Shown here piece after piece: positions 1 to 52,714 of a stretch of DNA of 52,714 nucleotides (the stretch's first letter is position 1; each line of letters opens with the position of its first letter). A program made the translations under genes and the position numbers. Where the stretch lies: the NCBI GenBank assembly GCA_051382295.1, contig JBBCAW010000115.1, forward strand, positions 1-52,714, read 5' to 3'. The stretch comes from Bdellovibrionota bacterium FG-1. Its GTDB lineage: Bacteria; Bdellovibrionota; UBA1018. The notes below the pieces were generated by a model. The model saw only the letters and a list, made by a program, of their open reading frames with translations. It was not told the DNA's origin and did not search any database.

Positions 1-65
1 ATGGGAAGGCCGCAGATCTAGCAGGTGAAAGTCCTGCCAACAAAGGAGGAGCGCGGGACGGGCGA

Positions 66-215
66 ATTGCCAAGTCCATTGTCGAGGCTCATGGCGGAAG
101 AGTGTGGGCGGAAAGTCAATTAGACAGCCCTGCGTGCGGAATGACACATGGACAAAACAGTGATTCAGTCAAATTATCCTTTGACGTGTCCTATTTCATG
201 TTACAATTTAGTTGA
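66..215 (+). pseudogene. C-terminal fragment of a histidine kinase HATPase domain
   Basis: Frame from 66 reads IAKSIVEAHGGRVWAESQ, the typical post-G2-box segment. The expected GxGLGL just upstream is absent. Confidence 0.55.
181..207 (+). promoter_or_regulatory. Possible sigma70 promoter for the precursor gene
   Basis: TTGACG at 181-186 and extended -10 TGtTACAAT at 199-207. The spacer is only 15 nt. RBS GGAGG at 238-242. Confidence 0.35.
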
Positions 216-251
216 CCATTTCCGATATGATAGTAACGGAGGAATTTTATT

Positions 252-545
252 ATGCCAGTCGCAAGAAAAGTGAATTTGAATGTCAATACGCTCGAAGACA
301 AAAAATTCGACAAAAAAAAAGGCCTCGTAAAAAAAGCGCAACCGGGTGGAGGTCCGGGCGATGGAGCTCATGAGGCATGTGCCCCAGGTGGTGGTCCTTG
401 TAAGCCTGATTGCCCAACGCCACCCTGCCAGACTTGTGATTGCAGTTGTAAAGGTGTGCCCAATGCAGGTCAAATGTCGCAGGGATTAAAGGGTGGAATT
501 ACGCCTAATGCGACCGGAGTCATGAGGGGAACAGTGAACCGTTAG
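252..545 (+). CDS. Cys/Gly/Pro-rich putative RiPP precursor peptide
   Basis: Strong RBS, Lys-rich N-terminal part, 7 Cys in pattern C-x6-C-x3-C-x4-C-x2-C-x-C-x-C, repeated PGGGP, directly upstream of an rSAM/SPASM gene. Confidence 0.75.
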   Translation: MPVARKVNLNVNTLEDKKFDKKKGLVKKAQPGGGPGDGAHEACAPGGGPCKPDCPTPPCQTCDCSCKGVPNAGQMSQGLKGGITPNATGVMRGTVNR

Positions 546-573
546 TTTAAACTGATTTTTTACACTGAAAGTG

Positions 574-623
574 ATAAATTACCCACCCCGCACTGGTGAA
601 CCAGTGCGGGGTGGGTAATTTAT
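574..623. terminator. 23-bp perfect inverted repeat (terminator/attenuator or mRNA-stabilising hairpin)
   Basis: ATAAATTACCCACCCCGCACTGG-tgaa-CCAGTGCGGGGTGGGTAATTTAT between precursor and rSAM genes. Confidence 0.8.
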
Positions 624-640
624 TCAATAGAGAGAAAACC

Positions 641-2197
641 GTGAGTGAATTTTTCGGCCATAAAAAGTTTCTTGTTCATCGTGATTATAAATACTTACTC
701 AAAAAATTCGACACTGGCTATTATCGGCAGATAGATCAATTTTTGGTTATTCCGTATAAAAATCGGAAAATTCTCGTGAATAGCTTCTTCATTCAGAATC
801 GGATCGATGACGAGGACGGTAGCGCCGAGGCGATCCTGAATCTGTTTTCTGAACCCCTCCCGTTTGTCCTTTTTCTAAAAAAGCTATCGGAACACTTCAA
901 GCTCGACTTAAATCTCCCTACTAAAGAAAATATCCGTCTGTTTTGTGATTTGCTCAGTATTACTCGTCTGTTGGTTGAAGACCATTTCTTGGTTTTCGAG
1001 TGTTTCAATGAGTATTCTCAGTTGAGCCAGTTTCGAAAAAATCTTTTACATACTCGTTTTGTCCATGTCGCGTATGTGATGACGTCACTTGATTGTAATT
1101 TCAGTTGCCCGGGGTGTTTTGTGTACAGTAATGCCCCGAAAAAGAAAATTCACATGACTCCGGAGGTGTTCGACCGTCAACTCGATTTTTTGATGCCGAA
1201 TGTCCTTAAATCGACGAGGGCTGAGTTGAGTTTCATTTTCTACGGTGGGGAGCCATTGTTGAATAAACCTCTCGTGGAATACGCTGCCGGAAAAATCAAA
1301 ACCTTGAAGAAAGAAGGGGCATTCGGGAAACGTAAAGTTGTCCTTAGCATGATTACCAATGCATCCCTTATTGATGAAAAAACGGTGGAGATATTTAAAA
1401 AATTCGATATCCAGCCGAGTATATCATTGGATGGGGTTGGAGAGACGCATGATGCTAACCGCGTGTTCAGTAGTGGTAGAGGAACTTTTGATGCTGTCCT
1501 GAAGGGTATTCGTCTGTTGGAGAAATATGACGTGGGATATGGAATTTCCTGCACTATAGGTCCGGACAATATTGATCGATTACCCACGGATCTCGATTGG
1601 ATGGTAAAAAATCTTAAGTTAAACGGCGGACTTTTTTTTAATATTATGCAGGGAGTGCCGAAGGATAGTTTTGGATCGCTGAGTTACGATACGTTCAAAA
1701 AGAAAATGCATATTATTTATGACAAGATGAACGAATTGGGACTGAGTGAAGGGCGTTTGAAACGGTATCGAATGACCACGTCGCATGACAAACCTCCGTA
1801 CGTTTTTTACTGTGCGGCAGCGGGAAGTGGCCAGTTTGTGTTTCGTCCAGATGGGAAAATCGGTCTATGTCATGCTGGAATGATGCACGATGAAGACCAA
1901 TTTGAATCGCCCGACGATATCGGCGAGATTTATCGCAATCCGATCCGACTCAAATGGCTACCCAGAACCCCTTTGCTTATGAAAGACTGCTATCTTAAGT
2001 GCCCTTATTTTGCTTTATGTGCGGGCGGGTGCCCTTATCGCGTGGAAAAAGCAACGGGGAATATGTATCGGCCCCATCCCCAGATTTGTGAAAAGGAAAT
2101 GTTTTTGATGGAAAGAGCGATTATGGAAGATTATGAGGCAACCTTGCGCTCTCAGACCAAGCGAGCAGCACCTGGCAAGCGTATCAAGAGGCGCTAG
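641..2197 (+). CDS. Radical SAM/SPASM peptide maturase with N-terminal extension (possible RRE)
   Basis: CNFSCPGC, FYGGEPLL, TN, SLDG..HD..R motifs and C-terminal C-x3-C-x5-C-x3-C-x18-C. Start moved to GTG 641 because the ORF-track start (596) lies inside the hairpin. Confidence 0.9.
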   Translation: MSEFFGHKKFLVHRDYKYLLKKFDTGYYRQIDQFLVIPYKNRKILVNSFFIQNRIDDEDGSAEAILNLFSEPLPFVLFLKKLSEHFKLDLNLPTKENIRLFCDLLSITRLLVEDHFLVFECFNEYSQLSQFRKNLLHTRFVHVAYVMTSLDCNFSCPGCFVYSNAPKKKIHMTPEVFDRQLDFLMPNVLKSTRAELSFIFYGGEPLLNKPLVEYAAGKIKTLKKEGAFGKRKVVLSMITNASLIDEKTVEIFKKFDIQPSISLDGVGETHDANRVFSSGRGTFDAVLKGIRLLEKYDVGYGISCTIGPDNIDRLPTDLDWMVKNLKLNGGLFFNIMQGVPKDSFGSLSYDTFKKKMHIIYDKMNELGLSEGRLKRYRMTTSHDKPPYVFYCAAAGSGQFVFRPDGKIGLCHAGMMHDEDQFESPDDIGEIYRNPIRLKWLPRTPLLMKDCYLKCPYFALCAGGCPYRVEKATGNMYRPHPQICEKEMFLMERAIMEDYEATLRSQTKRAAPGKRIKRR

Positions 2198-2703
2198 TTC
2201 ACCGCTTTGCGTGAATGCAAGAGTAGTTGCCAATAGGTTCCAATAGAGATGTAAAGGCTGAACGAGCTTTGCTCCTTTTTGTCTTCATCTCCCCATTTTT
2301 CTGTGGGGCTGAACTTTATTGTGATGGCTAGGCGTTGCGAATCTGTGTCGGTCTGAGTTTCCAATCGAGCAACGTGCATTTGATTGCCAATTTTCACCTG
2401 AATCCATTCTAATTTATGGTCGTATTTCGAATATTCATTGAGTAGCGCATAGTGTTCTTTTTTAACAGTTGCCATTAAAATGCGTTCGGGGATGGCACCA
2501 GCAAGCCAGGAACCAAGGCCTTTGATTTCAATTTTGACCGGATGTTGTAGAAAGAGAATGAGGAGCGAGAGGATAAAGATCAGAAAAAGGATCGTGCCCA
2601 CTAAAACTTTACGGCTCCCTTTTTTCATGTCAGCGGCGACCAGATTGTCGATAAATCGATCGAATGAACTGTTTGATTTTTTGTAGTGGGGTTGATTACT
2701 CAT
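2194..2703 (-). CDS. Single-TM accessory protein of the exporter (possibly HlyD-like remnant)
   Basis: Likely ATG at 2703 overlaps the end of the ABC gene; one hydrophobic helix VLVGTILFLIFILSLLILFL. Confidence 0.6.
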   Translation of the reverse strand: MSNQPHYKKSNSSFDRFIDNLVAADMKKGSRKVLVGTILFLIFILSLLILFLQHPVKIEIKGLGSWLAGAIPERILMATVKKEHYALLNEYSKYDHKLEWIQVKIGNQMHVARLETQTDTDSQRLAITIKFSPTEKWGDEDKKEQSSFSLYISIGTYWQLLLHSRKAVN

Positions 2704-4948
2704 ACAGTCCATCGAGTTTGATATTTCTGATAATCCGGTCGGTGCTGATCCGTGCATAGGGCAGTTCGCCTTGAAGGACTGCGAGTAGATGATCCGAGGA
2801 ACATTTCGAAACCTCCGCTGTGGGATGTAAGTTGACATTGGCCAGTAGAATACAGTCTAGTCGAATTGGGGGCGGCATTCCGGGATTTCTGGTGGGGTCC
2901 TGATGAATATCGTCTAATAGCTGAGAAATACAGGCATGGGCCTGCTGCGGATCCTTGCCAGGCATGAGAAGAAGAAACAAATCTTCAGTCCATCTGGCGA
3001 TATTATCGCCAAGGTGGATATTTCGAATCATCAACCATTCAATGTCGGTTGGTAGCGATGGGCTAGAAGGATGAGGTTCAGTTGAATGGCGGATGACAGC
3101 CAGGGCATAATGGGTGCCGTATTGAAATGCTCGTTCGTGTTCAATTTCAAGCGTGCTGATAAACTGGGACATGCCGCCAAATTGAGAGGAATGAAGCCGA
3201 AAAAACTCTCCCTTTTTTGAAATTAATTCGTGAAAAGTACCTAGTTCCAGGATCTGTCCCTCGGAAAGAACGACGATCATAGATGCATTACGGATTGTTG
3301 AAAGCCGGTGGGCAATGACCAAGACTGTCTTAGTCCGCGCTAGGCGAGTCATGACTTCCTGAATTCTATATTCACTGATAGGATCGAGAGCGGATGTGAC
3401 TTCATCAAATAGAAGAATTTCCGGATTCAGAAGAAGAACTCTCGCAAGAGTGATCCTTTGTTTCTGTCCTCCTGACAATTCTTCTCCTGATTCAAGCATG
3501 GTTTGCAAACCGTCTGGCAGCTTGCTGATAAATTCCATAGCAGAGGCCTCTTCGGCCGCTTGCAATATCGCCGCTACAGAGGCGTCGGGTTGGCCATAGG
3601 CGATATTGTCCTGAATGGTTCCTGAAATGATATGGCATTCCTGAGTTACGTAGCCGATTTTTTTTCTGAGTTCATGAATGCCAAATTCATTGATGTCTAT
3701 TTCATCAATAAGTATCTTACCTTGCTGACTTTTGTAAAAACGGAGAATGAGGTTAACCAAAGTACTTTTACCTGCGCCGCTAGGTCCCACCAGGGCAAGC
3801 ATTTTTCCGGGGACCACTTTTAAATTTATTTTTTTCAAGACGGGAATGTTTTCGTTAAAACCGAACGATACATCGCGGAATTCAACGACTCCTTTTTTGA
3901 TCCCGTCGTGGCTATTACCCGAAATTTCCTCTTCTTTTTGTTCCTGTTTCAGATTTAGTACATCATCCACTCTTCGGATTGAAAGCATTCCGATCCGCCA
4001 TGAAGTGTACGTGTTGATAAATGCCTTGATGGGGCTTCCAATTTGTCCTAAAAGCATGGTGAGACTGACAAACTCTCCGATGGTAAGCTGTCCTTGGATA
4101 ATTTGGTAACCCAGAAACCAGGATATTCCGACTGTCCAAAGCTGAACCGTGATTGAATTTGAGAACGTGGCAAATGTCTGAAGTATTCTTTCCTTGATTC
4201 CCAGTCGGGCATATCGGCGCATGATTCCATGAAATGCCTCAGTTTCCCGTTTTTCCTGACAGAATAATTTTGATAGCAGGACTAAACGAAGGCGTTCCTG
4301 AAGAAAATCGAAAGCTCCTGCTTTGAGTTTGAAAGATTGCTCCTGAACCGCGACGACACGTGAGGAGAAGACCTTGACTTCAATGAAATAGAGCGGCACT
4401 CCGCATAAGGCAAGCCAGGTGACCAATGGATTCATGGTGAAGGCGATATAAAGAATGGAGACCAAATGAAAAATATTGGCAATAAGAACCGGAATCAGAT
4501 CCATGGTCATGAATTCAAGCTGCGAGGTGTCTCCGGTGATGCGTGTGACATAATCTCCTTTAGTTAGCTTGCGGTATTCGATGACATCTATTCCCTGAAT
4601 GCGACTGAAGAGCTGTTTCTGTAGACCCAGAGTGAATTCCTGTCCTACGTAGATTTCCAGATAGGCGGCAAGTACATCCAGAATAAACTTGATGAAAAAG
4701 ATGCCGACAGATCCGATCATTGCGACATTCAGCAAGGAGATATCGCGCAACGGATAGGAATAATCGAATAATAGACGGCTGAACATGGGGACTAGGAGAT
4801 CGAGAGCTGAAATGACCAAATCGACAATGAGTACGGTCACTAGAATGTGTGCCCATGGTCGAATTCGACGAAGATGGGTGAAGTAGAGACATAAACCGGC
4901 ACTCATGGTGTCGTCGGAGATGTTTTTGAAAAGTTTTCGTGACCGCAC
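2696..4948 (-). CDS. ABC exporter (TMD+NBD) with C-terminal degenerate GGDEF-like domain
   Basis: TM region, Walker A GPSGAGKS, LSGGQ, LLFDE, IAHRLS; no N-terminal C39 peptidase; ~160-aa tail containing DNIARWTEDLFLLLMPG. Confidence 0.9.
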   Translation of the reverse strand: MRSRKLFKNISDDTMSAGLCLYFTHLRRIRPWAHILVTVLIVDLVISALDLLVPMFSRLLFDYSYPLRDISLLNVAMIGSVGIFFIKFILDVLAAYLEIYVGQEFTLGLQKQLFSRIQGIDVIEYRKLTKGDYVTRITGDTSQLEFMTMDLIPVLIANIFHLVSILYIAFTMNPLVTWLALCGVPLYFIEVKVFSSRVVAVQEQSFKLKAGAFDFLQERLRLVLLSKLFCQEKRETEAFHGIMRRYARLGIKERILQTFATFSNSITVQLWTVGISWFLGYQIIQGQLTIGEFVSLTMLLGQIGSPIKAFINTYTSWRIGMLSIRRVDDVLNLKQEQKEEEISGNSHDGIKKGVVEFRDVSFGFNENIPVLKKINLKVVPGKMLALVGPSGAGKSTLVNLILRFYKSQQGKILIDEIDINEFGIHELRKKIGYVTQECHIISGTIQDNIAYGQPDASVAAILQAAEEASAMEFISKLPDGLQTMLESGEELSGGQKQRITLARVLLLNPEILLFDEVTSALDPISEYRIQEVMTRLARTKTVLVIAHRLSTIRNASMIVVLSEGQILELGTFHELISKKGEFFRLHSSQFGGMSQFISTLEIEHERAFQYGTHYALAVIRHSTEPHPSSPSLPTDIEWLMIRNIHLGDNIARWTEDLFLLLMPGKDPQQAHACISQLLDDIHQDPTRNPGMPPPIRLDCILLANVNLHPTAEVSKCSSDHLLAVLQGELPYARISTDRIIRNIKLDGLYE

Positions 4949-5108
4949 GATTACCCCCAGTTTAGGATACCATCTTTTTCTGAATAATATCTATCGTTTG
5001 ACTCGCTCCAATCCGAATCTTCATTTCATTTTTACGCCTCTCTCTGCGAGTCGGTATTTCAGTGGACCCAGTTAGGCTTTCGACCTATCCTATTTCAGGA
5101 GAACCCCC

Positions 5109-5540
5109 ATGCCCCCGCACAGCCGCAAAAAACTTTTGATCTATCCCCAGTTTCAGCTTTTACTGATTGTTTCCAACCTGGTCATTTTACTGTCGAGTTT
5201 TGGCATTCTGTTGGGCTTAGTGTCCCAGGTTTTTTCTAAATTGGGTGACATGGGCACCCAGCTCAATCTTCCGCCCGGGCATTTGTTTTTTACCTTTATC
5301 CACACCCAAGCCAATAGCCTGCTTCTCTATCTTGCAATCGCAGTGGTGCTCAGCTGCTGTCTTTCCGTTGGAGTCATGCTCTGGCTGTCCCATCGTCTGG
5401 CGGGGCCCATGGTTCGCCTGCGGGCCGATCTCGAGCGGATGGCTCAAACCGGCGTGATCGGTGAGGTTAAATTTCGGAGTAACGATTTTCTGCAAGAATT
5501 GCCTGAAGCCGTCAACGCGGCCTTGAGTAAGTTCAGATGA
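5109..5540 (+). CDS. Two-TM membrane protein with HAMP-like C-terminus
   Basis: Two hydrophobic helices followed by SHRLAGPMVRL...RSNDFLQEL...N. Confidence 0.75.
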   Translation: MPPHSRKKLLIYPQFQLLLIVSNLVILLSSFGILLGLVSQVFSKLGDMGTQLNLPPGHLFFTFIHTQANSLLLYLAIAVVLSCCLSVGVMLWLSHRLAGPMVRLRADLERMAQTGVIGEVKFRSNDFLQELPEAVNAALSKFR

Positions 5541-5542
5541 GG

Positions 5543-5881
5543 CTAGCTGAGGTCAAGGACGTGTTTCAGCTTCTCATCGACTTCTTTCATAGTATCGACC
5601 GAGAGTTGCATGATGCGATTTTTCAGAAGGGCCTTTTCTAGCGAGTAAACGGCCCCACATCGAATGATCGTATCCTTTTTAAACTTCACAATCACGTCTT
5701 CGGCGGAGTTGGTGGCTTTCTTTGATTTGTCGTCTCGGTAGAGGCTTGTGAGCTTCACCGCTACGATGTCGAGCAAGCGGGGCGCGGAGTTTCGCAAATT
5801 GTTGCTGACGATTAAAACAGGTCGAATCGTGGCGTGTGGGTCAGTGGGCCAGGCGGCGTACCAGACTTCTCCGCGTTGCAT
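5543..5881 (-). CDS. mazF: PemK/MazF family toxin
   Basis: MQRGEVW...RPVLIVSNN...LTS and a C-terminal M.EVD..LK..LDL pattern. Confidence 0.85.
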   Translation of the reverse strand: MQRGEVWYAAWPTDPHATIRPVLIVSNNLRNSAPRLLDIVAVKLTSLYRDDKSKKATNSAEDVIVKFKKDTIIRCGAVYSLEKALLKNRIMQLSVDTMKEVDEKLKHVLDLS

Positions 5882-6169
5882 TTAAAATAGATCCTGATCT
5901 GCTTCTGCACTGCCTTCGTCCTCAGTAAAAAGCCGTTGGGACATGATCATGGCGGTGGAGACTCCTTTGGCGTCACGAGCCCTGGGGGGTGAAGCCGCAA
6001 GATCGCGGTCATACTGTTCGTAATCGCGCTTGAGCTGTTCTTCTTTTTCCTTGGTAAGCCCCTTTAAAATGAGTTCGTTCACTCGCTCACTCACTTTCTT
6101 AGATGGGGCGCCTTTCAATGCCTCTGCGGCCTCACCTTTGGGGTAAAAGGTAATTTTTACTGCTTTCAT
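5882..6169 (-). CDS. Putative antitoxin
   Basis: Abuts the toxin upstream; RHH-like N-terminus and acidic C-terminus. Confidence 0.65.
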   Translation of the reverse strand: MKAVKITFYPKGEAAEALKGAPSKKVSERVNELILKGLTKEKEEQLKRDYEQYDRDLAASPPRARDAKGVSTAMIMSQRLFTEDEGSAEADQDLF

Positions 6170-6285
6170 AGATATCTCATTGTCTTAGAAAGATTATATC
6201 CTAAGTAGATAAAAATGTCTATATATGTGCGGTATCCATGCGGTCAAAACACTGTACATTCATGATATCAAATACTTACGCCGAA

Positions 6286-6337
6286 GCTACTACTGCTTAT
6301 GACAATACTCCGTGCACCGCTGCGTGAATTGCAGCAC
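6286..6337. repeat. 52-bp imperfect direct repeat of the cytochrome gene 3' end (copy A)
   Basis: 48/52 identical to 7084-7135; the minus strand reads VLQFTQRCTEYCHKQ*. Confidence 0.9.
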
Positions 6338-6405
6338 CGTCTCATAGTTCGCGGGGCACCGGAGTGCGACTAATAAAAAAAGAAATTCGACCGTATTTGG
6401 AAAAA

Positions 6406-6627
6406 TCAGAATGCGGCCTTTTTAAGCTGCGGCATCAAAACCGTGTGCTGCACATTTTGAGGTTCTTTCATCCGCTTGGAGGCATCGAGAATCTCGATGG
6501 ATACAATGTTTCCTGTCTTGTCATAATCAAGCACGATGCCGGGCTTATCTTCGTCACTGACTTCAACTGGCGTTTCGCTGAAAACGATGTTTAGGGCGTC
6601 GGCTTCGGTGTCATAGGTCACTTTCAT
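6406..6627 (-). CDS. DUF2283 family protein (putative antitoxin)
   Basis: MKVTYDTEADALNIVF...GIVLDYD..GNIVSIEILDASKR; ATGA overlap with the upstream gene. Confidence 0.9.
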   Translation of the reverse strand: MKVTYDTEADALNIVFSETPVEVSDEDKPGIVLDYDKTGNIVSIEILDASKRMKEPQNVQHTVLMPQLKKAAF

Positions 6628-6881
6628 GATTGTCTCCAATATTTCTCGATACGGTCAGTCCAATAAACGGTGAGAACAACGGCGGGATTGACTTGGCGGG
6701 AAATGATCACGCGTAAGAGATGAATGTTCCCGGACGATCTTTCAAGCTTAGACTGAAAAATGGTTTTGCCATCCTCGTCGTAGCTTTGTTGTGGGTTATT
6801 GATTACGCCTTCGATGGTAGCTAGTGGGATTTCACGCTGGTTGACCTTCTCCGTGGCGTGCTGCGAAAATTTAAAGTCCAT
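6624..6881 (-). CDS. DUF4258 family protein (putative toxin)
   Basis: FSQHA..K...R.I...LRV....VVLTVY motif; canonical partner of DUF2283. Confidence 0.85.
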   Translation of the reverse strand: MDFKFSQHATEKVNQREIPLATIEGVINNPQQSYDEDGKTIFQSKLERSSGNIHLLRVIISRQVNPAVVLTVYWTDRIEKYWRQS

Positions 6882-7083
6882 CCCACTCTGTATATCTAGG
6901 TGTCAGCAGAAAGTCAGCAAATTATGTCGTAGATGGTGTATATTATATTGTAACGCTCGGAATATGAACTCAATTATTTCATGAGGTTCTTCGAGAACCT
7001 TATGGTCCTTCTCCCCTCTAACTCCCACTCAAAAATCTTTTGATGGTAATTTGCATACCACTACAAATTTAACTCAGATTACC

Positions 7084-7135
7084 GCTACTGCTGCTTATGG
7101 CAATACTCCGTGCACCTCGGCGTGAATTGCAGCAC
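7084..7135. repeat. Direct repeat copy B (3' end of cytochrome gene)
   Basis: Aligns with 6286-6337. Confidence 0.9.
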
Positions 7136-8668
7136 GCGCGACGTGGATCGCAGACCCTGATTGTGGCACAAGCCCGTGGAGCCGCCACAGGTGGTGACCA
7201 TCGCGCCTATTTCGCTCGAGGATTTGTGATTCATGGGCCGCTGTCCGTTGGCATCCGTATAAAGGGGATTTCTCAGCACATAGAGCACATGTCCCGAAAT
7301 GACGCCTTTATGGAAGGTGAGGGATTTGTCATCCGTCGAAGGTCCCCAGCCATAACTGACCCCAGGCTCGGTCGAATAGGTCGTATGCGGATAGGCCCAG
7401 TGGCAAGAATAACAAAAGGAGGCCGCGCTGAGCACGGCTTTGGTTTGGGTTGAGTCCTTCCCCTCGCCGTGAGGGGTGTGGCACATAAAGCAGTCCGTTT
7501 GGGCGCCTTGGTCGATAAACGGAACCGGTGCGCCATGGCACTTCCAACAATAACCGTTATTTGACGTAAATTTCGACGAAAACCGCTTTCCGTGGGCATT
7601 GCCTTGAGCCCAGTCGCTCATATGAGTCACGCCGTCCGTATGGCAGTCTAGGCAATTTCGTTGGCCGACCGCCCGAGAAAAATCCGCACCATGACAACCG
7701 GCGCAGACCGACACCGTTCCGTTTTTCACTCTTTGGATAAAGGTGGCCGCGTGGACGGATTGAGTTCCTTCCGCGAGCCAGTTGGGCGTCAGATGAGGAT
7801 AGTTTTCGTGGCAGTTGAAGCAACCCATGCTCGTGCCTGATTTGTGGCAGACCACGCACTTGTTAGTGGCCGATGTATAGGCGCGCGCGGAGTAGGCGCC
7901 ATGCCCTGCGGGATCACCCCAATTGCCCGAATGGCTCACCCCCTGCGTGTGACAATCCACGCATGCCTTGCCCTTGAGTTTTCGGTCATAATTAGCGCCA
8001 TGGCAGGTGGCGCAGGCCATGATCGCTCCGACTTGCATTTCCAGCACAAAAGTGGCGGCATGCACGGACGCGGTTCCGGGTGCGGTCCAGTTCGGGTTGA
8101 GGTGGGGATAATCGGCATGGCATTTGTTGCAACTACTCGCATCGGCCGAGCCGCGAAGGTCAGCGCCGTGGCAAAGTCTGCAGCCCTGGGTGCCCGAATC
8201 CATCGCATACTGTCCGTGACCGGCGGGTTCCAGCCAGCCTTCCTTGTGTGGAAAGACGTCATGGCAGGAGGCGCACCCCACTTTGGATAAGCCGCCCCCC
8301 AGATCTGGCCCGTGACATTCGGTGGCGCAGAGTTTTATCGCCTGATCATTGATAAGTTTGCCTGTGCTTTTGATTCGCGCGGCATGCATCTCGGGCATCT
8401 TCCAGCCGGGCTCATGAGGGTAGTCCTCATGGCAGGAACGGCACTGGTTCTTGGCCGTGCTCGTGGTATCGTGACAGGTGGTGCATTGAGAAAGACCATT
8501 TTCAAGTGCAAAGACACCGTGGGACTCGGCCATCCTCCAACCTGTGTCGTGGGGATAGATCAAGGTCATGGCGGATTTTTCGACTTCTCGCTTCTGCGAA
8601 CAACCGACGAGCAGTAAGAGTAGCCCTGCTGTGAGGACGAGATTTTCGAAAAGTTTTCGTGGCTCCAC
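7085..8668 (-). CDS. Multiheme c-type cytochrome lipoprotein
   Basis: Lipobox LVGC; 14 CxxCH, 2 CxxxCH (CATECH, CTEYCH) and one Cx6CH; internal sequence duplications. Confidence 0.92.
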   Translation of the reverse strand: MEPRKLFENLVLTAGLLLLLVGCSQKREVEKSAMTLIYPHDTGWRMAESHGVFALENGLSQCTTCHDTTSTAKNQCRSCHEDYPHEPGWKMPEMHAARIKSTGKLINDQAIKLCATECHGPDLGGGLSKVGCASCHDVFPHKEGWLEPAGHGQYAMDSGTQGCRLCHGADLRGSADASSCNKCHADYPHLNPNWTAPGTASVHAATFVLEMQVGAIMACATCHGANYDRKLKGKACVDCHTQGVSHSGNWGDPAGHGAYSARAYTSATNKCVVCHKSGTSMGCFNCHENYPHLTPNWLAEGTQSVHAATFIQRVKNGTVSVCAGCHGADFSRAVGQRNCLDCHTDGVTHMSDWAQGNAHGKRFSSKFTSNNGYCWKCHGAPVPFIDQGAQTDCFMCHTPHGEGKDSTQTKAVLSAASFCYSCHWAYPHTTYSTEPGVSYGWGPSTDDKSLTFHKGVISGHVLYVLRNPLYTDANGQRPMNHKSSSEIGAMVTTCGGSTGLCHNQGLRSTSRVLQFTPRCTEYCHKQQ

Positions 8669-8692
8669 GACGACCCCCAGAATAGGATAACA

Positions 8693-9646
8693 TCACTGCG
8701 GTTTTTTTGCAGTGGTCCAAAGTGCTTCGATTTTTTTAGCGAGGCTATCTTGGGTGACTGGTTTGACAAGATAGGCATTCACTCCCGCGGCGATAGCGGC
8801 TCTCACGTGGTCTCCATCTTGTTCGGTCGTAAAAATAATGACCCGCATGGCTTTGGATTTGTCAAAACCCCGGACCTGTTTCAGGAGTTCAAGACCGGAC
8901 ATTTTTGGCATGTTCCAGTCGGATAAAAGCAAGTCAAAAGGCTTGTTCATGTTGATGGCACCCTGAATGCCGAGCCAGGCCGCCTCTCCGTTGGTGGCTT
9001 CAATAATGTCATTCAGACCCATAGCGTTTAAAAATCTGACCACGCTTTTTCGGATCAGCGCGCTATCATCGGCTACCAAAATTCGAATATCGGAGGGAAG
9101 GCTGAGTTCGCATACTTGAGGCGCAAAAAAAGAAAACTCCCCATGAAAGACCCCATGCGGGGTGGTAAAGGGAATCGCGATGACCGCTTGACTGCTTAAC
9201 AGGGTTGGATTCATGCTGACCCCGGAAAAATAGACCGGGAATGCCGGCTCAACCACCAGCTCTTGTGATTTCATTTCCGAGGCCACCAAAGTCATCAGAT
9301 CCTGGGCCCATCTGGTCAAGCCCTCGGGCGGGCCGGAGGCAGGATCATAATCCACCTTTTGGGTCAGCTTCCAAAAAATTTGTTTAAAAATCTCGTTCTT
9401 AAAACTAAAGACCGCCAAGCCTTTGGCGGCTTTTCCTCCGAACTGTGCTACCACGGACACCTCCGCCGGGGGTAAACCGTCTAACTTGCGATGCCCGGGT
9501 TTTCCGGCGGTGGCCTCGACTCCGGCCCCCTCTCGCAAGAGCAGAATCGTGCTCCTGATCATCGTTTTGATGAACTGATCACTAGGAGCAAGAGGAGGAA
9601 GAGCAGAGGGAGTGGCGACAGAGGGGGCGGGGCTTTCATCGGTCAT
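8693..9646 (-). CDS. CheX-like domain fused to a CheY-like receiver
   Basis: N-terminal CheX-like pattern (..IAIPFTTPHG); C-terminal ILVADD, LLLSDWNMP, T and KP receiver motifs. Confidence 0.8.
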   Translation of the reverse strand: MTDESPAPSVATPSALPPLAPSDQFIKTMIRSTILLLREGAGVEATAGKPGHRKLDGLPPAEVSVVAQFGGKAAKGLAVFSFKNEIFKQIFWKLTQKVDYDPASGPPEGLTRWAQDLMTLVASEMKSQELVVEPAFPVYFSGVSMNPTLLSSQAVIAIPFTTPHGVFHGEFSFFAPQVCELSLPSDIRILVADDSALIRKSVVRFLNAMGLNDIIEATNGEAAWLGIQGAINMNKPFDLLLSDWNMPKMSGLELLKQVRGFDKSKAMRVIIFTTEQDGDHVRAAIAAGVNAYLVKPVTQDSLAKKIEALWTTAKKPQ

Positions 9647-9761
9647 ATGTACCTCGGGAGGGTAATTATGAAATTACACCTCTGTTTTTTCTTTTTCGCA
9701 AGGCTTCAGTTTGAGTGGGTCTAAGCCGACAAAACTATAAGCGTAATGGGCGAAAAGTAAA

Positions 9762-11942
9762 ATGACGGTGGAAGATGAAGGCCTGCTGAATAACATATCC
9801 GAGAATCTGATTCGGTCCCTTTCTGTTTTACTCGAAGACCCCGGATTGCTCGACAAAATTCAAAGCGAGTCCAAACAACTGACTAACAATGCAGCCAATA
9901 TCGCATCAGCAGGGGAGGAGATGGGCGCAACGATTGTTTCAATTGGTCAGAATGTACAAAATACCATTAAGGCCTCCAGTGCTGCAAAAAATCTCGCAAG
10001 CGAGGGTTCCGACGTCATTGATCGAACTTTGACAAAAATTAACGAGGTCGATGAAATTCTTACAAGCACCTCTTTGGCCTTGCAGGCGCTCTTGAAAACC
10101 ACGGAACAGGCCGGACGGAGTGTTAAGGTCGTCAGTGATATTTCGTCGAAAACGGATTTATTAGCGCTCAACGCCTCGATCGAGGCCGCTCGCGCGGGTT
10201 CTGCTGGAAAAGGGTTTGCCGTGGTGGCCCAAGAGGTAGGTCGACTTTCGGAAAAAACTCAAACCTCTATCAGTGAAATTGAAACGATTCTACGGAATAT
10301 CCCGGAAAATGTGAATGAAGTTTCTCAACGTCTTGAAAAAGGCGTGGGCACCGCCAAAAACTCAGTGAAAGAGGCGGCTCAGGCCAAACACAGCATTGCG
10401 GAAATTGTTAAACTCATTAATTCGGTTGATAACGAAGTATCGAATATCGGCGAGGCCATTCGAGACCAAGGTACGGCGATTACCAATATTGCGGTCAACA
10501 TCGATTATATTGAAGATCGAATTCGGGACGAAAACACGATCATACGTGGAGGGACGTTGAATTCGGCCCCGCCGCCTGCGCCGGATTTGGAGGTCGTGGT
10601 GGCGAAGGCCGTTGAGGTGCCTGTTGCCCCGACCAGTATCACGGCCCCCCTCCCGATTCAAAAAAGGTCGACCGAAGTGGAGAAACCTCAGCAGGCGTTA
10701 GCTGAGGTATTGCGCATTCCCTTACCGTTAGTTTCAGGTGCGTTGAATAATATTTGGGAAATATTTTTGATTCGGAATCAAATCGGTTATTTGTTCGACC
10801 AAGAACGTCCCATGTTGAAGGAGCGAACGGAGTTTTTGCAATCCTGGGAATTCTTGGATACGGCGCTCAAGCGGAATGTTTCGGAGCTTGAGAATGCCTT
10901 AATGGCGATGCGGCTAAATAATCTAAAACCCCTTTATGGCCGAATGGAAAAGTTGGTCCGTTCATACCTAGACGAACACAAAGAGAAAAAAGTCGAATTT
11001 TTGACCGCCGGTGAGTCGATGGAGCTCGATAAGAAGGTGATTGACGTTTTGGGAGAGCCCCTGATTCACTTGATTAGAAACTCCCTTGATCATGGGATAG
11101 AAACCGCGGACATGCGAGTGAAGCTTGGAAAGCCTCCGTGTGGAACCCTTCGATTATCCACGGAGCTACAGGCCGATCAGGTTTTGGTTAAGATTCAGGA
11201 TGATGGCAACGGAATCGATGGGGCTAAACTGATCGAAAAGGCACGAGGCAAAAAGATCGACGTCACGCCCTATCTTCAGGGGATCTCGCCGGTGGAAATT
11301 ATTTTCCTGCCTGGGTTTTCTACGGCCGAGAAAGTGACCGACGTTTCCGGCCGGGGAATCGGTATGGATGCTGTCCGTCATTCCGTGGGCGAACTGGGTG
11401 GATCGATCGAGATAGATACGGAAGTCGGTATGGGTACAACTTTTTCGATTTATTTACCGCTGAGCCTTTCGGTTGTTCCAGCGGCTTTGTTTCGGGTCAA
11501 TTCGGAGATTTTTGGTGCGCACATTAATTCGGTATTAGAGGTCTGTCGAGTGCGTAAGGAGGAGCTTAAGCAGAGTAATGGTCAGACCTATTTTCTTTTT
11601 TGAGATGAGTTTATTCTTTGCTATGATCTTCGCGACTATTTGTTGGTCAATGCCCGTAAACCAGAGGTCATTTTGGCGGAAGCTGAAATATCCCTTTTTG
11701 TGGTTCGGAGTCGGAAGGAGTTTTTTGCTCTGCGGGTGGATGCGATCGTTAGCAATACGGAGGTGGTCGTCAAACAGTGGCCCGCGCTGTTACCGAAGGT
11801 AGAGTTTATGTTGGGAATGTCTATTCTCCCCACCGGAAAAGCGGTCTTTGTTTTATCTCTGAATCAATTGGTGGATTCGATTCACCTTGGGCAGATGAGG
11901 GTAGAGCGACTCAACCGCGAGAACGATCATGTCGCAGCTTAG
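9762..11942 (+). pseudogene. cheA: MCP signalling domain fused to CheA (P3-P4-P5), no Hpt domain, in-frame TGA at 11601-11603
   Basis: [24 protein letters not shown] (MCP); [28 protein letters not shown] (CheA). After YFLF* the same frame continues DEFILCYDLR... into the P5 domain (ORF 11640-11942). Confidence 0.85.
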
Positions 11943-12447
11943 AACGATTTTTGGTGAGCAGAATCAAAAGTTGGCCGCCAGGGAGCGATCGGCGGCGGAT
12001 CAGGAAGAGCTGGTTACGCTCCTGTCTTTTATGATTCAAGATTCTGTATTTGCAGTCCCTCTTCATTGTGTTCGAGAGATCGTAGAAGGTGTTCAGATTA
12101 CCCTGTTGCCCGTGCCATGCGACCCTTATATTGCGGTTCTGAACCTACGGGGAACCCTGGTACCTATTCTTGCACAGATCGTCGTAAATCCTCGGGTTAA
12201 AGAAGATGTTTTGGGTGAACAAAAGCAGAGGCGGTATGTCATTTTTGAAACTGAGTCAAAACAACCTTTTGCTTTAGAGGGGACCCGTTTCAGGCGACTT
12301 GAATTTGAGCCGAGCCGTATCCCAGGGGGAGTTCAGCCGTTTTTGACTGTCATCGCAAATGCTGGCGAGCCCATTCAATTGATTAATTATCATGGTCCAG
12401 AGGGGTGCGCCTTGCTGGCGAGCATGCCAAGGGGCCCCCATTCATGA
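11929..12447 (+). CDS. cheW: CheW
   Basis: FAVPLHCVREI...LNLRGTLVPI. Confidence 0.85.
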   Translation: MSQLRTIFGEQNQKLAARERSAADQEELVTLLSFMIQDSVFAVPLHCVREIVEGVQITLLPVPCDPYIAVLNLRGTLVPILAQIVVNPRVKEDVLGEQKQRRYVIFETESKQPFALEGTRFRRLEFEPSRIPGGVQPFLTVIANAGEPIQLINYHGPEGCALLASMPRGPHS

Positions 12448-13337
12448 GCGATGAGATCAGTAATTTTTTGGAATTCAGTATTTTTCTTCCGAGTGAAAGG
12501 CAGGTGACTTTTGCCCTGAATGTTCACAAAATTCGAGAGGTGTTAGAGTGGAAAAGCCTCACGCAGGTTCCTGATCAGCTTCGACCGTTTATTGGCGTGT
12601 TGGACCTCCGTGGAGTTCCCGTTCCCGTGCTCGATCTCACCCTTCAGGTTACGGGAAAGTTGACTGATGTCGGAGGCATTTCCAGGCCTCGGATCTTGAT
12701 TTGTGAGTCAATGAATCACTTAGTAGGGATACTTGTTCCTAAGACATCTCGTTTAACCGGTTATTTGGATCAGGAAGTCCGTCCGGCTCCGAAGGAGTTA
12801 GCGGGTCACGATCGAATTCCGACCACGGGGATATTACGGCATGGAGATGGCGGCTTTGTCTTTTTATTGGATATCGAAGGTTTATTGGGAAGGTTTTCGC
12901 CTCAAGAGGAAATGAAGCAATCCTCTATAATGGGTTCACCTTATTTAGGGAAGAGCGTCCTTATCGTTGAGGACTCCGTTATTTTTCAGAAGCGGCTCAT
13001 GCAGGTTTTTGGTTCACTTGGGTTCAAGACCGAAATTGCGGAGAATGGGCAAGACGGACTTGAAAGGGTACGAAGGAGAAGGGATGAAAACGAGAGCCCC
13101 TTTGACCTTATTTTTACCGATATTGAGATGCCGTTGCTGAATGGTTTTGAGATGGCCAAACTGATTAAGGCTGACGCCAAAATTAAGCATATTCCTATCA
13201 TTTTTTGTTCGAGTATTTCTAATCCTGTTTTGATTCAGGAGATCGAGAAGTTACAACTTGGAAGTTATGTGGTCAAGTTCGAGGGAGATGTGATTGCTCA
13301 GATGGTTCAGCGAGTATTTCAGATGCCAATCCAGTAA
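12444..13337 (+). CDS. cheV: CheV (CheW+REC)
   Basis: FALNVHKIREV, LDLRGVPVPV, then VLIVEDS...TDIEMP; ATG 12444 overlaps the cheW stop. Confidence 0.9.
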   Translation: MSDEISNFLEFSIFLPSERQVTFALNVHKIREVLEWKSLTQVPDQLRPFIGVLDLRGVPVPVLDLTLQVTGKLTDVGGISRPRILICESMNHLVGILVPKTSRLTGYLDQEVRPAPKELAGHDRIPTTGILRHGDGGFVFLLDIEGLLGRFSPQEEMKQSSIMGSPYLGKSVLIVEDSVIFQKRLMQVFGSLGFKTEIAENGQDGLERVRRRRDENESPFDLIFTDIEMPLLNGFEMAKLIKADAKIKHIPIIFCSSISNPVLIQEIEKLQLGSYVVKFEGDVIAQMVQRVFQMPIQ

Positions 13338-15033
13338 CCGTGCTTGAAATGTCGCGGTGTTTTGCTAGGTGTTTGGGCGTCCGCGAGTGCTGAATGCGGT
13401 GGACGAAATGATAACGAGCGATGTGATAACTGGGGTCGAAACCATAGAAGTTGAGATTCATTTGTTCCATCTCGTGCGCCCGAAAAGCGGCTAATGGTTT
13501 TTTTTCAAAATCTTCGCGTTGTGAGATGTTTTTATTTTCAATTTTATTTGTGAATTCTGGATCCTGCGAAAATGTTTGGGCACGCTTTAGGGTTTCTTGT
13601 CGAAATGCATGATGACTATCTCCAAAATGAGCATCGATGAGGCCCAGTTGCATCGCCGCAAGGGTATCCAAGGGGAGTTGTGCCTCCATGATGACGTGTG
13701 CATTTTTATTCCCCACTCTTCTTGGAAGTGAATAGGTCCAATACTCCGAGCCATAGAGATTGCCCATGGATTTATAATGGGGGTTAAGGACAATGCCGGG
13801 TCGGGCAAAGACAAAGTCGGAGGCGAGGGCGAGAAAAACACCGCCAGCCCCGGCGTTTCCTTGCAGGGCGGAAACGGTGATGACATGGGTGGCCGTGAGA
13901 ATGGTTTCTGCGAGATCGTTCATGGCTTGTACATTGTGCCAGGATTCGTCGGCGGGGCTTTTGGAGGATTCGATTGAATGTAAATGAATGCCGTTGGACC
14001 AGAAATCCTCGGACCCGAAAAGCACGAGTACTCGGATATCCGTTTTCAATGCGTCGATAATGGCGTTGCGAAGGTCCACGCATTGCTCCGTACTCATCGC
14101 GCCATTGTAAAATTCAAATTCCAGAATTCCGACTAAGTCTTTTTGGGTGAAGCTGATTTGCCGAGGACCTTGGATCTGTGGCAATGGGGTGAGGGATGAG
14201 TGCAATACTTGATGGGCCGGAAGTTTCAGGGGAAGTGGATTTTCAGGCGAAGCTTTTTCTTTCAGATGAGTAATCCATACCGCTCCATCGGTCGTTGCAA
14301 TTAAAACCCCGCGAGGACTCCACCCTAAAACAGCGCCCGGACTCTTGGGCTCAAAATATTTTAAATTTTGTGCCGGCATCCCATTAAATAGAAAAACATT
14401 TCTTCCTAAAAGGGTGTCTAATACTCCGGGGGAGCCGTCGGCGGAGTTCAGTTTTCTCAAAACGTCTTGAGTGGTGTCTTGTTCCCAATGGATTTTGCGA
14501 TCGGCTTGGGTCATCGGGGGGCGAGGTTTTCCTCGCACGTTTGGGTCATTGTAGTTGAGTGGTTCGGGTCGATAGGTTTTCGAGCTAAAACGATCGATCG
14601 CAGTTAAGATTGCTTTTACCGCAGCGGTCGTTACTTCATGCCGATAAAGACTGCTTTTTCTCGTCCTTCGCATGGCAAATATTTCTTCAGCCCAGATATC
14701 TCCAGCGTCCATTTCCGCATTAGCTTGGAGTACGGTGACCCCCCATTGAAGCTCTTGATTCAGGATCGCCCAATCCAGCGAGGAGGGGCCGCGATCGCCC
14801 CGTATGCCGGGATGGATAATAAAACACGGGATTTTTGTCCAAACCGAGGCAGGAATCGCGCGTTTTAAATAGGGCGCGATGATGAGAGCGGGCTGAAAAA
14901 GCGACACAGCTTGTTCCGTCATTTCGTCGTGAATGTCGAATTCGATCGATAGTTCATGCCCTCTTCGCGTGAGCTCCAGATAGAGGCGTTGAGCAAGACT
15001 GTTAAAGGAATGGGTGAGCAGCAGGATACGCAT
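13273..15033 (-). CDS. hypX: Hydrogenase maturation factor HoxX/HypX
   Basis: N-terminal formyltransferase domain (HPGIRGDRGPSSLDWA, EMDAGDIW) plus enoyl-CoA hydratase-like domain (FYNGAMST, GNLYGSEYWTY). Confidence 0.95.
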   Translation of the reverse strand: MRILLLTHSFNSLAQRLYLELTRRGHELSIEFDIHDEMTEQAVSLFQPALIIAPYLKRAIPASVWTKIPCFIIHPGIRGDRGPSSLDWAILNQELQWGVTVLQANAEMDAGDIWAEEIFAMRRTRKSSLYRHEVTTAAVKAILTAIDRFSSKTYRPEPLNYNDPNVRGKPRPPMTQADRKIHWEQDTTQDVLRKLNSADGSPGVLDTLLGRNVFLFNGMPAQNLKYFEPKSPGAVLGWSPRGVLIATTDGAVWITHLKEKASPENPLPLKLPAHQVLHSSLTPLPQIQGPRQISFTQKDLVGILEFEFYNGAMSTEQCVDLRNAIIDALKTDIRVLVLFGSEDFWSNGIHLHSIESSKSPADESWHNVQAMNDLAETILTATHVITVSALQGNAGAGGVFLALASDFVFARPGIVLNPHYKSMGNLYGSEYWTYSLPRRVGNKNAHVIMEAQLPLDTLAAMQLGLIDAHFGDSHHAFRQETLKRAQTFSQDPEFTNKIENKNISQREDFEKKPLAAFRAHEMEQMNLNFYGFDPSYHIARYHFVHRIQHSRTPKHLAKHRDISSTVTGLASEILAEPSEQSHLPRT

Positions 15034-16166
15034 TAAAGGGCGGTTCCTTTGGTGATAGGGCCGAATCGATAATAAGCACCACAGGCGCCTTCAGAAGAAA
15101 CCATGCAAGAGCCAATGGGGTTATCGGGAGTGCAGACCTTCCCAAAAAGTTTACAATCCAGCGGTTTTTTGAGTCCGCGGACGATACTGCCACACTCACA
15201 GGCTTTGGGGTCGGGGACCTCGTAAACCTTGAGGCCAAAGCGAACTTCAGCGTCGTAGGTGGCATATTTTTCTTTTATTTTGAGTCCGCTATACGGAAGG
15301 TTCCCAAGACCTCGCCATTCAAAGGTGCGCTTGAGTTCGAAAACTTCGGCAACATTTTGTTGGGCGATGAGATTACCGGTGCGGGTAACCACGCGGGTAA
15401 ATTGATTTTCAACGCAGGCTCTGTGGTCATTGAGTTGCTCGATGAGCATCAGAATGGCTTGAAGCAGATCGAGCGGCTCAAAGCCGGCGATGACGACGGG
15501 TTTTTGGTACGTTTGCGAAAAATATTCAAAAGGCTGGGTGCCGATGATGGCACTGACATGCGCGGGGCCTATAAAACCATCCAACTTGAGAACGCCTAGG
15601 TTTCGGACCTCGGGTGATTCGAGGATGCTGGAAATTGCCGCTGGGGTGACGAGGTGGTTGCAATAGATCGAAAAGTTCCTGAGTCCTCGGCGATGAGCCT
15701 CCTGCAAGATCACGGCAGTGGCGGGCGTAGTGGTTTCAAAACCAATGGCGAAAAAAACCACTTCACGTGTTGGATTGTCCTGCGCGATGGCGAGAGCATC
15801 AGAGCACGAATACACCATTCGGATGTCCGAACCTTGGGCGCGAGTTTTCAGCAGGCTTTGACGGTGGGAGGCCGGCACTCTCATGACATCCCCATAGGTC
15901 ACAAAAATAACCTCGGGGCGCTTGGCCAGTTCAATGGCCCCATCCAAACGTCCAATAGGCAGCACGCAAACCGGACAGCCTGGGCCGTGAACCATTTTGA
16001 TAGAGGGAGGAAGAAGGTCGATCAAGCTATAACGAAACAGTGCATAGGTGTGGCCGCCGCAAAACTCCATGAGATGGTATTCGCGGTCAGGTTTTACTGC
16101 CTCATGAATGCGGTGCGACAGGGCGCTGGCAACACGTTGGTCTCGAAACTCCTCAATGTATTTCAT
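15033..16166 (-). CDS. hypD: Hydrogenase maturation protein HypD
   Basis: MEFCGGHT, GPGCPVC, GFETT, CMVSSEGAC. Confidence 0.97.
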   Translation of the reverse strand: MKYIEEFRDQRVASALSHRIHEAVKPDREYHLMEFCGGHTYALFRYSLIDLLPPSIKMVHGPGCPVCVLPIGRLDGAIELAKRPEVIFVTYGDVMRVPASHRQSLLKTRAQGSDIRMVYSCSDALAIAQDNPTREVVFFAIGFETTTPATAVILQEAHRRGLRNFSIYCNHLVTPAAISSILESPEVRNLGVLKLDGFIGPAHVSAIIGTQPFEYFSQTYQKPVVIAGFEPLDLLQAILMLIEQLNDHRACVENQFTRVVTRTGNLIAQQNVAEVFELKRTFEWRGLGNLPYSGLKIKEKYATYDAEVRFGLKVYEVPDPKACECGSIVRGLKKPLDCKLFGKVCTPDNPIGSCMVSSEGACGAYYRFGPITKGTAL

Positions 16167-16334
16167 TGTCTTGGTTTTGAAGCCTAACCCACCCCTGAGC
16201 GGGCTTGCAATGTTTCGTATGTCTGTGGATTAAATGTTGACTCAAAGTGTACACAGTTGTGACACGGAGTCAGAGGGGTAGTTTGACTTTGACGTCACTC
16301 TTTTTGGCCCTTACGCTTATTTTGGGGGGCTTCG

Positions 16335-17327
16335 ATGGCCGAAAAGCCGAAACTGAGTATGTATTGGGCCGCAGGGTGCGGAGGTAGCGAAGTTGCCTTG
16401 GTGAACATCAACGAAAAAATTCTTGATGTGGATGCGAACTTTGATTTTATGTTTTGCCCCTGTCTTTTGGACACCAAGATTAAAGACGTGGAAGCGCTTC
16501 CTGATGGTGCGATTTTAATTACACTTTTCAATGGCGCGCTCCGGACCGAAGAAAACCGGGAGATGGCTCATCTTCTTCGGAAGAAATCAAAAATCTTAAT
16601 TGCTTTTGGTTCTTGCGCGTCCGAGGGCTGCATTCCCGCGCTTGGTAATTTGGCGCCATCCGACACGCGTTTTAAGTTGATCTATCAAGAGCTTCCATCG
16701 TGCGATAATAAAAATGGTATTTTTCCGCAAGCAGTAACCCAAGTTCCGGAGGGTACGCTCACTCTTCCGGTTTTTTTGGATCGGGTGAAAACCTTGGCCG
16801 AAGAGGTGGATGTCGATTATTTTATTCCAGGTTGTCCTCCTGAGCCCCATCAGATTTGGAATGTCATTGAGTATGTGATTTCAGGTAAACCTCTTCCACC
16901 CAAGGGCAGTGTCTTGGGGGCAGGAAAGTCCACGGTTTGCAACGAATGCAGCCGCGTTAAGAATGACAAAAAGATCAAGAAATTTAAGCGCACCTACGAG
17001 TTTACCCCCGATCGCGAGCAATGCTTGCTTGAGCAGGGGCTGATCTGCATGGGCATTGCCACTCGTGATGGTTGCGGGGGCCTTTGTCCCAAGGTGAATA
17101 TGCCGTGCACTGGCTGTTATGGTCCTTCTGATGGCGTAGAAGATCAGGGCGCGAAGATGATCGCTGCGTTGGGATCCGTGATCGACCTCGACGAGATCAA
17201 AACGATGTCCGAGACGGACATTAATAAACGTCTGGATGAAATAATCAAAGACATTCCCGACATCGCGGGAACCTTTTATCGCTACAGCTTGGCCGGCTCG
17301 CTCGTGAAGGGCAGGACTCCATCATGA
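16335..17327 (+). CDS. mvhG: Group 3 (F420-non-reducing, MvhG-like) NiFe hydrogenase small subunit
   Basis: WAAGCGGSE, GSCA, PGCPP, VCNEC, CLLEQGLICMG, C..VNMPCTGCYGP. The second Cys of the first CxxC motif is Ser. Confidence 0.88.
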   Translation: MAEKPKLSMYWAAGCGGSEVALVNINEKILDVDANFDFMFCPCLLDTKIKDVEALPDGAILITLFNGALRTEENREMAHLLRKKSKILIAFGSCASEGCIPALGNLAPSDTRFKLIYQELPSCDNKNGIFPQAVTQVPEGTLTLPVFLDRVKTLAEEVDVDYFIPGCPPEPHQIWNVIEYVISGKPLPPKGSVLGAGKSTVCNECSRVKNDKKIKKFKRTYEFTPDREQCLLEQGLICMGIATRDGCGGLCPKVNMPCTGCYGPSDGVEDQGAKMIAALGSVIDLDEIKTMSETDINKRLDEIIKDIPDIAGTFYRYSLAGSLVKGRTPS

Positions 17328-17479
17328 AAAAAATATCCATTGATCCCGTCACTCGTCTTGAAGGTCATGGCAAAATCGAGATCTTCCTCAATGATGAGGG
17401 GGACGTGGCCAACACTTATTTTCAAGTGCCGGAACTCCGGGGTTTTGAACACTTTTGTGTGGGACGCTTGGCTGAAGAT
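17324..17479 (+). pseudogene. mvhA: 5' fragment of NiFe hydrogenase large subunit (MvhA-like)
   Basis: IDPVTRLEGHGKI...ELRGFEHFCVGRLAED, ending just before the L1 RxCxxC motif. Confidence 0.9.
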
Positions 17480-17642
17480 AACCGTGATGTCGGTGAAGAT
17501 GAAGCCTAGGGACATTTTGGAAGTGCTGGCGGATTGCCCGACTTTTGAAAAGGATGTTAGGGACTGGGTAACACGCTCGAAAAAGGTATTGCTGGTCATG
17601 AAGGACGAGGGAACCGCCAAGAAGTGCCAGATTCAGTTTTAG
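17472..17642 (+). pseudogene. tusA: 3' fragment of a TusA/SirA sulfur carrier
   Basis: LKITVMSVKMKPRDILEVLADCPTFEKDVRDW...; the N-terminal CPxP motif is missing. Confidence 0.7.
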
Positions 17643-17648
17643 GCTGCT

Positions 17649-18695
17649 TTAGCAAATTCTGGGAAGCATTTCCCCGGAGAGCATGTCCAGAATACGACTA
17701 CCGCCCACCTGGGTTCGAAGAAGCACTTTCCCAGGTGTTTGCTGGGTGATGCGTCCCACAATCGAAGTTTCCCGGCCGATCGGAAACTCCTTCAGTGCGT
17801 CGCACACTCGAGTGGCATAGGCCTCCGGCACGACGAGCACCAACTTTCCTTCATTGGCGAGATAGAGCGGATCAAAACCCAAAAGCTCACATGCGCCTTT
17901 AACCTCATTTTTTAAAGGGATTTTGGCTTCAAAAAGTTCAAGCCCCACCGGTTGGCCCACTTGTCCGACAACAAATTCATTGAGCGTCGTGGCCAGCCCG
18001 CCGCGGGTGGGGTCTCGCATGTTCCGAATGTCTGGACAAACCGCTAGCGCGGCTTTCACGAGTGGAAATACCTGCGCGCAATCACTTTGAAGATCAGTCT
18101 TAAAGTCGATTCCTTTTCTTTTGGAGTACACGGCAATTCCATGATCGCCGAGGCTTCCACTCAAAATCACCGCGTCTCCTTCTTCAAAAATGGGCGGTTT
18201 GGTTTTAAGATGGGGGGAGCCCTCGAGGAGGACGCCAATTCCGGAAGTGTTGATAAAAAGCCCATCGGCCGCACCTTTTTCAACCACTTTTGTGTCGCCC
18301 GTGACGATGCGAACCCCGCCCTCCTGCGCGGCCTGAGCCATCGAGGCGACCACTCGCTTTAATTCTGAAAGGGGAAATCCCTCCTCGATAATGAAGCCTA
18401 CGCTGAGATAAAGCGGACGCGCACCCATGACCGCCAAGTCGTTGAGCGTGCCGGTGACCGAAAGTTTCCCAATGTCTCCGCCCGGAAAAAAAAGCGGGGT
18501 TACGACGTGCGAATCCGTGGTGAAAACGAGGCGATCCTGTGCTCCAAACGGGGCTAAACACGCTGAATCCGCCATCTCTCTGAGTTCCGGAGAATCAAAG
18601 GCGGGCAAAAAAACCTTGGAAATCAGCTCGTGCGTGAGTTTACCGCCGTTTCCATGAGCTAGGGTGACGGTGGGTTGATCGTTATTCATGGGCAT
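17649..18695 (-). CDS. hypE: Hydrogenase maturation protein HypE
   Basis: LAHGNGG, TTDS, GDTKVV, RDPTRGG, C-terminal PRIC. Confidence 0.97.
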   Translation of the reverse strand: MPMNNDQPTVTLAHGNGGKLTHELISKVFLPAFDSPELREMADSACLAPFGAQDRLVFTTDSHVVTPLFFPGGDIGKLSVTGTLNDLAVMGARPLYLSVGFIIEEGFPLSELKRVVASMAQAAQEGGVRIVTGDTKVVEKGAADGLFINTSGIGVLLEGSPHLKTKPPIFEEGDAVILSGSLGDHGIAVYSKRKGIDFKTDLQSDCAQVFPLVKAALAVCPDIRNMRDPTRGGLATTLNEFVVGQVGQPVGLELFEAKIPLKNEVKGACELLGFDPLYLANEGKLVLVVPEAYATRVCDALKEFPIGRETSIVGRITQQTPGKVLLRTQVGGSRILDMLSGEMLPRIC

Positions 18696-18906
18696 GGCTT
18701 TCTATTTCTCTGAAAAGTGCGAGCGTCTTTTTGGCCTCGTCTTCATTCATCATGGAGATCGCAAAACCTGCATGCACCACTACATATTGCCCCACTGAAA
18801 CAGGACCCACGAGCGATAGATCGGCATTTCTCATGACTCCTCCCACTTCGAGAGTCCCTTGGGTGCCACGAATCTCCAGAATTTTCATCGGTATTGCCAA
18901 ACACAT
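18682..18906 (-). CDS. hypC: HypC/HupF chaperone
   Basis: MCLAIP...VVVHAGFA. Confidence 0.97.
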   Translation of the reverse strand: MCLAIPMKILEIRGTQGTLEVGGVMRNADLSLVGPVSVGQYVVVHAGFAISMMNEDEAKKTLALFREIESHAHE

Positions 18907-21254
18907 GACTTTTCTCCTCGATAGGTGCGATCTGCGATAACGGCCTGGCCTAGTGCAATACCACCATCACCGGTTGGAAGCGCCTTGTGAAATAAGACCG
19001 TGAAACCGTCATCTTCCAGTTTTGTGATCAAATTGTCGCGCAAATAATCATTTTGAAAGCACCCACCACTTAAGGCGACGGTTTTTATTCCATATTTCCG
19101 TGAGGCCATCTGGGTCATTTTCAAAAAACCTTCAACGAGGCCAGCATGAAATTTATAGCTGATGGAAATAAGGGGCACCCTTGCGTCCAAATCCTGAAAA
19201 ATACTTCGGATGGCAGGTCGCCAGTCGAGTTCAAAGGGAATTTTGGACTGGCCTGAATTTGGGGTCAACGTGAACAGATACGGTTCCAGTGATTTTTGCC
19301 GGTTTTCATAGGTGTTATTGGCAAGTTGCTCCAGCTCAATGGCGGCCTGACCTTCGTAAAAAACCTCGCGGGTGCAACCGATGAGGGCCGAAACTCCGTC
19401 AAAAAGTCTGCCGCAGCTTGAGGTAGTGGCGCAATTGAGATTCGAGGCGAGCATTTGTAAAATGACTGAGTATTGGGTCAGCGCGATTTCCGGAAAAATC
19501 CGTTCGCGAGCCACTAAAATCTCGTCAGCAGGGAGGACTTGGGTGAGAAGGGCCATCGCGATCCGCCAAGGGTGGTGAATGGCTGGGTCGCCTCCCGGAA
19601 GTGCAAACGTTTTTAGATGTCCGGCGCGGATAAAGTCTCGTTGATCACAAAGTAAAAGCTCACCCCCCCAAATCGTGCCATCTAGGCCATATCCCGTACC
19701 ATCCAGCGCGAGGCCAAGAACGGCTCCTCGATGTTCATTTTCTGCCAGGCAGGACGCGAGATGCGCGTGATGATGTTGAATTCCAAAAACCCGTCCCTTC
19801 CATTGAGCGTCGCTAAAGTTCTCTTGAACCCATTTTGTCGTGCGATACCCAGGGTGGAGATCGTGGGCGATGACTTGAGGGATTGCGCCAAAGAGGCATT
19901 TGAAGTGCAAAAAACCCTCTTCAAATGAGAGCATCGTCTCAAAGTTGTCGAGGTCTCCAATATGATGACTGAGGATCGCCTGGTTCCCTCGGGTGAGGCA
20001 AAACGTATTTTTGAGATCTGCCCCAGTGGCAAATACCGAGGTCGAAAATGGCTGATTTAACGTGACGACGTCCGGCGAAAAACCTCGGCTTCGCCTTAAA
20101 AAAATCGGCCTGCCATGAGCGATTTTCACGACCGAGTCGTCGCAGCGCGTATGAATGGGGCGATTGTGGGTGAGAAAATAATCGGCGATGCCATGGAGTC
20201 GTTCGAGCGCCATGGGGTCTGAGTAGGCAATGGGTTCATCGCTTCGGTTGCCGCTTGTCATGACGAGGGGCGCGTTAAAGGTTTTTAAAATAAGTTCGTG
20301 GAGCGGCGTATAGGGAAGCATCACGCCGAGACGTTGGTTCTTTGGGGCCACGCTGGGCGCAAGCAGCAAGGCTCTCAGTTTTTTGAGTAAAACGATGGGG
20401 GCGGCCATGGATTGCAAAAGCGCTTTTTCAGCTTCATTGAAGAGGACAAATTCGCTGGCCGCTTGAGCATGCGGAAACATCACGGCGAAAGGTTTCATCT
20501 CGCGGTATTTTCGGGCTCTTAGGCTCGCAACGGCGTTTTCGTTTGTAGCATCGCAACAAAGATGAAATCCCCCTAATCCTTTTAAGGCGATGATTTTTCC
20601 TTCTCGCAAAAGCTCGCAACATTTTGCAATCAGCGCGTTTGGTCGCACGTCAAGCTTGTGACCTGAAGGATCCAGTAGGCTCAGGGATGGACCACAGGAG
20701 GGGCAGGCAATCGGTTGAGCGTGAAACCTCCGATCCAATGGGTTCTCATATTCCGAACGGCAGGGGGGGCACATCGAAAACCCCGCCATCGTCGTGCGGC
20801 TTCGATCATAGGGAACATCTTCAATCAGGGTAAAGCGCGGTCCACAGTGCGTGCAGTTGATGAAAGGATAGAAGTATCTTCTATTTTGGGGATCCCAAAG
20901 TTCGTTCAGGCATTCCTGACAAAGAGCGAGATCAGGGGCCACCGGAACTGTCTTTGAAGTTGAGGCGACGGGGCTTTTTCGAATTTCAAAGCTGACGAAA
21001 TTTTGAAAAGCGATCAGAAAGGTCTCAATACTGGTCACGCAAGCGGCTCTTGGCGGCGTGGCGCGAAGGTCATCTAAAAATAAGCGGGTGGAATCGGCAG
21101 CTCCTTCTATTTCAATGCTGACGCCCTGATCATCGTTGAGGACAAAGCCCTTGAGTTGATGAGTCAGGGCAAGTCGATAAACAAAGGGTCGAAAACCCAC
21201 GCCTTGCACGACACCTCTGACTTCGATGCGAAGGCAGGTGTGATGATTCGTCAT
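18885..21254 (-). CDS. hypF: Carbamoyltransferase HypF
   Basis: [10 protein letters not shown], zinc fingers, [19 protein letters not shown]; likely ATG 21254 overlaps the hypB stop. Confidence 0.97.
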
Positions 21255-21946
21255 TTTTTCAAAGTGAGCCAGTCGTACCAAGCGGCCATGCCTGCGCCCG
21301 TTTTGACCGAAATTTCAAAAATCTTGATCTTTGGATTGACTCGTTTTGCAAATTCTTTGCATTGCGCGACGTCAAAATCCAGGTGGGGCAGCAGGTCGAT
21401 CTTATTGAGAAGCATGACGTCTGAATTTTCAAACATCGTGGGATACTTAAGCGGCTTGTCCTCACCTTCGGTCACACTGAGAAGGGCGACTTTATGGTGT
21501 TCGCCCAAATCAAAGGTGGCTGGACAAACGAGGTTGCCGACGTTTTCAATAAACAGGACATCGAGCTGTTTTAAGTCAAAATGGTCTAGGGCTCTCCCAA
21601 CTCCTTGTGCATCGAGGTGGCAGCCCGCGCCGGTATTGATTTGGTGAACCGGGACGCCGGTTTTTGAAATTCTTTGGGCGTCGTTGTCTGTTTGTTGGTC
21701 TCCTTCGATGACGGCAAAACGGGTTTTGGCAGAAAGTTCGCGAAGAGTTTTTTCAAGAAGTGCGGTTTTCCCGGAGCCGGGAGAACTCACGAGGTTGAGG
21801 ACAAAAATCCCATTTTTATTAAAGAGTTCTCGATTGGTTTTAGCCAGGGCGTTATTTTTGGAGAGGATATCTTGTTCGATATTGATTTTTAGCAGAGGGG
21901 GCTTAGGGTTCTGTGAATGGGGGCTGCAGCCGCAGGTATTACACAT
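21251..21946 (-). CDS. hypB: Nickel GTPase HypB
   Basis: [33 protein letters not shown]. Confidence 0.97.
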
Positions 21947-21949
21947 AGG

Positions 21950-22288
21950 TTAGGTACTCCTGAGTTGTATTTCAAGGACGCGCATCTGTTTTCCCGACAA
22001 GACCTCGATAGGAAATGCGCCGCAGTGGGGACACGGGTCAAAGATTGCCGATACTTGAAAGGACGTGTCACAAGCCGGGCATTTCCCTTGACCCTGGATT
22101 CGATCAATCAGAAGGGTTGCTCCCTCGAGTTTTGTTCCTTGGGTGCAGGCTTCAAAGCAAAACTCAAGAGCCTCGGGCATGACGCCCGAAAGCGCGCCAA
22201 TTTCAAGTTGCACGCAAGCCACTGCGCTTGTGCCGGCATGATTCTCGCAAATTTCGACGATATTTTGGGCAATGGCGACTTCATGCAT
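21950..22288 (-). CDS. hypA: Nickel chaperone HypA
   Basis: MHE start, CPAC and CPHC. Confidence 0.95.
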   Translation of the reverse strand: MHEVAIAQNIVEICENHAGTSAVACVQLEIGALSGVMPEALEFCFEACTQGTKLEGATLLIDRIQGQGKCPACDTSFQVSAIFDPCPHCGAFPIEVLSGKQMRVLEIQLRST

Positions 22289-22327
22289 CGTTGAGCTATC
22301 TTGCATGAGGTCGGGCCAAGTTCCAAC

Positions 22328-23386
22328 TTAGAAATGTGGGTTTTCGCAATGAAATACGGCCCGTGCTTCTTCGCTTCCTAAGTCACCCAGCAATTGTTCA
22401 AACATGCTTTTTGCTTGAACTACGATCGTAATCGGCTCGGCAAAGGCCATCTCGATCGGAACACCCGCCTGATAGCTGCCCACGACGATTCCCCGTAGTT
22501 TGGCCTCTCGGTCCACGACCATACTGCCGCTCGAGCCGGAAGCGGAATCGATCGTGGTGGTGCAAACGGGGCCGGAGTGATGAAAAAAATCTAAGGCCGT
22601 GATCGCTTCGGCGGAGTAATCGGAAAAATCGGAATATTCTTTCCAACTCGAGATCATTTTACCTGAGGCGAAGTAGCGTTGATTGCCGTCCGAGGATAAG
22701 TTAGAATTGCGACGAATCGCGTTCGGGAAGCCCACACTCCAAAGAGGCTCACCCGCATGCGAAGCCTCTCCGGAGAGCGGTACGCACGGGGTTTTTCCAA
22801 GGGACTTAGCCTGCAGGATCACGAAATCGTCCATGCCCGCCCTCATTTCCAGGAGGTTGGATGATCCGCTTTCGAATCCTTTCTCAGAGCTGAGGCTCGG
22901 ATAGTCGCTGAGGAAGCCCTTTCCCGCGTAAACAATGCGTAGGGGCCCGAGGGGTTTCCAGCCCGCCTCCCCGCGCATTGATGCGTTGGGGAGGTAGATA
23001 TTGGCGTCAGGACGTTGCTGATCGACCTCCAACCATTGACCGAGTCCGTCGCCATCACCCCGAAGTTTGAATTTCAAAGGGCTACTGTCTGCATTCAAAA
23101 GCGTGCGTAAGCAGTGCAAGGCCGTTAAAAGATGGCCCTCACTGGAAATGAACTGCGCGGAGCATCCCGGCGAGGTTAGGGTCTGGGGCGAATTCATGGA
23201 GCCAGTGGCCCAGAATTGTACGCTAGCATTTTTCAACGTTTGCATCTGACTCGGGCTAAAAGGAAAGTTCTGGGGCAAGGCCGTTTCGGGATAAAATCCA
23301 AAATCGGCAAAGCCTCTATTGGAAAAAGTGGCAAGGAGGGTGAAGAAGAATAAGAGCGCTGCCCCCTGTTGGAGACGTGACGTCAT
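22328..23386 (-). CDS. Secreted trypsin-like serine protease
   Basis: Signal peptide; LTALHC, DDF and GSSGS catalytic-triad motifs. Confidence 0.85.
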   Translation of the reverse strand: MTSRLQQGAALLFFFTLLATFSNRGFADFGFYPETALPQNFPFSPSQMQTLKNASVQFWATGSMNSPQTLTSPGCSAQFISSEGHLLTALHCLRTLLNADSSPLKFKLRGDGDGLGQWLEVDQQRPDANIYLPNASMRGEAGWKPLGPLRIVYAGKGFLSDYPSLSSEKGFESGSSNLLEMRAGMDDFVILQAKSLGKTPCVPLSGEASHAGEPLWSVGFPNAIRRNSNLSSDGNQRYFASGKMISSWKEYSDFSDYSAEAITALDFFHHSGPVCTTTIDSASGSSGSMVVDREAKLRGIVVGSYQAGVPIEMAFAEPITIVVQAKSMFEQLLGDLGSEEARAVFHCENPHF

Positions 23387-23391
23387 GACGG

Positions 23392-24210
23392 TTACTCCTG
23401 GGTTTGCAGGCAATAGGGGTCGATTTCAGAAGGGGATTCGAAGATTCCAGTCCATGGGTTGAGCACGTGAGAGCTCGCCCAATCCAAACAAGCGATGGCG
23501 TTGGGCAGGGCGTTGCCAGAGGGGTCGATATGAGTGGGGACATCCTGGGTTCGAAAGATGCAAGTGGAAAATTTTAAAGACACGCTCCGTTCGTAATCCG
23601 GATCCGCTCCCGTGGGTAAATCTTGCACATAAAGTTCTGGGACGTTCGGCTTTTTGAGGCCAAAGGCGAATGCGGTTTCGTCTGCGGTCGAGCCTGGCTT
23701 TTGGTTCCAGCGATAGTAATAATGCCTGGGTTTTTTTTCCTGCGGGGCGCTCCAGTAAACTGGATCCGTGTCAGCAGCATCGATGACCCAGTCGGGGTGC
23801 CTAAACCGGATACTTTTCCCGAAGAAATCCCGTCCGACCGTGAGCCACTTTTCAACCTTTCCGTTGATCAAACGTGAATTGAATACACAACCACGGATGA
23901 ATTGGACCACCACAAAATCTTGGAGCTGGGAGACTTGATCTGTTCGATAACGGGCGGTCATGCTGGTGCCCAGGGCCCAGGCTCCCCCGACTAAAGTGAC
24001 TTTGTAATCGTTTGCTTCGACGGAAAAACTCTTTAACGCGCACGAGCCAGAAGGCGGGCATGCAAAATTCTTGAGCGTCTTGGACATCTGCGGGGTGTTT
24101 TCAAGGGTGGGGGCCGCCGCACTCTCGTCCGCGTGCGCAATCTGTAACGCGGTGGCTGTTGAAAGGAGGGTGAGAACTCCGATATTCCAGATCGACTGAA
24201 AAAATCGCAT
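23392..24210 (-). CDS. Secreted hypothetical protein
   Basis: Signal peptide ending AHA, several Cys, co-oriented with the protease. Confidence 0.75.
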   Translation of the reverse strand: MRFFQSIWNIGVLTLLSTATALQIAHADESAAAPTLENTPQMSKTLKNFACPPSGSCALKSFSVEANDYKVTLVGGAWALGTSMTARYRTDQVSQLQDFVVVQFIRGCVFNSRLINGKVEKWLTVGRDFFGKSIRFRHPDWVIDAADTDPVYWSAPQEKKPRHYYYRWNQKPGSTADETAFAFGLKKPNVPELYVQDLPTGADPDYERSVSLKFSTCIFRTQDVPTHIDPSGNALPNAIACLDWASSHVLNPWTGIFESPSEIDPYCLQTQE

Positions 24211-24295
24211 GATTGTCCAATAACATCTAATGACGCATTGCGCAATTACAATGTAACTGATTGAAATAAGAGCTAAAAACGGCTATTGAAGAGCG

Positions 24296-26803
24296 ATGCC
24301 GGGGCTCTCCGAAAGTGTCGCACGCCAGAGGTTGGAAGCTGAGGGTCCTAATGAACTTCCCACTGAAAAACCCCGTCACTTTTTTGTGCTTCTGGGGGAG
24401 GTGATCTTTGAGCCGATGGTTTCGCTTCTTGTAGGGTGCGGAGCCGTTTACCTGATTCTGGGGGACCGGCAAGAGGCGATCATGCTCCTTGGGTTTTTGG
24501 GTCTGATCCTATGGATTACCCTCTATCAGGAAAGGAAGACCGAAGCGGCTCTCACCGCCTTGAAAAATCTTTCGGCGCCGCGGGCCACGGTGCTTCGGGA
24601 GGCGCGCTTGAAAAAAATTCCGGGTCGTGAAGTGGTTCGGGATGATCTCTTACTTTTAAATGAAGGAGATCGAGTTCCGGCGGACGCCAAGGTTCTATCC
24701 GCTTCTGGCTTGAGGGTGGATGAATCGCTTCTGACGGGCGAGTCTGTGCCCGTGGAAAAGATCGTTTTGTCGAGCGTGTTTGCGGGCACCACTGTTGTGC
24801 GTGGGCAAGGGACCGCGCAAGTGTTTGCTGTCGGACTCAAGACGGAGATAGGCAAGATCGGCAAAATCCTCAAGACCGCCCAGCCAGAAGCCACGCGGTT
24901 ACAGCTTGAAACCCGAAGATGGGTTAGAATTCTTGCGATTATCGCAGTCGGCCTTTGTTTCCTTGTGGTGGCTGTTTATGGTGTGACCCGGCATGATTGG
25001 TTGGGGGGGTTGTTGTCCGGTTTGACTCTGGCCATGGCCATTCTCCCCAATGAGCTTCCCGCGGTTCTTATGATTTTTTTGGCACTCGGGGCCTGGAGAA
25101 TATCGCTGCGGCATGTTTTGACGAGAAAAATGCCGGCCATTGAAAACCTGGGTTCGGCGACGGTCCTTTGCGTGGATAAAACGGGCACCTTGACAATGAA
25201 TCAGATGAGTGTGCGGCTGCTTTTCGCGCCCAGTACTGCGCACGCCAAGCAGGGCACTGAGTTTGACCTTGGGGCGCAACCGCAAGCAGACCTTCCTGAA
25301 GCTTTTCATGCCCTGGTCGAGTTCGGAGTCTTGGCTTCAAGACCTGCTCCTTTTGATCCCATGGAAAAGGCCGTTCATCGAGTGGGAGAGGCGTATCTTG
25401 CTCGAACTGAGCATCTTCATCCCGATTGGAAAATCGCTCGAGAGTATCCCCTAACGCCAGAAATGCTGGCCGTCAGCCATGTTTGGAAAGGGGAGGCGCA
25501 GGATGATTATATTATTGGCGCAAAGGGTGCCCCGGAGGCCATTTTGGATCTTTGCCATTTAGATCAAAATCAAGTCGCTGAGATTTCAGGCAAGATTGAA
25601 GAGTTTGCCAGACGAGGGCTACGAATCTTGGGGGTCGCCAGTGCAACGTTTTCGTCCCCGACGCTTCCTGAAACGCCGCACGATTATGCCTTTAGGTTTT
25701 TGGGTCTTTTAGGTTTGGCAGATCCCGTGCGGCCGGGGGTCCCAGCGGCGATTAGCGAGTGTTATCAGGCCGGGGTGCGTGTGATTATGATGACTGGAGA
25801 CCACGCTCAAACTGCCGGGAGTATTGCTCGTGAGATTGGACTCTATAATCCGGATGAAATCATCACCGGGCCTGAACTTGCAGAGATGGATGACGTGCGT
25901 CTTGCACTGCACCTGAAGACCGTGAATTGTTTTGCCCGCATGGTTCCTGCGCAGAAACTTCGCCTAGTGCAGGCTCTTAAGCGAGATGGCGAAGTGGTAG
26001 CCATGACGGGTGACGGGGTGAATGATGCTCCAGCTTTAAAAACCGCGCAAATTGGGATTGCGATGGGTGGAAGGGGGACGGATGTGGCCCGTGAAGCCGC
26101 GGCCCTGGTATTACTGGATGACGATTTTTCTTCCATTGTTGAAGCCATTCGGACGGGCCGTCGAACTTTTGATAACCTTCGTGGGGCGATGGCCTACTTG
26201 TTGGCCATTCATGTACCGATCGCTGGAATGTCGATTTTACCGGTTCTTTTGAAGCTCCCACTGGTTCTGTTGCCGGTTCATATCGCGTTTTTGCATTTGA
26301 TTATTGAGCCTGCTTGCTCGGTGGTATTTGAAGCCGAACCTCCTGCTGGAAATTCGATGAAGAAAGCCCCCCGGCCCCCAGGAGAGGTGCTTTTTTCTAA
26401 AAAACTGATTATTCCAGCCCTCGTTCAAGGTTTAGTGGTGTTCGGAATCGTATTGAGCGTCTTTCTTATTTCGCTCTATCGCGGCCAAGGTGAACGTGAC
26501 GCCCGCGCCCTGACCTTCACGACGCTTATTTTCGCAAACCTCGGTCTCATTCTCGTGAATCGATCTTGGTCACGGACGATCATTGAGGGCTTTCGCGCCC
26601 CCAATCGTGCGCTCGCATGGGTTCTTTTTGGAGGTTTGCTGGTCTTAGGGTTTGTTTTATACGTCCCTTTTGCGCGCGATCTTTTTCGTTTTTCGGTGCT
26701 TCATCCGGTGGATCTGGGATTGTGTGTTGGAGCGGGGGGGGTAAGTATTGCGTGGTTTGAAGGGTGGAAAATTTGGAGGAGGAAGGACCTACTCCGTCCG
26801 TAG
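24296..26803 (+). CDS. Cation-transporting P-type ATPase (type II-like)
   Basis: TGES, DKTGTLT, KGAPE, TGD, GDGVNDAP. Confidence 0.97.
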   Translation: MPGLSESVARQRLEAEGPNELPTEKPRHFFVLLGEVIFEPMVSLLVGCGAVYLILGDRQEAIMLLGFLGLILWITLYQERKTEAALTALKNLSAPRATVLREARLKKIPGREVVRDDLLLLNEGDRVPADAKVLSASGLRVDESLLTGESVPVEKIVLSSVFAGTTVVRGQGTAQVFAVGLKTEIGKIGKILKTAQPEATRLQLETRRWVRILAIIAVGLCFLVVAVYGVTRHDWLGGLLSGLTLAMAILPNELPAVLMIFLALGAWRISLRHVLTRKMPAIENLGSATVLCVDKTGTLTMNQMSVRLLFAPSTAHAKQGTEFDLGAQPQADLPEAFHALVEFGVLASRPAPFDPMEKAVHRVGEAYLARTEHLHPDWKIAREYPLTPEMLAVSHVWKGEAQDDYIIGAKGAPEAILDLCHLDQNQVAEISGKIEEFARRGLRILGVASATFSSPTLPETPHDYAFRFLGLLGLADPVRPGVPAAISECYQAGVRVIMMTGDHAQTAGSIAREIGLYNPDEIITGPELAEMDDVRLALHLKTVNCFARMVPAQKLRLVQALKRDGEVVAMTGDGVNDAPALKTAQIGIAMGGRGTDVAREAAALVLLDDDFSSIVEAIRTGRRTFDNLRGAMAYLLAIHVPIAGMSILPVLLKLPLVLLPVHIAFLHLIIEPACSVVFEAEPPAGNSMKKAPRPPGEVLFSKKLIIPALVQGLVVFGIVLSVFLISLYRGQGERDARALTFTTLIFANLGLILVNRSWSRTIIEGFRAPNRALAWVLFGGLLVLGFVLYVPFARDLFRFSVLHPVDLGLCVGAGGVSIAWFEGWKIWRRKDLLRP

Positions 26804-28885
26804 AACTTCGTACACGGACCTTAAGCATTTTCCAATAAAGTTTGAGGTTTTAGATCCGGTGCGCGTGTTTTCTTCGTGTTTTGGCGGCGAAGAAACGCTG
26901 ATTGCCATCCCTTTTCCCAATCGCTTACCGTCGGAATGCTTCAGCGAGAGTTCTACCATAGGCGTTAATAGCGACGTCTTAGGCAAGTCTAGGGTTACGA
27001 CGACGCGCTTTCCCTTGCGGATTATCGGAGCTTCGATCGCAACGTTCTCTCCTAAAAGTTTCATTTGCAGGCGATGTTCACCCATCAAATCTTCGTGAAT
27101 CGAACCTCCAAACAATGCAACCGCACCCTGGCGAACCTCCGTCTCCACTCTCAGACGGTGGCGGTCCAGTCGGGCGTCGTAGAGTTCAACGATCCGTGTT
27201 CCCTCCCACGGTAGGGTCGAGGTCTTGATGATCGTCTCGTAAGGCCCGAGGTCTACCCCGTGGGACCCTGAAACGGGCCGCTTGCCGTTGCGGATCGTAT
27301 CATCGATCGCCTTCCAAACCGGGTCGCGATTACCCGTCCGAAGGTACTCGGCCAGCAACTTCTCGCTTTGGTCGATTAAATTCCAACGATAGAGCTCTGG
27401 CCGCCGTTGATTCAATTGCTTGGCGGCCTGCGCTCGAAACCTTTGAAGGGCCGTTTTCCTAACGCCATTCGACAATGCCTCGATCTCAACTTCGTTGTAA
27501 TAATTCGAGTACGCCGTGGCAAAGTCCTCTCGAAGCAGGTCGTTTGAAACTCCGGGGATTTCCATCTTCAAGACCTTTTTCACTGCCACAACATCCTTTG
27601 GATTCAACTGGGCCAAACGAGTAAGAATTCGGTTTAGGTCAAAGTCAGTAAGCTGATGAGGGACATTGAATCTTCCCATGGCTTCAAGAGCCCCTTGGCG
27701 GGCGGTTTTTTTTAAGATTGAAGCCAGCCGTCGCCCTGCGGGACGTTCTACGGTCTTACTGACTAAGACGGAGGGGATTCCAGTTAGCTCCAGAAATTCC
27801 TTGGAGAGGGCGTTTGCGTACTCCTCATCAAAATGTTTTGTGAGGTCTTGCTCTTTAGGAATCCTTTTTAAGACCTCGGGCGTCGTCTGTTTTACAACCT
27901 CATCTCGAAAACGTGAGATCAGCTCTCTTTTGATCTCCTCGGTCTCGCCTGCAGGTTCATTGTGATCCAAAACTTTCAATTTTCCATAACCCGGTTGGGC
28001 AGTCTCTGTTCCATAGTCGATGAAGCCGCCATTCAACTGAAAATTCGAAGCACTCGTGGCGCCATGGTAAATTCTCGCTGCAAACGCAGCCGCGTACTGC
28101 TTGGCAATCCTTTGCACATAATCAAGCCAGGCGCTGCGTGTGGAAAAATCTTTGAGAAGCCTCTGAGTAGCATCCTTAAGCCGTGATTCTTCGCTTTCCG
28201 TCCAAGGCCCCTTTCCATGAAAAGCTCTCATGAAGTGGGCGGGGCGAACTGCGTCTTCGCGAACGATCAGGATATCAGGATGGTCCCGTCCATCGGGATA
28301 TCGAGTGATCGTCCCGCGATCGATTAAGGCGATCACGCGGTTTCCCCCGTAGGGTAGGTCTTGGTTAATTTCCCCCCAAATGGCTTCGCGTGGACCTTCT
28401 TCAAAAGGGCCTTTTCCATTTGAATGAGAAACGCCCATCCCGTTGCCCACCAATGGAGTGCGTCCCAAATTCTTGATCTGGACTTTCCCTTTGCCGGCCG
28501 CGCGACCTGCGCCAAAGTTAAAGCCTAGTCCGCCTCCTCCATATCGGTCAGCAAAGAATTCACGTTCCCCTTCGAGAAACGCATTCGGAGGATCTTCGCT
28601 CGGAATTCCCCAGGCAAAGTTATCCAAGACTCGAGTCTCAAACTCGGCCCGAGCTTCTGGGGCCTGTGGGATGTCAATTTCATTGTCATGTAAATAACTT
28701 AAGTTTAACCAGAGGAGTTTGGGATGTGCCAATTTTTTGGCGTGAACTGGAACGTAGGAAATTTCTCCTAGATTCTTACCCATCTGAACGGGGGGGCCCT
28801 CCGTCAACGACTCGATAGGGGCGGCAAGCACCACGCTTGCCGAAGAGAGCAGTAGCCACAGGCTGAGTCGAAAAGAGAGCTTCAC
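26789..28885 (-). CDS. SelO-like protein adenylyltransferase with N-terminal signal peptide
   Basis: RYGGGG..G.GRA, QIK..GRTPL, RE, HG....SN and IDYG match the SelO motif order; N-terminus MKLSFRLSLWLLLSSASVVLA. Confidence 0.75.
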   Translation of the reverse strand: MKLSFRLSLWLLLSSASVVLAAPIESLTEGPPVQMGKNLGEISYVPVHAKKLAHPKLLWLNLSYLHDNEIDIPQAPEARAEFETRVLDNFAWGIPSEDPPNAFLEGEREFFADRYGGGGLGFNFGAGRAAGKGKVQIKNLGRTPLVGNGMGVSHSNGKGPFEEGPREAIWGEINQDLPYGGNRVIALIDRGTITRYPDGRDHPDILIVREDAVRPAHFMRAFHGKGPWTESEESRLKDATQRLLKDFSTRSAWLDYVQRIAKQYAAAFAARIYHGATSASNFQLNGGFIDYGTETAQPGYGKLKVLDHNEPAGETEEIKRELISRFRDEVVKQTTPEVLKRIPKEQDLTKHFDEEYANALSKEFLELTGIPSVLVSKTVERPAGRRLASILKKTARQGALEAMGRFNVPHQLTDFDLNRILTRLAQLNPKDVVAVKKVLKMEIPGVSNDLLREDFATAYSNYYNEVEIEALSNGVRKTALQRFRAQAAKQLNQRRPELYRWNLIDQSEKLLAEYLRTGNRDPVWKAIDDTIRNGKRPVSGSHGVDLGPYETIIKTSTLPWEGTRIVELYDARLDRHRLRVETEVRQGAVALFGGSIHEDLMGEHRLQMKLLGENVAIEAPIIRKGKRVVVTLDLPKTSLLTPMVELSLKHSDGKRLGKGMAISVSSPPKHEENTRTGSKTSNFIGKCLRSVYEVLRTE

Positions 28886-28940
28886 AATAGATTAAGTCGG
28901 TATTTTTCCTCGGGAAAATTAACTTTTTTCTCTATGGATT

Positions 28941-29042
28941 CTAATTTTTCCAAAAATCAGGATGTTTCGATGTTTTCCGTTCCACGCCTAATCCCCAAAT
29001 CACCGAACAAGAAATCGCAAATGCTTTGACATTAAGTTTCAT
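28941..29042 (-). pseudogene. Truncated small membrane protein
   Basis: RBS plus MKLNVKAFAISCSVIWGLG, then an abrupt hydrophilic tail and stop after 33 aa. Confidence 0.45.
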
Positions 29043-29050
29043 GATTCCCT

Positions 29051-29872
29051 TCACACACGACGCCCTAATTTCAAGACCGGCGATAAAAGTAAAAGCGCTA
29101 CCGGAAGGCTTGCAAAGCACACGACAATGAATGCGCCGGCCGGCAGATCCCACTTATAGCTCATCACCATCCCAATCAAGCTCAGTACAAAACCAAGAAT
29201 CCATCCGAAGATGAGTCTGGCACGAATTGAAGTGAAGAAAAGGGTACCCACGACGGAGGGCACAATCAGGTACGAAAACACCTGAAGAACCCCGGCCATG
29301 CTCACGGACGAGGTGATCACGACACCGAAGAGAGCGTAAAAGAGGAAATCCCAGAAGCCCGAAGTCCCATGTCCGAAAGACGCGGCGATGAGCTGCTTCC
29401 GGAAGATAAAGTGAATCGCACCGACGACCCCATAGATCAGCGAAGTCTTGATGACATCCGGCCAGGTAACCCAGAGAACTTGGCCTACCAGTAGATCCTT
29501 AATGTGCTCCGCTCCGTGGGCCACGCGATCCACGACGAGCACCACGGCGGCAGAGGCCAAGGCATAGACAATTCCGATGATCGCTTCTTGGGAAAAAAGA
29601 TTTTCATGCCGCCTGGCCATGGCGAAGAGCAGCGCAGCGATAAACGTGCTCCCAAGCGAGATCAAATAAGTTCCCGTGGAATGATGCTCGAAGCCAAAGA
29701 GAATGGCGAAAGACGCCCCGAAGGCTGCGACCTGGGCGAGACTGAGGTCAACGAAGATCACCCCACGGGCAAGGACATGAAGCCCGAGGTAACAATGGAT
29801 GCCAGCCAGCACGAGGCACATCACGAATGGAGCAGCAAGAAAGGTTACAGCGTCAAGCCAGTGAGCATTCAT
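29051..29872 (-). CDS. Zn/Mn ABC transporter permease
   Basis: Multi-TM; LARGVIFVDLSLAQ, EAIIGIVY. Confidence 0.92.
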   Translation of the reverse strand: MNAHWLDAVTFLAAPFVMCLVLAGIHCYLGLHVLARGVIFVDLSLAQVAAFGASFAILFGFEHHSTGTYLISLGSTFIAALLFAMARRHENLFSQEAIIGIVYALASAAVVLVVDRVAHGAEHIKDLLVGQVLWVTWPDVIKTSLIYGVVGAIHFIFRKQLIAASFGHGTSGFWDFLFYALFGVVITSSVSMAGVLQVFSYLIVPSVVGTLFFTSIRARLIFGWILGFVLSLIGMVMSYKWDLPAGAFIVVCFASLPVALLLLSPVLKLGRRV

Positions 29873-29875
29873 GAT

Positions 29876-30820
29876 TTACTTTCCTTCTATCGTGGATACG
29901 AGGTTCTCGTACAAATCATCGAGAGTATTGATTCCAGGCGCTCCATCTACGGAGACTGGCACGACTGCCACCCGGATCGTCGGAATGGATTCTTTGATTC
30001 TATTAGTGACCGATGGTTCAAAGAAATTCTCTACCATAATCAGGGAAATCTTGTGCTCTTTGATGGTCTCGATCACATCCATGATGTGACTGGCGGTGGG
30101 CGGAATTCCCGGCTTGGGTTCCAAGGTTGCCGCATTGACTAAATGAAATCGGTCAAAGAAGTAGTTCAACGTCTTATGGTAAGTGACCACTTCTTTCACA
30201 CCGGACTTTTTAATCCGTTCCTGCCATCCCTTGGTTTTGCTCTGAAAGCGGTTTTGAATCGCTTTCGCTTTCTCCATGAACTGCGCTGCGTGGGCGGTGT
30301 CTAACGAACCCATGCGTTCAGCTATCCGAATTGCGGCTTCGCCCATGCGGATCGGATCGAGCGAGAAATGGGGGTTACCAGAAGGATGAACATCTCCTTC
30401 GGCCCGAGTGATCTTGGATGTCGGGATTTCGATCGGCTGGATGAGTGGCCCCACTTCCAGGTATCCTCGATTGCCGGGCATGACCTTTGGATTTCGCGCC
30501 CCTTGCAGAATCGGAGGTAGGTAGCCAATTTCAAGCTCCAATCCTATGCAAACCACAAGATCGGCTCGGCTTGCCTTGGTCATATAGGACGGCTTGGCTT
30601 CGATATAGTGAGGATCTTGCGTGCCCTTGGCGATCGCGCTGACATCGACCTGATCGCCACCGATCTCGCTGACCAAAGCGCGCAAATCCGTGACGGTTGT
30701 CAATACGCTCAGCTTGGCTTGCGCATTCAGTGGGACCATAAACAGTGTCGCCGCAAATAATAGAGTGCCTAAGCCTAGCGTTCGGTTGAGATTGATTGTT
30801 TTCATTTTATAATTCTCCAA
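29876..30820 (-). CDS. Zn/Mn ABC transporter substrate-binding protein (ZnuA-like)
   Basis: DPH, GNPH, YH, EPKPGIPP. Confidence 0.93.
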   Translation of the reverse strand: MENYKMKTINLNRTLGLGTLLFAATLFMVPLNAQAKLSVLTTVTDLRALVSEIGGDQVDVSAIAKGTQDPHYIEAKPSYMTKASRADLVVCIGLELEIGYLPPILQGARNPKVMPGNRGYLEVGPLIQPIEIPTSKITRAEGDVHPSGNPHFSLDPIRMGEAAIRIAERMGSLDTAHAAQFMEKAKAIQNRFQSKTKGWQERIKKSGVKEVVTYHKTLNYFFDRFHLVNAATLEPKPGIPPTASHIMDVIETIKEHKISLIMVENFFEPSVTNRIKESIPTIRVAVVPVSVDGAPGINTLDDLYENLVSTIEGK

Positions 30821-30838
30821 ATCGGTTTCAGGAATTTC

Positions 30839-31978
30839 TCAATACGAGTGCGCGGGATGCGCGCCAATGATCACGTTCAACTGCAGCGTAACCGCATGTT
30901 CCTCGGGCTGATTCGCAGCAAGAATGTGGTCGTATTGCATGCGGAACCCTGAGAACTCGGATGGAAAAAAGCCGAGAAGAGCACTTTGTTTTTGTCGAGA
31001 GGGTAGGTTGCCTGTCCGTTGCAGACCTTCGAATTCCACTCGTCCCTGTACCCACCACCGCTCCGCGAACTGATATTGAATCCAACTCGCAAGCCCACCG
31101 AGCTGTTCTCCGTTCAATCGGGCATCGCTCGGACCTACGTTGAATCCGGTGGTTGGGCTATCGCCATAAAGATACTCGTTTGCAAAGATCAACGCGTGGT
31201 ATTTGCCACCCTCGGCTGGTCGCCACTTGAAGATGATATCGCTCCCACCCACGCGCGCGGAGAGGGACGCCTGATTTTTGCCCTGGGTTCCGAACACCGA
31301 CCATTCCATCGTCAAGTCATCCGAAAGGTCCCATAGGTTCTTGAGTTGAACAATGCCACTGACGTCGCCGGCGTTTGGGCTGTTGTAAAGAGCCTCATTA
31401 TTGTTGTTCATGACCTGCCCCGTAAGCTCCATGAACCATGGGGTTGGAAGCAGCGCCGAGACAGAGACGCCTGCTTCATTCAAGCCTTCGCCCCCGACAA
31501 GATCCTGACTGATCAGTGGGGCATCGATGAACGGATAAGCGTGGGTATGGAGCGTGTTATGTTTGCCGAGCGCTGCTTTGAACTTCCCGGCCCGGACCGT
31601 GAACCCGGATAGCGCGATTGTTTCCAGGAAAACCTCTTCGGGGTCGAGACTGAAACCTCCGGCCGGGTCAGGCGCGAGGGCAAACAGCGCATTCGCTCTG
31701 AAGTACGGATCGACATCCGCGAAGAACTGCATCTCAGCTTCTTGAAACGTGAATCCATTGTGAACGTCTGAAGTTCTGCCGATCAGATCGCCCGAGTTCA
31801 CGTTGCTTCGACGAACATAGCTGAGAAAATTGACGCTTACGTCTGGATTAAACGCCTTAGCTGCCGAAGCTGATTCCGAGTATGCTGATGTCGATAACAA
31901 AAGAGCGCCTATGCTTACGCCAAGAGCGCCCCTGATTGTCGTTATTGTCTTTCGAGAAATACACTGCATGAATTTCAC
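30839..31978 (-). CDS. Outer-membrane beta-barrel metal uptake protein
   Basis: Signal peptide, FNPD, N.LHTH, PSEFS and C-terminal GAHPAH.Y; first gene of the metal uptake operon. Confidence 0.8.
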   Translation of the reverse strand: MKFMQCISRKTITTIRGALGVSIGALLLSTSAYSESASAAKAFNPDVSVNFLSYVRRSNVNSGDLIGRTSDVHNGFTFQEAEMQFFADVDPYFRANALFALAPDPAGGFSLDPEEVFLETIALSGFTVRAGKFKAALGKHNTLHTHAYPFIDAPLISQDLVGGEGLNEAGVSVSALLPTPWFMELTGQVMNNNNEALYNSPNAGDVSGIVQLKNLWDLSDDLTMEWSVFGTQGKNQASLSARVGGSDIIFKWRPAEGGKYHALIFANEYLYGDSPTTGFNVGPSDARLNGEQLGGLASWIQYQFAERWWVQGRVEFEGLQRTGNLPSRQKQSALLGFFPSEFSGFRMQYDHILAANQPEEHAVTLQLNVIIGAHPAHSY

Positions 31979-32081
31979 CTTGTCAATAAACCCAATGAAG
32001 CACTTTTTCGTGCGATGTTCGCATGCAATTTGGTTTTAGACTACGTATGAACCATTTGCAATTACTATGATGGGAATTGCA

Positions 32082-32717
32082 TCAAGCCAATTGGGCAGCA
32101 ATCACAGGAAGCCTGTTTTCAAAGTCAGCTTCCGTTACTCGGATGGGTTCTCCGAAGACGATCCGGATCGTCGAAAAGGGGAGTGGAATGCGTTTTCCAT
32201 CCCAGGTCCGGGGGAGTACTTTTTCATGAGAGACAACGAATTTCACCGGGATAATGGGCACGCCGGACTGGCAGGCGATGTGCGCTACTCCTTTTTTGAG
32301 AGTTTTTGGCGGCCCTGCGGGACCATCTGGATTAATGTGGGTACTCCAGCCGTTGCGCAAATACCTGACGAGTTCGTCCGCCGCTAATTTTCCGTTATTT
32401 CCAGTTGAGCCGAGAATCAAAAATTTCACTCCCGAAAGTCGCAAGACGACGTGAATCGGCTTCATGTACCAGGCGGGGTGATTGATCAAAGCATACTTCT
32501 TTCCTGTACGTCGAAAAAATCCGGACACAAAGCAGGGAACATTCTCGGTATGCCACATGGCCATGATGCAATTGGGCAGATCGGCGAAGTTTTCCGTGCC
32601 TTCAAGTTCGATGCGACAGGTCAGTCGAGTGGCCGCGAAGTACAAATACGTTATGAGCCCTAAACCGTAACCATAAAGCCAGAAGGCGGGTTTCCAGAAC
32701 CAAGGGATGTTTTTCAT
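32082..32717 (-). CDS. DUF374/lysophospholipid acyltransferase family protein
   Basis: WH, GST, PDGPAGP, WDG..IPLPFS. Confidence 0.85.
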   Translation of the reverse strand: MKNIPWFWKPAFWLYGYGLGLITYLYFAATRLTCRIELEGTENFADLPNCIMAMWHTENVPCFVSGFFRRTGKKYALINHPAWYMKPIHVVLRLSGVKFLILGSTGNNGKLAADELVRYLRNGWSTHINPDGPAGPPKTLKKGVAHIACQSGVPIIPVKFVVSHEKVLPRTWDGKRIPLPFSTIRIVFGEPIRVTEADFENRLPVIAAQLA

Positions 32718-33124
32718 TTGCAGTTCAATCTTTCCTGCCACAGGGGGGCTGGGACCTGTTGATCATTGAACTTAAACAGCCTCTTTTCATCGATCGCGGT
32801 ATTTACCTGGGTTCTTAGTGAATGGAGTTGGGCCTTCAAGGCCTTGTCCATCGTCTCCTTGTTCGATTTCTCGTAAAACGCGAGCAGTCCCTCAGGAATC
32901 AAAACCCGTCGTTGCAGCTCCAGATACTCCGATCGGATATTGATGTTTGTGAAGGTGGGGACTGAATGCACTTGCAGGACTTTGAAGACTTCCTCGGCCC
33001 ATGTATTGATGCGATCTGCAGTCAGCGAGGCGGCAAAGAAGGCGTTTGTGTCAACCACGCAGCCCAGTTTGATCCCAGATTTGGATCGAATGAGTTGAGG
33101 AAGATCGTTGATGGATATTTTCAT
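32714..33124 (-). CDS. PIN-domain-like protein, probably C-terminally truncated
   Basis: VVDTN and a conserved E (RSEYLE); the later acidic PIN residues are not seen before the stop. Confidence 0.55.
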   Translation of the reverse strand: MKISINDLPQLIRSKSGIKLGCVVDTNAFFAASLTADRINTWAEEVFKVLQVHSVPTFTNINIRSEYLELQRRVLIPEGLLAFYEKSNKETMDKALKAQLHSLRTQVNTAIDEKRLFKFNDQQVPAPLWQERLNCK

Positions 33125-33336
33125 TAGAGATCCATGTCCTCGCGCGATTTTGGACGGGCGATTTTCCTCTTTGGGATTTCTTCGACCTTGTCTGTTTCAG
33201 AGGGCTGTACGGACTTCTTTTCCCGGGTGGCTTCATCCAGCTCAGGTGAAGGCCGCCAATTGCGACCGCGCTCACGGTTTCTCTCGCGTGCGTAGGCGAC
33301 CGGGTTCTTTTCCTTGTCTGGTTTTTCAGGTGACAT
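33124..33336 (-). CDS. Small charged protein upstream of the PIN gene
   Basis: RBS AGGAG; TAATG overlap with the PIN gene. Confidence 0.55.
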   Translation of the reverse strand: MSPEKPDKEKNPVAYARERNRERGRNWRPSPELDEATREKKSVQPSETDKVEEIPKRKIARPKSREDMDL

Positions 33337-33440
33337 AGTTTACTCCTTGCCGCTCAGGTTTGCGGCCACATCGTTATTTGTAACACGGGTTCGTGATGCT
33401 GCAAGTATACGGAATAAATGGTGTTTATTATTAAGTGCGA

Positions 33441-34165
33441 TCATTTAGACTTGCTCTCATTCACAATAACCACCAGCTGTTCCATCACGGCCGGGTCAGT
33501 CGGGATGAAACTCAAAGCTTCGGTCGCCCCGGCCTCATCGACGCCGGCAAGACGCACGTACCTCTGCATGGTTTTGAGGTCCTTCCATTCTGCAATTTTC
33601 ATGACCACCGTTGCGGGGACTCCGGTTGCGATCAGTTGAGTCGCAAAACAGGCTCTGAGTGTGTGGAATCGAATTGAAGGCAAGTCATTCGCCTGAGAAA
33701 AGCCTCGGAGAATGTTTGCCTGATTTCCGGACTTCCAGTCCGAAAACTGGGGCAGGATGTGGTCTTGCGGGCTCATCCCGTAGATGTTGAGTTCGGTCGA
33801 AAAAAAGCGGTAAAGTTCGCTCGAAATCGGCACCGTTCGCCAGTAGTCCGCCTTGGTGGGGCCGACCGACGCTGATAAATGGGTAGCGCTTCCTGCTTTT
33901 CGGCATCTTCCGGCGACACAATTTCGACATCATGGCGCTTAAGCTCTTGAAGCTTTCCACTGCGACATCCCGTGAAAACCGCTGCTACCCAAATGGGGTG
34001 CCAGGAATGGCCCTGTTCACGGGCCTTTTTCAAAAGAGCCGGATTTGGTCGATCGTGAGGATCTCCGGCGTTGATTCTTCCCGCTCCTTTTTAAGCTCGA
34101 CGCCGTAAACAGGGGTTTCTCGGATGCCCTTGATTATTCCCTCGTCGATTCCCCATTTGTAAATT
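33441..34165 (-). pseudogene. Decayed tyrosine integrase (5'-truncated, frameshifted)
   Basis: Fragments in different frames (IYKWGIDEGIIKGI..PEILTIDQIR / TGCRSG / RFHTLRACFATQLI...MQRY) are homologous to the intact integrase next door. Confidence 0.9.
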
Positions 34166-34190
34166 GGAGGTTTTGATGTCTCCTCAGTAA

Positions 34191-34232
34191 TATCAAGCTA
34201 TTAGACACTGTATAAGACAAAACTAAGACAGC
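34191..34232. promoter_or_regulatory. Probable att-junction elements: IHF site plus arm-type repeats
   Basis: TATCAAGCTATTA (34191-34203) matches IHF consensus WATCAANNNNTTR; TAAGACA is repeated at 11-bp spacing just downstream of the integrase. Confidence 0.55.
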
Positions 34233-34284
34233 GTCAAAATGAATTTGATGCCTCACTATTTTTACCCATTGTATCATTTACTTC

Positions 34285-35472
34285 TTACTCTTCTTTATCG
34301 TCGTCTTGCTTGTCGTCGTTGCCGGTCCCGTCCGGTGCCTGGGTAAAGGAGCTTCCAGCCCGCTCCATCACTTCGGCCTCGGGCAGTACGCGGAGGGTGT
34401 CAGTCGCCCCTTCGATCTCGATCCCAGCTAGCCGGATATACCGAGCCATGGTTGCGAGGTCTTTCCACCCACAGACTTTTTGAATCCGAATCGGCGCTAC
34501 GCCGCTGCGAATTAACTGCGTGGCAAAGCACGCTCGGAGGGTGTGAAAACGAATCGAAGGAAGACCTATACCTATGCAGAATTCCCGAAGCCGGGTGGCC
34601 TGCATCCCTCGGCTCCAGCACCCGATTCGGGGAAGGATCGAGGGCCGGTCGCCCGCTTGGGCCTTCAGCTCTTTGAGCACAGTCATCAGATCGCCAGATA
34701 TCGGCACCGTCCGCCAGTCGCCGGATTTCGTGCTCTTAATGAGCTTCCTCCGACAATTGAAGGATTTTGTTACCGATAGCTGTTTGTTCTCCCAATCTAC
34801 GTCACCCCAGAGCAGGGCGTACAGTTCACCGCTTCTCATGCCGGTGAGTAATGCCAATGTCCAGATCGGGTACCACCGTGATTTCAGATTGCGGGCCTCG
34901 GTGAGTAACTTACGAATTTGTTCCAGCGTGAGGATTTCGGGCTTCCTTTCCTCTTTTCGTTGGATCGTGATTCCGTAGGTTGGTGCTCGGTCGATGCCTT
35001 TAATCAAACCTCGCTCCATGCCGTAGGCGAAAACGCGATGAATCGTGTTTTTTGTCTTAGCAAGAAAGCTATTGGAAGAACCATTGGCTTTGAGCTGACC
35101 AAAAAGTTCTTGAATGTCGCCGCGAGTGATCTCGTTTGCGCTTCTCTTCCACCAATGACTGGTGTGTTTTACGAGAGACGCTACGTAGTCTTTGCGGGTT
35201 TCATCTAAAACTTGCTCGGTCGTTTCTAAGCTCAGGTGCTTGGACCATGCTTCTACTACTGCGCCCCAGCTCGACCCTTGCGTTTCTTTTTTCAAAACTT
35301 CGGCCTGACAGTCCCGAAGCAGCTTCACTTCCTCACGTTCCGCTTGCTTCAAGGTCTTGCAACCGAACTTCCATCGCTGGAGACGAATGCCGGGGTTGAC
35401 TCTACTTCTCACGCAGACGTAAGCTTTCCAGAGCTTTTCACCTGCATCAGACTGATATTCCATGATTGCCAT
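34285..35472 (-). CDS. int: Tyrosine integrase
   Basis: TGMRSGE, K, HTLR, GW and Y catalytic residues; RBS GGGAGGT before ATG 35472. Confidence 0.95.
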   Translation of the reverse strand: MAIMEYQSDAGEKLWKAYVCVRSRVNPGIRLQRWKFGCKTLKQAEREEVKLLRDCQAEVLKKETQGSSWGAVVEAWSKHLSLETTEQVLDETRKDYVASLVKHTSHWWKRSANEITRGDIQELFGQLKANGSSNSFLAKTKNTIHRVFAYGMERGLIKGIDRAPTYGITIQRKEERKPEILTLEQIRKLLTEARNLKSRWYPIWTLALLTGMRSGELYALLWGDVDWENKQLSVTKSFNCRRKLIKSTKSGDWRTVPISGDLMTVLKELKAQAGDRPSILPRIGCWSRGMQATRLREFCIGIGLPSIRFHTLRACFATQLIRSGVAPIRIQKVCGWKDLATMARYIRLAGIEIEGATDTLRVLPEAEVMERAGSSFTQAPDGTGNDDKQDDDKEE

Positions 35473-35473
35473 G

Positions 35474-35716
35474 CTACCTCCCAAATGAGAGGGCAGAGGG
35501 TTTAAGGATATGGTCGAGGTCACTTCTTAAAAATCGGAGCCGATTGCGGATTCGGTAAAAGTTCACCTGCCCGCGCCAAACCATATTTCGGATTTGGCCA
35601 ACCGACACACGAAGATAAAAAGCGGCCTCCTTTGAGGTCATCCATTTCAGCTTGTCAAAGATCAGTGCCTCTGAAGTTTCGTAAGAAACGTCAAGGGCTG
35701 TTTCTCCCTTTTTCAT
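35474..35716 (-). CDS. Excisionase-like HTH protein
   Basis: WMTSKEAAFYLRVS...IRN.V..G...RLRF...DLD. Confidence 0.85.
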   Translation of the reverse strand: MKKGETALDVSYETSEALIFDKLKWMTSKEAAFYLRVSVGQIRNMVWRGQVNFYRIRNRLRFLRSDLDHILKPSALSFGR

Positions 35717-35717
35717 A

Positions 35718-36131
35718 TCATTCAACCCCATTTTCCGCGAGTAAAATGCGTTTTTCTTTCGTCTTCCCGGTCTTTCGTTCTGCGCGTACGACGGGGCGAT
35801 GGCGTGCAATGATCTCTGTGAGCGTGGTTGATTCGCCACGACTTTGTGTCGCTTTTAACTCTCGCAAAGCCCACTCAGCAAAACGCACTTCATCGAAAAA
35901 CGCGGTTTCAAGTCCGCGAAGTTCAGCGGGGGACAACAGGGTGTCATGATGACAAAGCAACCAATTGACGAGCTGATTGCGGCTTAGGGTGATTTTTCGC
36001 CCTTCAAGTTCATCCACCCAGGCGTTGACTCGTTCGAGGGCTTGTGCGTTAATTGTGATACGGTCGGGGTTACGCGTATGGGGTTTTGTTGGTTCAGCAG
36101 TCGGCGTTGCCGATTCTAAGGCATGCTCCAT
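35718..36131 (-). CDS. Hypothetical ICE protein (possible RHH/relaxosome accessory)
   Basis: In the operon; N-terminal strand-helix-helix pattern. Confidence 0.6.
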   Translation of the reverse strand: MEHALESATPTAEPTKPHTRNPDRITINAQALERVNAWVDELEGRKITLSRNQLVNWLLCHHDTLLSPAELRGLETAFFDEVRFAEWALRELKATQSRGESTTLTEIIARHRPVVRAERKTGKTKEKRILLAENGVE

Positions 36132-36355
36132 ACGCTCCCCCTTTCAAGGACCCAGATGTAGTGGCCTTGGATATATTTTCCATCTTCAATTTTATCCTCC
36201 TGCCAAACTTTGCGAACCACAGGCGCCGTGAGTTTAGGTGAATCCGGATCTGTGGAAACAAGACCTGAAGGCGAGGCTTCAATTTTTTGAACTTTGCCAG
36301 GGCTGGCGCAGCCTGAGAGTGTCATGAGAAATAGAATGAGAACGATAGAACGCAT
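36116..36355 (-). CDS. TraV/VirB7-like lipoprotein
   Basis: Lipobox LSGC; P.VRKVW...GHYIWV motif. Confidence 0.7.
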   Translation of the reverse strand: MRSIVLILFLMTLSGCASPGKVQKIEASPSGLVSTDPDSPKLTAPVVRKVWQEDKIEDGKYIQGHYIWVLERGSVWSMP

Positions 36356-36436
36356 GAAGACTCCTGAAGTCCTGCATGGGAGCAGGACGGTTTTGTAAAT
36401 AGAGTGACGGGGCTGTGAATAGGGCAGAATGCCTAT

Positions 36437-37306
36437 TCAGTAGCGGTTTGCGTCCAAATCGAGCGGACGCCAAGTGGCGGATGTATGAGGCGATTTTCGA
36501 GTGTCTAATAAAAATTTTGCGCTAACTGGATAGCGGGAAGTTAGCGGTTTTTCTCCAAGTAAAAAACCAATCGATTTTCCTTGTTCTGGTCCACATTCAA
36601 TAGGGGCCTCCCAACCTGCTTGAACAAAAGCGAGGTAACTTACGAAGTTATGGATCATGGGTCGACCGCGAAGGGCATTCGCGATCTTGGAGTGGAGATT
36701 GTGACTTGTGGCTTCGACGGGAGTAAGCCAAAGCACGCGAATGACCTGGGGCTCGCCCGCGTAAAAATCCGCGATGATCTCGTATTCTACCTCTTTTTTG
36801 CGCGAGAGCTCAACCTCCAAAGCCACGGTTGCCATGGGTCGGCCAATGGGGACATACCAATAGCCATCGGGACGATGACGATCTGAGCGCGGCACCCACG
36901 GTGGATAGAATTCTAACGGAAGGCGCCGCAATTCTTGTTCGGAGAAAAGCGCGGTTCCATCAGGGACGTTGTGCATGAAATTCCCTAGGTGAATGGCGGT
37001 CGTCACAAGATCGTGCAGTAAGTTCTCAGATTTGAAGCCTTCCTCCTTTAGCGGGGGTAATGTCTTTTGAACCCGCTCAAACCCTTGACGGGTGAGAGTC
37101 CAGATATGGCAGCGCGCGATCCGATCCGAATTACACTGGATAAAGCTCGCCCGCTCAAGTTGCCACAATCTGACGTACGCGCTTTGTGGGGTAAAACTGG
37201 GAAAGATCGCGCGCGCGATGCCCGCAGTGGTGCAGACCTTCCATTTCCAGAGAAAATACAGAAGCTCCCGATCGCGTGGATTCAAATTGAGTTTAGTGGG
37301 TTTCAT
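36437..37306 (-). CDS. Replic_Relax (MOBC-like, PD-(D/E)XK) relaxase
   Basis: N-terminal wHTH (RD..LL..L), HDL, RPDG, LEVE..RK. Confidence 0.75.
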   Translation of the reverse strand: MKPTKLNLNPRDRELLYFLWKWKVCTTAGIARAIFPSFTPQSAYVRLWQLERASFIQCNSDRIARCHIWTLTRQGFERVQKTLPPLKEEGFKSENLLHDLVTTAIHLGNFMHNVPDGTALFSEQELRRLPLEFYPPWVPRSDRHRPDGYWYVPIGRPMATVALEVELSRKKEVEYEIIADFYAGEPQVIRVLWLTPVEATSHNLHSKIANALRGRPMIHNFVSYLAFVQAGWEAPIECGPEQGKSIGFLLGEKPLTSRYPVSAKFLLDTRKSPHTSATWRPLDLDANRY

Positions 37307-38789
37307 GATTCACTTCATCGTCTCCATGGATGGGTAATGGTTCAATTGGCGTAAGGGGCGCGATTTCAGCCACGGAAGCCCCGGGCACGCGATGTTCTTT
37401 GAGAAGTTCATTCGTCTCCTCAATGCTCAAGTAAGGGACCTGGACTTCCGTCATTTCAGCGCCACTTTTCCATATGGCCCGTCCTGAAATGGGCGGAAGG
37501 TCGGAGGCGCGACCGACCCCTAAAACAGTGATACTCGAGGTATCGTTTTGCATTTGAAAGCAGAGAACGCCTGTGAGGTTGGCTTTGACTTGTGGATCCA
37601 GGGCTCGGCTATCGGGGCGTTGGGTGGCAATGACGAGGTGAACACCTACGCTGCGGCCAAGGCGCGCAATTTGGCTCAAAACTCCTCGGGCGCGTTGGAT
37701 GTCGGCGCTCTTGGCGTGGTGGCCCGCCAAGAACATTTCGGCGGCTTCATCGATGATGATCACCTGCCGAGCAAGGGAAACCTGGGGTCGCATCGCCTGG
37801 TAAGCATCGATGTCCTTGCACCCGTGCTCCTTCAAAAGGACCATCCGCTTTTTTAGTACATCTTCGGCGCGGACAAGGGCGGCAATGGCACGCTCTACAT
37901 CCGGAATCACATGGGCCCGCTTTAAGTTCTCAAAAATCTGAAACTCGATTCCCCCCTTCAAGTCAATGAGGGTAAATTCAAGATCCGACTGATTGAGGTA
38001 AAGGGTTACGATCATTTCGCGCAGAAAGCTCGATTTACCACCGCCAGTTTGACCGGCGACTAGCAGGTGGGGGACTTCGCGAAAAGATGCAGTCAGTTGG
38101 CGCGCTCGCGTTTTTCCCACCGCAAAATGAAGGGCTGGGATCCCACGAATGTTATCAAGTTGCGCAAATGTTGGCATGGGGCAATGCGCATAGATCAGGT
38201 CGAGCGTCCCGCTCTCACGGTTTTCTCGAATTTCGTCGACATAGACTTGGAGCGCACTTTCAAGCTGAGGCCTGGCCTTCTCAAATTGAGCAAAGGATAG
38301 CCCTGCTCGATAAAGTCTCATCTTCCTCGTAAACGCGTCCACGGGCTTATCGAAGATGAATTTGGGTAGGCTCCCAAGCGGGCTTTTTAGGCCTGCATCG
38401 ACAAAAACTCGGGTGAGGCGCTCAATGAGGTCGTTTCTCAGTTTCATTTCTCGGAGTGCCCAGCCCCAAAAGCCCAGCGTGAGCATCGCGGTACAGTAAG
38501 GCCAATAGAACATCGGGCGATACGGATAGATTACGCTCAGATGAGCTGCCGCGAATATTCGTTGGTCCACATGGGTGGCGATAAAGAGGCCGGCCGTGCT
38601 TCCTAGGGCAAGGGCCTCGGCCCATGGAAATGACCCTGCGCGAATCGCATGAATGAGTTCAACGGTTGGCTGGTAAATGAGGGTTCCAATATTCTCGGTG
38701 AGCTTCAATAGATCCAGGTGAGCCAGGGTGTCGATGGGTGATGGAGACCGTGTAGATACACGAATAGGGCGTTGTGGGTTTGAATTCAT
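37293..38789 (-). CDS. FtsK/SpoIIIE (TcpA-like) coupling ATPase
   Basis: N-terminal TM segments; PHLLVAGQTGGGKS, IDLKGG, IIDE, ATQRP. Confidence 0.9.
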   Translation of the reverse strand: MNSNPQRPIRVSTRSPSPIDTLAHLDLLKLTENIGTLIYQPTVELIHAIRAGSFPWAEALALGSTAGLFIATHVDQRIFAAAHLSVIYPYRPMFYWPYCTAMLTLGFWGWALREMKLRNDLIERLTRVFVDAGLKSPLGSLPKFIFDKPVDAFTRKMRLYRAGLSFAQFEKARPQLESALQVYVDEIRENRESGTLDLIYAHCPMPTFAQLDNIRGIPALHFAVGKTRARQLTASFREVPHLLVAGQTGGGKSSFLREMIVTLYLNQSDLEFTLIDLKGGIEFQIFENLKRAHVIPDVERAIAALVRAEDVLKKRMVLLKEHGCKDIDAYQAMRPQVSLARQVIIIDEAAEMFLAGHHAKSADIQRARGVLSQIARLGRSVGVHLVIATQRPDSRALDPQVKANLTGVLCFQMQNDTSSITVLGVGRASDLPPISGRAIWKSGAEMTEVQVPYLSIEETNELLKEHRVPGASVAEIAPLTPIEPLPIHGDDEVNHETH

Positions 38790-38794
38790 AAAAA

Positions 38795-39715
38795 TTAGTC
38801 CTTTTTGAAAATGATAAAGAGGGGAGTGGTGGCAGGAATTTCATATACGGGGGGCCGATTCTTCATATCGGACATGATTTCTCGGGATTGTTCGAGGGCG
38901 GCAGTGGCGGCTCCGTTGAGCATCGCGTTTTTGAGAGTAGGCTTGGTGATCACAGCTCCGTTTTCGCCTTGGGTATCCTGAAGTGCGGCACTCATGCCGC
39001 CCACAAAATTGAGGCCAATTCCCATTCCTAGTTTGAGGGCCTGGCTTCCGACCTGGGAGCCTTTGAGGCCCGGAATTTTGTCAGACGCGTCGCAACCTTG
39101 GGCATCGACAGTTTCCACCGCGCCGTCTTGAAAGACCATCTGCGTGAATTGGATCATCAGCCGGTTTTCGCCCGATTGGCCGGAACCCAGTAACAGGGTT
39201 CCTTGAGGGACGAGGGTTTCACCGCCAAAAGAAAGGGTTTCTACGATCTCCGCGCGCACCGGACCATTGGAAGCACCGGACACCAGCACGGCTTTGACCA
39301 TCGCGCCGGGCGGAATCTTGACTGCGCGGGGACGGGCCACGACTTGCGGTCCTCGAAACTTCGAGCGCGTTGAACGGGATGGATCAGACGTGGTTCCAGA
39401 CCCATCGATTTGGGGTGCGGGGCTTGTTTCATCGCGCGAGCGAAGTTCAGGAATGGTTATCGTGGCGGAGCCGCCGACATCAGATGGGGGTGCAAAGGCG
39501 GGACGAGCCGAAGTGTTTGGGGCGGGCTCCGGCGTATTTTGCACAAGAAGTAGGCCCGCAACGCAGCCAAAGGAAATGCCAGTACCCAACAAAACACGGT
39601 GAGAGACGAGGGTACGTTTTCGTCCATCATCGCGGTAAAAGAGGCCGCGCCCCCATTGGCGGAGGCGGCTCTTGGCCTCCGTCGTGGTTGTGACCTTCAG
39701 TATTTCGTCACTCAT
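38795..39715 (-). CDS. VirB10/TrbI-like protein
   Basis: TM plus Pro-rich linker plus IPPG...L.G...PV.A...VPQGT.L.G. Confidence 0.8.
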   Translation of the reverse strand: MSDEILKVTTTTEAKSRLRQWGRGLFYRDDGRKRTLVSHRVLLGTGISFGCVAGLLLVQNTPEPAPNTSARPAFAPPSDVGGSATITIPELRSRDETSPAPQIDGSGTTSDPSRSTRSKFRGPQVVARPRAVKIPPGAMVKAVLVSGASNGPVRAEIVETLSFGGETLVPQGTLLLGSGQSGENRLMIQFTQMVFQDGAVETVDAQGCDASDKIPGLKGSQVGSQALKLGMGIGLNFVGGMSAALQDTQGENGAVITKPTLKNAMLNGAATAALEQSREIMSDMKNRPPVYEIPATTPLFIIFKKD

Positions 39716-40158
39716 AGTTTGGCTTGCGTCCCTTCTGCATCGGCGTCGCGAACGAGCACGATAGAGTCGCCGCCCGCTGGCACCGACATGAGGTTGAACG
39801 CAAAACGTCTGCCCTCGAGATAGACAAAAAGATTCGAACTCGCGTGGGCCGAGAGGGCCGCAATTGCCAAATCGTTTTCAACGTATTCCACGGCAAAAAC
39901 GCCCTGATTACCCATGATGACTTTGGTGGGCTTGGTCGGGAAGCTCAAGACCGTACTTCTTCCCGGTGTGACGCGAATCGGCACAATCATCTCGCTCGTG
40001 AGTTTGAGCGTGCGAATACCTTGGGTAAACGCCTTGGGGGGGATGACCTTTTTCGGCGTCGCATGTCCATAATGGGTGGCAAACAGCGCAAGCCAGAGCG
40101 CAAAAACGATCAGGGCTAGAAAATTCGGATCCTCGATAAAACTTTTGAGTTTATTCAT
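39712..40158 (-). CDS. VirB9/TrbG/TraK-like protein
   Basis: Signal peptide; G.STVL.FP, SNLFV. Confidence 0.7.
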   Translation of the reverse strand: MNKLKSFIEDPNFLALIVFALWLALFATHYGHATPKKVIPPKAFTQGIRTLKLTSEMIVPIRVTPGRSTVLSFPTKPTKVIMGNQGVFAVEYVENDLAIAALSAHASSNLFVYLEGRRFAFNLMSVPAGGDSIVLVRDADAEGTQAKL

Positions 40159-40694
40159 TTTGACACTTCTCCTTTGGGTTGACTGATTTTAATGAGCATC
40201 AGGCCATAGGGGTTGCTTTCGCTTCGAGGGGTCGAGGCGAGAGTCAGGGTCAGTGAAAATAAGAATGCTGACCGGATCGAACCCACTGAAATGAGCCGGT
40301 CGGCATCAAGTGTGACGGTATCGTTCGAAGATTTGACTCCATTGACGATCACCTTTTGAGTCATGCCCCGCGCCGAAAGTTCCTTTTGCTCCGCCAGGCG
40401 CTGGGCTTCTTCATCGGGCGATAGAAAGCCAGGCTGAGGCGCCCAATCTGAATTGAATCGTTGTGTGATGGCCTCACGTACAAACGTTTCGATTTCGGTC
40501 GCGCTATGCTGGTTTCCCGGCGTGAGCGAAACGGTGCGGGAAAGGCAGCCGCGCTCAATGACGAGCGGTTCTTTGAGGGCAAGCCTCGCCGTTGTAATGG
40601 TTAAAGCCAGGGTGCAAATTCCCAAGGCAACTAGGCCAACCTTGAGTGTGACATTTTGAGCGGAAGTTGCCGCCCATGCGTGGGTAAATTTCAT
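40155..40694 (-). CDS. VirB8/TraE-like protein
   Basis: N-terminal TM and C-terminal NPYGL motif. Confidence 0.7.
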   Translation of the reverse strand: MKFTHAWAATSAQNVTLKVGLVALGICTLALTITTARLALKEPLVIERGCLSRTVSLTPGNQHSATEIETFVREAITQRFNSDWAPQPGFLSPDEEAQRLAEQKELSARGMTQKVIVNGVKSSNDTVTLDADRLISVGSIRSAFLFSLTLTLASTPRSESNPYGLMLIKISQPKGEVSK

Positions 40695-41563
40695 TTTGAT
40701 CCTTTGGTAGGGGACTTTGAGAAAAACCGCTCTTGAAGCCTGGACGTCGTTTGGTAGGCCTTTTTGCCTTTGGCGTAGGCGCTTGCAAAGGCATTCAAGG
40801 GCGCGGCCATCGTGGCACCTGCGACGATTCCGCCTGCTGATTGTGCCAAACCCTCAAAACCTGAACCTGCCAGCGCATGAACCACCATCGGCACGAGAAG
40901 TAGAGAGCCTGCCAGGATCAGGTTGAGAAATATCACGGTGGCGAAAGGGACGTTCTGGTCAGGCTTGTTGATATTGGAAAGGGCAAAACTCCAAAGAAGT
41001 GTTGCCAGCACTGAAAGAACAATCTTCCAGCAACTGACCTCGATCAACGAGCGATAGAGGGCTTTGGTCGCTCCGGCAGTCGAAGGCAGGACGTAAAGTG
41101 CAATGAGAAGCGGCGAAAACACGTAAAGAAGCGTCCAAGTGTAAAGCATAAAGGCCTGAATGGCGTGCACGGCCAGGTAAAGGAAAAAGAACGTCAAAAA
41201 TGAAATAATTTGGACGAGGGTCTCCTTGACGCTCACCCAAGAGAGTGAAAATTGCCCCAGTTTATCGCCCATTTTCGAAAGCACCAGATTAAGCTGGTTT
41301 AAATCGCCAAGCTTGGCGGAGAACGCGTCCACCACGTCGGCAATCGTATTGCTCACTTCTGAATAGGAGTGAAGCAGAAGGGTCGCAATAAGAACGCGCC
41401 CAATGAGCACCGAAAATGACGGCATTTGCCCGAGGGGCCACTTGAAGTACTCGATAAAAATTCCTAATAGTAAAAAAACAGTAATCAGGGCGTAAAATAG
41501 GCCATAAAAAATAGCATGAATCTGATGCGCCTCGGATGCGAGCCATGACATATTACTGAACAT
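40691..41563 (-). CDS. VirB6/TrbL-like polytopic membrane protein
   Basis: Five to six TM segments, SPL.IA...LP.T motif, Gly/Ala-rich tail. Confidence 0.7.
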   Translation of the reverse strand: MFSNMSWLASEAHQIHAIFYGLFYALITVFLLLGIFIEYFKWPLGQMPSFSVLIGRVLIATLLLHSYSEVSNTIADVVDAFSAKLGDLNQLNLVLSKMGDKLGQFSLSWVSVKETLVQIISFLTFFFLYLAVHAIQAFMLYTWTLLYVFSPLLIALYVLPSTAGATKALYRSLIEVSCWKIVLSVLATLLWSFALSNINKPDQNVPFATVIFLNLILAGSLLLVPMVVHALAGSGFEGLAQSAGGIVAGATMAAPLNAFASAYAKGKKAYQTTSRLQERFFSKSPTKGSK

Positions 41564-41565
41564 CG

Positions 41566-42255
41566 TTAAAACCTCGGAGTCGTAAAATTGGCTGGGTCGG
41601 ATTTCATCGATGATTTGAGACTCTGAGTGTCGGAAATCATGTGCCGGGTCATGTCTTTATCTTTTTTGTTTTCGAGTTCAAGCTCCTGGGCTTGGAGCTT
41701 CAGGCCGGTCCCCTGGGCGCGCAGGCTTTCGTTCATCACATTGAGCATGACGCCCAAGGACTCGGCCGTGAGTTTTTCAGCCCCGCCAGGCGAGGTCAGG
41801 TGCGAGTCAGCTTTGATTCGTTCGCCAATGGGGTCAATTGTGCCCGTGTAGCTGTAGATCGAATTGTTTTGCGCAATCGCCTCGGCAACCGTTTGGTCGG
41901 TAGTTTGCTGCATTCGCGTGTCCGAAGGAGAGGTGGCGGCGGCGCCATAAAGCTGCTGGAGAGTTCGAAGGGCATCATCGGTTTTTGTGAGTCCTCCGTA
42001 AACGCCCGGGCCGGCGTTGGGTCCAACCGTGTTTAAGAGGTAGAGTGAATCGTTAATTCCTCGGTTAATGTCTCGCATGATGCCGAGGGTGTCCTGGCCT
42101 GCCCCCATGATTTGTCTGAGGTTGGTCAGTTGTTGAACGGCATTGGCAAGGATAGACGCAAGCAAGGGCAAGTCCCCACCGAAAAAATCCGCGTGTACGG
42201 TAGACGGAAGAGAAAAAAGCAAAAACACCGTGAATGCCACCAATGTCTTTTTCAT
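41566..42255 (-). CDS. VirB5/TrbJ-like protein
   Basis: Signal peptide, helical Gln/Asn-rich, located between virB4 and virB6. Confidence 0.6.
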   Translation of the reverse strand: MKKTLVAFTVFLLFSLPSTVHADFFGGDLPLLASILANAVQQLTNLRQIMGAGQDTLGIMRDINRGINDSLYLLNTVGPNAGPGVYGGLTKTDDALRTLQQLYGAAATSPSDTRMQQTTDQTVAEAIAQNNSIYSYTGTIDPIGERIKADSHLTSPGGAEKLTAESLGVMLNVMNESLRAQGTGLKLQAQELELENKKDKDMTRHMISDTQSLKSSMKSDPANFTTPRF

Positions 42256-44678
42256 ATCAAACCCTCGGCACCTGCGGCAGCAACCCCGCGTGGATATTTG
42301 AGGGATAGCGCGGTGAGGGCAGCCAGTGTGGGGACGTCAGACAGCGTGCGAATTCGTTCAAATCGCTCATTGATGAGTGCCAGATCGCGTGGGTCGGTCG
42401 TGGCAATCCAGTATTCGAGAGGGGTGGTTTCTATGGCGACCACTGACCTATGGTCTTGGGCTATTAAAAACGCCTCCGAATAAACGCCTCGTTCCTGATG
42501 GAGGGATGCGATCAAGGCCATCTCCTGGTCGTTGAGCTGCAAGACCTCCTTCAACCGGCCCTGATCGGCCCCCCGTTGGGCGAGACACCATTTGACGGAC
42601 GAGTTGGAGAGGATGGCCCCTGCGACCTTGCTTTTAGCGAAGTCATCCATATTTTGTGAAATTGCAATCGCTCCGGCGTAATACTTGCGAAACGTGCGAA
42701 AGACTTCAGCGATGAAGCTTGCGCCGGCGTCGCTTTCTAAAAGCTTCCAGCACTCATCAAAAATAAGAAATTTCTTTGACTGCGTGTCACGCTGGACCTC
42801 GCGCCAAATAAAGTCCGTAATAATGAACAAGCACACGGCCTGAAGGTCGGGGTAACTTTCCATGCCCTTGAGGTCAAAGGCCACCACGCGCTTTTGAAAC
42901 TCGATCGTGGTCGGCCGGTCTACAACTTTTCCATAAGGAGTATTGCCACACCAGGGAGTCAAAATCCGGCCATAACGGCGGATGGACACGTCGTTATGGG
43001 CAAGTAAGATTTCTCGAAGGATTGAAAGACAGGGAGTTTTCCCGGCTTCATAAGTTCGGCAGATGCTCTCTTCAATTTCCGCTCGTTCAAGACGCGGAAC
43101 CCGGGCTTCGTCCTCCTCCTTGGTCATGAGTTCCACGAGACCCGTCAGAAACTTGATTTTTTGGGGCGAGGGCACGGATTCACCCGGGAATAAGTCAAAT
43201 GGATTGACCGAAAGCTCAGCGCTTACACCAAGTGGGATGTACTGGCCCGACAAATGCTCCGAGAGTTTGCGGTACGATCCGCCGATATCGACGATAAATA
43301 TTCTGGGATTCTCCTTGAGCATTTGAAGCAAAAGGACGTTGGTGAGAAAACTCTTGCCACTGCCGGATCCGCCGCTGATGACGTGATTGTAGTTCGTGAG
43401 TTCTTGATCGAAGGGATCAAAGCTCACCAGGCTCCCCATGCGCGAACGAAGCAGAATGCTGGGCTGTTCGTGACCGTTCCATGGGCCATACAACGGCAGA
43501 AAGTCCGCTAAAGTGGTGGTTTTCATGCGCTTGAGCCGCTCTTTTGTGCGGGCGTTTGGGATTGAAAACTGGGAGAAGAGATCAAAAGCGGCGAGGCTTT
43601 CTTCCATTGCCTCAGCGCCCCCGAGTTCGCGAACCTTGGCGAGCGTTTGCGATACTTGGGTTTCAAGCTCCGAGGTTTCACGGGATCGAAGCAGAATATT
43701 AAGGCTGACTTGAAAGACTTTTTCACCCTGAGCGATCAATTCGCCTAAAAGGGTTTCGATATCCTGAAACTTGGCTTCACTTTCAATATCGGAGACGCCG
43801 GTTTTTTTTCCGCGAGCCATCGAATAGGCAAGGCGGCGCTGGGTCTGAAGGCTTGAAAGCTCCTTTTGTTGATCGGGCACCAAAATCGTAAGAAACAAGC
43901 GCGAATCAAAAGGTAGTTCTCGCAGAGTGGCTGCCATTGCTGAAAAGGTTTGCTCGGGCAGGAGTTTGAGCGATACGACGCGATAGTGAAAATCAGCAAG
44001 ACTAAAGCCACGCTCATTTAAAACGGCGTCGGTGAAGAGGAGCGAGGAACGAACATCCTCGGGATCGTAAGAGGCTAATCCGATGGCGCGACTTGGGTTC
44101 CACTGGGCATAGATCAATTGGATGACCTGATCCCCATTCAGTGAAACCGGAGCAATGCCCAAGCCGCTGAGTCGTTGCATGACATCATGACGGAGGAGGT
44201 GGGTTGCCGCGACTTCGCGTGAAAGCTGGGCTTCGCCCATTTTAGGAAACTCTCGGTTACGCGAAAAAAGGGAGGGCTTCTCCAAAAGAGCTTGGGCAAA
44301 GGGACGACGAACAAAAACCTTGAGAGTGTGTTTGGGCAATTCACCTTGGGCGTCTAGCTCTGTTAACCGGGCGACGCGGGCCGTGCAGAGGGCCTGGGCC
44401 ATCTCGCTCGCCTCGGCAACCCGCGCGCCTTCGTGCGCGGCCAACACCTGGGAGTTGCCCTTGCCGATCTCCTGAATAAATTGAAGATGAATCCCGGTGG
44501 GGAGACCGTTTAAGAACTGCGTGATCTGCGAAGAAAGGGAGTTGATGCGTTCTTCGTCAGTGCAAGAAATGTCCAGGGGCGCCAGCTCTAGGCCAAACCC
44601 AAGTGAACCGTCGGAAAATAGAATCAAGTCTCTTTCAAAGCCCCAGACTTGGAGCTGATCAGCAAGGGTGGCGCTCAT
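42252..44678 (-). CDS. virB4: VirB4/TraC ATPase
   Basis: GGSGSGKS, DIGGSY, NPF, FDECW, RKY....ISQ. Confidence 0.92.
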   Translation of the reverse strand: MSATLADQLQVWGFERDLILFSDGSLGFGLELAPLDISCTDEERINSLSSQITQFLNGLPTGIHLQFIQEIGKGNSQVLAAHEGARVAEASEMAQALCTARVARLTELDAQGELPKHTLKVFVRRPFAQALLEKPSLFSRNREFPKMGEAQLSREVAATHLLRHDVMQRLSGLGIAPVSLNGDQVIQLIYAQWNPSRAIGLASYDPEDVRSSLLFTDAVLNERGFSLADFHYRVVSLKLLPEQTFSAMAATLRELPFDSRLFLTILVPDQQKELSSLQTQRRLAYSMARGKKTGVSDIESEAKFQDIETLLGELIAQGEKVFQVSLNILLRSRETSELETQVSQTLAKVRELGGAEAMEESLAAFDLFSQFSIPNARTKERLKRMKTTTLADFLPLYGPWNGHEQPSILLRSRMGSLVSFDPFDQELTNYNHVISGGSGSGKSFLTNVLLLQMLKENPRIFIVDIGGSYRKLSEHLSGQYIPLGVSAELSVNPFDLFPGESVPSPQKIKFLTGLVELMTKEEDEARVPRLERAEIEESICRTYEAGKTPCLSILREILLAHNDVSIRRYGRILTPWCGNTPYGKVVDRPTTIEFQKRVVAFDLKGMESYPDLQAVCLFIITDFIWREVQRDTQSKKFLIFDECWKLLESDAGASFIAEVFRTFRKYYAGAIAISQNMDDFAKSKVAGAILSNSSVKWCLAQRGADQGRLKEVLQLNDQEMALIASLHQERGVYSEAFLIAQDHRSVVAIETTPLEYWIATTDPRDLALINERFERIRTLSDVPTLAALTALSLKYPRGVAAAGAEGLI

Positions 44679-45001
44679 GCGGACCTCCTTTGGTTAAATG
44701 GCCGGGGGGGAATGTTCCATTGCGAAGGATCTGGGAATGCGTGAAGGGTGCCGGGTTTGATCTGAAATCTCAGCCAATGGATCAGGTAGTTGTCAGGCTT
44801 TCCCTTCTTGCCTAAAAGCAAGACGGCCGCTAACGCGACGGTTGGGAGCCACACAAAAAGGAGTTTGAGGGGCATTTGCCCAAAAACAAAGTTGAGCACC
44901 GAAAGGGTGAGAAAAATTGCAAGCACGTCGGGCACCTCGAAACCCATGAGTAAAAGTTTTTTGTCCAGGCACTTGGCGACGGAAGTAGTTCGTAGGCTCA
45001 T
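44675..45001 (-). CDS. VirB3/TraL-like protein
   Basis: Two TMs, KGKP..YL.H motif, overlaps the virB4 start. Confidence 0.7.
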   Translation of the reverse strand: MSLRTTSVAKCLDKKLLLMGFEVPDVLAIFLTLSVLNFVFGQMPLKLLFVWLPTVALAAVLLLGKKGKPDNYLIHWLRFQIKPGTLHAFPDPSQWNIPPRPFNQRRSA

Positions 45002-45024
45002 AATGATCCCTTTAAAAAGGGGTG

Positions 45025-45064
45025 CCTCGGAGCCACCATCCTGAGGTGGGCGACAGCTCCGAGG
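45025..45064. terminator. Hairpin after the pilin gene
   Basis: CCTCGGAGC...GCTCCGAGG inverted repeat. Confidence 0.5.
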
Positions 45065-45074
45065 ACTTATCCCT

Positions 45075-45371
45075 TTAGTTCACTAACCCTCGGATGAAGG
45101 CGATGATTGATGGTGCTCCAAATCCGATAGCGGCGCCAAAGATGGCCAGCGTCAGGTGAGCCCGGGCATTGGGTGAGCCTGCGACAAACGAGAGGCCGGC
45201 AAAGACGAGCCCCAAGATTGCCGCAAGCGGAAGAATGACGGTAATGAGCTTGGTTTGAATCGCAGCGAGGCTAGACTCCACGCTGCAAAACCCAAATTGT
45301 GGCATTAGAAATCCGGCACTGATCGCCAGTGTCGGGATCAAATAGGGACGGAGGCGAATAAAGAAACGCAT
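45075..45371 (-). CDS. VirB2/TrbC pilin
   Basis: Signal peptide plus two hydrophobic helices, G..I.FGA..I motif. Confidence 0.85.
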   Translation of the reverse strand: MRFFIRLRPYLIPTLAISAGFLMPQFGFCSVESSLAAIQTKLITVILPLAAILGLVFAGLSFVAGSPNARAHLTLAIFGAAIGFGAPSIIAFIRGLVN

Positions 45372-45386
45372 TCGTTTAGGGTCCTT

Positions 45387-45767
45387 TCAGTTCGATGGAA
45401 ACAGGTTCATGAAGATGCTTCCAAAGAGCAGCGGAAAGCGGATTTCCAGGTAGCTTTTGAGTTCAGCGTTCAGTCGTCCTGATCCAACCGGGTTTTGAAA
45501 GCGGGCGCCTTCACGTGCGGTGGGATCCACGACACGGCGAGAAAAGACCGTGTATTGAGACGGAGAGTCCCGATTTTTTACAAGATAGTATCTCTGGTGC
45601 GGAAACATCGAGAGTTTGAGCACATAGTGAGACTCTCCCTCATGCGAGAGCGCGTAGCCTGCGCGAAGGGGATTGACGAGTTCACCGTTTATCATCTTTC
45701 CAAGCAACAGATCGTAAGGGGTCGGTATCTCTTTGATTATTTCGGATTTTTGTTCAACTTCATTCAT
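45387..45767 (-). CDS. Hypothetical protein
   Basis: ORF in the ICE operon; beta-rich. Confidence 0.65.
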   Translation of the reverse strand: MNEVEQKSEIIKEIPTPYDLLLGKMINGELVNPLRAGYALSHEGESHYVLKLSMFPHQRYYLVKNRDSPSQYTVFSRRVVDPTAREGARFQNPVGSGRLNAELKSYLEIRFPLLFGSIFMNLFPSN

Positions 45768-46006
45768 TGGGATTCCCTCGCGAAATTTCTATAAAAACGG
45801 ATTTGACCGATATCAAATTCGGCCGTGGTGTCGTGGTCAGTGGCCCTTCCAGGGTCGATGATTTCTTTTAGGGTGATCAGACTTGCACGAAGTTGGTGCA
45901 TGCGACTTTTGATGCGGGTGTCATTTTTTTTGACTCGGTCGGGGATTAGCGAAAGGAGCCGATCGAGTTCTGATTCGATTTTGGTTAGGACGTGAATGGT
46001 TGTCAT
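45764..46006 (-). CDS. Hypothetical protein
   Basis: RBS GAGGAGG; overlaps the next gene. Confidence 0.6.
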   Translation of the reverse strand: MTTIHVLTKIESELDRLLSLIPDRVKKNDTRIKSRMHQLRASLITLKEIIDPGRATDHDTTAEFDIGQIRFYRNFARESQ

Positions 46007-46034
46007 CGTTCTTTTACCTCCTCAAAGTGCGGGG

Positions 46035-46190
46035 TTACATCCAAAGCCTTCCGCCATGCGGAAAGCTCCAGTCGGATCGGTCCTGTTCATGACCTGAATC
46101 CTTCTTTTTCTTAGGGTCGGTCGTGGTGCATCCTGCGATCACCAAAGAAACGGCCATGGCCAGGATGGCCGACATAAGAATGCGTTTCAT
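46035..46190 (-). CDS. Small lipoprotein (possible entry exclusion)
   Basis: MKRILMSAILAMAVSLVIAGC lipobox; ATGA overlap. Confidence 0.65.
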   Translation of the reverse strand: MKRILMSAILAMAVSLVIAGCTTTDPKKKKDSGHEQDRSDWSFPHGGRLWM

Positions 46191-46489
46191 TGTGGGGTCC
46201 TCGTTTCGGAAGTCGTATCGCCCATCGGGATCAGCGTGATTTTTCGATGAGGGGTGACCTGTGTGTTCTTGGCTGTTCGGATTAAGTTTGATGCCAAGTT
46301 CAGTTGCAGCAGAAGCACGGCGAGCAGGATCGTCGTGAGGATCGCCGCGATAGGACCAAAGCACACCCTCGATGCGAGTTTTTCGAGGGCCGATTTTACG
46401 AACCGAGCGATGGCTCGGAGCATGTTTTCGATGGGACGGCGAAAGTCGAGATGATCGACGTTTATGTTTTCGTTCATAAAGGGCTCCAT
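46187..46489 (-). CDS. Single-TM hypothetical protein
   Basis: Hydrophobic helix; overlaps neighbours. Confidence 0.5.
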   Translation of the reverse strand: MEPFMNENINVDHLDFRRPIENMLRAIARFVKSALEKLASRVCFGPIAAILTTILLAVLLLQLNLASNLIRTAKNTQVTPHRKITLIPMGDTTSETRTPQ

Positions 46490-46689
46490 TATGCGGAAAG
46501 GGGTTTAACAGACGTTAGGGCGTGAATCGCCCAATCGGGAATGACGGCGTAATTATCGCCGCTTGTGTAGTCGGCCTCTGGGCTATAATTGCAATTGGTG
46601 CAGTAGGAATGGGTGGCCAGCCTTTCAAAGCCGTTCCAACCGCAGCGATTGCAGCGCCCGAGGAAAATAACAAAATCGTCTTCGTTCAT
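46489..46689 (-). CDS. Small zinc-ribbon protein
   Basis: CNRC...CTNC; RBS AGGAG. Confidence 0.6.
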   Translation of the reverse strand: MNEDDFVIFLGRCNRCGWNGFERLATHSYCTNCNYSPEADYTSGDNYAVIPDWAIHALTSVKPLSA

Positions 46690-46852
46690 GGGGTCTCCTT
46701 GTGGTTCTAGGAGGCGCCAAGAAACTGCTCCTCCCACTTGTTAAAAATGCAAGTGGAAGGGGTGTTTGTGCCAACCCAGCCGAAGTGGTGGATTCGATTT
46801 GGGAAATTTATTTTTAGGGGCGTATCGTGGGATCAGCTGCTCAGAAGAAAAC

Positions 46853-46926
46853 AACGAAGTTTCGTAGCGTTTTTTTGGTTTTTGCTGAGTGATTAAGGGG
46901 TTAGGGGAAAAACGAAGTTTCGTAGC
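46853..46926. repeat. 16-bp perfect direct repeat with palindromic core
   Basis: AACGAAGTTTCGTAGC at 46853-46868 and 46911-46926. Confidence 0.85.
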
Positions 46927-47191
46927 CTCCGATAATTCGTAGGCTGTAGGCAAGTCCCTACACCTTACTTTGTAATTCCCTACACTCCGCCGTTGTCGAA
47001 TTCACCGAACCTCGGAATCACGGACCGGCTTTTTATGGAAACTCTATCATTTCAACAGATCGAGTAGAACTCTCGGCTCGAACGATGCGGTTTATTCAGT
47101 GGCACGTCACTTGCTCATGCTGCGACTTGTTGCGTTAATTATGGCGCTTCTAAATTATAGAGTTTTCGAATTGAAATGGAATGAGGTTTTT

Positions 47192-47692
47192 ATGAAAAAG
47201 GTTTCTCAAATGGTTTTGGTTGTCGGCCTGATGGTTGTGACGGTTGGTCTTTCGGCTTGTGGAGGCGCAAGTAGTAACGGGACAGGTGCCGTCTCTGGAG
47301 AAAGTCAAAGTTTAGCGACCTTCACCGAGCAGGAGCTTGGTGCGGATCTCGCCAATCTCGATGGCAAAGAAAAGGGCCTTGAAAGTGCTGGCATGCGATT
47401 TCAGACTTCTGTAGATAGCGTCAGTTCGATCGCGCAGTGTTCGTGGGATCCGGAAGCCTTTACTACCGCCTTCAAGAACAATCCAGCCCTCACTCAGGCT
47501 GATATGGTCAAAGCCTTACAAGAGTACCTGGACGCCGCGAATGCCTACCTCAAAAAATACGATGGTGTGTTTACCTTTAAGAAAAGCGATGGAAGCACCG
47601 AGACGGTGAGTCTAAAGGATCCCGCAAAAAGTAAAATCAAAGCGAAAGTGGATTTGTCGACCAGGAGTTTGGACAAGTTGAAAAAGGGGTGA
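47192..47692 (+). CDS. Lipoprotein
   Basis: RBS GAGG; MKKVSQ...LSAC lipobox. Confidence 0.8.
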   Translation: MKKVSQMVLVVGLMVVTVGLSACGGASSNGTGAVSGESQSLATFTEQELGADLANLDGKEKGLESAGMRFQTSVDSVSSIAQCSWDPEAFTTAFKNNPALTQADMVKALQEYLDAANAYLKKYDGVFTFKKSDGSTETVSLKDPAKSKIKAKVDLSTRSLDKLKKG

Positions 47693-47807
47693 GGGGTTGG
47701 GAAGTCGGATTATTTTTAATCCGCTCGTCAAATTCTGTGCAGGAGTCTGTCTAACCGCCCTGCTTTTTGTGTTGTAGCAGTCAGGTCGACAGTATATTCT
47801 TTCACGA

Positions 47808-48785
47808 ATGGCAATTCCAACCGTGGAACTTGATAAAATACTTGCTACGAGACCCGGCATAGTAAAAATGAAACTCCGGCAGTCCCTTCATCTGGGCGGG
47901 TTGATTCGGGAGGCTAAGAGATCCCATGTAGCAAGGTTGGAGCAACTGCAAACTGAAGCAGAAGAGCTTCAAATATTGATGCCGCTCTCACCCCTGAGGC
48001 TTAGGGCAGATATGCTCAAATTTCAGTCGGCACGCCACGAGGATGATATAACCGCTTGGTTAGCTTACCTGATAAGTGCACCGTTTCTCCCTGAGTCACA
48101 AAGGCAGCAAATAGTGGACTCATTTTGGCTCCCGGCATTTGGCCTGCAGAATGCAGAGTTCAATTTTGGGCCATTTCAAAAAGCAGAACGGGAATGTAAA
48201 CTTTTATCAGAGTGGATGGTGAAAAACGAAGAGGAGTCGATGGAGCACCGTTATCTCGACCTTGTTCTTTTGTTCGAAAAAGGGGCGGTGGTTTTTGAGA
48301 CGAAGGTTGGTGATCGTAAATTCGAAAAGAATTGGATTTATTCTGAGATCATCAAAAAGTCGGACGCATTTTCTGAATTCCTAGAAAAAAATGTCGTCAA
48401 ACTTTTCCTGCTTCCGGAACAAACCCTTCGGCGCCTTGAAAATAAGTTAGCCGATACAATTGAGTTTGAGGACAGAAAAAGAACGACCAAATGCATCTCT
48501 GGCTCTGATTGTTTAGAGAGCTTTACCCCCTTGACTTGGGAGCAATTACTTGGTCAGATTTATGTTCAATTGAATGAAGTTCTCCCTGGAGCAGTGGAGT
48601 TCCTTGTATGGAAAACACAGGTTTTTCTGTTTTGTAGTTTTGTTGAGGCGCACGTACTTGGGCTTGACCTTTCCGGAATAGAGCTGGCGCTTATTGATAA
48701 AAGCAAAGGTTGGGTCAGTCAAGAAAGTCTTTCTTGCGTTGATTCTTATCTTAAATTACGAAGAAAAATGGAGCAGTTGAAATGA
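47808..48785 (+). CDS. PD-(D/E)XK nuclease family protein
   Basis: ED.ITAWLAYL, ERE, YLDL, VFETKV. Confidence 0.7.
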   Translation: MAIPTVELDKILATRPGIVKMKLRQSLHLGGLIREAKRSHVARLEQLQTEAEELQILMPLSPLRLRADMLKFQSARHEDDITAWLAYLISAPFLPESQRQQIVDSFWLPAFGLQNAEFNFGPFQKAERECKLLSEWMVKNEEESMEHRYLDLVLLFEKGAVVFETKVGDRKFEKNWIYSEIIKKSDAFSEFLEKNVVKLFLLPEQTLRRLENKLADTIEFEDRKRTTKCISGSDCLESFTPLTWEQLLGQIYVQLNEVLPGAVEFLVWKTQVFLFCSFVEAHVLGLDLSGIELALIDKSKGWVSQESLSCVDSYLKLRRKMEQLK

Positions 48786-49441
48786 AGAAGACGAGTCACG
48801 ATTATAAATATCTGCGTGAAAATTTCATTAAACTAGCTGACTTGAGAAATGTGGTCAAAGAGCTTGAAAGTGCTGCTACTTCCTATCTGTCCACAAACTG
48901 GAAATCGTTTCATGAAAAATTGGATAAAGAGCTATTGCTCGGTAAACCCCAGGGGGATGCGGATCTGGGTGATGATGATTTTTATTTTACGTATGATCTA
49001 AGGTCTCCCGTAGAGAAAAAGAAGGATGCTTTTAGTGAGTTGAATTTATACATCAGCTTTTATGACGAGGCAACCATTGTTCGCGAAGAAGAGTCTGCGG
49101 CGGCATTGGGAAATACATTGGTTTCAATTGGTGGCGCCTCGCTTGTCTTCAAATCTGATCAAAATAACAGTGAAGTTAAGGCAATTCATGAGTTTTTCTT
49201 ATCTCGTCTGAATCAGGAAAAATTTGTTCTTGGTGCACCACTGGATGAGGTCTTTTGGAGTGATGATGGAGATAAGGGTCGATTTTTGGGTCTGATTTAT
49301 GGCCACTTTGTGGCACAAGGGGATGGACAGCCGTTGCTTCTGAGACGGCATCGCACGTTAGATCAAATGGCTGAAGATGCTGAGGACTGTGCTCTCGAGC
49401 TTTTGCGAATTCGAAATGAATGGATGAATTTCAAATCCTAA
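48782..49441 (+). CDS. Acidic hypothetical protein coupled to the nuclease gene
   Basis: ATGA overlap. Confidence 0.75.
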   Translation: MKKTSHDYKYLRENFIKLADLRNVVKELESAATSYLSTNWKSFHEKLDKELLLGKPQGDADLGDDDFYFTYDLRSPVEKKKDAFSELNLYISFYDEATIVREEESAAALGNTLVSIGGASLVFKSDQNNSEVKAIHEFFLSRLNQEKFVLGAPLDEVFWSDDGDKGRFLGLIYGHFVAQGDGQPLLLRRHRTLDQMAEDAEDCALELLRIRNEWMNFKS

Positions 49442-49560
49442 CCTCATCGGCAGTCTGTCGTGGTGTCGGACTACGGTGGCTTTACGTTTTACTTTATCTG
49501 GTAAAACATTTAAATTAGAAAGATTCAGTTTTGCGCATCCGGGTGTTTCTTTAATTTGCG

Positions 49561-50598
49561 CTAATCTGAAACGAATTCAATGGTATTTATGGCGAGGATC
49601 AAGCCTGATACCCATGCTCCGATTGCAAAACTAAATGAAAAAAACGGATTAAGACAATACGAGGCGAGTGAGCAAATAAGAGTTGTAGCAAGTATGCGCC
49701 GCGTTCGGAATGTTTGTATCTTTATGCTAAAGTAGAAGGTGGCAGTATAAACAGTAAGTAGCGCCACTATGCCGGCATACGAAAGCGAGCTACTGCCAAC
49801 AAACCAAACCGATATTGGTAAAAAGAAACCCTTCAGGAGGTCCGCCCAAAACGACTCACTTTGAAATACGTTTTGATGCTCATGAAAGGCGAGGATGAGA
49901 ATTGGGATCGATATTCCATAAACCACCCTTTCGGTACGTACGAAGTTGTTCTGTTGTTCTTGTAAGAGTTGTTCGGAGCGGTCAGTGCTTTCTTTATTAT
50001 CTTTTTCCCACTGAGCATTCAACGAAACAGCACTTTCAAGAATCTCCCTGATGAATTCGTCAAAATGAATATCTCTTTTTGAAAACAAGAGATGCATCCC
50101 GAGCTTAAAAATAAGATCCCCTTTATCGCCCGCTTTTTCCAAGGACCATCCGTGCTCTTCACTTAGGTAGGTCCAAATAAGTTCAGCATCCTCGTTAGAA
50201 ACCAGGCCAAGGTGTTTTTTCGTCATTCCAATACTTGGGCGAAGAAAGGCTATACCTAGGCAATCAATTCTTTTTCCAATAGATAATGCCAGCGAACTGA
50301 TCGGTGTTTCCCTTTTAATGGATATTTTTTTTAACCGATTATAGACCTGAGAATGGATGTCCCAACCATTTTTTCCAATTTTTTCAATGGTGGTTACCCG
50401 TCTTTCTTCGTCTTCAATATTTTTTGTTCTTTGAATTTTTGCTTCAACAAGTTCCAGGTGCCGTTCCTGTCTTTTTGATTGTTGTTTTTGCTTTTGGATT
50501 AGTTCTTTTTGGAGCCTGCTAATTTTATCAAGTTTAACATAGCTAATAACTCCCCCGACTAGAGCAGCTCCCTTAAGGGCGCTTTGTTTTTTTGCCAC
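49561..50598 (-). CDS. Coiled-coil plus multi-TM hypothetical protein
   Basis: AT-rich ORF; N-terminal coiled coil and about five C-terminal hydrophobic segments. Confidence 0.7.
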   Translation of the reverse strand: MAKKQSALKGAALVGGVISYVKLDKISRLQKELIQKQKQQSKRQERHLELVEAKIQRTKNIEDEERRVTTIEKIGKNGWDIHSQVYNRLKKISIKRETPISSLALSIGKRIDCLGIAFLRPSIGMTKKHLGLVSNEDAELIWTYLSEEHGWSLEKAGDKGDLIFKLGMHLLFSKRDIHFDEFIREILESAVSLNAQWEKDNKESTDRSEQLLQEQQNNFVRTERVVYGISIPILILAFHEHQNVFQSESFWADLLKGFFLPISVWFVGSSSLSYAGIVALLTVYTATFYFSIKIQTFRTRRILATTLICSLASYCLNPFFSFSFAIGAWVSGLILAINTIEFVSD

Positions 50599-50753
50599 TT
50601 ATATCTTCCTTCGTTTCGTCGAGAATTAGCCTACTTCTGACTAATCGGCGAAGTTGTGGATTTCTTGAGAAAAAATGTCTATATCAACTAACTGCCTATC
50701 CAGGCTTAGGCAATGAATAAAGTTTCATCAGCCATCTAAAGTGGCGAGGGGAC

Positions 50754-50855
50754 CTATTTGAATAGTTTTTTGACTGTCTCTATTTCTTCATCGCTGGGCT
50801 CAGGGGCTTCCTGCATCGCCTTCTCAAAAGCCTCTATCTCCTCTCGAGTGATCAT
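50754..50855 (-). CDS. 33-aa acidic peptide
   Basis: MITREEIEAFEKAMQEAPEPSDEEIETVKKLFK*; RBS GGAGG and ATGA overlap with the upstream gene. Confidence 0.4.
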   Translation of the reverse strand: MITREEIEAFEKAMQEAPEPSDEEIETVKKLFK

Positions 50856-51652
50856 TTCACCCCTCCTGCCGTCTTGAGGGTGCCGTAACTCCCTTTATTG
50901 TCTTCCCCTGCTTTGGCTTTTTGCGCGTCTTCATCTGCATAATACTTAGCTTCTGCCTCATTGTAGGCCGCAAAGATTTCGTTCGTCGTTTTTTGGGGAT
51001 CCTTTGCCCTACTTTTAGACTCAACCTGATATTCTTTCACCCGTTCATGATACTCATGCGAAAGAAAATGTTCAGGATAGGATTCATTCAACTTCTGAAC
51101 GGCCTCATCCCATATTGGGGTGGGGAGCCGTCTCGCTTGAGTTGATCCGTTTTCACCCTCCGACTTCGCCTTCACTGAGCTAATGATCTCTCCCGTGTTG
51201 GTGTCAATAATGGAGAGGTAATGAGTGCAGAGTAGGTAAGAATCAGCCTTAAAAATGGAGCTAGTTTCAGTTTGGCAATCTGCTCGTCCCACAACTACTG
51301 AGCCCACGCCGTACAGTTTGCCCCAATGTGACCACTTTTCCTTATTGTCGAAGCGATCATTTTCACCTCTGTGTTGACGCTCCTGTTCCCGCTTCAACGC
51401 TTTGAAGCCAGCTCCACGATCCACAATCGTCCACTTGTTACTATGAACAAGCGCATGAGTAAGTTCCGCATAGTTAGCCTCGTCGATAGAGTCGGGGTCA
51501 ATCATCACCCGCATATTTATATCACTATACTTAGTCCTCACAGTTGAGCACCCAACCAATTCCCCCAATAGTGCCGCCAAGGTCAAAGCAGCCATTTTTT
51601 TCGTTATGTCGTAGTTGATAGGTTTTTTGGACGATGTAGGAACAGTATTCAT
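50852..51652 (-). CDS. CsgG/HfaB-like lipoprotein
   Basis: LVGC; IVDR....L..EQ, GKL.GV..VV.G, IIDT.TGEI. Confidence 0.7.
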   Translation of the reverse strand: MNTVPTSSKKPINYDITKKMAALTLAALLGELVGCSTVRTKYSDINMRVMIDPDSIDEANYAELTHALVHSNKWTIVDRGAGFKALKREQERQHRGENDRFDNKEKWSHWGKLYGVGSVVVGRADCQTETSSIFKADSYLLCTHYLSIIDTNTGEIISSVKAKSEGENGSTQARRLPTPIWDEAVQKLNESYPEHFLSHEYHERVKEYQVESKSRAKDPQKTTNEIFAAYNEAEAKYYADEDAQKAKAGEDNKGSYGTLKTAGGVK

Positions 51653-51792
51653 AAAGTGGCCACTCCCTGTTTATGCATGTCAACCCTTACTGCTGATAGT
51701 ATACCAAAACAGTCCAGAAATGTCAATAACTCCTGGTACTAAGACATTACTAGGAGTTATGATGAGTTATGGCCTGATTTTATGGAGAAACG

Positions 51793-52146
51793 ATGACTAA
51801 GGATAGAACCCACAATTCAGATTATTCCTTTCCAAAACGACTTAAATTTCTTCGTGATTCGCGGGAATATTCCCAGGCGGTGTTGGCGAAAAAAGTAGGC
51901 TTAACTCAATCAGCAATTGCACAGATCGAAAACGGCACGAAGGACCCTTCAATAGCAACGGTTAAGCGTTTGGCGGATGCTCTTGACGTGGACGTGGCAA
52001 CCCTTTTTGCCAGCGAGGATGTTCACGTTTTCGATTTTAAGAGGTTAAAGGCGCGTTATCGTAAAGTAGATGACTTGACTCCGGTGCTTCATATGGCAAT
52101 TGGGAAGGTCATTAGATATGCGAAGAAGATTGGCTATCTCGATTAG
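51793..52146 (+). CDS. XRE family HTH regulator
   Basis: RLKFLR...SQ..LA..VGLTQSAIAQIENG..DPS. Confidence 0.92.
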   Translation: MTKDRTHNSDYSFPKRLKFLRDSREYSQAVLAKKVGLTQSAIAQIENGTKDPSIATVKRLADALDVDVATLFASEDVHVFDFKRLKARYRKVDDLTPVLHMAIGKVIRYAKKIGYLD

Positions 52147-52292
52147 GGATACCCCGCCCAACCCTCATCCCAATTGCCCAGCTCATCGATCACTCCAATT
52201 ATAAGTTCGACTTAAGAAGGTGGGGTGCAAAAAGATGGCCCTAAAACAGGCTGCCGCCGAGGTCGGTGTGAGCCTGACTAATTTAACGACCT

Positions 52293-52482
52293 CTACGCAA
52301 ATGCGGCGGCATGATCGCGAGCTCATTCGGCAAAGGTGCGGGCCTCGCAACCTGTGATGTCATGGACGGTGGAGGTGATCATCTCCTCGGTTGCATTGCC
52401 ACCGGCACGAATCAGTTCTAAAACGGCATCGGCGAGAACCTCGGACATTCCGTTTTTGAGCATGGCTGCGCGGGCTCCGGCC
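52293..52482 (-). pseudogene. C-terminal fragment of an NmrA/SDR oxidoreductase
   Basis: ARAAMLKNGMSEVLADA...TVHDITGCEARTFAE*ARDHAAAF; TGA at 52323-52325 sits where Trp is expected. Confidence 0.7.
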
Positions 52483-52484
52483 TC

Positions 52485-52587
52485 TGCAACCTACCGCCCA
52501 AGGGACCCGACTAGCACGCTTTTATACCGAGTCATCCAGAGCCACTTCAGAACTTTTGTTGACGCACGTGAGGCGGAGGGGCGTCCC
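52485..52587 (+). pseudogene. 5' fragment of an IS91-family transposase
   Basis: YRPRDPTSTLLYRVIQSHFRTFV...EAEGRP resembles the N-terminus preceding the IS91 Zn-binding domain; similarity ends abruptly. Confidence 0.6.
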
Positions 52588-52714
52588 GCGAATCTCAAAA
52601 ATGACCCTGTTTATTTTAGAATAACTCGTCTCCCCCTTGGTCGCCAGTCATTGGGGCATGAATTGGGCGGGAAGACCAACTTTGCATACCCTCTCCCAGC
52701 CCTGGATCTAGGTC

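Follow-up and report, generated by a model that had tools for sequence, protein, structure and literature searches.

The SCIFF precursor carries six Cys in 45 residues, and triceptides (GrrM/XyeB/ChlB) require an aromatic core residue (omega-x-x). Runs of the CxCxC type are capable of metal binding. The catalytic-proximity residues of CteB, the SCIFF enzyme, are F-F-T-S-H-Q (PMC10288494), and cyclopropyl synthases require a GYW motif, which ligates the AuxI cluster (PMC10878394). CrpC of Methanococcus voltae has a seven-Cys SPASM domain with a predicted open AuxI site; the thioethers of CrpA/CrpC go to a range of motifs beyond acidic ones, and the product is retained as a protein (PMC13692751). 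PapA has repeated CXXXD motifs according to the accessible part of PMC12373016. That part of the source gives no support for a conserved PapB arginine, which was dropped as a point of comparison.

The window analyzed here is a 52,714-nt stretch of DNA from Bdellovibrionota bacterium FG-1. Near its start it encodes a Cys-rich peptide and an RRE/radical SAM/SPASM enzyme. Judged from sequence, this precursor/maturase pair is a rare, unnamed family of a well-known class of enzyme-modified peptide system. The features are as follows.

238..242, + strand: Shine-Dalgarno sequence GGAGG of the precursor, 9 nt before the ATG (from sequence)
252..545, + strand: precursor ORF, 97 aa (no Pfam or NCBIfam match; three-part layout as in relatives)
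378..449, + strand: Cys core, precursor residues 43-66 (from sequence)
574..623, + strand: perfect 24-bp inverted repeat (RNA fold -48.1 kcal/mol, z -8.85, 0/200 shuffles as good)
641..2197, + strand: RRE/radical SAM/SPASM maturase, 518 aa (Pfam Radical_SAM, clade, fold)
731..1000, + strand: RRE-like domain, residues ~31-120 (three strands and three helices by DSSP of the model; CteB alignment)
1094..1117, + strand: CxxxCxxC SAM-cluster motif, C152/C156/C159 (invariant in 15/15 aligned)
1811..2089, + strand: SPASM domain, seven Cys at 391, 410, 450, 454, 460, 464 and 483 (alignment, clade)
2194..2703, - strand: single-TM protein, 169 aa, putative mini HlyD/LcnD_C-like adaptor (Atlas; no Pfam or NCBIfam family above cut-off)
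2696..4948, - strand: ABC exporter, ABC_membrane + ABC_tran (Pfam/NCBIfam)

The initial annotation had described the precursor as a seven-Cys ORF with a strong ribosome binding site, a Lys-rich N-terminus, two PGGGP units and a Cys-free tail of ~30 aa, all of which we recovered. The leader (residues 1-42, net +4) has 8 Lys within residues 1-28, the PGGGP units lie at 31-35 and 45-49, and the Gly-rich follower of 31 aa lacks Cys and also has a net charge of +4. The seven Cys are at 43, 50, 54, 59, 62, 64 and 66 (spacing 6-3-4-2-1-1). They include a single CX3D (C59-D63), and the distal half of the core reads CxxCxCxC, the common motif of the surrounding superfamily. In a whole-genome chance control, 174 small ORFs outside long frames were preceded by an SD sequence, and 6 of them had at least three Cys in 14 aa. 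The precursor had the highest Cys count of the 174 (5 in 14 aa) and is located directly 5′ of the genome's sole enzyme of its clade. A homologue search with the precursor returned only itself, a profile built from four peptides returned three proteins, all of them inputs as judged by length and contig, and the Atlas matches were all <0.8 and uninformative. The PGGGP units are private to the FG-1 copy, and we rejected them as a family motif since the relatives lack them. The number of hits in a promoter scan (5) did not exceed chance (mean 8.8).

The inverted repeat between the two genes is probably a terminator/attenuator or an mRNA-stabilizing hairpin, either of which would give an excess of precursor. 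The terminator scan did not list it, and an Rfam search of the sequence returned one sub-threshold chance match and nothing else. The repeat also bears on gene calling. The maturase most likely starts at GTG 641, because homologues align from there and the other candidate, GTG 596, falls inside the perfect hairpin and was rejected.

The N-terminal extension of the maturase noted at first annotation is real and corresponds to an RRE, which is preceded by ~30 clade-specific residues. Residues 31-501 of the maturase model align to CteB 1-450 (Z 32.2, rmsd 3.3, 429 aligned), the best structural match, with the RRE included. The Z for ChlB is 30.6; that for anSME is 28.5, with alignment only from residue 140 and without the RRE. 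Among solved structures TigE ranks first by sequence, with 117.6 bits (CteB, 102.2), and is also the top Foldseek match. The fold thus leaves the chemistry open, because TigE is the best sequence match and the Z for ChlB is close to that for CteB. All ten cluster Cys are present in the FG-1 enzyme, and the seven-Cys SPASM domain occurs in 16/16 clade members. As there is no conserved eighth SPASM Cys, an open iron site is predicted for AuxI. The catalytic-proximity residues are F-Y-I-S-H-A, and the His at position 5 is retained in just 9 of the 16 clade members.

The TigE and ChlB matches raise the alternative of C-C or C-O bond formation on residues other than Cys, to give a cyclopropane (TigE/TvgB) or a cyclophane (ChlB/GrrM). 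The Cys would then be free as metal ligands or disulfides in a metallothionein-like product. TigE/TvgB (PDB 8VPO; PMC10878394, PMC9062424) share the RRE and the seven-Cys SPASM domain with the FG-1 enzyme, and the CxCxC runs of the core are possible metal binders. However, GYW is absent from 46/46 aligned sequences, in which EGR takes its place (an E-x-R motif precedes the SPASM domain), and the precursor contains no TIGSVS or TVGG repeats. The conserved core residue is Cys. Triceptide chemistry is excluded for the FG-1 core (residues 43-66) and the precursor of the clade locus L013, because neither contains an aromatic residue, and the GrrM model scores 79.1 against a cut-off of 310. We regard non-Cys linkage as improbable.

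Phylogenetic analysis (FastTree, 46 sequences, CteB and TigE left out) placed the maturase in a tight, unnamed clade of 16 sequences with support of 0.983. The clade is also set apart in the homologue search by a score gap, from 1e-105 to 1e-55. Two of its loci (L014 and L015) are wholly inside the enzyme gene and were excluded from the informative set. Short Cys-core ORFs with Lys/Arg-rich arms were found at all three informative loci, namely L011 (two copies), L013 and L012 (partial), so the precursor/enzyme pairing is conserved. In L011 a decayed, residual clade enzyme gene comes after each of the two copies (E 3e-5; E 0.002-0.005), and the sister-group locus L209 likewise has a precursor ORF beside the enzyme. 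The clade peptides are 69-97 aa long, with a cationic leader and follower around cores of three to seven Cys. No complete relative has lost either arm, and Cys is the main conserved core residue. In L013 the same arm design is also used by a second, unrelated SPASM enzyme, which lacks an RRE and has a non-Cys core. CxCxC peptides are common in next-tier relatives, including FibroRumin systems of Gram-negatives. The initial annotation had reasoned that its proposal would fall if homologues lacked an adjacent Cys-rich ORF or if the pair matched a defined family. Neither was found, since the homologues have such ORFs and the tests for defined families fail.

Taken as a whole, we think it fairly probable that the locus is an acquired RiPP cassette, with thioether staples installed by the enzyme and a product retained or exported as set out below. 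The RRE would bind the precursor. The predicted complex of the two gave this weak support, with a score of 0.50 against 0.01 for the best control; of 157 solved pairs 116 attained that mark, as did 2 of 215 mismatched ones, but at ≤0.60 there were just 18 solved pairs and both mismatches. Contact agreement was at least 24% and partner pLDDT at least 37, and likeness to solved CteB-leader complexes may contribute to the score. An acidic RRE matched to the cationic leader was considered and rejected, as the N-terminal region has a net charge of +2 to +17 in 16/16 clade members. A core Cys thiolate would then bind the open iron of AuxI, and the 5′-deoxyadenosyl radical would abstract H from a nearby residue. 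By analogy, at least one S-C thioether staple would form, at -2 Da each, and by analogy with CteB, PapB and CrpC the staples would most likely be non-alpha (ranthionine-type). Thioether cross-linking is favored by the seven-Cys SPASM domain and the F-Y-I-S-H-A residues. No acceptor residue is conserved among the precursor and its relatives. The product would probably be a full-length stapled miniprotein, because no peptidase is encoded and the arms are kept in every complete relative; alternatively, it may be trimmed by a host protease.

The same pair could instead carry out another Cys chemistry, either S-Calpha (sactionine) linkage to Gly, Ser or Pro or a new radical reaction of the Cys, such as oxidation (thioaldehyde/formylglycine, as in anSME). 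In its favor, the precursors share no acidic acceptor, L011, L013 and L209 have a CxSGS ending in common (the FG-1 peptide lacks it), and the FG-1 core is flanked by Gly-rich PGGGP. In addition, the Ranthi-like enzymes GggB and QmpB are sactisynthases that form S-Calpha links (PMC10288494). However, the enzyme is identical at just 2/6 proximity positions to the hairpin sactisynthase StsB (Y-T-I-S-K-L), against 3/6 for CteB, and it lacks the group-1 proximity residues of hairpin sactipeptide systems (StsA/BlaA, AlbA, SkfB). The CxCxCx4GxGxG hairpin motif is absent from the core, and the AlbA and SkfB models are outside the best 25 NCBIfam matches. The structural likeness to anSME speaks for oxidation, although anSME has no RRE. 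We consider these chemistries unlikely and continue to favor non-alpha thioether staples.

The arrangement of a convergent ABC exporter and a single-TM protein, as first annotated, stands, and only the start of the latter was revised. ATG 2703, which overlaps the ABC stop, is more likely than ATG 2838, which we rejected; the stop of the TM gene overlaps the maturase stop at 2194-2197. Atlas linked the TM protein at 0.94-0.95 to unnamed clusters and at 0.90 to HlyD-family clusters, both as leads only. It is a probable mini membrane-fusion (HlyD-type) adaptor. A single-sequence model (pLDDT 54.6) was too poor for a structure search. The ABC protein carries a further domain at its C-terminus (~160 aa) with weak GGDEF similarity, its match being the SiaD diguanylate cyclase (E 0.0033). 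In agreement with the earlier statement that no peptidase is encoded, we found no peptidase domain on the ABC protein, including the N-terminal C39 domain of PCAT-type exporters; the sole C39 match in the genome is weak, partial and on another contig (E 6.3e-7).

Export in FG-1 would, with reasonable probability, proceed through the ABC/mini-HlyD pair together with a host TolC. The host genome encodes LpxC, from which we infer a diderm cell, and several TolC-family genes; ABC+MFP+TolC export serves Gram-negative peptides, as described in the accessible part of PMC10352776. A serious competing explanation, which we rate at somewhat under an even chance, is that the precursor/maturase pair is real, the ABC and adaptor genes are separately acquired neighbors, and the product is intracellular; this is compatible with either chemistry. 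The exporter had been called dedicated, a description that conservation does not support. An ABC match occurs at 0/5 clade loci (long flanks only in L011 and L013, with L011 ending 0.67 kb downstream), despite the shared low GC, and the adaptor was found at 0/159 loci examined. The genes are convergent with those of the precursor and enzyme and would therefore be on a separate transcript, and the plasmid relatives of the peptidase-less ABC protein, with its odd C-terminal domain, are generic exporters (30-33% identity). Against separate acquisition are the overlapping stop codons, the GC as low as that of the enzyme, the few long flanks, and the absence of both the adaptor and the ABC C-terminal domain, like that of the enzyme, from 74/74 family genomes. 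The TolC-family genes also fit export, the reading that we prefer.

The cassette was probably acquired horizontally. Its GC is 43-45%, against 51% for the genome, and a flanking gene is present in 67 of 74 family genomes. No clade enzyme was detected in 60 relatives or in 400 genomes of the host phylum. Clade members were also absent from 401 and 251 genomes around G410/G412 (overlapping samples, not independent) and from 79 genomes around G825, and the 25 genomes around G823 yielded one sister-group enzyme (that of L209). None was among the 80 loci listed in a contig scan (best segments ≤35%), and 0 of 15 relatives were clade members in viral contigs. If recently acquired, the cassette could be a reduced and possibly silent remnant with no product in this host. 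L011 and L013 include a B12-dependent C-methyltransferase that has no FG-1 counterpart above cut-off (best 94.7 against 281.85), and the precursor has diverged from its relatives (24-29% in alignment). However, four intact frames, all ten cluster Cys, the strong Shine-Dalgarno sequence and the perfect spacer hairpin make a remnant improbable. The initial annotation held that the host appeared to be a Gram-negative lineage not known for such products. For this branch a Gram-negative host is not unusual, as Kosakonia has FibroRumin peptides above cut-off (L103) and Campylobacter a similar pair (L135).

With this locus, an enzyme-substrate family becomes open to testing on a large branch of Cys-peptide rSAM/SPASM maturases that comprises FibroRumin and its relatives; our literature search turned up no biochemical work on the FibroRumin branch. 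A clade that takes cores of three to seven Cys and is tied to no fixed acceptor might serve as a stapling catalyst of unusual tolerance or carry out new Cys chemistry, and relatives add B12-dependent C-methylation. A more speculative idea, which we think quite unlikely, is that the family represents a RiPP design with uncleaved "cationic arms". The modified core would be short and free to vary, between Lys/Arg-rich arms that persist after maturation and attach to nucleic acid or membranes, and the Cys chemistry, with no fixed acceptor, may be new. In FG-1 an Arg-rich follower may have been swapped for the Gly-rich tail, which would direct the peptide to the peptidase-less ABC/mini-HlyD exporter as a C-terminal signal that is not cleaved off. 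Unless the chemistry or this design proves new, the system adds one unnamed family to an established class.

All of the best 25 NCBIfam families listed for the maturase scored under cut-off. The best-scoring named family is FibroRumin (TIGR04136 maturase, TIGR04135 peptide), at 144.8 bits against a cut-off of 400; the L013 member scored 119.4. The FibroRumin enzyme of L103 has proximity residues F-Y-I-S-H-G, against F-Y-I-S-H-A in FG-1, and the two systems share the E-x-R motif before the SPASM domain and CxxCxCxC cores. The FG-1 enzyme is nevertheless in a separate, supported clade, and TIGR04135 gave no match at E ≤ 10 for the FG-1, L011a and L013 peptides, whereas the L103 controls passed (51.8 and 59.1 against 45). 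The FibroRumin peptides examined are 49-56 aa, acidic and often in tandem, in contrast to the longer, cationic clade peptides. PapB (freyrasin; NF047865) is second at 130.4 against 340. The FG-1 core shares one CX3D with PapA, but CX3D/E occurs at only 1/7 Cys in FG-1 and 0/14 in four related ORFs. SCIFF/CteB (TIGR03974; PDB 5WGG/5WHY) resembles the FG-1 enzyme over its full length, from RRE through rSAM to a seven-Cys SPASM domain, but the score is 72.1 against 425, identity is 17%, and Phe152 and Thr186 of CteB are Tyr and Ile in FG-1. The FG-1 precursor, at 97 aa with 7 Cys, a long follower and no family match, also differs from SCIFF. In the RODEO precursor table of PMC10288494, CDCSC and CPQDC do not appear, and CVCSC occurs once, in an unrelated singleton. 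CrpA/CrpC (TIGR04463) shares the seven-Cys SPASM arrangement, but the enzyme scores 84.2 against 525, and CrpA is large and carries a 17-residue repeat, whereas the FG-1 peptide has 97 aa and no repeats. The pair therefore fails the SCIFF, PapB, FibroRumin, CrpC and cyclopropane-synthase tests, in line with the proposal of an undescribed family. It nonetheless has all the general features of an rSAM/SPASM RiPP system, namely a CxxxCxxC core with a SPASM domain, an RRE and a conserved adjacent precursor ORF.

The Cys-rich peptide and its maturase represent a genuine family of Cys-peptide radical SAM (rSAM)/SPASM systems, one that is rare and has no name yet. The window is the entire contig C115 of a 4.44 Mb genome, and the cassette comprises:

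252-545, +, precursor ORF, 97 aa, with a GGAGG site upstream
641-2197, +, RRE/rSAM/SPASM maturase
2194-2703, -, single-TM protein (adaptor)
4948-2696, -, ABC exporter with ABC_membrane and ABC_tran domains

The seven-Cys precursor with a Shine-Dalgarno (SD) site described in the initial annotation was confirmed, with Cys at residues 43, 50, 54, 59, 62, 64 and 66 and PGGGP units at residues 31-35 and 45-49. The leader (42 aa) and the follower (31 aa) each have a net charge of +4. The precursor has no match in Pfam or NCBIfam, and a homologue search returned five candidates, none a homologue except the precursor itself. Genome-wide, 174 small ORFs preceded by an SD lie outside long frames; six of them have at least three Cys within 14 residues, and the window precursor has the most Cys. 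A perfect 24-bp inverted repeat lies at 574-623, between the precursor and the enzyme gene (z -8.85; 0 of 200 shuffles were as good).

The enzyme gene most probably starts at GTG 641, the same point at which its homologues begin. Among 139 homologues (E ≤ 1e-20), 15 others were set apart at E ≤ 2e-105 with 39-50% identity, and the next homologue scored 4e-55. When a profile of 15 clade sequences was run against 1.84 billion representatives, P0122 was gained as a further full-length member and the gap was seen again. The resulting clade of 16 full-length members is monophyletic with a support of 0.983 (FastTree of 46 sequences over 344 columns, rooted at the midpoint and built without CteB and TigE). 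The window enzyme scored under the cut-off of every family among the best 25 of the 63 NCBIfam families matched; the highest of these scores were for FibroRumin (144.8, cut-off 400), PapB (130.4, cut-off 340) and CefB (115.1, cut-off 600).

The AlphaFold model of the enzyme (pLDDT 85.4) has CteB as its best structural match (Z 32.2, rmsd 3.3, 429 residues), followed by ChlB (Z 30.6), anSME (Z 28.5) and TigE (Z 28.4); TigE was the top match by Foldseek and by sequence search. Because the model aligns with CteB across residues 31-501, the N-terminal part is an RRE. The rSAM/SPASM assignment proposed initially stands, and what was described as an N-terminal extension is this RRE.

Clade members were found at five metagenome loci (L011-L015), two of which (L014 and L015) are contained entirely inside the enzyme gene. 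At L013, a 72-aa ORF with the core DCGQRCPQDCDSGS and a net charge of +18 lies directly upstream of the clade enzyme. At L011, two clade enzymes enclose two ORFs of 69-70 aa, which have the core DCTNICVCSCFSGS and a net charge of +11/+12; behind each of these ORFs lies the decayed remnant of a clade enzyme gene. L012 retains, at the contig edge, the 3′ part of an ORF that has three Cys and a tail rich in Arg. All three informative clade loci thus encode a Cys-core peptide flanked by cationic arms, and the pairing of rSAM gene and Cys-rich ORF described in the initial annotation recurs in relatives. The PGGGP units of the window peptide are not common to these relatives. B12-dependent C-methyltransferases of TIGR03975 (cut-off 281.85) were detected in L011 (318.5) and L013 (390.7), and none above the cut-off in the window genome. 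A sister-group enzyme (L209, E 3.6e-83) accompanies a 60-aa precursor with a similar core, DC...CxCxC...CxSGS; the CxSGS ending is missing from the window peptide.

Several other features of these loci were noted. The decayed rSAM fragments of L011 lie at 6131-6295 and 6834-6887, 3′ of both precursor copies, and the two precursor-remnant units (roughly 500 nt each) are 78% identical to each other. Directly upstream of the intact enzyme P0003, 9372-9893 (+) encodes an acidic protein of 173 aa that looks secreted, carries four Cys in its C-terminal domain and has no NCBIfam match. The paralogous enzyme P0008 (2943-4469) differs in its SPASM loop, which reads CPCC, and has Q-S as proximity residues 5-6; it may have a different task. 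L013 carries a second Lys/Arg-flanked ORF (11878-12153, -; 91 aa) with an HxEYVD core repeated twice, followed by an RRE-less anSME/DynA-like SPASM enzyme (10621-11724, -; 146.1 and 145.7 bits, under the cut-offs). This pair thus combines the cationic-arm design with another type of enzyme, which might form His/Tyr cross-links. At the end of this second cluster is a 69-aa Lys/Arg-rich ORF (9298-9507, -) with a strong SD and without a Cys core. The L209 system occupies 1204-1386, 1471-3015 and 3006-3785; its precursor has a YVPP leader and a Cys core, and is followed by genes resembling, by eye, a peptidase-PqqD fusion and a GNAT.

In the wider branch, 131 of 159 loci had enough upstream DNA, and 68 of these have a small Cys-containing ORF upstream, under a lenient filter with no control that includes chance ORFs. 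On visual inspection, clear CxCxC-type cores are present in about 22 of the best-scoring ORFs, among them ORFs in Kosakonia, Campylobacter and Patescibacteria; CxxCxCxC, the distal core, is therefore the motif common to the branch. The Kosakonia locus (L103) encodes true FibroRumin peptides (51.8 and 59.1 bits; TIGR04135 cut-off 45), and this model did not match the window, L011a or L013 peptides. The host encodes LpxC. For this branch, the initial view that a Gram-negative host is unusual for such products is not supported, given FibroRumin peptides in Kosakonia and a similar pair in Campylobacter. Beside distant rSAM relatives, we observed long CxxC-repeat precursors downstream (L116 9845-10207, L148 3504-3839) and a conserved ~62-aa ORF with a CGVxGCCP motif upstream (L132, L149, L164, L165, L167, L169; mainly Patescibacteria).

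The three SAM-cluster and seven SPASM Cys are kept in 16 of 16 clade enzymes. There is no conserved eighth SPASM Cys, which would leave an open AuxI iron. Such an iron is described for the thioether-forming CrpC (PMC13692751), and PapB binds Cys through it (PMC12373016). Six catalytic-proximity positions, as defined in PMC10288494, were mapped through the CteB alignment. The window residues (F160-Y201-I238-S262-H411-A412) are identical at 3/6 positions in CteB, 2/6 in the sactisynthase StsB and 5/6 in a FibroRumin enzyme; just 9 of the 16 clade members retain the proximity His. Cyclopropyl synthases require a GYW motif (PMC10878394), which occurs in none of the 46 aligned sequences. The window core and the whole L013 peptide have no aromatic residues, which argues against cyclophanes. 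CX3D/E is present at 1 of 7 Cys in the window peptide and 0 of 14 in relatives, weakening a simple PapB-like reading. By analogy, our best inference is that the clade enzyme would form thioether staples. The predicted enzyme-precursor complex scored 0.50 versus 0.01 for the best control, with contacts agreeing to 24% or more and a partner pLDDT of 37 or more, which tentatively points to a complex. Among reference pairs, 116 of 157 solved ones reached the mark, as did 2 of 215 mismatched ones; both of these mismatches but just 18 of the solved pairs are at the level of the window pair, and solved RRE-leader complexes may bias the prediction.

The absence of a peptidase claimed initially was borne out for the ABC exporter, in which no C39 domain was found. 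At its C-terminus the exporter carries an additional domain (about 160 aa; 2696-3181, -) with a weak resemblance to GGDEF (SiaD, E 0.0033). The probable start of the TM protein is at 2703, so that its gene overlaps the ABC stop; by language-model features the protein is close to adaptors of the HlyD/LcnD_C type (0.90) and to unnamed clusters (0.94-0.95), as a lead only. GC content is 43-45% in the enzyme, adaptor and ABC genes, 50% in the precursor and 51% in the genome. No member of the enzyme clade turned up in 60 relatives or in 400 genomes of the phylum, and neither the adaptor nor the ABC C-terminal tail in 74 family genomes; the next gene (5109-5540) is present in 67 of the 74. GC and these distributions fit joint acquisition. 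The host has TolC-family genes, and the dedicated exporter proposed initially is plausible for the window copy. In the loci covered it does not show as a family trait: an ABC match was found in 0 of 5 clade loci, of which just two have flanks of sufficient length (L011 with 10 kb upstream and 0.67 kb downstream, L013 with about 5.8 and 5.2 kb), and the adaptor in 0 of 159 loci.

Elsewhere in the window, 216 nt (5179-5394) match a contig end of G815, a genome of another genus, at 99% identity, beside transposase-like ORFs there, reflecting either recent transfer or a binning artefact. Positions 1-215, at the contig edge, encode a histidine-kinase C-terminal fragment; within the open frame, similarity begins only near residue 21. 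The window also encodes a toxin of the PemK/MazF type and its probable antitoxin (5543-6169), and a multiheme cytochrome lipoprotein (7085-8668). A run of integrase- and conjugation-type-looking genes, judged by eye from translations, lies away from the cassette (about 34300-44700).

Our literature search, with subscription journals mostly outside its coverage, found no paper on FibroRumin and no description of the clade by title or abstract start. The clade belongs to none of the named families tested, FibroRumin being the closest. By analogy, it is reasonably probable that the family would work most like CteB, PapB and CrpC. What sets it apart is a variable core held between two cationic arms, the lack of a peptidase and, among relatives, optional B12 methylation; the window genome adds a peptidase-less export pair.

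Follow-up and report, generated by a model that had tools for sequence, protein, structure and literature searches.

The locus described here raises the question of how a diderm, VirB-like channel could be supplied with DNA by an FtsK-type ATPase. Current accounts, in the excerpts available, have every Gram-negative conjugative T4SS using VirD4 (PMC12857230, PMC3548315, PMC4027160, PMC5357655). We analyzed a 52,714-nucleotide stretch, hereafter the window, in which positions 34285..46689 carry on the minus strand virB2-3-4-5-6-8-9-10, an FtsK-family ATPase, a winged-helix/PD-(D/E)XK protein, a TraV-like lipoprotein, xis and a tyrosine integrase. An ORF check found every named ORF present and open, bearing out the first-pass annotation of these genes as an about 12.5-kb one-strand set (features below are on the minus strand unless stated otherwise). 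A VirB4-containing T4SS, a coupling-protein candidate and a relaxase gene thus lie together in one chromosomal locus, and integrase and excisionase are linked to the transfer genes, two properties by which an ICE is recognized.

Gene content and proposed mechanism

We put the probability at roughly 0.68 that these genes form the transfer and integration module of an ICE family widespread in Bdellovibrionota, a little-studied phylum, working as follows. Int and Xis would excise the element, and the MOBC-like relaxase would bind oriT via its winged helix and nick one strand with a D147/E164/E166/K170 site, Y175 matching TraX Y181. An FtsK/TcpA-type hexamer, anchored N-terminally, would replace VirD4 as coupling protein and pump DNA, most probably as a single strand, into a minimal channel. 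In this channel VirB3, VirB4, VirB6 and VirB8 would form the inner-membrane part, VirB2 and VirB5 the pilus or stalk, and VirB10, a short VirB9 and the TraV-like lipoprotein the outer-membrane part. VirB4 would power the channel without VirB11, and Int would reinsert the circle, the sites of relatives often being tRNA 3' ends. Our best reading is that diderm channel, TcpA-type motor and MOBC-like relaxase make a new combination, which we did not find in the literature searched. The earlier description as a hybrid ICE stands in that respect but not as regards a Firmicutes donor, since trees do not resolve the sister of the ATPase.

Profile scans of 33 ORFs (26.8 to 52.1 kb of the window) gave no match to VirB11, VirD4, HUH or lytic-transglycosylase families, in agreement with the first-pass report that VirB11, VirB1, VirD4 and an HUH relaxase are not visible. 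Genome-wide, 16 of 16 VirB11-like and 4 of 4 VirD4-like matches lie on contigs other than the window's (C115) or that of a second copy of the element (C140). The lack of VirB11 and VirB1 is real but ordinary rather than notable, because according to the available part of PMC4027160 few systems other than MPF_T carry VirB11 (19%) and VirB1 is dispensable.

An FtsK/TcpA-type ATPase in the coupling-protein position

The ATPase gene (37293..38789) lies in the coupling-protein position and encodes a single PF01580 domain (85.8 bits, above the Pfam cut-off), with Walker A at 246 and Walker B at 345. TcpA is its best PDB sequence match (E 1e-33, 30% identity) and its best plasmid match; blastp gave 132 bits to TcpA, 124-125 to phage FtsK-like proteins and 56 to Orf21. 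The structural model matched TcpA and FtsK with Z 31.5 over ~344 residues, alpha domain included. Sequence and fold speak against a VirD4/TrwB identity: Pfam gave no PF02534, PF10412 or PF12696 match, six VirD4s scored at most 32 bits by blastp, and TrwB aligned with the model over the RecA core only (Z 16.3, 206 residues). Pfam, the PDB sequence search and the modeled fold thus agree in supporting an FtsK/TcpA-type ATPase rather than VirD4, as first annotated. In trees the family's ATPases form their own clade (100/99) with a polytomy as sister; AU tests of the sister gave p 0.177 for TcpA, p 0.366 for phage FtsK-like proteins and p 0.0005 for housekeeping FtsK. Nor did the AU test reject a split that puts these ATPases and VirD4 together (p 0.216).

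From gene position and a VirD4 swap in a relative, we infer that the ATPase acts as a coupling protein. In the complete genome G105, the same series of virB2-10 genes and a related relaxase lie on either side of a VirD4 (PF12696, PF10412 and PF02534 above cut-off) where the element has its FtsK-type ATPase, and the VirB4 of that locus lies among the element family (81/92); the role is supported because this true VirD4 fills the same slot. The N-terminus has moderate hydrophobic helices at ~56-75 and 92-111, a weak candidate for a membrane anchor with no hydrophobicity window above 1.6 and family mean peaks of 1.26 and 0.86.

Reviews, in the parts available, place TcpA only in a part of the MPF_FA systems of Firmicutes, together with MOBT or MOBM relaxases (PMC12857230, PMC3548315, PMC4027160), which agrees with the first-pass statement that TcpA is typical of Firmicutes MPF_FA. 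TcpA of Clostridium perfringens pCW3, from the MPF_FA TcpA family that includes Tn916 Orf21 and ICEBs1, has the same alpha+beta FtsK-type motor fold, and its gene likewise adjoins a relaxase gene. The element differs from TcpA systems in its diderm host and VirB9/VirB10/TraV outer-membrane parts, in a MOBC-like partner relaxase where they have MOBM or MOBT, and in a VirB4 unrelated to their TcpF/Orf16 (29-38 bits).

The model's fit to the dsDNA motor FtsK equals its fit to TcpA, and the same element might move double-stranded DNA, its nuclease cutting both strands or nicking without a covalent link and its motor pumping duplex. Consistent with this, the available text of PMC12857230 suggests dsDNA transfer for pCW3 TcpA and reports no covalent intermediate seen for MOBC relaxases, and the module has no recognized gene for an SSB, helicase or primase. 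We nevertheless regard duplex transfer as rather unlikely. By analogy, the ssDNA-type VirD4 of G105 occupies the same slot beside a related channel and a related relaxase; the accessible part of PMC3548315 counts TcpA/MOBT ICEs among the ssDNA systems; Y175 matches a TraX tyrosine that is needed for transfer; and the ATPase model has no folded gamma domain past residue 470. As a compact system, the element lends itself to two questions: does an FtsK-like coupling protein move one DNA strand or both, and how do MOBC relaxases, lacking a visible covalent intermediate, pass DNA to the channel? The G105 element is a ready comparison.

The top NCBIfam scores of the ATPase are to EccC and EssC models (100 and 95 bits, far below cut-off), and PADLOC SspH models match its motor domain. 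Together with the truncated VirB9 (below), these would suit a non-conjugative channel for protein export or for DNA release or uptake, aimed for instance at prey or neighbours. The ATPase would then resemble the T7SS substrate motor EccC in function, and the nuclease would be a regulator or defence protein. Such a role appears highly unlikely, given a single ATPase domain with an FtsK alpha domain and a fold nearer TcpA/FtsK (Z 31.5) than EccC (Z 28.1), as well as the tight linkage to a relaxase-like gene, Xis and Int. The distribution also speaks against it, close relaxase relatives occurring patchily and in up to several copies in 56 of 401 Bdellovibrionota genomes, and no effector genes were recognized.

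A MOBC-like relaxase

The MOBC/Replic_Relax-like protein (36437..37306) comprises a winged helix (1-88) and a PD-(D/E)XK-type domain with D147, E164, E166, K170 and Y175. It has no Pfam match of its own; Replic_Relax was matched by 24 of 103 close homologues at E<=0.1 (best 9.3e-5), and 8 of 14 more distant relaxase-profile matches pass the PF13814 cut-off. Residues 5-84 match a MarR-type fold (Z 10.4), and a fold search with the nuclease domain returned only restriction-enzyme rows (E 0.01-0.05). The relaxase profile aligns over 7-177 with pTEF1 TraX, a weak match (E 7e-4 at Z=1000), and showed no alignment with MOBT, MOBM, MOBF or MOBP controls. The pattern D-x16-E-x-E-x3-K-x4-Y corresponds to TraX D152/E170/E172/K176/Y181, and conservation across the 103 homologues is nearly complete (D147 and E164 in 103, E166 in 102, K170 and Y175 in 99 each). 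At the position of TraX R180, the arginine before the tyrosine that we take to be a MOBC signature, the window protein has E174 and 17 of 103 homologues have R.

This domain layout and the TraX alignment with catalytic residues support the earlier call of a PD-(D/E)XK-type Replic_Relax relaxase. Because the D-E-E-K-Y residues line up with TraX, the protein is by sequence MOBC-like rather than a case of new nicking chemistry. The first-pass suggestion of unusual DNA processing is accordingly tempered as regards nicking, Replic_Relax/PF13814 being the known MOBC family in the available part of PMC5357655. The role of the MOBC motif D..ExE..K..Y and the need for the TraX tyrosine in transfer are described in the accessible text of PMC6736028. 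TraX of pAD1/pTEF1 and MobC of CloDF13 (PF13814) share the winged helix and PD-(D/E)XK layout; the window protein differs in the variable R180 position, an insert of its own (SEQELRR...PxWVP), a C-terminal extension and a Pfam score below cut-off. Because the relaxase misses that cut-off, standard scans would probably call the element family MOB-less. Described MOBC systems use VirD4, as in pTEF1 and in streptococcal IMEs, where TcpA never occurs with MobC in the part of PMC5357655 at hand. The element family thereby breaks three pairings drawn in the available portions of PMC12857230, PMC3548315, PMC4027160 and PMC5357655: Gram-negative T4SS with VirD4, TcpA with Firmicutes MPF_FA and MOBT or MOBM, and MOBC with VirD4.

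The same two-gene order of FtsK/SpoIIIE and replication-relaxation genes, from the same Pfam families, is found in Bacillus/Geobacillus phages and phage-plasmids (4 of 4 records examined), whose FtsK-like proteins gave the 124-125 bits noted above. These pairs differ in having no T4SS alongside in the four records and shorter proteins, and the phage Replic_Relax proteins barely score on the element's relaxase profile (E near 10 or none). Our literature search found no functional study of the phage pair.

Channel components and mating-pair class

The channel genes are recognizable to differing degrees. The VirB10/TraB-like core protein (38795..39715) passes the PF03743 cut-off with 69.2 bits and has one membrane segment (41-59). 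A short VirB9/TraK-like protein of 148 aa (39712..40158) covers the N-terminal domain only (PF03524 positions 2-88 of 198, E 5e-4; TIGR02781 11-111 of 248, E 1e-5), with both scores below cut-off and truncation judged together with the relatives' lengths. The bitopic protein at 40155..40694 is weakly assigned as VirB8/TraE-like by its single N-terminal membrane segment, gene position and weak profile matches; it has no match of its own, Pfam TraE was found in 1 of 25 homologues, and Bacteroides TraK matched at E 1.5e-4 among 35 reference proteins. Below cut-off are the polytopic VirB6/TrbL-like protein (40691..41563; PF04610 E 6e-3, six hydrophobic segments), the VirB3/TraL-like protein (44675..45001; TIGR03750/TraL E 6e-3, TIGR02762 weak, two membrane segments) and the VirB2-like pilin (45075..45371; PF18895 E 7e-5, PF04956 weak), whose profile matches R388 TrwL and R751 TrbC. 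The VirB5-like secreted protein (41566..42255) and the 79-aa TraV/VirB7-like lipoprotein (36116..36355) have no own match, with TIGR02791 in 7 of 25 homologues of the former (best E 3.5e-4) and PF09676 in 7 of 36 of the latter (best E 6.3e-5), whose C-terminal motif resembles the F TraV C-terminus when the sequences are set side by side.

The 808-aa VirB4 ATPase (42252..44678) scores above cut-off with PF19044 (144.8 bits) and TraC_F_IV (61.6) and reaches 282 bits with the TraC-F model TIGR02746, half of its cut-off of 567, against 178 with TIGR00929, 18 with TcpF and 76.5 with the MPF_G model TIGR03744 (cut-off 520; TIGR03750 is also a weak match). In trees it falls outside the MPF_F, T, B, FA and FATA references, with G, C and I absent from the trees, and outside the starred MPF_F clade (AU p 0.016 for the window clade plus F). 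The proposed unclassified MPF type therefore stands relative to the five sampled types. MPF_FA was rejected on the above-cut-off VirB10, the TcpF score and the VirB4 tree; MPF_T on a VirB4 outside the TrwK/TrbE clade and no VirB11 on the contig; and MPF_F on a VirB4 outside the TraC clade and the lack of TraW/U/N/F/H/TrbC and TraD.

MPF_F systems (F, IncC/IncHI) are nonetheless alike in a VirB4 best matched by TraC models, a TraV-like lipoprotein and no VirB11; the element differs further in lacking MOBF/MOBH and in its short VirB6 and VirB9 and VirB-like gene order. Such likeness could place the element within a described class, either MPF_F/G-related or on the undersampled MPF_C/B side, as a reduced form that acquired a Firmicutes FtsK and Replic_Relax pair, with nothing new at class level. 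The TraC-F top score, the TraL-, TraE-, TraK-, TraB- and TraV-like parts and the phage pairs fit this account, which we judge unlikely: the missing F genes, the half-cut-off TraC-F and low MPF_G scores and the VirB4 tree all count against it, as do a relaxase profile that favours TraX over phage Replic_Relax and the polytomy beside the ATPase clade. The best plasmid VirB4 matches (229-233 bits) are in the unnamed T4SSs of Myxococcus pYRE and Thermus plasmids. The VirB2/3/4/6/8-like genes of pYRE match the family's profiles, and by eye a winged-helix nuclease-like gene follows its coupling protein; these systems differ in being plasmids with VirD4-type coupling proteins.

A much bolder view, which we hold to be a long shot, would add to the eight MPF types a mating-pair class that is as yet undescribed and spans the phylum. 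It would have the smallest diderm conjugation channel, an outer-membrane complex without the VirB9 C-terminal ring, and an FtsK-type motor and restriction-fold nuclease moving dsDNA across two membranes. If this were true, the VirD4-carrying sister in the same phylum would be a natural swap between ssDNA and dsDNA transfer.

Relatives, ends and flanks

Gene order is kept in the C140 copy, in a diverged copy (C24), in 11 of 11 GTDB loci reaching the region (6 of 17 loci end earlier) and in 7 of 7 further stretches, a result in favour of the ICE-module reading. In 29 of the 30 best loci, window included, the ATPase gene immediately precedes that of the relaxase (the miss is a contig edge). Against that reading, a coupling ATPase is missing beside the relaxase in 8 of 20 distant loci. 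An integrase follows the module in 9 of 11 loci, with integrase swaps and adjoining tRNAs in L003, L005, G120 and G229.

The window's tyrosine integrase (~395 aa, 34285..35472; PF00589 77.5 bits, above cut-off) has intact R/H-x-x-R/W/Y motifs and, from the sequence, a likely start at 35472 (ORF-finder start 35523). The excisionase-like HTH_17 protein Xis (35474..35716, likely start 35716) passes the PF12728 and TIGR01764 cut-offs with 40.1 and 36.2 bits. A candidate att end (34163..34284, minus strand) has an arm-like repeat near 34230, which is also present behind the integrase of the C140 copy. Its 9-bp match to the tRNA-Cys 3' end (34163-34171) is at chance level and is the sole att-like match in the window, which holds no long att repeat. 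The contig ends 6 kb upstream of the element, whose other end may lie off the contig. Relatives have tRNA-3'-like ends after int, and three att searches among them gave no clean tRNA-bounded pair.

An N-terminally truncated, frameshifted integrase (33441-34178) lies directly downstream, and the contig end carries a transposase-like fragment. With the missing att repeat, these features suit a conjugative family whose window copy is stranded: it would have inserted within or beside a decayed integrase gene, and its far end would have been lost or cut off by a transposon at the contig end. This is a live possibility, though a doubtful one: 15 of 15 core ORFs are open with family-typical lengths, and ATPase, relaxase and integrase motifs are intact.

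Accessory and leader genes

Upstream, a divergent non-coding region (46738..47098, unstranded) contains a 16-bp direct repeat without mismatches (46911-46926, 46853-46868) that includes a short palindrome, a candidate operator or oriT; by eye the region showed no conservation in relatives. A conserved 137-aa protein (35718..36131), possibly ribbon-helix-helix, adjoins the relaxase in 19 of 30 loci. Atlas places it with Bdellovibrionota clusters (0.92-0.93), the nearest named being MetJ (0.86) and CB_ParB_C (0.85), and as a lead it is possibly a relaxosome accessory or regulator. A conserved 126-aa soluble protein (45387..45767), with no family in Pfam, PDB or Atlas, directly precedes virB2 in most relatives. 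Four small leader genes (45764..46689) encode an 80-aa helical protein, a 51-aa lipoprotein (46035-46190), a 100-aa protein with one membrane segment and a 66-aa CxxC zinc-finger protein (46489-46689), the likely starts of the lipoprotein and zinc finger being, from the sequence, 46190 and 46689. Of 17 loci, 7 likewise have the zinc-finger gene upstream.

Composition and reading of the module

The minus strand carries an uninterrupted run of genes between 46689 and 34285. It opens at the 46689 end with four small leader genes, followed by a conserved 126-aa gene, virB2, 3, 4, 5, 6, 8, 9 and 10 in that order, a 498-aa FtsK/TcpA-type ATPase, a 289-aa protein, a 79-aa lipoprotein, a 137-aa protein, xis and, at 34285, a tyrosine integrase. 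The ORF list thus holds the whole one-strand gene set claimed in the first-pass annotation (VirB2-3-4-5-6-8-9-10, FtsK, relaxase, lipoprotein, Xis and Int). The integrase, Xis, ATPase, VirB10 and VirB4 exceeded curated Pfam cut-offs, and VirB2, 3, 6 and 9 gave weak family matches only. In family-model scans VirB5, VirB8, the lipoprotein and the 289-aa protein had no match of their own. Searches through homologues backed the identity of VirB5 (7/25, with 0/25 matching the Pfam VirB5 model) and the TraV identity of the lipoprotein (7/36), and weakly backed VirB8. VirB8, VirB9, TraV and the 137-aa protein had no meaningful match among PDB sequences. A proposed resemblance of the 126-aa protein to DUF736/SSB was unsupported in follow-up searches. 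GC content of the module (0.49-0.58 per kb) is close to the genome mean of 0.51 and falls to 0.41-0.43 in the upstream cargo at 48-51 kb. The genome's 16 VirB11-like and 4 VirD4-like matches all lie on other contigs.

We read the module, with a probability of about two in three, as an ICE. Beyond gene content and fold we infer each step of its mechanism: the element would excise, its MOBC-like relaxase would nick the DNA, and the FtsK/TcpA-type hexamer would drive single-stranded DNA through the minimal VirB channel. According to PMC12857230, PMC3548315 and PMC4027160, Gram-negative systems rely on VirD4, with TcpA confined to Firmicutes MPF_FA. What appears new here is the pairing of a known MOBC-like relaxase family with an FtsK/TcpA-type ATPase in a diderm VirB channel. 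Our literature search, which covered few subscription journals, brought up no account of this combination or of comparable elements in Bdellovibrionota, and supplementary CONJscan tables could list such loci; PMC11104534 held nothing on such elements.

The ATPase is TcpA-like in fold and family

Searching PDB sequences with the ATPase returned pCW3 TcpA as the best match (E 1e-33), then EccC (3e-20) and FtsK (5e-15), with no TrwB or VirD4 chain among 15 matches. Clostridium perfringens TcpA and Bacillus FtsK-like genes headed the plasmid and phage matches. Foldseek on the ATPase model (pLDDT 90.6) ranked TcpA first and FtsK second, and VIA-align scored these two equally (Z 31.5, with 341-344 residues aligned at rmsd 4.8-6.8), followed by EccC (Z 28.1 over 260 residues) and TrwB (Z 16.3 over 206). 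In trees the element ATPases form a single clade (100/99; 100/100) within an FtsK-side polytomy. AU tests rejected only housekeeping FtsK as their sister (p 0.0005); TcpA (0.177), phage FtsK-like proteins (0.366) and VirD4 (0.216) were not rejected, VirD4 because the constraint merely shifts the root among long branches. The ATPase is therefore TcpA-like in fold and family, but descent from Firmicutes TcpA is not established. The initial view of the protein as FtsK-like and not VirD4 holds by PDB sequence search and by fold, and the AU test alone does not reject a VirD4 sister.

The putative N-terminal membrane anchor is only moderately hydrophobic, and in the model the motor is not followed by a folded gamma domain. 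Transfer of double-stranded DNA, a reading that would sit with the equal fit to FtsK, is in our estimate quite improbable.

In four Bacillus or Geobacillus phage or phage-plasmid records (L051, L079, L080 and L081), an FtsK-like gene likewise pairs with a replication-relaxation gene, located behind the lysis module or close to it, and 404 phage records match the element ATPase.

The adjoining protein resembles MOBC relaxases

The model of the 289-aa protein (pLDDT 93.5) combines a MarR-type winged helix at residues 5-84 (Z 10.4) with an alpha/beta domain. A wide fold search was dominated by winged-helix matches and barely probed the nuclease domain, for which Foldseek gave weak restriction-enzyme matches (PaqCI, FokI, BstEII and EcoT38I, E 0.01-0.05). 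PDB sequences yielded winged-helix repressors only, and the plasmid collection two chance-level rows. A family profile built from 103 of 108 homologues aligned to the pTEF1 MOBC relaxase TraX over positions 7-177 (E 7e-4 at Z=1000). In this alignment D147, E164, E166, K170 and Y175 fall on TraX D152, E170, E172, K176 and Y181. These residues are retained in 103, 103, 102, 99 and 99 of the 103 rows, respectively; the position of TraX R180 is not conserved among them. Against the MOBT, MOBM, MOBF and MOBP controls, and likewise against four phage Replic_Relax proteins, the same profile gave chance scores. PF13814 matched 24/103 close homologues weakly, and its cut-off was exceeded by 8 of 14 distant homologues scanned.

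In published accounts, PF13814 corresponds to MOBC and was found with VirD4 only (PMC5357655), MOBC combines a winged helix with PD-(D/E)XK and no covalent intermediate was seen for it (PMC12857230), TraX has a DEE motif and requires Y181 (PMC6736028), and PMC5714925 is in line with these accounts. Judged by the TraX alignment and PF13814, the element relaxase is MOBC-like. The "unusual DNA processing" first proposed thus shrinks to a new pairing that involves a known family whose workings are poorly understood.

A minimal channel outside the MPF_F clade

VirB4 scored 282 bits with the TraC-F model (cut-off 567), 178 with VirB4_CagE, 76 with MPF_G and 18 with TcpF. Its top plasmid matches were Myxococcus pYRE and Thermus plasmids, whose systems use VirD4 coupling in contrast to the FtsK-type ATPase of the element. 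In trees VirB4 falls outside the starred MPF_F clade, in a loose grouping with pYRE and Thermus. The suggestion of an unclassified MPF type is upheld to that extent, for trees with references from F, T, B, FA and FATA only, and the module is possibly a new MPF class. A known class in reduced form, to which the TraC-F score might point, appears an unlikely alternative beside the tree position.

The missing VirB11 and VirB1 are ordinary: among non-T systems just 19% have VirB11, and VirB1 can be dispensed with (PMC4027160). VirB9 is less usual: at 148 aa it aligns to the N-terminal half of the models only. Among its 33 homologues, 23 do not exceed 173 aa, some of them because a contig edge cuts them, and the other 10, from the diverged subgroup and genome G105, have 224-255 aa. 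The lipoprotein retains a motif resembling the C-terminus of F TraV. In F structures the TraV C-terminus and the TraK N-terminus make the central cone. By analogy, the element may build an outer-membrane complex without an outer ring.

The plasmid pYRE (L048) has been typed as "non-mobilizable"; its region 10696-21115 encodes VirD4, VirB2/3/4/6/8-like proteins and a nuclease-like protein with a winged helix, and is probably an overlooked conjugative system. Six other contigs of the window's genome (C19, C28, C35, C63, C81 and C83) carry another T4SS type, in which the VirD4-like proteins are long and ATPases resemble PilB/VirB11; its VirB4s form their own long branch, and the C19 and C28 loci have the Xis-Int type of the element.

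Conservation of the module and exchange of the coupling protein

A second full copy, in the same order at 40-62% identity, lies on contig C140 of the window's genome, and a diverged third on C24. A GTDB scan with VirB4 found 17 loci, 14 titled as Bdellovibrionota taxa and the rest as "Proteobacteria", "Deltaproteobacteria" and "Lysobacteraceae" MAGs. Six of the 17 stop at a contig edge; in the 11 extending past virB10 the ATPase and relaxase follow in the same order in 11/11 and the lipoprotein in 10/11. Seven further stretches from six genomes repeat the arrangement. The relaxase profile matched 162/401 genomes of the phylum at E<=1e-8, 56/401 at 1e-40 or better (counted from the table, own genome included), and 403 metagenome clusters (50% identity) at E<=1e-30. 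The ATPase lies directly upstream of the relaxase in 29 of the 30 best loci, the window among them, the exception being at a contig edge. Non-conjugative secretion, for which the EccC likeness might speak, looks most improbable beside this constant pairing. Record titles and Atlas taxa point to Bdellovibrionota as the host phylum; range beyond it was judged from a single scan with VirB4 together with the collections of plasmids and phages.

We opened 20 weaker relaxase matches, picked for long contigs. An FtsK-type ATPase adjoins the relaxase in 11: 9 with same-family virB genes, 1 near another VirB4 type and 1 with no T4SS genes within range. Eight have no adjoining coupling ATPase. The remaining locus, in the single-contig genome G105, reads virB2-3-4-5-6-8-9-10, an inserted AAA gene, a 533-aa VirD4 exceeding three VirD4 Pfam cut-offs, a small ORF and the relaxase, and its VirB4 clusters with the window family at moderate support (81/92). 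Because VirD4 stands in the same slot there, we infer that the FtsK-type ATPase would take over VirD4's role, for which this exchange is the best evidence; neither direction of exchange is favoured (AU p 0.185).

In L112 (4859-14610, genome G026 contig C21) an FtsK-type ATPase and relaxase pair lies <5 kb from a C19-type VirB4, so the DNA-processing pair can accompany another channel type. Seven loci (L108, L111, L113, L116, L117, L119 and L120) hold solitary Replic_Relax genes with no recognised coupling ATPase, L116 adjoining xis-int; such stand-alone loci are possible mobilisable elements. Insertions interrupt the virB run of relatives in L103 (2801-8315), L114 (10961-14092), L105 (8074-9282) and a stretch of genome G229, whose copy is broken by an IS-like 1.2-kb repeat.

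Ends and flanks

An arm-like repeat near 34230, past the integrase stop, recurs in the C140 copy. Beyond it lie 9 bp matching the 3' end of tRNA-Cys (about the chance expectation over 42 RNA ends, and rejected as a target) and a truncated, frameshifted integrase of another element. A tRNA scan of the window found none, nor were long direct or inverted repeats found around the module in it. Att pairings with tmRNA in genome G165 and tRNA-Ser in G236 both failed, and pattern searches in three relatives gave no tRNA-bounded att pair, although several relatives have a tRNA-3'-like sequence after int (by eye) or a tRNA adjoining the module. Integrases among relatives share 18 to 60% identity, so the module exchanges integrases. 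No complete att pair was found in the window or the relatives searched, and the far end of the window copy may lie off the contig. That this one copy is stranded, as its missing att pair might imply, seems rather unlikely to us alongside the uninterrupted gene run. At 46853-46926 a 16-bp sequence is directly repeated and makes a candidate for an operator or oriT.

The foreign integrase, N-terminally truncated and frameshifted, and two small genes occupy 33441-34178 and 32714-33336; this remnant has 69% DNA identity to an intact element end on C58, and C4, C10 and C89 carry integrase remnants like it. Insertion of the module into an older element, or accretion onto one, may account for this arrangement. 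Upstream, the AT-rich cargo at 47099-52146 comprises two unknown genes and genes for an XRE regulator, two lipoproteins, one of them CsgG-like (E 7e-4), and a 325-aa protein in which a PD-(D/E)XK-like motif is visible by eye; PADLOC gave no convincing match there. An open frame at the contig end (52336-52713), which has a repeat common to several other contigs, has no Pfam match and resembles the N-terminus of an IS91-family transposase. Elsewhere the window contains a perfect 24-bp inverted repeat around a 2-base loop (574-623) and, at 26789-31978, a metal-uptake cluster (ABC-3 permease, ZnuA and a porin-like protein) with a 698-aa protein that lacks a Pfam match and shows SelO-like motifs by eye.
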